A DNA stretch of 61,405 nt, the filler included, from Squatina squatina (Eukaryota), in NCBI GenBank assembly GCA_031763465.1. It is 4 parts of 4 records of this genome, joined end to end, with 100 filler letters (N's around TTAATTAATTAA, not from the genome) between each part and the next. Parts side by side here need not be neighbours in the genome. Positions count along the whole stretch, not along the records: positions 12,911 to 32,348 come from JARFOE010000013.1; 3 more parts are not named here. One strand, given 5' to 3'. Under the pieces are notes generated by a model. It was not told the origin of the DNA. It did not search any database and saw only the letters and a program-made list of their open reading frames with translations. The translations under genes and the position numbers were made by a program. Of this stretch, positions 1 to 61,405 are shown one piece after another (position 1 is the stretch's first letter; every line of letters begins with the position of its first letter).

Positions 1-1070
1 AGACCATTGGCTCATGGCTGATCTGGATCTTCTTTAAAGTTGGAAAAGAATCACAGCGCAGCTAACCTTTGCTCAGAGCACCATCCCCACAGTTCTAGAA
101 TTAATCTAATAGTCCTCCTTTGCAGAGTTTAACCCTTTTAGCCACAGTCTCATCCTGGTGAATCTACACTGCACCCCCTCCAATGCCAATACATCCTTCC
201 TGAGGTGTGTTACTAAGAACTGAATGCAGAACTCTAGTGGGCCGAAATTGCCCCATTAGCACTTCCGTGGGGCGCTAACTGGGCGTTAACTAACTTTCGC
301 CCAGGGCAGGGGAGGGCGCTATCGCCTCCCAGGACATTGCTTGGGAGGTCATGGAGGCACTTGGATGCTAGTGCCGCACCCTGCGATTAGTGCCCCTGGC
401 CGGCACGCAACCCCTTTGCACCCACGGGGGAAATTGCCCCGCGGGACACGAGACCAGCAGTCGGCAATGGCACCGACAGCTTCGCGGGCTGCTGGCCCGG
501 TCCATCGCATCCCTGGTGGCCCAGTGTCGGCCATCGGGGCATGCTGCAGAGTGTGTAGCGACCCTCCCTTCAACTGAAGGGGAAGGGCATTGGAGCACGT
601 CACCACGGAGCTCCGTGGAGCGCTGTTCTCCGAAGTGCGGCGCTGACCTCTTCAACGTGGCGCTTGATGCAGCACGCCGGCACCACCCTAGAACTGAAGC
701 GGACAGCGCTCCGCTTCACTTCCGGGGCGGTAAGGGCAATTTCGCGTCGGGGACGGAACTTCCAGGGCCAGCGCTACAAGTTCCGGCCCCAGAGAATTAG
801 TGCCCCCAAATTAGGGCAAGGGGCAATTTCTGACACCCAGATATGATCTAACGAGAGCTTTCACCTCTTTGTATACCAGCAACCTGTCCACTAGCTTTGA
901 GTGATTCCAGTACATGGACCCTGAAATCTCTCTGCTCATCCTAGCTTCTCACCATTTAAAAAAATCTATCTTAGGTCCAAAGTGGATGACCTCATGCTTC
1001 CCCACATTGAACTCAACCTGCCACAGTTTTAGCAATTCTCTTAATCTATCAATGTCCCTTTACAATATAA
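1..1070 (-). mobile_element. CR1/L3-clade LINE 3' fragment, interrupted by a MITE at 238-837
   Basis: Degenerate antisense CR1 RT/3' sequence (catccttcctgaggtgtg, ccaaagtggatgacctca, cttccccacattgaactc); continues on both sides of the GC-rich insert. Confidence 0.65.
238..837. mobile_element. Non-autonomous DNA transposon (MITE), Harbinger-like
   Basis: GC/CpG-rich block with inverted termini gaaattgcccc (244-254) and ggggcaatttc (820-830), internal copies of the same motifs and a perfect palindrome ccacggagctccgtgg (603-618); no credible ORF. Confidence 0.65.
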
Positions 1071-2889
1071 CTAAGTGACCCAAATAAACTGACCAAACAT
1101 TTTCACTGATAAAAATGATAAAAAGAAGCCCTTACATATCAAACCCTCCTTGAGTACAGCACACCCCAGAATTGATATATGGAGAGGGATTTGTTTGAAT
1201 AGATTGCAAATGGAAAACAAAGCAGGAAAACAAAACAAAAGCCATTCTGATCTAATCAAAGGGCTGATTTTATTAGGATTCCTGTCAAATTCTCTGCATT
1301 CTCCAACCCACCCCTCAACTCCCACAGTGAAATTGTTGCAACTTGACACCTCTGCTCTGGAAGTTTAAAGCTGAAAACTCTTTTTAAGCACCTACCAAAA
1401 TATACTAATGTAACACAAAAATACATTAATAAAAACTAATTAAAAACAGAAAAGTACCAAATGAGTGAACATAAGCTCAAATTCATTAAAAAAAAATTGA
1501 GCTCATGTTTTATTTAGTCTTGTAAGTCTTTCCAATAAAGGAACCATTTCATTATACAGGTTTCAGTACGTAGTGCAATGTGTCCAGCAGTTACAGATGC
1601 ACTACTGCAGCTGAACTAATTTAAAATAACATGGAAGCTTGCGTACAGTTTCTACTTACTATAATCCTCCCAACGACGTCATACCAACTGCACTAAATAA
1701 CCATCAAACTGCAGTTGTATGACTGGACTAAAACCATTATAGGTTAGGGATATCCCTCTACTTTTAAAAGGAGCGGTATCAGTTTGTCAGTGTGAATATC
1801 CTAGTTAATGTGTTACAGATTCAAAAGCAACTATCCTGATATTTCTGGGAATTGGGCCAATTTTAGCAACTCCATTAGAAAAGTTCTGCTAAATAAATTT
1901 AAAACCTAAGGACAAGAACCAAATTATACATATAAATTGTATTTTAAAAATGAATTTCAAATTTTATAAATCAACACCTGCCGATCCATATCAGTTACTT
2001 AACTTTAAGACCTGTTTCATATAACTGTTCCAATGTTCAAGTGTTGAAATGGTCCGTGGAGCATGTTTTGTGTGTTTAGCAATGGCTAGTGACAGCAGGA
2101 GTCTAACTGGCCCACTGGGCCTCAGTGTTCTGATTGCGATGCGTTTACTGTACTGCACACAGACAGCCATCAGTCCACCAACCTTTGGACAAAGAGGTAA
2201 ATATATATTGACTTCTCATAGGACTCTGAAACAGATTGTTTTATTACGGATGTAGCTTTTTATATCTTCATTTTCGTAACCTATTTTATTTCCTTCCCCT
2301 CGCCCCAGCTTAAGTGCTGTTCTTTGGCTCCCATGTCCCTGCCAATGCTGTTCTTTAAGAGAGAGATTAAATGTGCAAGAGTGGCTTACGGTGATTTATC
2401 CTCCAATTTTGTTTGCCTTCCTGCCTGCAAGGAAGCCCCTGGCTCAAATATGTAAGTCAACAGAAGTCACAAACCTGTGTCCACTTCTGTACATGGCTCC
2501 AACCCATTGCACCAAGCACTGCCTCAACCAATAGAACTTTGGTTCTACCTGGCCAGCTGTCTCTATTTAGATCCTATTTCTTATTCACTAGTTATATTCT
2601 ATGGCAAAAGGAAGTTGACTGATTGGTACAAGGCAGGTTCTACCCAAACAACCGGCTGTAACTTCAAGGTGTGCTCCATTCAGAGGGGAGTAAGAAAGAG
2701 ACCATCAAGATAGTCAATGTGTTCTGCTCTCGTGAACCTACTAGTTGCTGGAGGAAGAATAGCATTGACTACCAGCCTTTTCAAAGAAAAGATATGGGGA
2801 CATATAAAGAGTGGAAGTGGATAAAAAAATCTGTGAGACGTTTTAGGCCACAGTGAGAAGTTGGTACAGTGTGTCTGTACACCAACATT

Positions 2890-3000
2890 TGAAAGAAAGA
2901 AAGACTTGCACTTATATAGCACCTTTCATGACCTCAGGGCATCCCAAAGTGTTTTACAGCCCATGAAGTAGTTTTGAATGGTAGTCACTGATGTAATTTT
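2890..3000 (-). mobile_element. Deu-domain SINE (SacSINE1-like) 3' tail
   Basis: aaagacttgcacttatatagcacctttcatgacctcaggg...cccaaagtgttttacagcc is the antisense tail that recurs at 24100-24297 and 48237-48315. Confidence 0.6.
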
Positions 3001-5318
3001 ACATCACAGAATAGTCTTAAAGTGTAGGTTAAGAAAAATCTATAGTTGAGTGGGGCTATGTATCACAAATTACAGCCTAAAACATCATTTGGAGGAACTG
3101 CTGAAGTACTCACTCTTAATATTTTACGGCAAGTTTACCAAGCATATAAGTGGATTGTCCAGCTTAATTGGAGTCAAGAATTAAAATGCTCTTGTCAAGG
3201 TTAGGAATCATTCAGGTTGGTAAAAAAAAATTAAAAATTAAGAGCTGTGAAATGACAACTCTATGATATAGTGAATTTGGACCTCCAACACACCAAGCCA
3301 CAAAACAATGAGATGTAGATTTGATCTTCCAAGTGCCTTGCTACAAAGAAAGATAGATAACTTGCAAGAAGAATCATCACTGGGCCATTCCTGTTGACAT
3401 CACCAACCTGCCCTCTCGGCTAAAGGGAGGGGGCAGGTAGATCCTGTGAATATCATAAGAGGGAAAAACAGAATTGTCATAGCTCTACTGTCCTGAAAAT
3501 AGCCGTGACAGTGAACTGGATAGCATTATAGTAAGACAGAAATGCAACAACAGAAAATTGGCACTTTAAATTATTGTGTGATGACTTATTTAGTTAGGTG
3601 TTGAATCTTACAATACAAATATGTACATGCAAATATTTTTTTGCCTGTAGAATATGGGGTGACTTATGAGAGAGTGTAATGCTNNNNNNNNNNNNNNNNN
3701 NNNNNNNNNNNNNNNNNNNNNNNNNNNNNNNNNNNNNNNNNNNNNNNNNNNNNNNNNNNNNNNNNNNNNNNNNNNNNNNNNNNCCTCTGTACAGAACCCT
3801 CCCCCTCCCCCTCCTGTTCAGGTGCAGCCCATCCCTCCTGTCTCAGTACTGGTGCCAATGTCCCATGAAATGGAATCCATCTTTCTCGCACCAGTCCTTT
3901 AACCACGTGTTCACCTCCTGATCTATTTATCCCTGTACCAATTGGCCAATGAATATTAGTCTGCCAGAAAAAAACAAGATCAGGTGAAACAGTGTAAATG
4001 GCAAGGAACTCAGAGCGACATCCCTCAGAACTTCATTACTCATTGCCCCCATACTCATTTCAGAGATTACTGTCAAGGGCGTAAAAAGAAAATAATTATA
4101 ATTCTCTCGCTCTTTATTTAACAGGGACACTAGGCAGTCCAAAATAGTTTGTCAGGAAATCGATATATCAAACTGTTCTGACTGTTCTGGCAATCCAAGA
4201 CATTTAATGATCCAAACAGAAATCAAGCATTTTGGCACAAGGCAAATCACAAAAAACGTCCGATTGCTGGGTCAGTATTGGTTCCATTTTGTAGTCGCTG
4301 AGATTTTTTTTGCCTGCTAATTTCAGCATAGTTAATAGCATTTCGCAGGACAGACATACTGGAAGTGCAGAAAGAGAAACACCCCTCAGGATTTGAAAGC
4401 ATCACATTTGTCTTATTGATTGGCCCTTCACCCATTGTTTTTAGAGATTTCAACCAAACAGTTGAAACACTGTACAATGAGTTAAAAGAGGATCTGAATG
4501 TCAGGCNNNNNNNNNNTTGTCACCCACTATCCTGTTGGCACATGTCAGACCACTGCCAGAGCAACCACATCAGTCTCCAATGTTGCAGCATTTCTTAAGT
4601 AACCACCTTTTCTCTGCACCTCACAATGTTAGATTCTTAACAGCCTTGCATTCGCAATAGAAAACCAAGGAAACGTTTTTGCCATTGTGATATCCCCACT
4701 GTTTTGTATCCATGAACTGTAGCAACATACCCCTCCAGCACCTGTGGAGAATTCCCATATATCTGCCAGATCAAGAAAAGTTTGCATTTTGTCAATTCAC
4801 AGGAGGTATGTGATGACAAGAACGTGATCACAAATCGTATGTGTCAGCTTCCCGCGCAATATCCACAGCTCTTTAATATTTGCCAGTTTAAGGTTTGGCA
4901 GGAGATTTAAAGAAGAAAAATTGAGTGGTGCATAGCTGATGGACAAAAGATCAATTTACAATTATCATACTGTTCCTTTTTATTGGAATTCCTAAAAGTG
5001 TTGTTATTCTACTAATTTGGAGCTGGACTTGTAATGCAGTTGGTTTAATTGCAACACCAAACTGTCAATATAATATGAAGTTGCACCAATTTCAGGTGAA
5101 CCAATACCCATGTAATGTTTCCTGTCAGTAACTCAAAAAACAGTGCCTAACTGTGCACACATTTTGAGTTAGTTCCAGAATATCTCCTGGATTTGACATC
5201 ATATGAATGAACAATATCNNNNNNNNNNNNNNNNNNNNNNNNNNNNNNNNNNNNNNNNNNNNNNNNNNNNNNNNNNNNNNNNNNNNNNNNNNNNNNNNNN
5301 NNNNNNNNNNNNNNNNNN

Positions 5319-5848
5319 CTGACGCACATCTACTATAAGCCCACTGACTCCCACAGCTACCTGCACTCCACTTTGTCCCACCCCACTTCCTGTAAGAACT
5401 CCATTCCATTCTTCCAGTTCCTCCATCTCCGCCGCATCTGTTCTGACGATACCACCTTCCATACCAGTGCTTCTGATATGTCTTTCTTTTGCCTCAACCG
5501 AGGTTTCCCCTCCACCATGATTGACATGGCCCTCGACAGTGTCCGTTCTATTTCTCGCACTTCTGCTCTCACCCCTTCCCCTCCCTTCCAGAACCACAAT
5601 AGGGTTTCCCTTGTCCTCACCTTTCACCCCAACAGCCTCCACATCCAATGGATCAACCTCTGCCATTTCTGTCACCTCCTGTGTGATCCCACACACAACT
5701 TCCCCCTCCCCTCCCCTCCCCGTGTTCCGAAGGGAATGTTCCCTCTGCAACACCTTGGTCTATTCCTCAATCACCCCCAAAACTCCTTCCCTTTCCCATC
5801 TCCGTGCAAGCACAGGAGATGCAACACCCTGACCTTTTACCTCCTCCC
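5319..5848 (+). mobile_element. Penelope-like retroelement fragment (RT C-terminal/linker region)
   Basis: Translation YKPTDSHSYL..SHPTSCKNSIPFFQFLHLRRICSDD..RGFP..RVSLVLTFHP matches Penelope RT C-terminal motifs. Confidence 0.8.
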
Positions 5849-7070
5849 NNNNNNNNNNNNNNNNNNNNNNNNNNNNNNNNNNNNNNNNNNNNNNNNNNNN
5901 NNNNNNNNNNNNNNNNNNNNNNNNNNNNNNNNNNNNNNNNNNNNNNNNCTTGAAGGAGAAAAAATTGCAGGGATATAAGAAAAGATCAGGTTAGTGGGAC
6001 GAACTTGATTTCTCTTCGAAAGAGCTAACGCAGAATCGATAGGACGAATGGCCTCCTTCTCAGCTATTCCATGATTCTATTAAATTGCATCTTATAAAAT
6101 TTCCCAAGTGTATAAAAGGAGCTGTAGTGTAAACAAATGTGACAGATACAGAAATAAGGAAAATGACAGCAGTGTTGTATTCCAATCTAATTCACAGCTG
6201 CTGTTATTTTCACTGACCAGTGTTGAGCCAAGTCAGAGTACAAAGTCAAACCTTTTACAGTACAGATCATTCACACTCATGAAGGAACAGCTGTACCACA
6301 GCTTCACTGGATCACTGTAACAAATAGGCATTTCACTGCAATGATTACTGTGAGCTTACTGAAATCCCTAGTGTGCAGTAAATGCTGCAACACAAATATT
6401 TTCAATATTTGAAATGAGAAAATAAAGCACCAGTACTGCAGCTTCCATATATTGTGTTTTAAGAGTATGCAAGGATGTTAATTTTTTGCTAAACTAAGTA
6501 ATACAAAACACGACCAGTGTATTTAACAATTAGATTTCATGAAAAACTCCAAAGGCAACCACATTAAAATTTTCCCTCAATCCTATTAGTGTAAANNNNN
6601 NNNNNNNNNNNNNNNNNNNNNNNNNNNNNNNNNNNNNNNNNNNNNNNNNNNNNNNNNNNNNNNNNNNNNNNNNNNNNNNNNNNNNNNNNNNNNNNTTAAA
6701 GAAAACAGTGAAATATCAAAGCAGCATCAATTTGAACTGTATCCTTATTTTTCTATTAACCTCTTTTTTTAAAAAAAAGCTAGCAGCTTAGGTATGTAGC
6801 CACAAATGCCTCAATACACCACAGGTCAACTGTATTTCAAGCTCACTTAACAGAAAAACAGTTTGCACCGTGAAGTCAGCAATAACTGAATATCCAACAT
6901 TTACTGCAGAATGTTACTATTCAATACTATCCAACCCTCAAAGTGACATCTATAGAAATCAACTGACATACTGCTGTCTAGATTAACATTTCATCTGGCC
7001 ACACTACAGTAAAAACAGTAGTGCTTTACTGAATGAAGCTTCAGTCTTTTGGCTTAGAAACAAGCATCCC

Positions 7071-7076
7071 TTTATT
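7071..7076 (-). promoter_or_regulatory. Candidate polyadenylation signal in the putative KTN1 3'UTR
   Basis: AATAAA on the minus strand about 450 nt downstream of the putative stop. Confidence 0.3.
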
Positions 7077-7525
7077 TAGCGTCACGTTTACAAAATTCTT
7101 CAGATTTTCTAAGCTACCAACAAAATGAGGAGTGTTTGATGCTGAAAATTAGAAGCAGCTAACCCTGAAAATTTCAATTTTAAACCCAAAAGCAAATGTG
7201 CCGCTAGAATAATATATATATATTTTTTTAAAGCTCCTGGTTTTGCCCAAATTATATTATTTGCTGGTAGTCAACATTGGCATTTAGCAAAAAAAAAATT
7301 TAAACACAACTTATTTGCGTTTAGGAAAGTACAGATTGGATACCATGTTTTATAAAACTAAAAACTCTCCAGCTGCCTATAATATTTTTGAATCAGTAGT
7401 TTAATCCAATATTTAAAAAAAAACACAAAAGTAAAGCTCTATTCAGTGTTTGACAATTAAGAAGGGTGAAAAACATAAATAAGGCTTTAATTTGGCAAAT
7501 CAAGGTGCAAACCATAGCACCATCT

Positions 7526-7561
7526 TCAAACAGAAGCTCCTTCCTTCAGCACTCCAGTTGC
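7526..7561 (-). CDS. KTN1: Probable terminal coding exon of kinectin (ATGVLKEGASV*)
   Basis: Acceptor attttcatttgctttttAG then 11 codons and TGA; same strand and downstream of the KTN1 exons; followed by AT-rich UTR-like sequence with AATAAA. Confidence 0.55.
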   Translation of the reverse strand, partial: ATGVLKEGASV

Positions 7562-7849
7562 CTAAAAAGCAAATGAAAATAAGGATCTTAGCAGNNNNNN
7601 NNNNNNNNNNNNNNNNNNNNNNNNNNNNNNNNNNNNNNNNNNNNNNNNNNNNNNNNNNNNNNNNNNNNNNNNNNNNNNNNNNNNNNNNNNNNNNCCAATT
7701 GGTGAATGGAGAATGATTCTCTGTGATCTCAGTGAGAGACAATTCATCAATAATTCACACAGAAACCCCAGGGCAGGGACAGTCTGCCATGGTTCAGTCC
7801 TGGATGGGATTAACCACAGAATCCAAACCCGTGCAGTTACATGTGAACT

Positions 7850-8502
7850 CACTGGTGTCTCACAGGTGGGGCCCTCTTGTATGCATCGGAGACATGGGCA
7901 CTGTACAGCAGGCACCTCAAGGCCCCAGAGAAACACCACCAACGCTGCCTTCGCAAAATCCTGAAAATAAACTGGCAGGACAAATGCACCAACATCAGTG
8001 TCCACACCCAGGCCAACATCCCCAGCATCGAGGCCCCGGTTACGCTCAATCAGCTGTGATGGGCCTGTCACGTCGTCCGCATGCCAGATACAAGACATCA
8101 AAACAAGCTCTCTATTCCAAACTCCGCCATGGGAAACGCCTCCGTGGAGGGCAGAGTAAACGCTACAAGGATGTCCTCAAGGCCTCATTGAAGAAATGCA
8201 ACATCCCCACAGACTCATGGGAATCCGCAGCCCAAGACCGCCCGCAATGGAGAAGAGCCATCCTGGAAGGCACCAGCCGTTTCAGGTCTCTCCGGCAGAA
8301 GCACATTGAGGACAAACATCGGCAGATGAAGGAGCACGCAGCAACACGCTCAACCCTGCCCCTCGTCTCATCAAGTATTACCTGCCCCACCTGCGGCCGT
8401 GTCTGCAGTTCCCGCATTGGACTATTTAGCCACCTCAGAACCCACAACTGTGGAGTGGAAGCAAGTCATCCTCGAACCCAAGAGACCTCCTAAGAAGAAG
8501 AA
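7850..8502 (+). mobile_element. RTE-clade LINE 3' end (degenerate)
   Basis: YASETWALYSRHLK..HQRCLRKILKINWQDK..NIPSIEA; KQALYSKL..GKR..GGQ..RYKDVLK; C-terminal CPTCGRVCSSRIGLFSHLRTH finger; (AAG)n tail; internal stop/frameshift. Confidence 0.85.
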
Positions 8503-8524
8503 GGACAGGTGGGATGAATTTCTT

Positions 8525-9330
8525 CATAGAATCATAGAAATCTACAGCACAGAAAGAGGCCAGTCGGCCCAGCATGTCTGTGCTGGGCGACAAAGAACTG
8601 CCCAGGCTAATTCCACTCTCTAGCACTTGGTCCATAGTCTTCTAAGTTACAGCACATCAAGTGCATATCCTAGTACTTTTCAAATACTGTGAGGGTTTCT
8701 GCCAATCCCACCTTTTCAGGCAGTGAGCTCCAGACGCCCCCCATCCTCTGGGTGAAAACATTCTCCTCTTAACCACCTACAAGTTACTTTAAATCTATGC
8801 CCCCCGGTTATTGACCCCTCTGCTGAGGGGAATAGGTCCTTCCTATCCACTCTATCTGGGCCCCACATAATTTTATACACCTCAATTAGGTCTCCTCTCA
8901 GCCTCCTCTGTTCCAAAGAAAACAACCCCAGCCTATCCAATCTTTCCTCACAGCTAAAATTCTCTGGTCCAGGCAACATCCTCGTAAATCTCCACTGTAC
9001 CCTCTCCAGTGCAACCACATCCTTCCTGTAATGTGGTGACCAGAACTGCATGCAGCACTTGATCTGTGGCACAACTAGCGTTTCATACATTTCAAGCATA
9101 ACCTCCCTGCACTGATATTCACCTCACCTAATGAAAACAGGTATCCCATATGCAGTCTTATCCAACTTATATGCTCCCTTCAGGGATCTGTGGACATGCA
9201 CTCCAAAGTCCCTCTGATCCTCCACACTTCTGAGTGTCCAACCATTTATCAGGTGTTCCCTTGCCTTGTTAGCCCTTCCCAATTGCATTACCTCACACTT
9301 TCAAGCTGACCAGTCCATTGATACCTTCCT
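8525..9330 (-). mobile_element. CR1 LINE 3' fragment
   Basis: ORF 8716-9099 QFWSPHYRKDVVALERVQWRFTRMLPG..EERLDRLGLFSLEQRRLRGDLIEVYKI; catagaatcataga tail. Confidence 0.9.
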
Positions 9331-9756
9331 ACTGTCCACAGCTCTGCTACTGAATGTCTTAATCAGCTGAGCCTTGGGATGAAAGGTTTTCAAAATGTCA
9401 CCTTAACACAAGGCTAAAATTCTCTTAGGTTTGTTGCAACTGAAAGCACTCGGCACCAACAGGAACAAAATTACACCTCACATTTGTGTACTTTTACATT
9501 TTTTATTATAATAATGTGATATTTGGTGCTAAATTGGAACATTTCTGCTGTCAGACTACTGATTCTGGTTTAAATATTATCACTGAACCTTACATGTTAA
9601 CACTTTCCAAGTCAGCATTAAGCTACGTAGAAAATAATGATGTAAATTTATAGCACTGGCTCCACACTATTTTGTATATTAGTGGTGGCAATGAAAGCAA
9701 TGCATCGACCTAATTCAGACATCATCTTAATTGTACATTTTCACATTTATTACAAC

Positions 9757-9843
9757 CTTGGCTGTCTTGTTCACTTTGTCCTGCAACATTTTTTCAGTTG
9801 ATGTCAATGCTTCCATTGCTTTCCAGTTTTTCTCCCGAAGTTC
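9757..9843 (-). CDS. KTN1: Kinectin exon (ELREKNWKAMEALTSTEKMLQDKVNKTAK)
   Basis: 87-nt AG/GT-bounded exon, near-identical to recalled human KTN1 DLREKNWEAMEALASTEKMLQDKVNKTSK. Confidence 0.9.
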
Positions 9844-10446
9844 CTAATTATTTTTAGAAAGAACTATTTCAGTTCAGCCAAGACATTTTGTAGATGATTA
9901 GAAGTTTTAAAAAAAAAATCTGGGGATTAACAATTGTGAATTTAAAGTGTAAATCACTAAATGCATATAAAGTGCTTTGCTCCATTCGTCAGCAAGACAA
10001 AGCTGGAAAAATAGTTTACATCTACCATTGAAAGAAAGGTTGTTTGTTGACAAAAATGAGGAAAACAGGTTTTCACAATCTTACTGATGCCAAATGTTAG
10101 TTAAATTCAAGGCAATAGGACTGCAGTACAGAATAGGAAAACATAGAACAATAAACTGCAAATGCTAGAATTACACAACAGCATCTGAAAAAGTCAACAT
10201 TTCACTTGTCTCTCTTTTACAGAAAAGAAACTTGCCTATGCATTTCCAGCAATGCAGTTTTATTTCAAGAAAACAAAGAGAATAGGCACAGTAATTAAGT
10301 TAGGAAAAAGTACCAAAGATCACACAGTAGACCTGTGCAAGAATGCNNNNNNNNNNNNNNNNNNNNNNNNNNNNNNNNNNNNNNNNNNNNNNNNNNNNNN
10401 NNNNNNNNNNNNNNNNNNNNNNNNNNNNNNNNNNNNNNNNNNNNNN

Positions 10447-10620
10447 TCTGTCCTTGCTCAAAACCGGATACATCTCTAACTTTTTCCAGTTCTGATAAAA
10501 GGTCATCGACCTGAAACATTAATTGTTTCTCTCCCGACAGGTGCTGCCTGACCGGTTGAGTATTTCTCGCATTTTCTGTTTTTATTGCAGATTTCCAGCA
10601 TCCACAGTACTTTGCTTTTG
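10447..10620. repeat. Shark interspersed repeat (Penelope-associated terminal repeat)
   Basis: gatgctgcctgacc..gagtatttc..cattttctgtttttatt..gatttccagcatc motif, also seen at 31195-31262. Confidence 0.5.
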
Positions 10621-10799
10621 CATGGAGTAACTAATCGCTCATTAACATTACCCAATTTAAAAAAAAAATTATTTAACTTCACCACAAACAAAAATTCAAC
10701 CAAGAAACCAGGTATCTTAAATTACACTTAAATTTGTTTTACAAAACCAATTTGCTCTGCTATGGATAACTTTGCGTCAAAATGAAATGTTTGACATAC

Positions 10800-10890
10800 C
10801 TCAATTTCTTCCCCTTTGTTTGCCACTTGAATAAGTCCAGTCTCTAACAGCTCTTCAACTGTTTTTATTTTTTCATCTCGTTCTTGAAGA
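10800..10890 (-). CDS. KTN1: Kinectin exon (LQERDEKIKTVEELLETGLIQVANKGEEIE)
   Basis: 91-nt AG/GT-bounded exon matching recalled KTN1 IQEKDEKLKTVEELLETGLIQVATKEEEL. Confidence 0.92.
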
Positions 10891-10970
10891 CTGGTTAAAA
10901 AAAGACACATCAAACGCATGCAAGTGTAGCAAAATGATACTGGTTCAAACTAGATGATAAGGTGACTCAC

Positions 10971-11008
10971 CCTTTTTGCATCTGTTCCATCATACATAAA
11001 GCTGAAGC
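10971..11008 (-). CDS. KTN1: Kinectin short exon (ASALCMMEQMQK-G)
   Basis: 38-nt exon (cag/..gg/gtgagt), phase-compatible with the next exon across an 80-nt intron; corresponds to KTN1 ..VVEQMEKC. Confidence 0.75.
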
Positions 11009-11304
11009 CTGCATGCAGAAAATATGCAATAAGAATTGGAGCTTTTACAAATCTCCAAAAGTCTAAACATGCAAAGTAAGTAACCACTCAGCACACTCTT
11101 ATATCATGGTTAATTATGGGAAAATCTTCAATATACTTGTCCTTTCAAACCAGTATGTAGCATTCTGGATAAGCTTTTTAAGGGGCTACTTTAGGCTCAG
11201 CAAATGAGTCCATAAACACCCATTTTTATATTTTGCCGTTCTGCAATGAAACCTACAACATATACAATTCTGAACTATAATTTCAGAATTTTATTCATTG
11301 TTCT

Positions 11305-11420
11305 GAGAAAGGTTCACCAGATTGATGGCAGGTCTGACATATGAAGATTGGATCGACTAGGCTTATATTCACTGGAATTTAGAAGAATGAGAGGGGATCT
11401 TATAGAAACATACAAAATTC
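11305..11420 (+). mobile_element. CR1 LINE fragment
   Basis: LDRLGLYSLEFRRMRGDLIETYKI. Confidence 0.85.
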
Positions 11421-11854
11421 NNNNNNNNNNNNNNNNNNNNNNNNNNNNNNNNNNNNNNNNNNNNNNNNNNNNNNNNNNNNNNNNNNNNNNNNNNNNNNNN
11501 NNNNNNNNNNNNNNNNNNNNACAATCCATGTAATAATGATTATTGAGAATCTAAATTAAGCATTTTCTGCAGCAATTTCCTGGTTCACACTGCCAAAGTA
11601 TAGAATGTTGAATATACAAAGCACCTGTCCAAAACACTTAATTGAATGTGTTTCTTACAGCTCTCCAGATTACTATTTATTTAGCAGTGAGGCTGCAAGT
11701 TCAAACCATCTCATTTTTATTCACTTGTTCCCAATTTTTATTTTGGTAATACTGAAATCCCCTCCCACAATCTGCACAGCCACTGATCAAATCCAACCAC
11801 TCATTTGCCATTTCTTAAATTTCTGTTAACATGAAATAACGGCAGTTTTTATAC

Positions 11855-11999
11855 CTTGAGATGTTGAACGGTCTGTTCATAGGAAACCTCCAGGTTCTTT
11901 TTCTGTGCCTCTTCCTGCTGAAGGCGGTTTGTTTTCTCTGTAAGTTCATTCATTAATCTGGCATAGTCCTGTCGTAGTTTGTTCAGTTCTGTTGACTGT
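11855..11999 (-). CDS. KTN1: Kinectin exon (QSTELNKLRQDYARLMNELTEKTNRLQQEEAQKKNLEVSYEQTVQHLK)
   Basis: 145-nt AG/GT-bounded exon matching recalled KTN1 QSAELNKLRQDYARLVNELTEKTGKLQQEEVQKKN. Confidence 0.92.
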
Positions 12000-12810
12000 C
12001 TGCGTTCAACATTTATAAACTAATTAATGGCTCTATAGTTTAAAGTAGCATACTATACAATTTTAAATGGTATTTTTTCCATTTGGCAGTACATTTTATT
12101 CCATAGCAGAACAGAGACATGCATCTAATCATCATACACCAGTATACTAGCAGTTACGCATTTTTCGTGTAATTCAATGTCTGAATTTTCACACGCTGTT
12201 CCAATTCTCAAACTTCCAGAAGAACAGAACAAAAATACATTAGGGACGAGACCAAGGGATAACATACACCACCAGTGACACCAAATTGAGAGTAGGGTAA
12301 GCATCACCAAGCTTGTGTAAGGAACATTTTGAAGTAACAAAAAAAATTGTATCTCCTATGTAATTGTGCCTGCTTATTTCATACTGTTTCCTTCCGTTTG
12401 TGTTTACCTTTTGGGATCAGCAACAAGCAGCTTGGTTGGCGGAGGCGGACAGGAGCCCAGGCTACCCTGGGACCAAGTCAGGTGAACATTTGGAGAATCA
12501 CTCAGGCCAATCCAGGGAAAGAGACTAGGTGGTGGGATAAATACAAAGAAACAAAGTAACTCATGCCGTTCTGGAAGAAGGCAGTGGGAGGCACCTAAGT
12601 CTGGTGTGTTCAGATGATGCAGGAGCAAATGGGAGAATTTGGTTCCACTTTTGATTTTAAAAGGAAGTGAGTAAGCAACAGCAAACGAGTGGCCACAGCA
12701 TAGAACAAGGTTGAACAAAGTACTCTGGGTGAGTGCTCGACTGGTTATTAACACTAAATTTTCACTTATAAACTAAAGCTGCAGATCAGCCTGCTAGACA
12801 GTGTGGTGCA

Positions 12811-12910
12811 NNNNNNNNNNNNNNNNNNNNNNNNNNNNNNNNNNNNNNNNNNNNTTAATTAATTAANNNNNNNNNNNNNNNNNNNNNNNNNNNNNNNNNN
12901 NNNNNNNNNN
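12811..12910. other. Artificial scaffold-joining linker
   Basis: 44 N + TTAATTAATTAA (stops in all six frames) + 44 N. Confidence 0.95.
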
Positions 12911-14031
12911 CATATTCCCTCTCACTGTGGAGATTCAATTCTTACACCCAGGTCAAACTGGGAAACTAATCCGCCCCACCTACGCTGCTCCTTCCAGTTG
13001 GGCCACTGCGCTTCCTGTCTGTCGAACCCAGCTTCCAATCCATCGCAGACCGATGGAACGAGCTCTTACTATCGTGTAGCCGACTAAACCTACTTGTAGT
13101 GATTGTGGATCCATAATCACAAGACTGTGTCCATAGCACGGCATCAAAAGGAGAGGAGGTGCAAGTGTGGCTGATGCGGAAGATAGAAATAGCGTGGAGC
13201 TGTAGTGATGCTCTTCTTGAGCTGGAGATTACGTTTGCTCGATGGAGAGGGAGCTCCACCCAATCGTTACTCTGCCCAACTCGGTGCTGACACTGGATGT
13301 CTAAAACGCCCCGTTCATTCCCAGTACTTCGCTGAGCTCGCATTCCCCTCATCTCTCCCAGCAGCATCACCTCGTTGCCACCTTCAGCAACTTGTGTTTG
13401 TGCTAATGGGGGCGAGCTGAGCGATTGAGGCGTGTCGGGCGAGAGCTGCTTGTCAGCGTGGGTGGAACCATGATTGAAAAGCTGAACTGCGAATGTGAAG
13501 TGGAGGTGGTACAATCCTGTGCCAAAGAAAGCTTATTTCGTGGAATACTTCGTGTCCCTGGGCACTCGGTCTCCCTCGTGGTCTGACTGTCTACTCCGGA
13601 TTAGGAGGGGTTCCTCCACTGACATCGGGCGGTGGGGGTTGGTGGCTGCATGCAGTCCACAGATGAGAATTGGGTTAGACCAGGCTTTGAAATGACTCTC
13701 CCAGTCCTTCGCTGCCCATGTTGGCTCCAGTCCAATCCCACGTGGTCCCCTTCTGGATTTCTCCCCAACGAAGTGTTGGAAGTGAAAGGTCCCACCAATT
13801 CCGCAGGAGAGCAGACAAAGTCCTCCCAACAGCTGCCGGTGGAAGGTTGGCTGTTGACGTTGCCAGTCAAGCCACCACTTTGAGTGGCTCGCACGCCCAC
13901 GCTTGCCGCATCTTCAGAAAATCATCAGCTTCTTCCTCAGTCGCAAATTCAGTATTGGCAAAGAGGGCAATGTCAACGCCAACAATACTGCTCCTGCTCT
14001 TGACTAGCTGCATGGCCACCGTTCCCTCTGA

Positions 14032-14316
<285 letters not shown>

Positions 14317-15069
14317 TAGTAACCATGACAACCAATAAATGACTGGGCCTTGTTACGCATCACTGAATACCAATTCTGGCTTGTTAAAGATTAAAGAAAA
14401 CATGAGGCCTGGATACATTGGAGGGGCTGTTCTAAATTTGTGGCTTGTTGGAGCAGTGTAGAGGGAACTTTANNNNNNNNNNNNNNNNNNNNNNNNNNNN
14501 NNNNNNNNNNNNNNNNNNNNNNNNNNNNNNNNNNNNNNNNNNNNNNNNNNNNNNNNNNNNNNNNNNNNNNNNGCCTACTCCTGCATCTATTTTCTTTGTT
14601 TCTATGTTTTTATGTTTGCTTCCTGCTCAGAGGGCAGATTAAAATTGAACTCAGAAGGATATCAGTGGGTAAAGCACTCAAGTTGATTTTAACTGCCTAC
14701 TGCATAGTTGCTGCTGGGCGGCAAGGGTTAAAATCAACCCCCGGAGTAACATGGACTAGCTAGTCAGCCAAGGGCCACTGGTGAAGAGGAGATCGGCTTC
14801 AAGTTTTATCATGAGTACAACTGTTTAAATATTCTCTCTTTTTTGTCCCCTCTAGGAATTAACAATGTAAACCGCAAAAAGATCTATTTCTATATATATT
14901 CGCTGGATATTATCAACATTATAAACTATAACCAAACTGTAAATCATACAAGTTTGCATCTGTTATACCACTAATAAACTCAGCCTATGGAAACCAAACC
15001 AGAGCTTGCTTGTATTTGTTTGAAATAACAAGGGGGAAGTAAGGGTGAGAGATGAGGATTGTCATGGGC

Positions 15070-15229
15070 CGAAGCCCCATTCCAGAGACTTGAGCACATA
15101 ATCTAGGCTGACACTTCAGTGAGATACTGAGGGAATGTTGCAGTGTCGGAAGTGCTGTCTTTCGGATGAAATGTTAAACTGTCTGCCCTCTCAGGTGAAC
15201 GTAGAGATCCCACGGCACTATTGGAAGAA
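15070..15229 (+). mobile_element. Deu-domain SINE (SacSINE1/AmnSINE1 superfamily) fragment
   Basis: gagcacataatctaggctgacac..tactgaggga..gtctttcggatga..gttaaac Deu-domain core. Confidence 0.7.
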
Positions 15230-16456
15230 NNNNNNNNNNNNNNNNNNNNNNNNNNNNNNNNNNNNNNNNNNNNNNNNNNNNNNNNNNNNNNNNNNNNNNN
15301 NNNNNNNNNNNNNNNNNNNNNNNNNNNNNTAATTGACCATGGAATTATTTTGGTGGTGAAGAGATACAAATGTTGACCAGAACACCAGGAGAAGCATTGG
15401 CTCTTTTATAGCCACTTTAACAGGCAGATGGGGATCTCAAATGTTTCATCTGAAAGACAGGAGACAGAAGAGGTCTGAGCAAAAGGTCAGATGAAGTAGA
15501 GAAAGAAAGTCTATGTAGTCCTCTCATCATCATGGACAACCGAGAGTACAATCTTCAATTTTCATGTGGCCCGCAAAAGATTAATGGTATTTAACTATGT
15601 CTCTCCAGTTTACACAGAGTAATGAGAAAGCTGGTTAGGTAAGATAGTCAGTCCCAAAATTGCTGGGGACGGGGCAAAAAAAGACAAAATTTGATCCAGC
15701 CTCCACTTCAGATTATTTCCAGTGCAAATCCAGATAACTCTTTTTACATTGATTTCAAAGAAGGTTAAACTCAACTTTTAGCCTCCAGACCATGGTTTAT
15801 AGTCAGTCCCATAGATGGTAAAGCATTGTTTGAAGTTTGTATTGCTTGGGGAACTTTCAACTCACATTGGAGACTGACAACGAGTTGAATACTACACTGA
15901 TGTAGAATAGTGCAGTAGCTTTGCTTGAATCTGAAGAGTGAGAAGTCAAGTTCCAGCATGCTAGTCAGCACTGGGACAAAATAAGTCACTGACCAGCTTC
16001 TTGAAGGAACAGTGCACTGAATACAAGTAACTCTTTAATCATACAGGCCAATGGCAAGGAAATTGGCAGGCAAAAGTCACTTTAGCCCAACTCAAGGTAC
16101 AAAACTGTCCAGTCTAGGATTTGTTCAACTCAAACCAAAGATCCCTTTAACAAAAGCCATCCTATTACACAGCCAAGACAATGAGTAAGAGTTAGAAAGC
16201 AGAGAGGGATAGAAAGCTGCTGAAGAAACAGACACAAAGAAATTTTACTTTTAAGAGCAAAGGAACGAGAAATTATGCACACTTAATTTATTTCTGTAAA
16301 AACAAAGCTAGGCAACTCTTACACTAGTGAGACAGGATCGTTACAGGTAAAATATTGCCCTATAAAGCAGCTATTTGGTGTTCCAACATATACTTATGGG
16401 GCAATCACATTCACCGCTCACATTTAAAGCAAAGACAACAAGGTTTTGGTAATTCA

Positions 16457-16705
<249 letters not shown>

Positions 16706-17219
16706 TTACCTTTGAGGACAAACCTAGCACACCCCTCTTGTATTGTAATACTCTGATTAAGATTATTGATAAATACCTTATCTTGTTCACTGCTCTTTTA
16801 TACTGCACCAGGTTCCAGCTCATCCGTATCACATGATGTAGGCATGGAGGAGGAGCTAAAAAATAGCTCTATTAAACACAATTAGATTTATTTTTAAACC
16901 TTGTATTTTTCATTTTAAAAAGAATCTTTTTTTTCTTTGCTCTCTGTCTTTAATATAAATAAGTATAATCTTTCCTCTAAGTCTGATGTTGGGTTTAACC
17001 TGTCAATAGCCTGGATTCCATTTGCTTGGAACATTTTGAAAGGAAGACTCGGGCTTCTACAGCTCATCACAAATACTGAATTTTTTTNNNNNNNNNNNNN
17101 NNNNNNNNNNNNNNNNNNNNNNNNNNNNNNNNNNNNNNNNNNNNNNNNNNNNNNNNNNNNNNNNNNNNNNNNNNNNNNNNNNNNNNNAGCCAAGATCCTA
17201 TTGAATGGTGGCGCAGGCT

Positions 17220-17750
17220 CGAAGGGCCGAATAGCCTACTCCTGTTTATATTTTCTTTGTTTCTGTGTAAAGTGGGGTCCAACAAGGATCAGTGCTGGGA
17301 CTACTATTGTTCACAATTTATATTAACTATTTGAGGTTAGAATCAAAAACACGATTTCTAAATTTGCGGATGACACCAAATTTGGGGTGGTGGTGGTGGT
17401 GGTTGGTAATCCAGAGGAGAACTGCAACAAATTATAAGAAGGCATTAATAAACTTGTAGAATAGACAACACAGAAGGGTGAGGTATTACATTTTGGTAGG
17501 AAAAATAAGGAAGTCACACATTACTTGAAAAATAAAGGGGCAGAGGAGCAAAGTGATCTCCAAGTACAAATCGCCATATGTAGCAAAACAGGCTCGCAAG
17601 GTCATTTTAAAAAAAAGCAAAACAAGCACTAGGGTTTATTTCCAGAAGGATAGAGTTGAAAAATAGAGAGGTTATGACAAACTTGTATCGAAACTTGGTT
17701 AGATCACACTTGGAGTACTGTGTGCAATTCTGGTTGTCATATTATAAAAA
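17220..17750 (+). mobile_element. CR1 LINE RT fragments
   Basis: [17 protein letters not shown] and LVRSHLEYCVQFW motifs with deletions. Confidence 0.85.
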
Positions 17751-18341
17751 GAATGGACGCGACTGCTGTCAACGAACTGGAAGCGATCTGCTCATGCGCA
17801 CTGCCGGTCTATCAAGGTTTGTTGTAAAAAGCCGAGAAGGGAGCGAGCTGATGAAAAAGTCAGAAAGCCGGGATGAGAACGGGCTAGTGAAAAAGCTGGA
17901 AANNNNNNNNNNNNNNNNNNNNNNNNNNNNNNNNNNNNNNNNNNNNNNNNNNNNNNNNNNNNNNNNNNNNNNNNNNNNNNNNNNNNNNNNNNNNNNNNNN
18001 NNGGACATTGGTTGATATGATTCTTTCAGTAGAGCTATGTCAGGTTGTTGCATGGATGGTATGTGGGACAGCTGTGCCAACTTTGGCACCAGCCCAAAGA
18101 TGTTAATGGGCAGGTCTTTTCAGGGTCAACTGTGCTGGGTGCGCCTTTGTCGGGTCCTGATTCAATACCTAGAACAGGGGAGGATAAATGATAGAATGGA
18201 GAAAGGGAATTATAAACAACAGAGTAGGAAAAGGGGAGGATAAGCAATAGGGAAGTGCGAGATAAATAATAGAGTAAGAAAAGAGGAGGAATGATAGAGT
18301 AGCGAAAAGGATAAACAATAATGTTTTCTTTTCTGCTCTAG

Positions 18342-18576
18342 GATGCCATAGTCAGAACAGATCCAAAAGACCACTGTGTTGGAGATGAAGCCAGGGACAG
18401 ACCAGACATTTGGATCTCCAAGTACCCAATCAAACATGGGATTGTGACCAACTGGGATGACATGGAGAAGATCTGGCAACATACCTACAATATGTTGGAA
18501 GTCGACCCAGTGGAACCTCCTGTACTTCTCACGGAGGCTCCTCTGAACCACAAAGTTAACCAGAAGAAGGTGACAC
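18342..18576 (+). CDS. Divergent actin-like second coding exon (truncated by gap)
   Basis: Acceptor ttttcttttctgctctAG; [78 protein letters not shown] aligns to actin residues ~42-120. Confidence 0.85.
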
Positions 18577-19194
18577 NNNNNNNNNNNNNNNNNNNNNNNN
18601 NNNNNNNNNNNNNNNNNNNNNNNNNNNNNNNNNNNNNNNNNNNNNNNNNNNNNNNNNNNNNNNNNNNNNNNNNNNNTCTTGGTACACAACAAAGGATCTT
18701 GCACAATACCTGAGGTAACACTTGATCAAAAGTCATTTCAGACAGTCAGCAGACAGAGCAGCAAGGAGACTTTCATCCCATCACTCCGGGCTGGGTTAAA
18801 ACTCAGGCCTATAGAGGTGAAAGGGCAGTGTGGTAACCCATGACACCACCCAATCATTAGTTGGCTGATTTATGTGAATTGTTAGATTCCTTCTATTTGC
18901 TTTTTTTTAAACTCAAGTTTCTAAACACAAATTACCTTCACAAAACCGAAAGCTGAGTGTTTGTTGGGGCAGATGGCAGCAAGTGTTTGTTTTGGTTGAC
19001 AGCCATGCACGACTGAAGCACGGTATCTATCCAAAAAAAAAACAAAGCCAGTCATCCTCGCCATCAAAGAGATATTCAAGGCCAGCGATAATAATTAACC
19101 TCACTGACCAATAGCTAACTTAGAGGTAGACAGGCTTCTGCTGGTGTGTCGCAGCAGTTTTGACTGGAGTTCTGCACAGGAGACCTCTGACGGG

Positions 19195-19374
19195 ATGAGA
19201 TCCTGGTTGACTGCCTTTGTGTGCATTGGAGCGGTTGCGGTGGGGTACGGAGGCCCAGTTCAACGGACACCGAATTCCAAGGATGCTCTGTCCGCCGCCA
19301 TTTACAAGTACAACGCGGGATCCGACCAGCTGAACCTCTTTAAGCTCATGGGAGCCCACTGCATCGCAATCAAG
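19195..19374 (+). CDS. Cathelicidin/cathelin-like precursor exon 1 (signal peptide plus start of a cystatin-fold prodomain)
   Basis: gggATGa start; MRSWLTAFVCIGAVAVGYG signal-like segment; DALSAAIYKYNAGSDQLNLFKLM resembles cathelin EAVLRAVDxxNxxSxxxNLYRLL; 180 nt ending at a phase-0 aag/gt donor. Confidence 0.62.
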
Positions 19375-20559
19375 GTATAAAGATGTCATTGAACTGCTGG
19401 AATTACGAAATTGGATTCACAGCGGGCCTCTGTATGGCTTGTTTTTATTGCCGCAGGATTGGGAGGCAGGTGTGGGTGAGCGGGGGAAGCACAGGGTAAG
19501 GCTTCCTCCTGCACCCAGCCAGAGGCAAGGTAAGCAAGGAAAANNNNNNNNNNNNNNNNNNNNNNNNNNNNNNNNNNNNNNNNNNNNNNNNNNNNNNNNN
19601 NNNNNNNNNNNNNNNNNNNNNNNNNNNNNNNNNNNNNNNNNNNCGCTAGGGAGCAATTACATTACATTTTTTAAATATTTCCTCCCCCACCTCTCCCTAA
19701 TCACAAGTTGGGTGGAGGCTGAGCCAATGGTAGGCAGCCTGCCCTCTGTACTTACTCACCCCCATCTCTGATACCTGCCCAACACACACACAGTGGACAG
19801 AGCGAGAGTTATAAGGACATCATTCTATACGATTCCATCATTTCCAGGCTCATCACTGCTGGTGGGCAAAAGGAGTGGATAAGGAGAGTAGGAATGCTGA
19901 AATGAAATATATATACATATTTATAATTGAAACTATTCCAAGGCTTTAAATAAAGCTGTAAAACTCTTCTTTTAAATAGAACTCTCAATTTATAAGACTT
20001 TAATCTACAGAACAATTTGGAGCAAAGAAAGTGCACGCTGGAGAAGTGGGTTGTAATTGACGAAATTTACGCGGTGATATTCACACACAAGTGGTGGGCT
20101 TTTTCTCCCTCACCGAAATCCTGGAACTGGATTAAGGAAAGTGCAGAAAGGCGCCTGATGTGACAGCACAGAAACCGCCAGCCAAGGATTTTAACTCGTT
20201 TCTTGCCACTGGGGGAGATCCAAGGGGGAGGAGAAAATAGTGAGTTGACGGAAGGGGGTTAATAAGCAACTGGGTTCTGTCATATGGATGTGATTTTTTT
20301 TCTGTTGCCCTCTAACCAGTATGCACAGAAAATCAAACAGCAGTAGTGACTACCCCAGACTCTGCTCCCTCCACAACTGAAGGACGAAAAGTTAGCGAGA
20401 GTTTCGATTAGTTTTTTTTTCGGTGGGTGGGAGGCGGGAGGCGAGTTGGAATGGACTCGTGGATTCGATGCGACCGAAGGTGAAGGAAGGTTTTGAAATA
20501 ACGAATTTGAAAAGTGGATGAAGAGTAAGGAATTGGGCTGACATCGCCCGGTGTCGAAC

Positions 20560-20634
20560 ATGGGAGCCGCCACCGTCTCCAGTAGCCTGGGAGTCTTGCT
20601 GTACTGCTCGGTCCTCAGCTGTGTCTACGCTCTG
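20560..20634 (+). CDS. PTH1R: PTH1 receptor signal-peptide exon (MGAATVSSSLGVLLYCSVLSCVYAL)
   Basis: 75 coding nt ending ctg/gtgagt; matches recalled [25 protein letters not shown]. Confidence 0.88.
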
Positions 20635-20748
20635 GTGAGTGTCTGTGTTCCCGTAAAGAGCAGCGCGTGTTTCAGTGACATATATACAGACCAATTTATT
20701 GGGTTATTCCGGCTCGGTGATACCACATATTTCTCATATTAGCTTCTG

Positions 20749-20753
<5 letters not shown>

Positions 20754-20779
<26 letters not shown>
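20754..20779. repeat. (TA)n microsatellite
   Basis: Run of about 12-13 TA units. Confidence 0.85.
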
Positions 20780-20782
<3 letters not shown>

Positions 20783-21844
20783 TGTGTGTATTATAAATTA
20801 ATTATATATTATAGGATCAATTTTATGAATGTTTACCTGGAGCTAGAGCAGTTCGCACTGAGGAAAGATTTAAAGGACTATGAAAAAGGAAGAAATCCAA
20901 TGGTGGTAGAGGTAAACGATACTGGGAGAAATGATATAGGGGCCCTAAAAGTTACATATGAGAATCATTTCAATTTGGAAACATGGGATTAATACTCTTA
21001 ACTGTGGAGGAATGGAAAGATCTTGCTGGAGTGCAGATAAGCCAATCTTTAAAGGTGGGAACACAGGTGGAAAGGGCTGTAAAAGAAGCATGTTGGATTC
21101 TGAGTTTGAATGTCTGAATAAGGGCATTGCTTATAAAAGNNNNNNNNNNNNNNNNNNNNNNNNNNNNNNNNNNNNNNNNNNNNNNNNNNNNNNNNNNNNN
21201 NNNNNNNNNNNNNNNNNNNNNNNNNNNNNNNNNNNNNNNGGCTGTTTGGTTGTTAAAGAGCCTGTGGTAGAGTGCTACCAATCTTCTCAAAATTCAGAAT
21301 CAGTGCCATTTATGTTGCAGGTTTAACCCTTACCTCGGTTACTTCTTTTGGCATTTCCCCATAAAGCAGCCTCACTCAATAAACATCCAGTATCCAATAA
21401 CATTTTTTGCAAGAGCCTTCAAACAGATCTGTATTTATTTATCTGAACTCCTTGCTCTGGCTCACACCCTTTTTCTGTCAATTGATGAAGAGGCCTAGTC
21501 CGGCACTAAATCAACTGTACAAAGTGTGTANNNNNNNNNNCAGCCAATACAGTGGAATCCTGTTCTATGCAGTCATCTGATAATTAATCAAAATACAATT
21601 TCATCTATCCAGAATTCCATTACTCCAGCAGAGACTGTGTGATCTAGTGTAAGGAGGGAAGCTACAAGTATTCTGTTAACACATCCCTCTGAAAATTTCA
21701 CCAGAGTATTCTCGACTCATTACTTTTATAATCCCTTTGCAATGGGCAAATTATTTTCAGTGTGGGTTAGTGCATGACTTCATTTGCATTTGTTTTCCCA
21801 CTCTTCAAATGTTCCAGAAAATTCTAACGATAACCCTGTAAAGT

Positions 21845-22072
21845 ACCCACCTTGGCTCAGTCGGTAGCACTCTTGCCTCTGAGTCAGGAGGCCATGGGTT
21901 CAAGCTCCACTCCAGAGATTTGAGCACATAATCCCGGCTCGCACACCAGTGCGGTACTGAGGGAATGCTACAATGTCAATGGTAATGTCTTTCGGATGAG
22001 ATATTAAACTGGGTCCTGTCTGCCCTCACGGCACTATTTAAAGAAGAACAGGGAAATTGCCTGTGTCCTGCT
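21845..22072 (+). mobile_element. Deu-domain SINE with tRNA-derived head
   Basis: A-box tggctcagtcggt and B-box ggttcaagctcc followed by the Deu core (gtactgaggga..gtctttcggatgag). Confidence 0.8.
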
Positions 22073-22453
22073 NNNNNNNNNNNNNNNNNNNNNNNNNNNN
22101 NNNNNNNNNNNNNNNNNNNNNNNNNNNNNNNNNNNNNNNNNNNNNNNNNNNNNNNNNNNNNNNNNNNNNNNNAGACAGAGGCTATTCAGCTCATCATGTC
22201 TGTACTGGCTCTGTGCTAAAGCCATCCCAGTGCATCACACTCTCCCCATAGTCCTCTGTCTTTCTCTGCTTCAAATAATTATCCAATTTCCCCATAAAAG
22301 ATGCAACGCATTCTGTCACCGAACAAGCTCCAACAACTCTCTGAGTAATGAAATGTTTCCAACTTTCTCTCCACAATTTCTTAATGACAATTTTAAATCC
22401 TCTGCCCCATTCTTCCCGGCTAATTTTGTGTGTTTTCTTTTTGCCGTATTCAG

Positions 22454-22559
22454 GTTGATGCAGATGATGTTATTACCAGAGATGAACAGATTTACCTGCT
22501 ACTTCATGCTAAATGGAAGTGCGAGCAGAAGTTGAAGTCCAGGATGGGTAATGCTGCTG
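22454..22559 (+). CDS. PTH1R: PTH1 receptor extracellular-domain exon (VDADDVITRDEQIYLLLHAKWKCEQKLKSRMGNAA)
   Basis: 106-nt cag/../gtgagt exon; matches recalled [28 protein letters not shown]. Confidence 0.92.
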
Positions 22560-22589
22560 GTGAGTCCCTCCTTTAATTTCGTTAGCTAC

Positions 22590-23010
22590 AACTTATATTT
22601 ATATGGCACCTTTAACATAGTAAATGTTCCAATGTAGTTCACGGGAACATAGAACACCAAAGAAGGAGACATTAGGAGGGTCTTGGCCAAAGAGGTAGGT
22701 TTTAAGGAGCATCTTAAAGGAGAGAGGTGGAGAGGTGGAGGGGCTTAGGGCCTGTATGGCTGAGGGCACGACTGCCAATAGTGGAGCAAAGGAAATTGGG
22801 AATGCACAAGGGCAGAATTAGAAGAAGGCAGAGTTCTTGGAGGGTTATGGGGCTGGAGGAGGTTACAAAGACAAGGAGCGGTGAGGCCATGGAGGGTTTT
22901 GAACACAAGGATTTTAAAAACAAAAGAATTTTAAAATGGAAGCATTCGGGGAAGGGGAACTAATGTAGGTCAGTGAGTGGATGAGCGGGACTTGGTGTGA
23001 GGTAGGATAC
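22590..23010 (-). mobile_element. L2-clade LINE 3' end
   Basis: Similar to the repeat at 50620-51095; antisense L2-like 3' region. Confidence 0.6.
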
Positions 23011-24099
23011 ATTCTGTAGCTGTGTGAAGTAGCAATGATCGCAATGACACGGGAGGATAGAGTGCCTTTTAATGTTAATAGTAAAAATGGTAATGCTACG
23101 GTGTGTTGAAAAGCATGTCGCTGATCAAAGGGACCGTGGCAAAATTAAATGGATGTGCTAAAAAATGTGGATGAATTTTAAATGTTGAAACTAAGGATCT
23201 GGCCATATTACAATATGAGATGTGTGCACAGTGACAGGAACTGTGAAACACGTGCAAATGGTGACAGGAACTGCGAAACTATGCTATAATTTGACCTTTG
23301 CACTGCTCAGTTGCTGATCAAGCAATAACCAGGGTGTTGCCGACGCAAACTGGAAGTGCACCTGCCCAGATGCCAGCTTAGCTGGGTTGTTCCCCCTGTC
23401 CGGTGAAACTCAACATCCAGAATCAAATTGAATGGTGATTTGGAGGGCCAGGGTGCAGAGCAGCAAGAATTTGGAAGAATCAATTTGGTTTGAGAACGAG
23501 CACCTTTGGCATCATCGGAGGAGTGTGGAAGAAGAGACTGAGCTGAGACAGCGAGACAAGGGCAGGCTATTGAACTCAAGTCATTAAATAATAAAATCGG
23601 CTCCAAGTTGTTTGCTTGCTGAAGGAGCTCAACCTCTCAGTGATGTTTAAAGCCTTGCTGTGAAACATTCCATAGTTTATTATTATTTATTTTTATAAGA
23701 GGCACTGAGTGATCTTTCCTCTTTGCCAGCTTTAACAAGCCATCTCAGAGCTTGTGCTGAAGGAGGGTGGGAAGGAAGGGGGATGGGCAGGTGGGATAAC
23801 CGTGGCTGCCTATTTGGCAGGATGCCAGCCTACTGCCTGCCAACCTAAGTTACAGCATCAAGTGCAAAAAAGGCTTAATTGGCAGAATGTACGACCTCAG
23901 CGGCCTCTGATGGGCACCGAGCAGTGGGAATTGAGTCTAAAAATGTGACATTTGCTTTAAAACAATTTTTAAATAAAGGCAAATTGTCGGTTGAAATGGA
24001 GGTTAAGAAAAAAGCATTTATATATATATATATATAGAACTAACAAGATATTCATTGTGCTACATACGGTCCTTGAATATATATCAATTATATGTAAAG

Positions 24100-24297
24100 A
24101 TAGAAAAATGCTGTCATTTATATAGCACCTTTCATGACTTCAGGACGTCCCCAAGCACTTTACAGCCAATGAAGCACTTTCTGAAATGCAGTCAGTGTTG
24201 TAACGTAGGAAACACGGCAGTCAGTTTGCACACAGCAAGCTCCCATAAACAGCTATGAGATACAGGATTGGATCATCTTTTTTCTAAGTGATCTTAA
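24100..24297 (-). mobile_element. Deu-domain SINE 3' part
   Basis: catttatatagcacctttcatgacttcaggacgtccc..ctttacagccaatgaag. Confidence 0.7.
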
Positions 24298-26731
24298 NNN
24301 NNNNNNNNNNNNNNNNNNNNNNNNNNNNNNNNNNNNNNNNNNNNNNNNNNNNNNNNNNNNNNNNNNNNNNNNNNNNNNNNNNNNNNNNNNNNNNNNNCTC
24401 ACTGATCCGCCTGGTTAAAATTGGGCCCATTCCGCATATTAGTTTTGATCAGCAATAGCAAGTCAGCCAGTGTAGGTAATTGGATTTTACCAGGGGCAAG
24501 TTCTGATTTAAACTTGGTTTAGGGGTTCATTGTAATGCAGCAGTGGTTGAAGAAGGATCAATATTTTTTAATGATTTAGAGTAACTTTAGCTACCGCAGG
24601 ATTCAGCAGCTCTGCTTACAAGCTTTATCTTGCAGATGCTTGGCTAGCGCAATCTGGATTGAACCAGTTACCTAATTGCATCATTATCAGAGATTCTTTT
24701 TTAAGGGAATGTCTCCAAATTACATACCCTAGCTGATGTGAAACATTGCCGCTTTGTTAAAGCGAAGGAATATTCGCATTGGATCAGTACACCTGGACCA
24801 ATCAACTGCTATTCCAGTGGGGTGTAGAATGGAGGGTCAGAATGAGAGACAGAGAGAATCATTCTAATCCCCAGAACTATCATCTAACACCTGGAATGGC
24901 ACATACTGTTCACCAATTTAGGGCAATAAATCTTTTAGAACTGCTCCATACTTCATAGATAGAAAAAAAAACTTGTCTATGATAGCTGGAACCTATGGGC
25001 ACCTGCCCAAGGGAATTGTGGGATGGCTGTTTTTAGCAGTGTGGTCAGGGGTTGTGTACTGAATTTTACTGCAAACATACCCAGCCTTGTTTCAAGTTTC
25101 CCTGCTATACAGAAGCATGCTCTGTATATCAGGCCACCACTGCCTGCTCTCATCCAAACACCTAAAATTAGCCTTTAAGAATATTTCATTCCCAAATACC
25201 ACAATATCCTTTTTTTCCTTCTCTGGGTGACACTGTGTCACTATTTTAACACAGCGCTGCTTTGCAAAAAGAAAATAAAAATCCACACATGCACGCCGCC
25301 AGGGTCCGACTGACAGCGGGATCGCAGAGACGTGGGCCTCTGAAGTAAGGCAGCCAAAAATAACTTTCTTGTTTACCAAAATCTTTGTAATTCAAGATTG
25401 TTTTTCTTCAAGTTGGGAGAATCGGGAGAATAACATTTGCAGCAAAGTTTAAATGGGCAGCGGCCTCATGCTGCTGGTGGGACTGGGACTGGGGCTTGGT
25501 TCCTGTAATATCCCTATCTTTGATTTTCTTTGCTGCTGATTTTTCACCCCTCCTCTCCTCAGTGTGCTGTCTCGTGCTGGGGTAAAGTTCCACTGGTGCC
25601 AACAGTCTTCCAATACTTCGCCCAAATAGCCTTTCACTGAGACGGAATTTTCTAATGTGCCATCAAGGTAACCACTGTCAGACTGCTCCAGCCAGCGCTA
25701 TTACATGATCATGATCAGCATGGGTCGTGACAGACTATACCACTGTTGGGCAGCACCCCAGTTGACCCTGTCCTCACCCTTCCTGCACATCTGTGCATTT
25801 CCCAGTGTGGTGGGGGTCGGGGAGGAAGGCACTGAGCAGTAATCAAGAGTAGGAACACAGACTCCAATTGTAGTATCTCAACTGCTGCCCAGCTGAGTTG
25901 AGTTATTGGGCACAGACCAGAGTAGAAACTTGGGAGCTTCCTGCATGACTTAGCAGCCCACTCGAAGGTTCATTTACTCACTGAACAAGTGGGTTTGGCT
26001 GCTGCCTCNNNNNNNNNNNNNNNNNNNNNNNNNNNNNNNNNNNNNNNNNNNNNNNNNNNNNNNNNNNNNNNNNNNNNNNNNNNNNNNNNNNNNNNNNNNN
26101 NNNNNNNNCCATGTCTCCGTGATCCCAACTATATCATACTTATTAATAACTATCTGCACATCTGTTTGCTCATGGCCCTCTCATCAAAACTACTTAGAGT
26201 TCTTAAAGTGTGTTGTATTTTTATACAGTTAATTATGTGAGGTAGGCTTGATGTTAGTATGCAAGTGTGTCCATGGTATGTATAGTTAGTACATGAGTAT
26301 GTAAGTTTCGTACATAAGTGCTATAGTGGTTCCGCAGAGCACATTCCCCCTCTTGCACATGCTATTAGCAGTTCTAGCTGTTTATATTCTCTGGACATTT
26401 CACACACACAAGGCTGCCCTGCAGAATCCTCGTTTCCTTATCGTTTTAGATTTTTATTTACTGAAGCCTTTCTCGATTCACAGCCCCAACACCTCCAGCA
26501 GACATCTGAGCGCCTGTCCAACAATTAATGTTCCACTCTCAGGCCATCCTACACCTAACGTTGCTGTCCTCATACCTCTGCATTGTCCAGAATGTGATTT
26601 AATCATACCAGAATCACAGTCCACTGTACCTACTTGCTGCTGACTATTCTACCTAGTTTACTGATCCTTACAAGCCTCATTCAATGCACTGTTCCTTTTC
26701 AGTAAACCACGCTTTATACTTTGCTCCCCAG

Positions 26732-26842
26732 AAGGGTACTGCATCCCTCAATGGGATGGCATCCTTTGCTGGCCAGAAGGACCACCAGGCAAGTTGGTGC
26801 CAATGCAGTGCCCAGATTACATATACGATATCAACCACCAAG
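26732..26842 (+). CDS. PTH1R: PTH1 receptor hormone-binding domain exon ([36 protein letters not shown])
   Basis: 111-nt phase 1-1 exon with class B GPCR C-x-P-x-WD..CWP..CPDYIYD motif; cag/ acceptor and /gtaaga donor. Confidence 0.92.
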
Positions 26843-27930
26843 GTAAGAGTGTGGCTCGTAGCATCCACTTAACATTGACTAAGAGTACAATATTTTAGAG
26901 CACAGTATTTCAAACTGGAGTCATTAGAATGCATCACAGTTCAGGATTGTTTGACCATTTTTCCACAGAAAGGACATGAAGAAAAAACAGGATTACTTTA
27001 ATTGTTGAGTTTTAAAAGTGTAGCGTAGTCTTGCAAGTTAAAAAGAAGGCTTCAGGTAGGTAGTTAAGTTGCCAATGAGCGAGCGTTGATGTTGTTTCCT
27101 TATAGACTGTAAATAATAAACAATGTGCTTCTCTCCATGACTGATTAGCTCCTCACATATACTGTGTTCTGACAATCAGTTATGAAGCAGGTAAATCTTT
27201 CAATTAATTGCCTTATCATTGGATTTATCCTGTGTTTCCCTGGAATTTTTCCTGTCTATGAAAAGTGACAGAGCATCACAACCTTATTTCACCGTCAAGN
27301 NNNNNNNNNNNNNNNNNNNNNNNNNNNNNNNNNNNNNNNNNNNNNNNNNNNNNNNNNNNNNNNNNNNNNNNNNNNNNNNNNNNNNNNNNNNNNNNNNNNA
27401 GTTTTGGACTCTGGGCACATGCACAGTGCTCAGATTGTCCAAGCACATTCTACACAGGACCTTTGCAGGTAACAGCAGGCTGGGCTCATTTTGAACCTAG
27501 GTTCCAGAGTTTAACCGATGTCACCAGCTCTAGGACCTTTCTAATCTTAGCAGCTGCCAGGCTACTTACAACCAGGTCTCCGCAAATTAACACCACTCCC
27601 CAACTAACCGTATCAAAATTTGCCCTATCCCATCATCTTTTTATCTGGGCAAGAGTTAGAATGTCACAGCATCCACTCATGTTTGATATTCAGTAGTTGT
27701 TACTATTTATATATTGACTTCTTCATGAAACTTTGACAGGAAGTGGGTGAAATTCAGAGATAAAGTTTGGGATTGAGAACAAGAACATTTAAAGAGTGGC
27801 CCTCACATATAGGAGTGTCTTGAAATGTTCACATGGGGAAAGGGTGTGTGAACTGAAGAGAAATGTGCAAGATCTCACATTGTTGACTCTGTATTTGTCA
27901 CCAACCTTTGACCCTAACAGATCATTATAA

Positions 27931-28086
<156 letters not shown>

Positions 28087-29801
28087 TAATGGGCTGCAGT
28101 TTTTTGTGGATCCAAGGAGCACTCCTACATCTCCAGGATCCACAAAAATAAAAATGTAAAATTTCCTGAACTTTTTTTTGTGAGTGGCCTTCAGTGGTCC
28201 CTTTTAATCTACAGGATTACTAAATTCCTATCGAACTGGGTTGGCGCGTGCACAGCACATGATCTGCCTGTTTTGCAATCTGGGTCCAACAACCGGCATA
28301 TGACCAGGATTTCTATGTTTAAGCATCGTATGTCTGTTTCAACTGGACGAGCTGCTCGTCCATTCATAGGCCTGCCTGAATATTCCATCAGGTGTACCTT
28401 GGGCAACAAAGGGCCGGCCAGGGTGCCCCCCTGATTTTTCAACTGCTGGCCACCTCTTTTAAAACAGGCAGCCATGAACTGAATTTTTCCTCTGCTTAGT
28501 CTTGTGTCTCTCAGTTGGTCATTGGTACAACAACGTCCCATCTGCTGCTCGCTCTTCTGAGTGACCTCCTATCGGCCTTCGTGAGACTGGCGGTAGACTG
28601 AATTGTAAAAAATGCAGAGGATGCAGGGAGGTTGTTTGGCACCTCCTGTTGGGTAAAAGAGCCTAGAGTTAAACAGTTGAGCTTTGCTGAAACGTACTGG
28701 GATAATGAATGATTCTGTTCTTTAATGTGAGAGGAGGAGGAGGAGCACATCTCACCTACTTTGTCAGTACTTGCTGGTGGAAAAAGAAATATTCGGACAA
28801 AAACAAAATGGAGAGTTGGGTTCAGTTTTTTTAAAGATGTACTAGCAGCTTCAGTTATATTGAATTTTGAGAATATCCTGCTGTTTTTAAAAAAAAAAAT
28901 TGTTTAGATCACTTCTAATTTACAAAAAATATGCATAAGAGGCGAAGAAAGTTTGGTTTGCATGGGAAAAAATGACTCCACAGCAAGTTGGAAAATTGAG
29001 CCTTTCTGTCTGTTGTCTTGATCAGCAGGAAAGTTCTTTAAACTTTTCTGTACAGGTAAGGATGTGGAATTTCTAGGTATTAGTTGCGAATGTGAATAGT
29101 CTGACATTTCTAATCTACAACTAGAAAGCGCATGTTGGAGATTGATGTTAACAGGCTTTGTATGCGTCAGACAAACTCCGATATCTGACCGAAGGATAGG
29201 AAGTATAAGAATACCTCATTTATNNNNNNNNNNNNNNNNNNNNNNNNNNNNNNNNNNNNNNNNNNNNNNNNNNNNNNNNNNNNNNNNNNNNNNNNNNNNN
29301 NNNNNNNNNNNNNNNNNNNNNNNGAAGGGCCGAATGGCCTACTCCTGCACCTATTTTCTATGTTTCTAACTGGAGTTACTGAAAAATCTGATTGGCAACC
29401 ATTCACATACAAAACCTCCTGTGCCAATGTAAATCACACCATATACTGGATTGACTGACACCAGGTTACACATATTCATCCACCAAAACAACCTGGCACC
29501 CACAGGAAATTTATAAATTACACTTACAAACAGATGTGACCGTAGTGAAGGAGTTTCTTTAGGATGTGCGGATGCAGGAGCCGACAGTCGATGGTCTTGT
29601 GTCTGAAAAGACAGATTACAGTCTGTACTTCATTGACACAGGAGACGGAAAGAAACATCTGCTCCATAATAAAGGAAAATTAAAGCCTCTGCAGATTGAC
29701 CTAATTCTACAGAAATACACAAATTTGATAAACGTAAGACTATTTTTGCTGGACTACATTTGTCCATAAATTGTACTTAAAGACAATAAATGTGTTCGCA
29801 C

Positions 29802-30057
29802 CTGTATTTTGGCAGTGTTCTACCCAGAGTTTAAAGCAGCTTTCAAGCACGTCCATCTCTGCAATCAACTTTACAGAGTCACCTGAGCATTTCTTCAGAA
29901 ATTCTTCTAGCTTTTTAATTCCGTGGTCAAAGTTCTCCTGAATCATTTTTATAATGCTTTTTGATATTAAAGTCCATTGTTCCCTTTGTTTCTGGTCTTC
30001 CTTCTCTTTCTTTTTCCTTATGTTTTCTTCAGCAATGATGTCAGCTTTCTTCTTAGG
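29802..30057 (-). CDS. DDX60: DDX60 (Ski2-like antiviral helicase) internal exon
   Basis: 256-nt open exon (ttatttcacAG/../GTgcga) encoding PKKKADIIAEENIRKK..EQW..IQENFDHGIKKLEEFLKKC..VKL..EM..LESCFKLWVEHC, colinear with recalled DDX60 KAEIIARENKKR..EQKW..LKENLHSGIKSLEDFLKSC..VKLQVEMVGLTACLKAWKEHC. Confidence 0.78.
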
Positions 30058-30310
30058 CTGTGAAATAAGTGTTCAATCCACTTTTAGTTTACTCGACTCC
30101 AAAAAGAGAACATCAACAGTCCTAAGATTTATCATCACTACAGCTAAAAGGAAGATTTCATAAGTCGACTGCATCAGTGAATTGCCACTGGGAAAATTAG
30201 GTTCTTGCAGTGCGCACTGCACCAGGCTTGCTCCCCGATTCAGGCACGAGCCAAATTCTAGGCTGTGTATTTTGCCACATTTGATTGTATTTCGTTGCTC
30301 TTTTCTTCAG

Positions 30311-30679
30311 GTCCAGGGTGAGATCAAAAAGGCATGGGCACGTTGGACATTAGCACTTGACTTCAAACGCAAAGCCCGGAGCGGGAGTACCACCTACAGC
30401 TACGGGCCGATGGTGTCACACACCAACAACAGCATCAGTACCAACCTGACCACCCGAGCCCCACAGGCACTCCACCTCAATAGCCGACTGGGCAGCGGGC
30501 TGCTGAACGGGCATCGGAACCTGCCGGGCTATGTCAAGAACGGATCGGTGTCCGAGAACTCGCACCCCTCCCCTCCTGAGCAGCATGGCAAGGACGACGA
30601 ACATGGCAGGAGTTTGGGATCTCCAGGGTCCTACAAGCCTTCGTTGGTTATCGAGGAAGAGAGGGAAACTGTAATGTGA
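30311..30679 (+). CDS. PTH1R: PTH1 receptor last coding exon (cytoplasmic tail)
   Basis: VQGEIKKAWARWTLALDFKRKARSGSTTYSYGPMVSHT...EEERETVM*; strong acceptor; C-terminal ETVM PDZ ligand. Confidence 0.95.
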   Translation, partial: VQGEIKKAWARWTLALDFKRKARSGSTTYSYGPMVSHTNNSISTNLTTRAPQALHLNSRLGSGLLNGHRNLPGYVKNGSVSENSHPSPPEQHGKDDEHGRSLGSPGSYKPSLVIEEERETVM

Positions 30680-32089
30680 CTGGTAGATACTTGCACAAGA
30701 TACATCCAGCTCCACACACAACTACACTCCTCAACTATAAGACAATAGCAATGGATTGAATTTATTCTCCACTTGTTTCACTACACTGGCAAGAGCAGGC
30801 TACTCCAACTGGAAAAGACCCAATTAAATGTGGAAAGAGAATCAGGAAGACATGACACACCCAGCTGCATCATGTTATCCTTTTTCCCTCTTAAGGATTG
30901 CCTGCATCTTTTGGGTAATTATTTAGATTTTAGTCGAGCACTGTTCCTNNNNNNNNNNNNNNNNNNNNNNNNNNNNNNNNNNNNNNNNNNNNNNNNNNNN
31001 NNNNNNNNNNNNNNNNNNNNNNNNNNNNNNNNNNNNNNNNNNNNNNNNATACCCAAGTTAGAGTCCGGGGCGATAACGGGGCTCTGCGCATGGTGATGAT
31101 GTCATCACCGGCGCAGCGGAGCGGAGGCACTATGGGTTACCACCGCTTGAGGGCGCTAACGGGAGATGCAAACAACTTGAATTTCTGGGCCATTAAGTCT
31201 GTGTCTCTCACCACAGATGCTGCCTGACCTGCTGAGTATTTCCAGAATTTTCTGTTTTTATTTATTTATTCGCGTTCGCTCAGCTCCTGCAGTGAGTCCG
31301 ACTATTGAATGGAAAGGTCACTTGGTGCAATAAATAGCGGATTCCTTGAGGTACAGGGAACGGTGATGTTTTGTGTCCACAGTGCATAAGCGATAACCTG
31401 TTATAGCACCTTTAAAAACAAGCTGCACTCAGCCCGTGGGCTGATTGAGAGGCTGGATTACTGCCTCTTCACACCAGCTCTGAAGTCCCCACTTCAGCTC
31501 AGGAATTGAGGACTGAATGTAGCATTCTTGCTAAATATTTGTTGCAAATCAGGCGTTTACAGCATGCAATCGTCAAAATCTTTGACAAATACATTCCACT
31601 TAAGAAACAAATCCAATGATAGCCCTTCATATAAAGCTGGAGAACCAGGAGACAGAAAGGTAGGAGAGGCAGTGATTTTTGTTCCATCCCTGTCGGCAGA
31701 GGGATTAAAATGAAAGGCCAGAAGTTGGCCCAGCGAGTAGTGATCTTGAATTCAGACAGGCGCCATTTCATCCTCCTCCTGAAGGACAGGTAGAGAGTGG
31801 ACAGATCTGTGCTGGAGCTGACCAGAGACAGTTTGCAGAGGGATAGTGTCAGAAGAGTCTAGGATTCAGGAAAAGGAGAGAGAGAGGGAGAGAAAAGAAA
31901 GAGCAGATCAGGACAAGGCAAGCAAAACAATACGCTTTTGTTTCTAGTGATATATTTTTCTCCAATGTTTCTCTCATGTTCTGAAGCTGAAGTACAGATC
32001 CACAGGGACTGTCAGCCCTCTGTTACCTCATCCACCTGGCTATTTGACTGTGGTGGGCATTGTAACTGGACCAGATCGTGTCCTTTCGA

Positions 32090-32348
32090 GATCCTCCACA
32101 CACACACATGCTCACATGCATACATTCGGTGGCACACATGCCCATACACATATGCACACACACATGCTTGTGCACGTGTTCAGACAAACATGCACATATG
32201 GATGCACATACACACACACACACATCCGTGCATACGGACACGCCTGCAGATGCAGACACAGGCGTGTACACATGCCTGCACATAGGCATATATAACCATG
32301 CATTTGCACATGTGCGCACACTTGTGCGCAGAAGCACAGGCGTGTGAA
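32090..32348. repeat. CA/TG-rich low-complexity repeat
   Basis: Degenerate cacacacatg/catgca iterations. Confidence 0.85.
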
Positions 32349-32448
32349 NNNNNNNNNNNNNNNNNNNNNNNNNNNNNNNNNNNNNNNNNNNNTTAATTAA
32401 TTAANNNNNNNNNNNNNNNNNNNNNNNNNNNNNNNNNNNNNNNNNNNN
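32349..32448. other. Artificial scaffold-joining linker
   Basis: 44 N + TTAATTAATTAA + 44 N. Confidence 0.95.
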
Positions 32449-35400
32449 GTTCAATGCATGTTACAAAATGCTTGCTCAAATCTACCTGCAATGACTGATG
32501 CAAACCATCATATGCAAAATCCAAAGGAACTGAGATTCAAAAAATGTTTTGCAACTTAATTTCAATAATGCAGAGTCTTATTGTATGTAATGTTTAAAAA
32601 AAAAAAGAATTGTGCAAGTGAATTTCTATTACTCGCAAGAAAACAAAACTTCTGGCTGATCTGTTGGACTCTTTTTTAATGGGAACAGTTAAATTTCTTT
32701 AGCCAGTGTATTAATTTACATTCTTGGGTAACAGATGCATTTACAGCATGGCGCCTGGAGGTGGTGTTCAGGTAGGCGTGAAATCAAGCCTGCAGGCATT
32801 GACTTGCCAGTCCTTTTTCATTTTAAACTGCATTAGATTCAATGTTATTTTAGAGAAAGGCAACAGTGGAGATTAAAATGAGATGGATGAAGGAAATGTG
32901 CAGACATTCTTTTAATGGATCTGGAACGGCCATTAGTTGTTGGGGGAAATAGTATTTTNNNNNNNNNNNNNNNNNNNNNNNNNNNNNNNNNNNNNNNNNN
33001 NNNNNNNNNNNNNNNNNNNNNNNNNNNNNNNNNNNNNNNNNNNNNNNNNNNNNNNNNNNNNNNNNNNNNNNNNNNNNNNNNNNNNNNNNNNNNNNNNNNN
33101 NNNNNNNNNNNNNNNNNNNNNNNNNNNNNNNNNNNNNNNNNNNNNNNNNNNNNNNNNNNNNNNNNNNNNNNNNNNNNNNNNNNNNNNNNNNNNNNNNNNN
33201 NNNNNNNNNNNNNNNNNNNNNNNNNNNNNNNNNNNNNNNNNNNNNNNNNNNNNNNNNNNNNNNNNNNNNNNNNNNNNNNNNNNNNNNNNNNNNNNNNNNN
33301 NNNNNNNNNNNNNNNNNNNNNNNNNNNNNNNNNNNNNNNNNNNNNNNNNNNNNNNNNNNNNNNNNNNNNNNNNNNNNNNNNNNNNNNNNNNNNNNNNNNN
33401 NNNNNNNNNNNNNNNNNNNNNNNNNNNNNNNNNNNNNNNNNNNNNNNNNNNNNNNNNNNNNNNNNNNNNNNNNNNNNNNNNNNNNNNNNNNNNNNNNNNN
33501 NNNNNNNNNNNNNNNNNNNNNNNNNNNNNNNNNNNNNNNNNNNNNNNNNNNNNNNNNNNNNNNNNNNNNNNNNNNNNNNNNNNNNNNNNNNNNNNNNNNN
33601 NNNNNNNNNNNNNNNNNNNNNNNNNNNNNNNNNNNNNNNNNNNNNNNNNNNNNNNNNNNNNNNNNNNNNNNNNNNNNNNNNNNNNNNNNNNNNNNNNNNN
33701 NNNNNNNNNNNNNNNNNNNNNNNNNNNNNNNNNNNNNNNNNNNNNNNNNNNNNNNNNNNNNNNNNNNNNNNNNNNNNNNNNNNNNNNNNNNNNNNNNNNN
33801 NNNNNNNNNNNNNNNNNNNNNNNNNNNNNNNNNNNNNNNNNNNNNNNNNNNNNNNNNNNNNNNNNNNNNNNNNNNNNNNNNNNNNNNNNNNNNNNNNNNN
33901 NNNNNNNNNNNNNNNNNNNNNNNNNNNNNNATTGGCTGGTACTTGTGTTCAAAACAATTAGGTTATCTTGGTTAAGAAATTCTTTTGGTTTTTCTTCCAT
34001 ATTTCATAGACCCCAAAAACTGCGCAACAATTGTTTCAATGTATAGTATGCTTTATTCTTTTATAACAATAGGAAGCAAGTTGATAAAGCCAAGTAAGCT
34101 ACTGCCCATCTTGAGTTCCAACTCCACTTAGAGATTGATAATGGTCAAAGCCTTCAATTATCATGAAAATTCATTGCAGAAATTGCCCCTAATCTGTGAT
34201 GAAATCTGATTGTGTCTGGGGATTAGGATTGTCTTGCAGTGCTGTTGAGGGTATTCAGCTGCCTTCCTGGCTGTGCTTGTGATAGAAATGCAGGGACTTT
34301 CTTGGATTGCTGCTGGCACTGTACATGATGCAGGAAGGATCCAAATTCTCAACAATTGTTACTTTTTTTTCCAAACTCTTGTCAAACTTTACCTGAATTA
34401 GCACAAATTGAGGACAATAGTTGTGGAAACCATTGAACCGCTTCATTTATGGTAGAAGAATTAGTCATTTAATGAGTTAGAATTGTTTTTGATAGCTAGC
34501 AAAGAAAAATTTAAGGGGAACAAGCACACAACTTTTAGAATCGTATCTTTCCTATTCCATTTTTCTATATTGAACTTTTATAATGGATTTAGCATGTATG
34601 TTAATTTCATTTTAAAATATTCCCAAGATCCAATTCTTCAACCCATTTTTGGATAGCCAGCAGCATTACTGCTGGGAATATTAATGGTCAAGGTATTTAA
34701 CGTTCAAAGAAGGAGCAGTATGACATTTACTGGGTTGTTTACTAAACATGAACTCCGAGTTGAACATGCTGCAATTGTGTGCCCAACACTGGTGTTGCAA
34801 AATATTTTACAGAAAATGGAGTTCTTCAGGCTGACTGAGTAACTCCATTTCAGAAAAGCAGTGTGTTTTTGACGGGCTTCAGAGGTCTTTTACAAACCCT
34901 GTATTAAAATGGCATGAACAAGAAAGAAATTTTAAAATGGGAAGTGTGTTCACAATATCTTGATTCCTCTTCAGTTTGAAGTGAGTTAGATTATGAATTC
35001 TTCACTCATTTTCAAGTATCCAATGTGATGTCTGCAGGCTGTTTCCTAACCTGGTATTTACAGGACTTGGAAACCAGTGTGACAAAACAGGGTGTGATCT
35101 GTATTTCAGATGCTTAGGAGTACTGCAATATGGCTTTTTAATCTTTGAACTTGCACAGTGATAAACTACATTGACATTCTGAAGGATTCCAAAAATTCAA
35201 ACATTGCAATTTTAACACCAGTTACAAATATAACTAAATAGAAAAATTCTAAAGGAAAAGTGTTTTGGTGCTGGTTCTTTTAAAGATTTACAAGTCACCA
35301 AACTAGGGTTTGGTATGAAATAAAGTGAACCTATAATGAGTAGCCTATAATCAAGACTGTACACTGGACTAATGCTATTTGCTTTAATTTCCTCTTTTTA

Positions 35401-35517
35401 AAAACTGTTATCTTAATNNNNNNNNNNNNNNNNNNNNNNNNNNNNNNNNNNNNNNNNNNNNNNNNNNNNNNNNNNNNNNNNNNNNNNNNNNNNNNNNNNN
35501 NNNNNNNNNNNNNNNNN

Positions 35518-36078
35518 GGGCAAGTCAAACTGAAGAGGCTGGAGAGGTCACATGGGAGGCCCCAGCCAATCAGGTAGGTGTATCTTTCAATGAACTTTTG
35601 ACAGTTCTCAGTGATCTGTCAAGAACTGTCAAAACTTCAATAAAAGATGAGAAACAACACAAACACATCACAAAACATTTTTAAAATTATTTTAACATTA
35701 AAATTCAATTAAAAGGAGATAAGTAACACAAAAAAAAATTTTTTGAAATAAAAAAAAAATCTTTTAAAATGTTTAAAAACATACTCACCTTACTGGGAAT
35801 GATTTGTCCCATTAATATTTTTGAATTAAAATTTTTTAACATTTCTGACGATGGTAAAACCAAGCAGATACGCTAGGTTTTAACAACCGTAAGAAATTTC
35901 AAGAGATCCCCAGAAGAAAACTTTGCAAAAATATCGCAAAACTCAGTGCTGGAGATGGGCTTCCCAGCCTCGGCATTGGATCGGTCCAGAAGTTTCTGGA
36001 CAGATCGCAAATGCCGGTTATGCGCCCCAGAACCTGCTTTTGCGATGTCTCCCTGGGGAGATCGCGATTTCAGGCCCA
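35518..36078. mobile_element. Probable MITE/DNA transposon 3' part
   Basis: CpG-rich end closing in gatttcaggccc, like the other MITE termini; internal 13-bp inverted repeat ttttgacagttct/agaactgtcaaaa (35596-35634). Confidence 0.45.
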
Positions 36079-39000
36079 TTATGTCATTAAATGCAGAAAA
36101 AAAAAGTCGATTTTGCAATCTTTATGTTTGGAGCAGTTGGAGTAGGAGCCAGGTTTCTTTCGGTCGTTCTTTCTAAAAAGTGAGATTATCCTACTGATGT
36201 TAAGAATTTCTTAAAAATTCACTTTAGGTAAAGTATGAATCCAGACGACTTTTTACATTTTTGGTTGAATTCAGTCCAGACAGTTGTAGATTGTCCAAAC
36301 ATGGCATAAACTGACATTTTTATTCAGAGCAGTCATAAGGAGGCTTAAGACGAATTGGTACAGCGAGAATATCTTTTCTTTTGTAAAGGGAATTGCGAAA
36401 GTGGAAGTTCGATTGGATCTTCTGCGAGGGCAAGAGTATCTTTGCGTGCTTAATTGCTACATGTTATCCACATTTAAATCCATGTCTTTAGTTATCCATT
36501 GAATTCAAACTAAGTCATCATGCAAGTTTTTTAAATCCATTTAATTATGAAAACATAATAGAATATACTATAGAATAAAATGTTATGTAGAGAGAGACTG
36601 ATCCCAGGTTTGAAGGGAGGAGTGAAGGGGTTCAAAAAGTAGTCAAATGGATGTAAATTAATTAAAGTTTAAAAAAGGTAGAGAAAGATAACTACTAAAA
36701 CATTCAGCCAAAAATGATGCATTCATCTCAACTGATTACACAAATCAGTAATCATAGTTAATTTGAACACATAAGCCATTACTATGGACCTGCTACTTAA
36801 AGCTCTGGGCACTTGATGTTCAGCGACAATGAGTTGGTGAGAAGCGCAGAGTGCTCTCTATATCTGTTGAGTCCTCATAAACTGTAATCTTAATCAGTTG
36901 TACTTCTGTAGTGCTGTTGCATTACAGTGACTAGTGGATGGTCAAGTAGCTAAGGCTTAACAGTGCAGAGCTGCTGATAGCATTCATAGTTAGCTTGCAC
37001 AATTCCTTTTCTTTAATGTATGTTTTAAGGAGAAAATAATGAGAACTGAGGGGAAGAAAAATCAACCATGGAAGCCTGCCATGGGCAATGTTTAATATAA
37101 AGCACTGTTTAAATCTGGGAGTTTCTTCATGTTACACTGCTGTACGTGCACTCATTTAACATACAGCAACTTATGTTAAGTTTGAAATTTAGTTGCTTTT
37201 TGTATTTTAAAAAAAAACTTGGCAGACCAAATTATGCTTTGCACAAATTATGATGAATCACTCACTTGGTGCTTTAACCACCCTTCAGTGTTCATACTGG
37301 TTACTTTTTGCATTTCGGGTGGGTACTTGGGATAATTACAATTTTTTTTTAACTGTGGGTGGAAGAGAATCCAAAATTTCAGTCTCTTCAGCATCCAGAA
37401 ACTTTTGGGGGGTCCAAGTTTGAAATTCACTAATGGCCATCCAACTTTGTGACGGGAGACATGCAAGTTAATTCTGGGCTGGTGTTGCATTTTAAAAGGA
37501 ACGTGCAAACTTGGCAGACTAATCCTATTTGTTCTCCCTTCCAAAGGGTTCTATTCAGAGAAAGTAATTAACCGATTTGTAGTTACATTAGTGATAAAAT
37601 ATAGTGCGAAATCTGGTAACCTCACGCAGACTTCGACAGTTGCTTCGGAATAGTTCCAAGCTGCTTAGGTAACATATGCCATATGCTCAGGGACTGATTG
37701 AGAACGACCATCTTGTGTTGAGTCAAAGATGGTGTATTTCACCATGGTTCATGAATACTGTATGTAATGTGTATTTAGCCTAATACAACAATTCTCACTC
37801 AAACTGGGTGTGTTCCTTGAATGCAGTGCAGTGTTCAACTCAAATAATTTGCAGTTAGCAATACTGCTCCAAATAATTGGGTTGGGGCAAAGATAAGAGC
37901 AGTACAACGTAACAGCAGTCAACTTGGATTGATGAAGAAATGTCTTTTAGTACATTGTGCAGGGTTAGTCACCCCAGTTGTTAACTGCTTTAAAAGAACA
38001 TGCGAGCATACACAAATGTTGGATCCCTGCCAAGCAATCAGATGCTATTTTTCTTTTTATTAATTTATTTGTACAGGGATGTAGAGGATGTGTTTTTCAC
38101 CCCCCTCTCCTTTTTACATTGTCGAACATTAATTGGGAAGCAGACAACAGATCCTAATGTGAATTGATTAAACATAAAGGAGCTACCATCTGCTCTCAAC
38201 CTCCCCCGCCCCCCAGCCCACGTGCTTGTATTCTCATCAGGCTCAGTGTAAGTCCGTGTACTCAGTCAGCCGCTCAGCAGTAGTCAAGGTGGATGTGATC
38301 TGAAATATTCCCGTTTTAATGAGAAAAAAATAAAGTTGAGATTTTGAATTGCAGAATTTTACAGGATGAGTAGACTGTTGGTGTGCAGTGTAGTGCTGTA
38401 TGACAGCGTTTCTGTTCAAAATAAAACGAGCATATGCAACACGTAGGCACAGCAGAATCACCCCGTGAGTTATGTACTTTTTTGTTAGAGGCACACTTTT
38501 TTTAAAGATTCTAACTTTTGAACACTATGCTTAAAAAAAAAACTATTATTTTGGTACTTATTTAGTCTAGGTCTGTGTTGTCTTCCGAAAATCAGTTTTA
38601 AAGCACCGTTTTACATTGGATAACANNNNNNNNNNNNNNNNNNNNNNNNNNNNNNNNNNNNNNNNNNNNNNNNNNNNNNNNNNNNNNNNNNNNNNNNNNN
38701 NNNNNNNNNNNNNNNNNNNNNNNNNAGGCTCGAAGGGCCTGCAGGGGGAAGTCATAGAGAATAAAAGGAATGCAAGCCCTTATTAAATAAATTCTCCATA
38801 TCGAAATGATGTGCAGTAAGGAAGAAAGAGCTGGCAATAATATAATACCTTTCCTAGACATCAGGACATACCAAAGTGCCTCACAGTCAATGAAGTAGAT
38901 AACAGATCAAAGAACAGCTCTCACATCAGAATCATTTCTGGAAAAACACATGTGTGAGCGCAACATTATGTTCCCACAAGGACCTGCATCGTTTCAACTC

Positions 39001-40605
39001 GGGAAGGGAAAGAGCTAGCAAGTTTTAAGAATTGCACCAGACTTTAATTTTGGCCATCTATTTAATTGAAGCTCACCATGCAAAAATGCTCAGCTCTTAC
39101 CCCAGCTGCAGGAGATTTCGAGACATGACCAAGATTGAAGGTAAACTGAGGAAAATCAATTGCAGGTTTGGGATTGAAAACAGCTTACCATTTTGGAACC
39201 ATACAAGTTTATAGCTCAGAGGAAGGCCAAGTCAGCTTGTGTCTGGGCCATTTTTTTTTTGCTTGAATAATCTACAACAGATTCCTCTGCCCTGTAGCCT
39301 TGTTTCTTGCTCTGCTACAATTTGCAATTTGCTGCCTCAAATACTCCTTGTGACAAAGACAAAGTTCCTCTAACTGCATAAATTAATAGTGGAGATGTTT
39401 CAGTCATGATTGAAAAAATAAGACAGAGCATTTGTCTTCATTATTAATTGAGAAGTATGGAACAGATCAGGTGGGTTCAATTTGTCCCTTTGTCATTCCT
39501 TGCATTTTCATAGCTTGTGTCTAAGGATCAAATGTTTCGGTTAATACAGATTTTGGGTTCAAATTCAGTCTTTATAGGTCTAGATTGAAGTGAACGGAAC
39601 CTAAAATTTGAATGTGAATTCAGTGGTATCAAAATGGTAATGGTTCTACCCGTGCCTTATATAGTTTTATATATTTATTCATTCATTGTTATTTTTTTAA
39701 AAGCAATCTGACAAGTAGATGAGCTCAGATTTAAAAAGAAACCTCAAGGCATGTTTATTGTAACAAGAATTGTTATGTATTAATACTTAAGTTTTCAATA
39801 AAGATTGACTTGTGTTGCTTATTTTGTTGTGTTGTGAACTTATTTATGCTCTGGTTCATAGAACTGATGTCTCCCTCCATTTTAGATGGCACTTTAAGTT
39901 TGACGACAACGTAACTCAGTGCCAATTGTTAAATCAACTGAATAAATCCATCCATATGTAGTTTCAGATGCCACAGAAATATCAACTTGTTTTATTAGTG
40001 TGGACAGAAAATGCAAGCAAGTTAAATGTCTTTACACTTACTAATATCGGATATCCATTGGGGTCTGTGAACTACTAACCAATTCAGGTAAGTTCTCAGC
40101 ATGGAATACCAAAGAATTACTGCAAGTGAGTTTATTTAGGCCGCATATAGTGACACTAGTATTCTGGGTCAGAATGGAGACAATTGAGTAATTCCCCTGT
40201 CAATTACACCTGGAGACCACACTGCTGTAAGTGACTGGGCACATATTCTGTAAATTCCACTCACTGCGTTTTGCTGGAGAAATAGTCAATTTGTAATATG
40301 TAACTAATCTCCACTCTGCTATTATCAGAAGTTGCTGCAGCTTTGGTCATGAGTTCTGGGTTTGCAGTTGGAAGAGACTTTTTTAAATTCACTCTAAATG
40401 GACTTTTGCTGTTTTCTGATCAAATAAATTTTGCTGTAAAATACACCGTTTGCTCGAAGTCCTGCCCCACCTCCAACTCATTGGTTGACCCAATGGTGTC
40501 AATCANNNNNNNNNNNNNNNNNNNNNNNNNNNNNNNNNNNNNNNNNNNNNNNNNNNNNNNNNNNNNNNNNNNNNNNNNNNNNNNNNNNNNNNNNNNNNNN
40601 NNNNN

Positions 40606-41221
40606 GAATTTTGTGGCAAACCATTTCAAAGGCTGCAGTCAGATCCAGAAGGACGAGAAGGGATAGCTTAGCATTGTCACAGTCAATTAGGATGTAATTT
40701 GTGACCTTGTTAAGAGCCATTTTGGTACTGTGGCTGGGGCAGAAACATAATTGGATGGATTCAAACAAGGAGTTTCGGGAAAAATGGGGACCGATTTTGG
40801 AGGCGATAACATGTTCAAGGTCTTGAGAGAAAAGGGATGTTGGAGATGAGGTGATAGTTTGCAAGATCAGAGGGGTCAAGCGTTGGATTTTTGAGAGGGG
40901 TGATGACAGCAAATTTGATGGAGAGGGGAACAGTACCTGCGGAGAGAGAACAGTTAACAATATCAGCCAATATGGGAGCCAGGAAGGGAAGTTGGGTGGT
41001 CAGCAGTTTAGTAGGAATATGGGCCAAGAAATCAGGAGGTCAGTCTCATTGGCAAAATGAGCTTTGAAAGGGTATGAGGGAAGATAGGAGACAAACTAGA
41101 GAAATATGCAAATTCAGGGTTAGGGCAGGGCAGAAACTGAGAGGAAGTTAGGCCCAGTGGGCATGGGGAAGGGACTAGCATCAATACCCAAACACTGCCT
41201 GGCAAGTTTTGTTTTAAAACT
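40606..41221 (-). mobile_element. L2-clade LINE RT fragment
   Basis: IPTKLL..LADIVNCSLSAGTVP..AVITPLK..LDPSDLANY..ISNIPFLS; HSTKMALNKVTN..SLLVLLDLTAAF. Confidence 0.85.
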
Positions 41222-41321
41222 NNNNNNNNNNNNNNNNNNNNNNNNNNNNNNNNNNNNNNNNNNNNNNNNNNNNNNNNNNNNNNNNNNNNNNNNNNNNNNN
41301 NNNNNNNNNNNNNNNNNNNNN

Positions 41322-41517
41322 GCAAAACTTAACTTCCACTTCCATCTTGGAATCCCACCAGCCAGCGTGCCGGTTCTGCGCATACGCAGTCGGGTTTCCA
41401 CCGGTTCTGCACATGCGCAGTCAGGTGAGCTCAAAAACCGGGACATTTGAGTGATTTTCAAAAAATTGTCAGGACACCGGAACGTTTGCCGAAAAACCGG
41501 GACATCTGGTCACCCTA
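41322..41517. mobile_element. DNA transposon end (hAT-like TIR) abutting a CR1 fragment
   Basis: Subterminal aaaaccgggaca repeats ending ..gggacatctggtcacccta. Confidence 0.55.
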
Positions 41518-41730
41518 TCCAAGGAGAACCACCCCAGCTTCTCCAACCTAATATTGTAGCTAAAATCCCTCATCCCTGGAACCATTCTGGTAAGTCTCCT
41601 CTGCACTCTCTCAAGGGCCTTCACATTCTTCCTAGTGTGGCGACCAGAACTGGATACAATACTCCAGTTGAGGCCCAACTAGAGCTTTATAAAAAGGTTC
41701 AGCATAACCTCCCTACTTTTGTAGTCAATA
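41518..41730 (-). mobile_element. CR1 LINE fragment
   Basis: ALERVQRRLTRMVPGMRDFSYNIRLEKLGWFSL. Confidence 0.85.
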
Positions 41731-43749
41731 CCTGTATTTTAGGAAGCAATCTTAACAAGGGGCAACAAGAAAGGAGGTGGGCCACAGTTAAGATTTGTGA
41801 AGGACAAAATTAAGATTTGTATTGTGCAAAATTTACTTCTACCAGCAGATGGTAAAGTAGATGAACTGCTCCACCTGATGAGCATGGAGGAGAGAACATC
41901 CACCCAGTTCAATAAAACTCTTTTTATATTGCACGTCATTCACATTATAGAGCATGCAAGATCCCGTGTACTGTGTTCATTTTCCCCTTTTATCTGCATT
42001 CAATAAAGTTTCATAGGCAGACATTCAGTGCAAAGTATTATGATGTTTTTTAAGCAAAGCAAAACCTCCTCATGTGCTGTGGACTGAAATCGCGTCTGAT
42101 TCTGTTTCCAGGTCTTCTGATGACACTGATTCTGTGGTGGATGAACTTGAAGAGGAGCTGGAGGAACAAGGCAATTGGGGAAGAGTTGAATGCCTGTGTT
42201 GATTATGAGAACATGGTGAAACGTTTACTGGTATTTGCTCACATTCGTGATCCACTTGGCAACTTTTATGTTTATGCTTTCCTGTTTATGAAAGACACAG
42301 AGAAAAACATTAATCACAGGGGCCAAAAGTTACTTTCTCATTACCTCTGTTACTCCCTGCCCCTGCCACCCCAACCAACATTCTAAACATACAGATCTTG
42401 CGACAGAAGGTCTGGGAGTATGTGCAACTTCTCGCTATAATCCTTCAATTCCTTCTCTCTACAAATTGATCAATTTGCTTTACAAACCTATTTATAATTG
42501 TCTGAATCCATTTCACTGGTAACATATTCCACAATTCTTTTATCTTTTGTGCAAAAGTAAACATTCTGCCTGATTTGCCTTTTCACTCCTACCTTAAAAG
42601 TTTGTAACTGCCAGTGCCTGTTCACCATTGCAAAGACTTGAACTTGCTTCAAACAGCACCTTCAAAATGTTGAAACCTTCAGTTAGGTTTCTTGCAACTT
42701 CCTTCTTTTCCAAAGAAAATAAGCCCAACTTTATCTTTCATCAAAACAAATTCCTGGTACCTGAGATCACCGTTGTCACTCGCCATTGAATGCTCTTGAT
42801 GGCAATAATATCCTTCCTATATACAGAGATCAGAACCTCACACATTACCCCAAGATGGGGACTGACCAGTACCTTAGGTAGGAATGAAAGTTCGCATTAC
42901 CCGAATACCTCACTGTTCACTCTGCACAGACTGTGAGATCAACACATGCTGGGTTCAAAGTTCAAACAGCTTTCTGATGAGCATTGGGTAAGAGATCAAA
43001 GCAGACAATGTCTTCACAAGAAAGATACTAGAAGGTCATGAGAGTCANNNNNNNNNNNNNNNNNNNNNNNNNNNNNNNNNNNNNNNNNNNNNNNNNNNNN
43101 NNNNNNNNNNNNNNNNNNNNNNNNNNNNNNNNNNNNNNNNNNNNNNNTCATATTGAATGGCGGTGCAGGCTCGAAGGGCTGAATGGCCTACTCCTGCTCC
43201 TATTTTCTATGTTTCTATGTTTCTCTGTCACAGTTCATATTGCATGTGTAATTAGAGCTGACCTCTGGTGGGGACAGCCATTCCTGTTTCAAGTGAATGC
43301 GCTAGTCCGGCAGCCCAGGAATCCACAAGGGAAACAATCTCTTCAAAGCCCAACACCCTGTGACTGATGGGAGTTACCCTTCCCGCCTTCTGTCTGTTGT
43401 ATTTTAACACTGTTGAGGACCACCAATTTAGTTCCCATTGGCCAGAAGAGAGAGGCCGGTTGCCTGAGCTTAGCAATCAGAGCTACTGTAATACACAATA
43501 CAAAGCATCTCCATGCATCACTAGATCTTCTGTTTTAACAATTCTGGACCTCAATAAAGGATAGATCTTGTGCATGTTGAAGCTGAGATTTCTGTTAGTT
43601 CATTTCAAAACCTAACCTTCATGAGATATCAAGAGGATCTTAGACTGTTGCTTGGAATCATATCAGCCAATCAAAATCCTACAAAAATCCTTATTAGCAG
43701 CAACCCAATCTATAAATGTTCTGAAATCAAGTATAAACCACATTTTTAC

Positions 43750-43996
43750 CTGAGACTTCATCATTTCTAACTAGTTTTCTCTCATCCTCAAAGGCATGAA
43801 GCCACAACAGTTTTTCCGAGTGTTTCTTCAAAATGAGCATATGCACTTCATCATCGACAAGCTTGTTTTGAAGTTTGAAAGCATTCTTGACCTTGACATT
43901 GAATTCCCAGTCTTTTCCATCCTTTATGTCTGCCACTAGCATGCTGTCCACGTCTATCCTGTTCTTGTAGTATAACACGTCACGACGTAGAAGGTC
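43750..43996 (-). CDS. PH-domain exon of an ARHGEF9/ARHGEF4/SPATA13-family GEF
   Basis: 247-nt exon [59 protein letters not shown] versus recalled collybistin [56 protein letters not shown]. Confidence 0.88.
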
Positions 43997-44495
43997 CTGT
44001 GAAATATGTCACACAATGCAAAGGATTATATAGAATATCATCTATGGATCTGTTAAGCTGGCTTCAGGAAGACCACCTAAAACCTTTCATAGAATCATAC
44101 AACACAGAAGGAGGCCATTCGGTCCATCATGCAAGTGCTCTTTTCTCTTTGAAAGAGCAATCCAATTAGTCACCATAGCACTGCAAATTTTTGCTTTTCA
44201 AGTATTTATTCAATACCCTTTTGAAAGTTACTATTGAATATGCTTCCACCGCCCTTTCATACAGTGAATTCCAGTTCATCGTAATACGCAGTGTAAATTT
44301 NNNNNNNNNNNNNNNNNNNNNNNNNNNNNNNNNNNNNNNNNNNNNNNNNNNNNNNNNNNNNNNNNNNNNNNNNNNNNNNNNNNNNNNNNNNNNNNNNNNN
44401 GAGAATCAAAATTCTAGTTATTAGACTTAATCATGACCCATTGCAGATTGTTCCCTCTGCTATGGTAACAGATTGCTTAGCATTTTGGTGCTTAC

Positions 44496-44728
44496 CTGTG
44501 ATCGGGTGCAGTGGCCTTCTGCAGCTCTAACAGCTGTAATGGATATTTACAGATCTTCTGCACTGGCATTATCAGAAACGCACCCAGTGGGAGGTTCATC
44601 ATGTGCTGGTGCAGTCGGCAGGTCTCAAAAAATAAGGCATAGTCTTGCACCTTCATGAGCTTGATGATTTCAGCAACAGCACTGGGGTGGTTGTTGCAGT
44701 ATTCAGAGTAGATCAGGAAACCTTGATG
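44496..44728 (-). CDS. DH (RhoGEF)-domain exon of an ARHGEF9/ARHGEF4/SPATA13-family GEF
   Basis: 233-nt exon [44 protein letters not shown] with canonical splice sites. Confidence 0.9.
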
Positions 44729-45746
44729 CTGCAAAGGGAAAAAAGAAAGTAATGAACAGAGGTAAGGCACAATTATAAGGGAAATGCCAACTGTTTTGCA
44801 ACTGGTGTTGAGGCAAATGAAGTGAAAGCAAAGTACAATCTTGGTGTATACAATGAAGCTGGCTACACTGCGTGATACGGCCATGACTGGATCTACTTGG
44901 TCCTTTCTGATGACTCTGTAAATTACCATGTTCAGATGCTTGATGATAGGAACTATGATCTGTTTCATCAAATTGCACCNNNNNNNNNNNNNNNNNNNNN
45001 NNNNNNNNNNNNNNNNNNNNNNNNNNNNNNNNNNNNNNNNNNNNNNNNNNNNNNNNNNNNNNNNNNNNNNNNNNNNNNNCAAGCAATTTTTTTTGACACA
45101 ATGAAAACATTTTATTCCCCATATCGTGCTTGAAGTGCTTATGTAAACAACCATCCACGTACAAAGAGAGAATTTATACAAACACTGTCATGTATTTTTC
45201 AGCAAATTTTACTTGCATATCACAAGTGTCTAGCACACATAAAAGAAATAAAAATTGAATCCATAGACTCATTTCTCCTGGAACATAAGAGCTACAAAAC
45301 TGGTTGTCAAATCATAGAGTTGTATGTACAAAAAAATTACAACTGATCTTGGCAGCAGAGAATAGGCTGAACATATTAGTACTGTAGTAATTTGAAAGCT
45401 ACACCATAGATCTCAAAAATACTGTTAAAACATTATAGTGCTGATAGTTATTCCAGAGCCACAGACGAAAGAATAGGAGGTTCCCCCATGTATATGAACA
45501 CAAAATGGTATCTTCTGACCTCCACAGGCCATGACCAACTCCTGCTGCTTACAATTAAAGGGCCTTTAGGAAGCTTGGCACTCTTGATTTTTCATTGACT
45601 CAAAAAAGGTATGAACAGATACCACAAATAAAACCACACAGTGCTACTTGATTGTTGCGATGTCATGGCAGATCTTGTGTAACACCTGAGCTGCCACAGG
45701 TTGTACTTCAAAGCCACTCTCCATTATTTCCCTGGGGTTCACTCAC

Positions 45747-45910
45747 GAACCGTGACTGAGAAGATCAGATGGCGCCCCTGCTCCCAGGTCTTCACTAACA
45801 TTGCTCTGGGACAGCCCTTCAAGGGGATATGTGAGTAGCCTGGAGGTGACCCTCTCACTGCGGGACAGTTGCTGGCTCCTTTCCCCAGTGATACAGGAAC
45901 TAAACGACAT
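45747..45910 (-). CDS. Candidate first coding exon of the same RhoGEF gene
   Basis: Kozak-like accgccATG, 54 open codons (MSFSSCITGERSQQLSRSERVTSRLLTYPLEG..), tc/GTGAGT donor, upstream of the DH exon on the same strand; no homology recognised. Confidence 0.35.
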
Positions 45911-46269
45911 GGCGGTGAAACCAGCATTCCACGACTACTCGGATTCTCGGCTTGGTGAACTACACAGCACTTTATTGAGTAAAACCTGACAACTATAAGC
46001 TGTTTTAAGATGTAACACGCATTTAAAATAAACTATATATTTTAAGCCTCCCCTACCCAGAACATCCAAAGCACCTCAAGTCTCTGCTCAGTGAGGTCAT
46101 CGGTTTGGTGATAAGCCTTGTTGTGCCTCTACTCTGCTGGGATATTGAGTTTGTGCAGATGTGTCATCAGCCATGGTTGCAGCTGTAGCACATGATTCCA
46201 AGCCATCCATCTATCCCTTCTCACCTTCCACTTTTTATTCATTCTCAGGATGAGCCTTGTATTCCCTTG

Positions 46270-46781
46270 AATATCAAAGATTAATAAGTGATCGAATTGA
46301 GCAGTTTAAGATGATTAATGGATTTGATTGGGTAGATTGAGAGAAACTATTTCCTCTGGGAGAGTCCAGAACAATGGGGCATAATCTTACAACTGGAGCT
46401 CATCTGTTCAGGGGTGACGTCAGGAAGCACTTCTTCACACAAAGGGTAGTGAAGTTAAGATACAGAGCATATGAAGCATAAACACCGGCATCGACCAGTT
46501 GGGCTGAATAGCATGTCCGGTAGTGTAATTTTATATAATTTGCCATGATCTAATTAAATGGTAGAGCAGGCTGGAGGGGCTGAATGGTCTACTCCTGTTC
46601 CTATCAGAATTACTTATTAAATATTCCCATCACTTTTTAATCATCTACAGATTGACAACCCTCTATTCTAAAGTGTCCCACCTCACTTAACAATTCTCTT
46701 CTTACTGATAGAACATAGAACATAGAACATACAGCACATAACAGGCCCTTCGGCCCACGATGTTGTGCCGAACCTTTGTCC
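46270..46781. mobile_element. CR1 LINE 3' fragments and (ATAGAAC)n tail
   Basis: ggaagcacttcttcacacaaagggtagtg; gaatggtctactcctgttcct; atagaacatagaacatagaac..caggcccttcggccc. Confidence 0.7.
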
Positions 46782-46881
46782 NNNNNNNNNNNNNNNNNNN
46801 NNNNNNNNNNNNNNNNNNNNNNNNNTTAATTAATTAANNNNNNNNNNNNNNNNNNNNNNNNNNNNNNNNNNNNNNNNNNNN
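46782..46881. other. Artificial scaffold-joining linker
   Basis: 44 N + TTAATTAATTAA + 44 N. Confidence 0.95.
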
Positions 46882-46918
46882 CAGTGGTGCATCCTGAAAC
46901 AGCCTCAGAACAGATTCC
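46882..46918 (+). promoter_or_regulatory. Possible 5'-truncated 23-RSS
   Basis: (ca)CAGTG + exactly 23 nt + ACAGATTCC at the scaffold edge. Confidence 0.35.
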
Positions 46919-47524
46919 AGGAAAGCAGACAAGGGAGGAATTACTTTGGAAAGTTCTATGGAAGATTTAACATTAAAACACTGAAAATACTATGTAAGTT
47001 GCAAAATTCCTTGATACGCAGGAAGTGGTAAATTATTCGGTGTTGATCTTTGGCGCGTTTGAAAAGAGCTTGCAGCCTGTGTTGAACAGCATCCAGGATA
47101 ACCCAGTGAGGAAGAAGCCCTATTCCAGATGTAGGTGTCGTATTCCAGATGCATAAGGTGAAATTTGTACTACACAATAAAATATCTGAGTTTCAGTTAT
47201 GATGAGGCAATCATATATTGCCAGGAATACTGTTCCTTTCTGGGTTTCTGCCTGATAATTAATTGTAATAAGTGCTAGAATATTTTCATAACTGGTAACA
47301 TCAGTAAGTACAACATTAGATCTGATATTAGAGATTAATATCAACAACATAATTGGATAATACAGCATTTTGAACACTCCTACCACCTCTTACGGACTGA
47401 GATTACCATAGAATGTTTAATTGTACTGATGTAACTAATGATTGCTGCAGATTCAAATAGCATTTAAAGCTGTACTGCACTTGGGGGTGTTTTACTACAT
47501 TAAAGGTGCTATATATATTTTTTT

Positions 47525-47760
47525 AATATTAGTTCTTGGGATGTGGGAGTCACTAACAAGGCCAGCATTTATTGTCCATCCCGAATTGCCCTTGAGAAGG
47601 TGGTGGTGAGCCATCTTCTTGAACTGCTGCAGTCGTACTCTCAGTGCAGTTTGGGAGGGAATTCCAGGCTTTTGACCCGCAACGATGAAGGAACGGTGAT
47701 ATATTTCTAAGTCAGGATGGTATGTAACTTGGAGAAGATTTGGAGGTGATGGTGTTCAAG
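47525..47760 (-). mobile_element. LINE 3' end (CR1/L2-type shark family)
   Basis: gggatgtggg..gccagcatttattg.ccatccc..ttgcccttgagaaggtggtggtgagcc, second copy at 48635-48790. Confidence 0.6.
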
Positions 47761-48869
47761 GGAAATACAGGTAGCTGAAGTGCCAGAAGGTGGGTGCATC
47801 GGGTGCCTAATCCCTCGGCATAGACTAAGTCCTACAAAAGACATGTAAGTTGGAATCTAGGTGGTTGGAGATCAGTTCACTACAAGGCCCTCTCCCTCAT
47901 TGAGGGACTCAGGGCCATTATCACCTCTATCAGGGACCAGTGATAAGTGGGGCGGACACCAGGAGAATCTGTCAGGGATCTGGGTCCTGCGAATCCACCA
48001 TCACCACCACCCCTCCACCACTCCCTCTGCCGGCAGGAGTCGGGAGGGAAAATTGGTCAGGTTTGAGGTACCAATAAGCCTCATTACATGAATTGTCCCT
48101 TACTTTCCACTGCTGTCCTATCTCATTTTGGAAGAANNNNNNNNNNNNNNNNNNNNNNNNNNNNNNNNNNNNNNNNNNNNNNNNNNNNNNNNNNNNNNNN
48201 NNNNNNNNNNNNNNNNNNNNNNNNNNNNNNNNNNNNTTCTAAAAGTACTTCATTGGCTGTAAAGCGCTTTGGGACATCCCAAGGTGGGGAAAGGCGCTAT
48301 AGAAATGCAAGTTCCTCCTCTCATATTTCTTAGTCTTCACAATAATATCAGAGGCCGAACGAATCTGTGATCAGTCTCAAAACTTTTGAAGCGAAATTAA
48401 AATTTGTCATATCTTTGCTCAGAATATTTTAGTTTGTCACGCTAACTGTGAAGGAAACATAGGTATAAAGGCAACAAAATAATATTTAAAGTTGTTGATC
48501 TTGAAAGAACGCACAGATGCACTTATGATTTAGATGATGTCCATCAGCTATTTGCGACTCTAGGTTTGACAAGAAAATATCTTCCTGCTGATATTGTAGC
48601 AGTGTTTGGCTGGCCACGATGAAGTTATTTTACTTATTCGTTCCTGGGATGTGGGCGTCGCTGGCAAGGCCAGTATTTATCGCCCATCCCTAGTTGCCCT
48701 TGAGAAGGTGGTGGTGAGCCGCCTTCTTGAACTGCTGCAGTCCGGGTGGTGAAGGTACACCACCCATAGTCACTGTTGGGGAGGGAGGCTAAATATAGGA
48801 ATGGCTTAACCATTCCCAGCACAAGTGAATTAATGAGATGATGATTTCAAGGTGTCAACCTTGAACATT

Positions 48870-49195
48870 CCTCAGACTTGAGCTCATAATTCAGGCTGAC
48901 ACTTCAGTGAGGTATTGCTGCACTACTGGAGATACAGGATTTCAGATGAGACATTAAACCTGGATTTAAAAGATCGTCTGGCCTTCTAAAAAGCAGGAGT
49001 TCTCCCAGGTGCCTTGGCGAATATTTCTCCCTCAAACAACACCACTAACTAAAACCAGATACGATCATTTATCTTATTGTTACTTGTGGAACATCGCCGT
49101 GCGCAAATTGGTTGCAGTATTTCCTACTTTACAACAAAGGTACTTCAGTGGCTGTAAATCCTGAGGTTGTGTGATATTTAAATGCAAGTTCTTTA
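48870..49195 (+). mobile_element. Deu-domain SINE, degenerate
   Basis: Deu core plus 3' tail ..ggctgtaaatcctgaggttgtg..aaatgcaagttcttt. Confidence 0.65.
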
Positions 49196-49905
49196 TTTAT
49201 AATAAATGAAAGAGGCAGAATGCAACACGAAGTGTCCATGTGGAAGGCGAGGGACTTTGTTTCGGAACAGCAATAATGGAAAACATAGTTCAGAACTCTC
49301 TATTTCCCCCCACAGGTCCCCCGAAACTTTCAACTTTGTTTCACTTTCCTGTCCTCTCCCATTCGGTTGTGTGTTTTCAACTCCTCTGTTTTCAAGTTTG
49401 GAATGTTGAATCTATTTTTTAGGTGAAACTAAAATAAAGAAATGTGGCGGACGATTTCCCCGAGCATTTCGACACCTTAAATATTCGGTTTTGAAGGAAT
49501 ACACGGGAAGAAATAACAAACAGAGTCAGAATACGTGAATCAGATCCTGTCCCATTAACGGAGCGATCAGCAGGAAGTTCCTGAGGCTGTCAGCAAGCTC
49601 TTTCTCGGAGCTGATCTGAACATCGATCCAATGACATTAAAAAGGAAAACAGCTGATCCGGAGCAGTGAGGACAGTTTAACCGGTCGGTTCATTCTGTGA
49701 TCGATCTTTGGGACCGATTGGAGTTTGTGGTTTGTTTTCTCAGCCGCTCCTGGAAACAGTTGGGTGACAGTTTGATCCGAGGTTAATTTGGTTTCCTCTC
49801 GCTGTGTGTTTGAGCGCCTGACAGCGCGCTGCACATTGTGGCTGCCTCTGTCCTCGATTCTGCTCAACCCCAACAAACAGCGGCTCCGACCTGGTGTCCA
49901 TTGGC

Positions 49906-49944
49906 AGTTCATGTACGGGGATAAGACTGCTTTCCATCACTGTG
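49906..49944 (-). promoter_or_regulatory. V(D)J recombination signal sequence, 23-nt spacer
   Basis: CACAGTG (49938-49944) + 23 nt + ACATGAACT (49906-49914) immediately after YYCSLR. Confidence 0.92.
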
Positions 49945-50251
49945 AGTCTCAGAGAGCAGTAATACACGGCAGCATCAGCCAGCTGCAGCCCGGAGATGGT
50001 GAAACTGGTGAATTTAGTGGCGGTCTTCAGCTCGACAGAGAAACGGATTTCAGCAAAATCTGCTTTATTTTCAGCACCCCCCGAGTATTTCTTCAGTATA
50101 AACTCGGGCTGTGTGTCTGGCTGCTGTCGGTACCAGCATAAATCATAGTTGCTCACTGTGGTATCATAGGTGCAGCTTAAAGTCACCGCTTCTCCTTCTG
50201 TCTTAACTGCTGAGGACAGCGGCTGGGTGACAGAATCTCCATGACACAGAT
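49945..50251 (-). CDS. T-cell receptor alpha/delta variable gene segment, V exon
   Basis: DSVTQPLSSAVKTEGEAVTLSCTYDTTVSNYDLCWYRQQPDTQPEFIL..RFSVELK..FTISGLQLADAAVYYCSLR: Ig V-set C, WYRQ and DAAVYYC motifs, open frame, canonical acceptor. Confidence 0.9.
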
Positions 50252-50364
50252 CTGAAAAATATGTTCAAGCAGGAAAAGATCAGGCCGGCGGGTGAATAAA
50301 ATTCAGATTCAAAACATGTTTGGGAAATGAGAGAAATAATGAAAAGTGTTTGCTCCATAATTAC

Positions 50365-50410
50365 CTGTCAGAAATGCCCCCCACACAACCCAAATGCTGA
50401 GTAGCCGCAT
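50365..50410 (-). CDS. Leader exon of the TCR V gene (MRLLSIWVVWGAFLT-G)
   Basis: 46-nt phase-1 exon with g/gtaatt donor, in frame with the V exon across a 113-nt intron. Confidence 0.88.
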
Positions 50411-50619
50411 TGTCGCTGTCCGCTCTGTAAAAGTAGGATTGGATATTTGAAGACACCCTTTCTAATCCCCGCCCTCAATAATCTGCTGCCGTGTCTCAGG
50501 AAGCTCTCACCTCACTTCCTTTTGTCCCCAGTAGTGCTGGACGACCGGTAGTTGCTGGGCTGGCTGCCAGTAAATTGAACAACCACGAATCAAATGCATC
50601 AGTTTCATTATAATAACAA

Positions 50620-51095
50620 CAGCAGTTTTCATTTATATTGCACCTTTAATGTGTCAAACGTCCACAGGCGCTTCACACGAGTATTATAAGACAAGAATAT
50701 TGACACCGAGCCGCATAAGGAGAAAATTAGGGCAGGTGACCGAAAGTTGGTCCGAAGAGGTAGGTTCTAAGGAGCGTCTTGAAGGAGAAAAGAGAGGTAG
50801 AGAGGCGGAGAGGTTTCAACAGGGAATTCCAGAGCTCACGGCTTGAACTGCAGAAAGCACGGCCACCAATGGTGGAGCGATTATAATCTGGGATGCTCAA
50901 GAGGGCAGAATTAGAGGAGCACAGACAACTCTGTGGTTGTCGGGCTGAACGAGGTTACAGAGATTGGGAGGGTCGAGGCCATGGAAGGATTTGGAAACCA
51001 GCATGACAATTTTGAAATTGAGGCAATGCTTAACCAGGAGTCAATGTAAGTTAGCGAGCACAGGGATGATGGGTGAATGGGACTTGGTGCGAGCT
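50620..51095 (-). mobile_element. L2-clade LINE 3' end
   Basis: Similar to 22590-23010; antisense L2-like C-terminal coding remnant. Confidence 0.65.
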
Positions 51096-51610
51096 TGGAT
51101 ATGTAATAACAGAACACTTGGAAAGCATTAATGGGATTGGGCAAAGTCAACATGGGTTTATGAAAGGGAAACTATGCTTAACAAATCTAGTGGAGTTTTT
51201 TGAGGATGTAACGAGCAGAATAGATAAGGGAGAACCAGTGTATGTGGTGTATTTAGATTTTCAGAAGGCTTTTGATAAGGACCCACATGAGAGGTTAATG
51301 TGCAAAATTAAAGCACGTGGGATTGGGGACAATATACTGTTGTGGATTGAGAATTGCTTGACAGACAGGAAACAGAGAGTAGGAATAAACAGGGTTTTTT
51401 CAAGGTGGCAGGTAGTGGTTCATGGGATGCCGCAAGGATCAGTGCTTGGGCCCCAGCTATTCACAATATATATCAATGATTTGGATGAGGGAACTAAATC
51501 TAACATTTCCAAGTTTGCAGACGACACAAAGCTGGGAAGTGAGCTGGGAGGAGAATGCAGAGAGGCTCCAATGTGATTTAGTCAAGTTGGATGTGAGGGC
51601 AAATGCTTAC
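51096..51610 (+). mobile_element. CR1 LINE RT fragment
   Basis: [57 protein letters not shown]. Confidence 0.93.
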
Positions 51611-51699
51611 CAAGATCGCTAATTCATCTTTCTTTTCATTTCTCCATGCCAGAGCAGTAAAAGGATGAAGGCCTCTAATGATATTTCAGCACTAACTAC

Positions 51700-52400
51700 A
51701 AGGACAGATCTGCCAGATTTTAGATTCTGGGAATCTGTCACATTCAACTAATATCGTTTGCAAATGAGCATATTTTTCCATATCCCAGTCCTACAAATAA
51801 GTTCACTTGCTGTATGATTCAGTGAAGCCCAAGACGAGGCCTAGAACTTGTGGTTTGGCCTCCACTCGTCTTTTGGGTTCATTATCCCCTAGGCTGCAGC
51901 AGTGGAGAATACATGCCACTATTCATTTGGCTATACATTGCTTGGCTTAATGGCCTACCTGTGGTTTTAGTCCCATAAGAAATGACTAATTGTCGTGACT
52001 TATGAAAGGGCTCTGTACATTAAGATAGAGTTGTAAAGCCCTACAGGCATCTACTAAGTGGAGTTGGTGATGCAACTTCAGTTTGAAAGGAGGAAGATAA
52101 AATGAAGGAATAATAATCTGTTGTCCTAAATAGAAACAGGAGCCTGTTTTAGTGTCAAAATTAAAGTGAGTTTTGAAAAGTACAGGATATGGAAACCATA
52201 GCAAATGTGGTTTATCTGTACTGAGGGCTTTTAAGTCACTTGGAAACAAATGTTAGTCGTAAGGCATTTTTCCAAGAAAGGAACTTTTAAGTCGCATGAA
52301 TTCATGGGCTCAAATGGTATATTCATCAATTTTGGTAAAACAAAGTTAATGTGCCAGTTTTGAACATACTGAGAGGTCTGAGCCGGCAAAATTCACACTT
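51700..52400 (-). mobile_element. DIRS-type retrotransposon tyrosine recombinase remnant (degenerate)
   Basis: VLPKLMNIPFEP..; SDLKALSTDKPHL..KTHFNFDTK..FYLGQQIIIPSFY..QLHLVDACRALQLYL..; KQCIAK*IVACI follow the recalled DIRS1 YR pattern; stops and frameshifts. Confidence 0.7.
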
Positions 52401-53135
52401 GGCCTTCGTGGAAAATGACACAAGTGGCTAAACTGCTAATGAAGCAGACAAAGATCTGCGAGAAGCTGAAACATAAACTCGAATAGTGTTGAGTTTCAGC
52501 TACAAGTGTTGGAAATAATTTAAAATAAAGCTAATAGCTTTTTTAAAAAGTCAGCAGAGGCGTGATAGGCTGAATGGCCACCTGTGCTGTCTGATTCTAT
52601 CTCATACAAACAAGGTTAACACTTTGCTTGAAATATCGAGCATTAACTACTTTTCATTTGCTGTTCTAAGTCTCGATCATAGAAACTCTACAGGAGCTTA
52701 TTAAGATATTTACGATCATTGTTGAAGGGCCTTTGTTAATTAGCCTGCGTCTTTTAATAAATAGTCTGAGTCAGTAGTGAGAGAACTTAGATGACATCAA
52801 GTAATGTAAGGACTCAATAAAGAAATGGGGAAAAGGAACAAATGATCTGGTATGTTGAGCATGAAAATGCCCAATCATATGCGGACAACTTTAGCATCAT
52901 GATCGTAAAGTTATCTGTTATTCTCCAGGACCGGTAGGGCAAGCGACACACTCCTGTGGACAGTACATAATGACAAAAAAATCTTTAATTTCACATGTAG
53001 AGAGATCTAAGGCACTTGCTATCTTTGAAATTATTNNNNNNNNNNNNNNNNNNNNNNNNNNNNNNNNNNNNNNNNNNNNNNNNNNNNNNNNNNNNNNNNN
53101 NNNNNNNNNNNNNNNNNNNNNNNNNNNNNNNNNNN

Positions 53136-53705
53136 CTAGTACTGAGCCCTGTGGAACCCCACTGGAAACAGCCATCCATTATCAAAAAAACCTGTTGACC
53201 AATACCCTTTGCTTCCTGCCACTGAGCCAATTTTGAATCCACCTTGCCAGTTTCCCTTGGATCCTATGGGCTTTTACTTTTTTGATCAACCTGCCATATG
53301 GGACATTGTCAAAAGCCTTGCTGACATCCATGTAGACTGCATCAGACCCACTACCCTCATCGACCATCCCTGTTACTTCCTCAAAAAATTCAATCAAAGT
53401 TAGTGAGACATGACCTTCCCTTAATGAACCCATGTTGACTGCCCTTGATTAATCGGTGTCTTTCGAAATGACAATTAATACTGTCCCTCAGAATTTTTTT
53501 CCAATAATTATCCCACCAGCGAAGTTAGGCTGACTGGCCTGTAATTACTTAATCTATCAACTTCTCTCTTTTAAAACATGTAAGCAGTCCTCCAGTCCTC
53601 CAGCCCCACACCTGTAGGTAGAGAGGATTGGAAATTGATGGTCAGAGCCTTGCTATTTCCTCCTTTGCCTCTCTTAACAGCATGGGGTACATTTCATCCG
53701 GGCCT
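53136..53705 (-). mobile_element. CR1 LINE RT fragment
   Basis: [50 protein letters not shown]. Confidence 0.9.
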
Positions 53706-54575
53706 NNNNNNNNNNNNNNNNNNNNNNNNNNNNNNNNNNNNNNNNNNNNNNNNNNNNNNNNNNNNNNNNNNNNNNNNNNNNNNNNNNNNNNNNNNNNNNN
53801 NNNNNNNNNNNNNNNNNNNNNNNNNNNNNNNNNNNNNNNNNNNNNNNNNNNNNNNNNNNNNNNNNNNNNNNNNNNNNNNNNNNNNNNNNNNNNNNNNNNN
53901 NNNNNNNNNNNNNNNNNNNNNNNNNNNNNNNNNNNNNNNNNNNNNNNNNNNNNNNNNNNNNNNNNNNNNNNNNNNNNNNNNNNNNNNNNNNNNNNNNNNN
54001 NNNNNNNNNNNNNNNNNNNNNNNNNNNNNNNNNNNNNNNNNNNNNNNNNNNNNNNNNNNNNNNNNNNNNNNNNNNNNNNNNNNNNNNNNNNNNNNNNNNN
54101 NNNNNNNNNNNNNNNNNNNNNNNNNNNNNNNNNNNNNNNNNNNNNNNNNNNNNNNNNNNNNNNNNNNNNNNNNNNNNNNNNNNNNNNNNNNNNNNNNNNN
54201 NNNNNNNNNNNNNNNNNNNNNNNNNNNNNNNNNNNNNNNNNNNNNNNNNNNNNNNNNNNNNNNNNNNNNNNNNNNNNNNNNNNNNNNNNNNNNNNNNNNN
54301 NNNNNNNNNNNNNNNNNNNNNNNNNNNNNNNNNNNNNNNNNNNNNNNNNNNNNNNNNNNNNNNNNNNNNNNNNNNNNNNNNNNNNNNNNNNNNNNNNNNN
54401 NNNNNNNNNNNNNNNNNNNNNNNNNNNNNNNNNNNNNNNNNNNNNNNNNNNNNNNNNNNNNNNNNNNNNNNNNNNNNNNNNNNNNNNNNNNNNNNNNNNN
54501 NNNNNNNNNNNNNNNNNNNNNNNNNNNNNNNNNNNNNNNNNNNNNNNNNNNNNNNNNNNNNNNNNNNNNNNNNNN

Positions 54576-54745
54576 TGTCATCAGCAAACTTGGAGATAGT
54601 ACACTTAGGTCCCTCATCCAAATCATTAATATATATTGTGAATAGCTGCGGTCCTAGCACCGATGCCTGCGGTACTCCACCAGTCACTGCCTGCCACTCG
54701 GAAAAAGACCCATTTATTCCTACTCTTTGTTTCCTGTCATCAACC
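54576..54745 (-). mobile_element. CR1 LINE RT fragment
   Basis: [47 protein letters not shown]. Confidence 0.9.
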
Positions 54746-54749
54746 GGTT

Positions 54750-55960
54750 TCCTTAAAGGGACCATGGTCACATTGATTTTGAGTTATGCGGTCAGTGTTC
54801 TATAGCATTAAGGTGCTGCAAACACTGACAAACACTGCACAAAGGTGCACAGTTGCACCCAGGCTCTCCCTTGATTCCCCCCAGATGCTTATGGAGGGAG
54901 TCACAGCACACAGGGAGGTTCTCTTCCCTTCCAATTGGTGGAAGAAATCACTCCAGGAGACCAATGCAGCCTGGTTCCACATTGTACAGGAGGGCACAAG
55001 CAGGGATGTTGTCAGGAGGACCGAGCTGCAGTGGCGCACACCTTTCAATGATCTCAGTAGATCACAAAATGTTACTGCAAAGCCACACTCAGCTTCATCC
55101 TGCTGTGCCACTCATCACGTCCTCATCACTCTGCCTTCCCTACCCTACTCCTGCACATCCTTACTCACACCAACTGACCTTGCACCTCTCCATCCCTCTC
55201 TCTCTATCTACATTATCACATCCCCATCTCACTAGCCACCCCTCACACTCACATTCATCCTATTCCAATCATACCCACTAACAACACACAAGAGTAGGCA
55301 CATGTCTTTTAGCCAACGTTCATGCAGAGTTTCTGATAATGTGTTGTCAAACATTGATATCTTTATTTTGAACACTTTGTGTTCTTGGACAGATTTATGT
55401 ACACCTTTGGAAGTAGCTTAGTGAGTTGCAGTGAATGGTGAGACATAACAGTACCCCTGTAATGGTGATGAGTGTGAAAGGAATGGCTTGGGCATTGTAG
55501 GGATGCTTTATGGTGCTGGTGTGGGGTGGTGCCAACCTGGCGCATCATGTGGCAGCCAGGGTGTACAGCATAAAATGAAATAAATGTGGCCATGGTGAGG
55601 CCATCCCTGGCAGCAATGTATTTGGGTGCTGATGCCCTGTGGCCTGTGCAGCATCAGGTGATTGCAGAGAAGGTTGTTGTTGCTGTTGGTGACGCTGGTG
55701 TGCTTAGTGATGTTGTGTTGGAGCTGATCGTGGTGGGATTCTGAGGACCAAAGTGATATTTTTTTCCCAAGGTCACCCTTGCTGCTGGAATAGATGGCGG
55801 GTGAGGTTGAGATGACAGAAGCGATTTGTTAATGGTGAGAGAGGTTGCTCCAAGGAGGTGACAGTGAGTACAGAGTTAACTGCAAACTCTTCCATACTGC
55901 ATATAGCTCAAAAGTGACCTCAACTAGTGAAAGAAATCGAGACTGACTGTGAACCTGACT
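54750..55960 (+). mobile_element. Harbinger-type transposon internal remnant with Myb/SANT-like ORF
   Basis: APRLSLDSPQMLMEGVTAHREVLFPS..ETNAAWFHIVQE..RRTELQWRTPFNDL (about 54850-55070) resembles Harbinger Myb/SANT DNA-binding domains; element boundaries approximate. Confidence 0.6.
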
Positions 55961-55974
55961 GCAATTATGTAGAA

Positions 55975-58900
55975 GCATATAAAATAGGAGCAGGAGTAGA
56001 CCATTCGGCCCTGCTCCACCATATGATCATCTACTTCAGTACGCTGTTTCCGCTTTCTCCCCATATCCCTTAATCCATTTAGCATTAAGAAATATATCTA
56101 CCTCTTGAATATATTTAACGACTTGGCCTCCACTGCCTTCTGTGGTAGCGAATTCCACAGGTTCACCACCCTCTGAGTGAAGAAATTTCTCCTCATNNNN
56201 NNNNNNNNNNNNNNNNNNNNNNNNNNNNNNNNNNNNNNNNNNNNNNNNNNNNNNNNNNNNNNNNNNNNNNNNNNNNNNNNNNNNNNNNNNNNNNNNNNNN
56301 NNNNNNNNNNNNNNNNNNNNNNNNNNNNNNNNNNNNNNNNNNNNNNNNNNNNNNNNNNNNNNNNNNNNNNNNNNNNNNNNNNNNNNNNNNNNNNNNNNNN
56401 NNNNNNNNNNNNNNNNNNNNNNNNNNNNNNNNNNNNNNNNNNNNNNNNNNNNNNNNNNNNNNNNNNNNNNNNNNNNNNNNNNNNNNNNNNNNNNNNNNNN
56501 NNNNNNNNNNNNNNNNNNNNNNNNNNNNNNNNNNNNNNNNNNNNNNNNNNNNNNNNNNNNNNNNNNNNNNNNNNNNNNNNNNNNNNNNNNNNNNNNNNNN
56601 NNNNNNNNNNNNNNNNNNNNNNNNNNNNNNNNNNNNNNNNNNNNNNNNNNNNNNNNNNNNNNNNNNNNNNNNNNNNNNNNNNNNNNNNNNNNNNNNNNNN
56701 NNNNNNNNNNNNNNNNNNNNNNNNNNNNNNNNNNNNNNNNNNNNNNNNNNNNNNNNNNNNNNNNNNNNNNNNNNNNNNNNNNNNNTCTTGTAATAAAGGC
56801 CAACATTTGCTTTCTTAATTGCTTGCTGTACCTGCAGGTTAACTTCCAGTGATGTGTACAAGGACACCCAGGTCCCTCTGAACACCAACATTTCCCAATC
56901 TCTCACCGTTTAAAAAATACGCTTTTCTATTTTTCCTGCCAAAGTGGATAACTTCATACTTCTCCAGTCGCTATGTTCTTGCCAACTCACCTAGCTGGTC
57001 TATATCCCTTTGAAGTCTCTTTGCATCCCCTTCACAACTTACATTCCCACCTAGCTTTGTATCATCAGCAAACATGGCTATATTACATTTAATCCCCTCA
57101 TCCAAATCATTGATATCGATTGTGAACAGCTGAGGCCTAAACACTGATCCTTGCGGTACCCCACTAGTGGCAGCCTACCAACCTGAAAATGAGCCGTTTA
57201 TTCCTACTATGTTTTCTGACCGTTAACCAATCCTCAATCCATGCTAGTATATTAGCTACAATTCTGTGAGCCCTAGGGGTCAAAATTGCCCTGTTTAGCA
57301 ACGCCCGTTAGCAGAGGTTATACCATGGTAGCATAGCGCCCCAGGCCATCGCACAACCAGCGAAGATGTCGTAACTGTGGCCAGCAACCCCTCAGTGCCG
57401 CACGCCAACCCCTTTTCGCCCCGCAACAGACATTGGCCAGCGCCCCGCGAGGCTGCCACGAGTGGAGTCAGTGCCAGCTCGCGGGTCACAAACTGGGTCG
57501 ACCTCCACTTGCGGGACAAAAGTTAACAGGTAGGTCGGGAGTGCCCCGCGCCGCCATTTTATCCGGTTGGCCCCTTCTTTATTTCTCTAGCGTGGTCCGA
57601 GCCTCCATCGTGTAGCCCGGCACTCTGTTTTGGGTGCTGGGCTGCGGTCTCGGCACAATGCCACCCTGTTGGTCCAGTGGAGGCCATCAGAGGCCCAGCA
57701 GTGTGCGCAGTGGCCCTCCCCTTTAACCGCGGAGCAGCCAAACAGCATTGTCGATTGCGCCTCAGTATCACCCCGGAACATGCCCCATCAGGAAATGGAG
57801 CGTGCAAGATTGCGTTCCACTTCCTGTGAGGGGCGGTAATGTCAATTTAGCGTCAGCGGTGGGATTTCCGTGCCGGGTGCAGGAATTCCCGCCCGAGCTG
57901 GTGACCACCACCAATTGGGGTGCTGGGGAATTTCTCCCCCTTAATGTTGTTTACTAACCTCTTGTGTGGCACCTTATCGAATGCCTTCTGAAAATCCAAA
58001 CACACCACATCCACTGGTTCCCCCTTATCTATTCTGCTCGTTACAATCTCAAAAATCTGCAACAGATTCGTCAATCATGATTTCCCTTTGATAAATCAGT
58101 GTTGACTCCGCCCAATCCTATTGTTATTTTCTAAGTGCCCTGTGCCACGTCCTTAATAATAGATTCTAGCATTTTTCTAACGACTGGTTTCAGGCTAACA
58201 GGTCTGCAGTTCTCCGTTTTTTCTCTCCTTCCTTTCGTAAATAGTGGGGTTACATTTGCTACCTTCCAATCTGTGGGAACTGTTCTAGAATCTAAGGAAT
58301 TTTGGAAGATGACAACCAATACATCCGCTATCTCTATAGGCACCTCTTTCAAAACCCTAAGATGTAGACCAGCAGGTCCAGGGGATTTATCAGCTTTTAA
58401 TTTCCGTAGCACTATTCTGTTACTAATTCTAGTTCCTCAGTCTCGCTAGCCCCTTGGTTCTTCACTATTTTTTGCGTCTTCTTCTGTGAAGGCAGACACA
58501 AAGGCCGCAATTTTGCCACTTNNNNNNNNNNNNNNNNNNNNNNNNNNNNNNNNNNNNNNNNNNNNNNNNNNNNNNNNNNNNNNNNNNNNNNNNNNNNNNN
58601 NNNNNNNNNNNNNNNNNNNNNACAGAGAGATGGTAAGGTGGGGAAGGGGTGAGCAAGGGGGACCTGGGGTTTCAATCAGGGTAATGTACAAGGGTTGCAT
58701 GCCGATTGATGTCACGATCTGCATGTTTACCTTTGGGAGGAGGGAGCAGGGAACGGCAGCACTAACGTCCTCTCCAAAATGGCACTGCCATGTTCCATGC
58801 TGGAAGTGGGCAGAAGCGAGGCAGCCACTATTTATTCAACAAAACTCTCCGTAATGGCTGAAACTACACCCCGAATTTCGTCGCCATTCTGGTTTTCTAT

Positions 58901-59490
58901 TTTTTCTACCGAAATTGATAACCTCACATTTCCCCACATTATACTCCATCTGCCACTTTATTGCCTACTCACTTAACCTGTCTATATCCCTTTGTAGGCG
59001 CTTTGCGTCCTCCTCACAGCTTACTTCCCCACCTAGCTTTGTATCATCAGCAAACTTGGATGCACTGCACTCGGCCCCTTCATCTAAGTCATTAATATAG
59101 ATTGTAAATAGCTCAGGCCCAAGCACTGATCCCTGTGGTACCCCACCAGTTACAGCCTGCCAACCCAAAAATGATCCATTTATTCCAACTCTCTGATTTC
59201 TGTCTGTTAACCAATCCTCACTCCATGCTAATATAGCACCTCCAATCCCATGAGCCCTAATTTTCTGTAATAACCTCTTGTGTGTATCGAATGCTTTTGA
59301 AAAGCCAAATAGACTATATCCACTGGTTCCCCTAATCTACCCTGTTAATTACAACCTCGAAAAACGTTAACAGATCTGTCAAACATGATTTCCTTTTCAT
59401 AAATCCGTGTTGACCCTGCCCAATCAAATTGTGATTTTCTAAGTGCCCTGCTACCAGGTCGTTAATAATAAATTCCAGCATTCTCCCTCA
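55975..59490 (-). mobile_element. Cluster of CR1 LINE fragments with nested MITEs
   Basis: KSPGPAGLH.RVLKE..DWKVANVTPLF.KG..RPVSL; [13 protein letters not shown]; [20 protein letters not shown]. Confidence 0.88.
57276..57940. mobile_element. MITE (Harbinger-like) inserted in CR1
   Basis: Termini ggggtcaaaattgccc / ggggaatttctcccc; CR1 sequence resumes on both sides. Confidence 0.65.
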
Positions 59491-61140
59491 CAGTCATTCT
59501 GTGGAATGCATTAATGTTGTTTTTCTGTGCAACTTTAAGATTTATTTCAAACAGTTAGCTTGCTTTCTTTTTTGTACTATTTACCAAAACAAATAATTGG
59601 AACTAGAACTTTCTAAAACAAAGAGATGAAATCAAAAAATTCATTTCCTTTTCATACAAAGTACTACCTGATTACTTGAAAGTGCTGGATTGAAGACTGT
59701 TTCAATTCAGAATGGCCCACGAGTACAGAGTTAATATATTCATAAGTGCCTGACTTAATGCTTTTCATGGCTAAGTCAATGATCAGAACAGAACAAAATT
59801 ATTTTGTTTCAGTTCTATTTTCCTAATAAAGATGATTTGTCTCATAAAAACAATGAAGCAGAAGACCACAATCCCCAAAAGCACTAAAATTCACCACTGT
59901 TTACCAATGTTTCTCAGCTAGCAGGTCTTATTTAATACACCTACACATTAATGGAATAATTTGTCGCTGGGGATTATGTTTTTGATACATGAAATTTGAT
60001 GCAAGATAATATATCATTTTTTCTACAGGCTGGACTACAATTTTAATCAGTTGTTATCCTTTCCTGGGAATATTAGCGTGCACACAATTTGTTTGATAGA
60101 AGTAAATGGATTTTTTCAAAGCACCACAGTGCTTCAGCAACTCCCTAATATGTCTAAGAAAACACCAATAACTGCAGTAGCACTTTTTAAACATTTTAAA
60201 AAATATAGTTCCGCTGACCTAGATCTCAATCTATGAAAATTTGTGTAGATGTTAATATATTAACTTGTAGGAATACTTACAGAAATAGACACTGAATGTG
60301 CCTTCCTAACAAGAATATATGTTTTAAGATTTTTCAGAACTTTTGAATTCTGGCATCATTTTCTGAACAAAGGAAAATAAACATAATAAATAAACTGCAT
60401 TCATTTCTACTCTCCCACATTTCTAAAGGTGGCAAATCATCTAATTAGCATCCCAATTGCCCTTGATAAACTCGTACTCAAAAAATGGCTTTTAAGATAT
60501 TACTAACATTGTGAAATCTACATAAAAGTATTGTTAAATTCTTGTCTTTCACACTTTTTCAAATATTTTGACAATTTTGGGATATACAATGGAAGTTTAA
60601 TAATCCACACTCTAATTATCCAGCAGAATTTTGCAGAGCAAAACTTTACCTAGTGGCACAACTATTTTTGTTAGTTGTTTTTTGTCACCTTTTCTTAGAG
60701 AATAAAACTGCACAATCTTTCTCTTGTTTGCACTGTCGTTCGTTCTATTCATACATATTATGCACTCAAGACCAAAATATACAACTCTCAATTATCCTCG
60801 AAATTGCATTATCCATGATGGTGCTCCTCCAATACATTATAATATATTTCTGTGAAGGATTGCTGTTCATTTGCGTAGTCTGAGGCAGTTTATAGAAAAA
60901 CATCACAGGATAATATCACAGAGACGAACAGCAGTACCTCTTCAAAGAAATAGTATCAGGCCTGAGCACTGTAGACTAACAGTCAATCAATTTCCATATT
61001 GTCACACTCAGGTTACCGTTACAGGGAAAATATTTCCTCTGGTGGGGAATCCAGAGCAAGAAGTCATAATGTTAAAATTAGAATTAGGCACTTTAGTAGT
61101 AGAATCACAAAGCACTTGTTCACACAATGTCTGTGGATGC

Positions 61141-61405
61141 TGGGGCGGCCAATTTGTCCTTTTTTGGGGGGCGCTAAAGTAACGTTAAATTGGCGTTAAG
61201 GGCCTAACGCCGATTTTGGGCTCTAACTTTATCAATGGGAAATTCGTGTCCCGTTAACGCTGGCACTAAATGGGCGTTACATCTCTAGCGCTGGAAACTC
61301 AGCATCCAGCACTAGATGCCGTCAATGACACCATCAGTCGGCGTAATGCCCAAAATAGCCGCCCGCTGAAAAATTTGATGATGTTGCTATCCCTTAAAAG
61401 TAGCG
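61141..61405. mobile_element. MITE start (same broad family), truncated by window end
   Basis: ggggcggccaatttg terminus followed by CpG-rich ggggcgcta/ggcgtta/taacgc motifs as at 238-300. Confidence 0.5.

Follow-up and report, generated by a model that had tools for sequence, protein, structure and literature searches.

Cathelin domain gene at the Squatina squatina locus

A 60-codon open frame in the window (the whole stretch of 61,405 nucleotides of Squatina squatina DNA that was analysed) was proposed by the first-pass annotation to be exon 1 of a cathelicidin, i.e., of an antimicrobial-peptide precursor gene whose mature-peptide exon had been lost in an assembly gap. The locus raises the question of whether the gene to which this exon belongs encodes such a peptide at all. 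The first half of the proposal stands, since the exon encodes part of a cathelin domain; the peptide precursor is not supported, since 26 of the 27 orthologous proteins carry no tail.

The exon and its splicing

Positions 19195–19374 on the plus strand hold a stop-free, ATG-started frame of 60 codons that ends at a phase-0 donor, and the clean first exon with a signal-like N-terminus described earlier can be read directly in the translation, along with both residue motifs quoted for it. The exon is confirmed as real, rather than a chance open frame, because seven shark and ray proteins match all 60 residues and tblastn of relatives against the window finds a single locus (E 7e-35; the next best among the matches listed is 0.31, for the Pristiophorus protein P0003). 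These seven, all from sharks or rays and auto-named cathelicidin-related, were the matches among 66 candidates in a protein search of longer sequences, with E-values of 1e-28 to 1e-14 and identities of 63–93% over the exon. Residues 1–19 are hydrophobic and form the least conserved N-terminal segment, with a mean identity of 65% versus 78% for residues 20–60. The features of the locus and its surroundings are collected in Table 1.

Table 1. Features at and around the cathelin-domain exon, in positions of the whole window
Feature	Position	Strand	Basis
NAC-domain exon (NACA or NACAD)	14158..14304	+	Pfam NAC E 8e-19
Actin-like piece	16457-16606	-	Pfam Actin E 4e-12; close to standard actin start
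Actin-like piece, diverged, perhaps a pseudogene or actin-like paralog	18342-18575	+	Pfam Actin E 8e-14
Coding exon 1, cathelin-domain gene	19195..19374	+	ATG-to-donor open frame; 56/60 residues identical to Pristiophorus protein P0003
Predicted signal peptide, about residues 1–19	19195..19251	+	Kyte-Doolittle 9-residue hydropathy peak 2.8
Cathelin domain, first part (helix, loop, strand; residues 28–60)	19276..19374	+	Family-profile alignment to hCAP18/protegrin-3
Cys56 codon, fifth Cys of the mature protein, partner not evident	19360..19362	+	Invariant in 19/19 species
Phase-0 splice donor GTATAA	19375..19380	+	Sequence; a relative's contig departs here and continues in frame as exon 2
100-N gap, true size unknown; inferred place of exons 2–4 and 3' UTR	19544..19643		No exon 2–4 match in the window; remainder of the run X1 contig unplaced
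Likely PTH1R-type first coding exon (signal peptide)	20560..20634	+	ATG, 25 hydrophobic codons, GTGAGT donor; assigned by position
PTH1R-type exon, ectodomain start	22454..22558	+	PDB sequence search: PTH1R E 7e-5, PTH2R E 0.18
PTH1R-type exon, hormone-receptor domain	26734..26841	+	PTH1R E 1.5e-13, PTH2R E 8.5e-12; Pfam HRM E 1e-11

Use of the donor was traced in one public run of a relative (run X1; a small share of a single study, its RNA nature being guessed). A 625-letter contig from this run matches 19223–19375 with 13 differences in 153 positions and departs exactly at the donor, and its next 30 letters, read by hand, translate in frame to the residues that open exon 2 in the Heptranchias protein. 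The donor at 19375 is thus used as a splice site in a relative, a result that concerns the relative and not Squatina itself. The remaining 472 letters of the contig find no place on 18677–26008. Over that interval, coverage by the run is confined to this exon and to repeats; the flanking single-copy sequence and exon 1 of PTH1R are uncovered, a pattern from which no inference on expression is drawn.

The exon 1 donor was read in the sequence; the other two boundaries come from isoform differences, which would give 108 and 81 bp. Since the isoforms of Hemitrygon diverge after residue 96, exon 2 would comprise 36 codons, or 108 bp, the size of exon 2 in seven of the eight musk-deer cathelicidin genes in Table 2 of PMC6719980. 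Six sharks have X1/X2 isoform pairs in which one member has an extra Gln immediately ahead of the final residue, for which a last exon of 1–2 codons with a tandem acceptor would be the simplest cause, judging from the protein models. We infer a gene of four exons, of 180, 108, and 81 bp followed by a last exon of 1–2 codons. Neither tblastn nor motif scans found a match to exons 2–4 anywhere in the window; the C-terminus of the Squatina protein is therefore taken from its relatives, and the exons themselves probably lie in the gap at 19544–19643.

Orthologs and family identity

The ortholog set comprises 27 proteins from 19 species of sharks and batoids and was drawn from the protein search, cluster look-ups, and a profile search. 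Across the 19 species, exon 1 agrees with the full-length elasmobranch models at 36–56 of its 60 residues (60–93%), the closest being Pristiophorus (56/60) followed by Heptranchias (54/60), and 47 of 125 columns are invariant in the family. In a tree built from the window exon and a single protein for each species, sharks and batoids separate, and the skates, the catsharks, and the carpet sharks are recovered, which is the pattern expected of a single-copy gene with one member per species.

The family scores as cathelin. Pfam Cathelicidins is reached at 38–47.5 bits (cut-off 21) and outscores Pfam Cystatin in all seven full-length orthologs, although Cystatin is also above its cut-off in each of the seven scored, and both families match the proteins of all 19 species. 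The family profile aligns without gaps to the cathelin domains of hCAP18 and protegrin-3 over columns 28/29–108 (about 80 columns; E 1e-6 to 3e-6), whereas its alignment to cystatin F is gapped (E 3e-4) and those to other cystatins are gapped and no better. Pfam Spp-24 (PF07448) gives a weak match below the cut-off in two of the 19 species (best E 0.024). Since Pfam prefers cathelin over cystatin and Spp-24 and the profile prefers it over cystatin, the rival best matches named by the first-pass annotation (SPP2, fetuin, kininogen, or cystatin) did not prevail, even though the ESM Atlas is marginally cystatin-first. Its top clusters are "probable cystatin-16" (0.92) and "zgc:194981" (0.91), with a cathelicidin cluster just behind (0.90); the leading clusters hold proteins of 123–130 residues and carry Cystatin on 78–88% of their members and Cathelicidins on 16%. 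Atlas scores come with no alignment and serve here as leads only. SPP2, fetuin, and kininogen were rejected as identities, the orthologs scoring best as cathelin.

Searches with the 60 residues alone are less informative than those with the full-length proteins: Pfam returns a Cystatin match below threshold (E 0.21) and none to Cathelicidins, and a PDB sequence search gives no match. An exhaustive search with the same piece produced five matches, namely two orthologs and three long bacterial Ig-repeat proteins, the latter rejected as chance matches. Two word-limited profile searches, each scoring 7992 candidates, returned the same 11 clusters, among which there were no tail-bearing paralogs and no chimaera or bony-fish relatives. 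Because these searches did not return even the mammalian cathelicidins, the result does not amount to an absence of paralogs. NGP sequences were likewise not returned by the sequence searches.

Cysteines and the missing peptide

The four cathelin cysteines are present in 26 of the 27 proteins at spacings of 10, 10, and 19. The first two spacings are those of hCAP18 and protegrin, whereas the last pair is C-x19-C in place of the C-x16-C of the cathelin motif as given in PMC12006171. The PROSITE pattern PS00947, in the form quoted in that paper, is matched in full by none of the 27 proteins and in its core by four; a relaxed form of our own making matches all 27. The extra Cys that had been noticed near the end of exon 1 (AHCIAIK) proves to be a family trait: every one of the 19 species has Cys56, within a conserved C-I-A-x-K, and the aligned residue of hCAP18 and protegrin-3 is not Cys. 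As Cys56 and the four cathelin cysteines make five in the mature chain, one would be left unpaired. An N-glycan site may be present at position 95 in 14 of the 19 species. Two structure models are of low confidence (mean pLDDT 51.5 and 47.3) and too poor to place Cys56, though their helix-then-strands order would fit the cystatin fold, a helix on a five-stranded sheet; with these models, Foldseek found no match at E 0.001, and a wide search gave generic folds only (best Z 5.8).

Beyond the fourth cathelin cysteine (Cys121), 26 of the 27 proteins from the 19 species continue for 1–4 residues and stop, as read from the protein sequences of automatic gene models. The tails of these 26 have a charge of 0 to −2 and contain no Lys or Arg; in the closest ortholog, which shares 93% of its exon 1 residues with the window, the chain stops four residues past the last Cys. 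The 27th protein, isoform X1 of Hemitrygon akajei (P0018), skips exon 3 in favor of a 33-residue tail of unrelated sequence and lacks two of the cathelin cysteines, and isoform X2 of the same species is the normal tail-less form. Within the mature region, no 15-residue window exceeds +4 in any of the 19 species; mature teleost cathelicidin peptides are given as 47–69 residues with charges of +8 to +17 in PMC4690011. Neither a cationic mature peptide nor its cleavage site, as encoded by exon 4 of cathelicidins, is found in these 26 orthologs. The tail-less orthologs, the predicted last exon of 1–2 codons, and the low charge of the mature region argue that the peptide is very likely absent by design, and the earlier explanation, a mature-peptide exon lost in an assembly gap, is not supported by the same 26 proteins.

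Genomic neighborhood

The exon lies on the second scaffold of the window (12911–32348, 19.4 kb), a chain of short contigs with mostly 100-N gaps between them, so the gene order across the gaps is that of the assembler. The spacers at 12811–12910, 32349–32448, and 46782–46881 (N44-TTAATTAATTAA-N44) are artificial and join four unrelated scaffolds, so the order of the scaffolds says nothing about synteny. Within the second scaffold, the PTH1R neighbor named by the first-pass annotation is borne out by PTH1R-type exons downstream on the same strand; the putative first coding exon alone gave no Pfam match. Its NACAD-like upstream neighbor is borne out in part: a NAC-domain exon is present and could belong to NACA or NACAD, but two actin-like pieces on opposite strands, absent from that annotation, sit between it and the cathelin exon. 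In birds, KLHL18 and TBRG4 border the cathelicidin clusters (PMC4571063), and cluster C of monotremes has a PTH1R flank (PMC12006171). The neighborhood would fit a cathelicidin locus, with the PTH1R-type exons on the same strand and scaffold, across the gap.

Other features of the window were recorded in passing. A PTH1R-like transmembrane exon at 28010–28090 (+) meets a TAA soon after its conserved stretch and has no obvious GT donor by eye; this could reflect a misjoin or an atypical junction. On another scaffold, 49914–50411 (−) is an intact-looking antigen-receptor V segment with a leader exon, a V exon (Pfam V-set E 1e-14), and a CACAGTG heptamer followed by a 23-base spacer and a nonamer-like motif; to our eye, it resembles a TCR alpha/delta V segment. 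The coiled-coil exons at 10731–10949 (−) and 11852–12019 (−) on the first scaffold are presumably from kinectin, and the open frame at 43730–44008 (−) on the third scaffold resembles the PH-domain exon found in genes of the ARHGEF4/ARHGEF9/SPATA13 type.

Relation to known protein families

Family definitions were taken from PMC10968335 and PMC13188829. With the cathelicidin precursors (PF00666; hCAP18/LL-37, protegrin-3, and those of teleosts and hagfish), the shark protein shares the predicted signal peptide, the cathelin domain with C-x10-C-x10-C, the probable 108-bp exon 2, the 80 ungapped columns, and the apparent PTH1R neighbor known from monotremes. It differs from them in having neither a cationic peptide nor a processing site, in the C-x19-C pair, and in the invariant fifth Cys. 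The shark and ray proteins measure 122–128 residues, whereas teleost cathelicidins are listed at 159–222 (PMC4690011). Mammalian NGP is described in PMC12006171 as a cathelin-domain protein that stays uncleaved and is thought to be immunomodulatory rather than antimicrobial; the shark protein may be likened to it by analogy, although NGP retains, at its C-terminus, a negatively charged extension that the shark protein lacks.

Type-2 cystatins (PF00031; cystatin F, chicken cystatin, and cystatin C) have in common with the family a single secreted domain ending just past the last Cys, the hairpin Gly, and the Pfam match; the shark family differs in lacking QxVxG and PW and in the weaker, gapped alignment (E 3e-4 or worse). 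SPP2/Spp24 shares a secreted cystatin-fold domain with four cysteines. This family is reported as expanded in cartilaginous fish, with the PF07448 domain followed by a serine-rich, SxE, or arginine-rich tail (PMC13188829). No tail of that type is present in the orthologs, and the Spp-24 matches are confined to the two weak ones given above.

The first-pass annotation did not know a chondrichthyan cathelicidin to be well characterized. The mere presence of one is not new: the gene is auto-annotated in RefSeq, and Table 2 of the 2009 paper PMC2784779 already lists cathelicidin for Chondrichthyes. The RefSeq elasmobranch models (among them XP_067831302.1 of Heptranchias, XP_038664819.1 of Scyliorhinus canicula, and XP_051879655.1 of Pristis) are the same gene, one per species, and show no structural difference, but their names, such as "cathelicidin-related peptide Oh-Cath-like", imply a peptide that is absent from the proteins. 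In the sections available, shark cathelicidins go unmentioned in a review of immunity in cartilaginous fish (PMC6795676), and a review of fish antimicrobial peptides has no shark entry (PMC3978493); the word "cathelicidin" is absent from the supplements of PMC13188829 and the main text of PMC13701976. The literature search found no description of a peptide-less elasmobranch cathelicidin, which a 2024 cathelicidin review may nevertheless cover. The presence of the gene is thus already known, and the twist, which appears solid across the protein models, is the lack of a peptide together with the invariant odd Cys.

Proposed protein and competing readings

We consider it probable, with some reserve, that this is a conserved shark and ray gene for a secreted cathelin-only protein that carries no antimicrobial peptide and acts whole as an immune-modulating protein. 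Direct support extends to the exon, to its splicing in a contig of a relative, and to orthologs that are short and tail-less. The signal peptide would be cleaved near residue 19, leaving a mature product of about 105 residues (about 11.5 kDa) that would consist of the cathelin (cystatin-fold) domain alone and be secreted intact, with two predicted cathelin disulfides, 79–90 and 101–121. The free thiol of Cys56 could, as a guess, serve a disulfide-linked dimer or a bond to a partner. By analogy with NGP, the protein might tune leukocyte or protease activity rather than kill microbes, which is the least certain step. The literature search found no tissue-expression or functional data on the shark protein; catshark transcriptomes and the nurse-shark plasma proteome may hold expression data.

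A rather doubtful variant of this proposal is that the protein survives as an intermediate form linking cystatins to cathelicidins, with a cathelin domain encoded where cathelicidin genes lie, a fourth exon that never gained a peptide, a hairpin and a C-terminal spacing of cystatin type, and a free Cys that would link dimers. The evolutionary history of cathelicidins is called unknown in a 2025 paper (PMC12006171). Since hagfish cathelicidins already carry peptides (PMC3978493), peptide loss or paralogy would be at least as simple as an ancestral state.

It is unlikely that the protein works instead as a type-2-cystatin-like inhibitor or modulator of cysteine proteases through a hairpin loop that has retained the length and the glycine of its cystatin counterpart. 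Such a role would suit the Pfam Cystatin matches in all 19 species, the invariant Gly65, which aligns with the cystatin hairpin Gly, the Gln at position 61 in nine of the 19, and a C-terminus 1–4 residues past the C-x19-C pair. Cystatin C likewise ends just past its C-x19-C pair. The position aligned to the post-helix Asn of chicken cystatin, which we take to be the legumain site, is Asn in none of the 19 species. Mammalian cathelin domains are reported in PMC6403130 to inhibit or activate cathepsin L, but QxVxG and PW, the inhibitory segments according to PMC2784779, both occur in none of the 27 orthologs.

Because the ESM Atlas puts short cystatin-domain clusters first, the protein may be one of a separate subfamily of short cystatin/cathelin proteins that bony vertebrates have as well, possibly with a non-immune role, and not an ortholog of the peptide-bearing cathelicidins. 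The zgc:194981 and probable cystatin-16 leads and the C-x19-C spacing point in this direction, as does the precedent of marsupial genes once taken for cathelicidins that turned out to be NGP (PMC12006171). We nevertheless hold it to be quite unlikely, since the Atlas scores (0.85–0.92) come without alignment, the profile and Pfam prefer cathelin over cystatin, and the probable 108-bp exon 2 and apparent PTH1R neighbor would fit cathelicidin loci.

It is very improbable that the gene encodes a true precursor of the cathelicidin type, with an exon for a cationic peptide in the assembly gap or in an unannotated splice form: the cathelin domain, exon layout, and locus fit, exon 4 of Squatina is unseen in the window, and the ray isoform P0018 demonstrates alternative 3' splicing, but the orthologs are tail-less in 26 of 27 cases, the closest included, and the tail of P0018 substitutes for exon 3 and drops two cysteines. 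That the Squatina copy is decaying or a pseudogene is likewise very improbable, for although three residues are private to it among the 19 species compared, two of them at otherwise invariant columns (L8F and T27N), and exons 2–4 are unseen in the window, its ATG, frame, and donor are intact, it shares 56 of 60 residues with P0003, and at least five codons differ silently and at least four change a residue against the run X1 contig (10 of the 13 differences listed).

Implications

The finding concerns a one-gene variant of a known family, and the activity proposed for the cathelin-only protein is by analogy. For users of elasmobranch genomes, an entry named "Oh-Cath-like", "batroxicidin-like", or "CRAMP-like" in RefSeq is no sign of an antimicrobial peptide, and peptide mining of such entries would fail because the named proteins carry no peptide. 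Reports on the activity of the cathelin domain itself conflict, as summarized in PMC6403130, and a single-copy cathelin-only protein across sharks and rays would be a natural test case for the function of that domain. Should the intermediate between cystatins and cathelicidins be the true reading, elasmobranchs would be without any cathelicidin-derived antibiotic, and the protein would show the job that the cathelin domain performed before it became a carrier.
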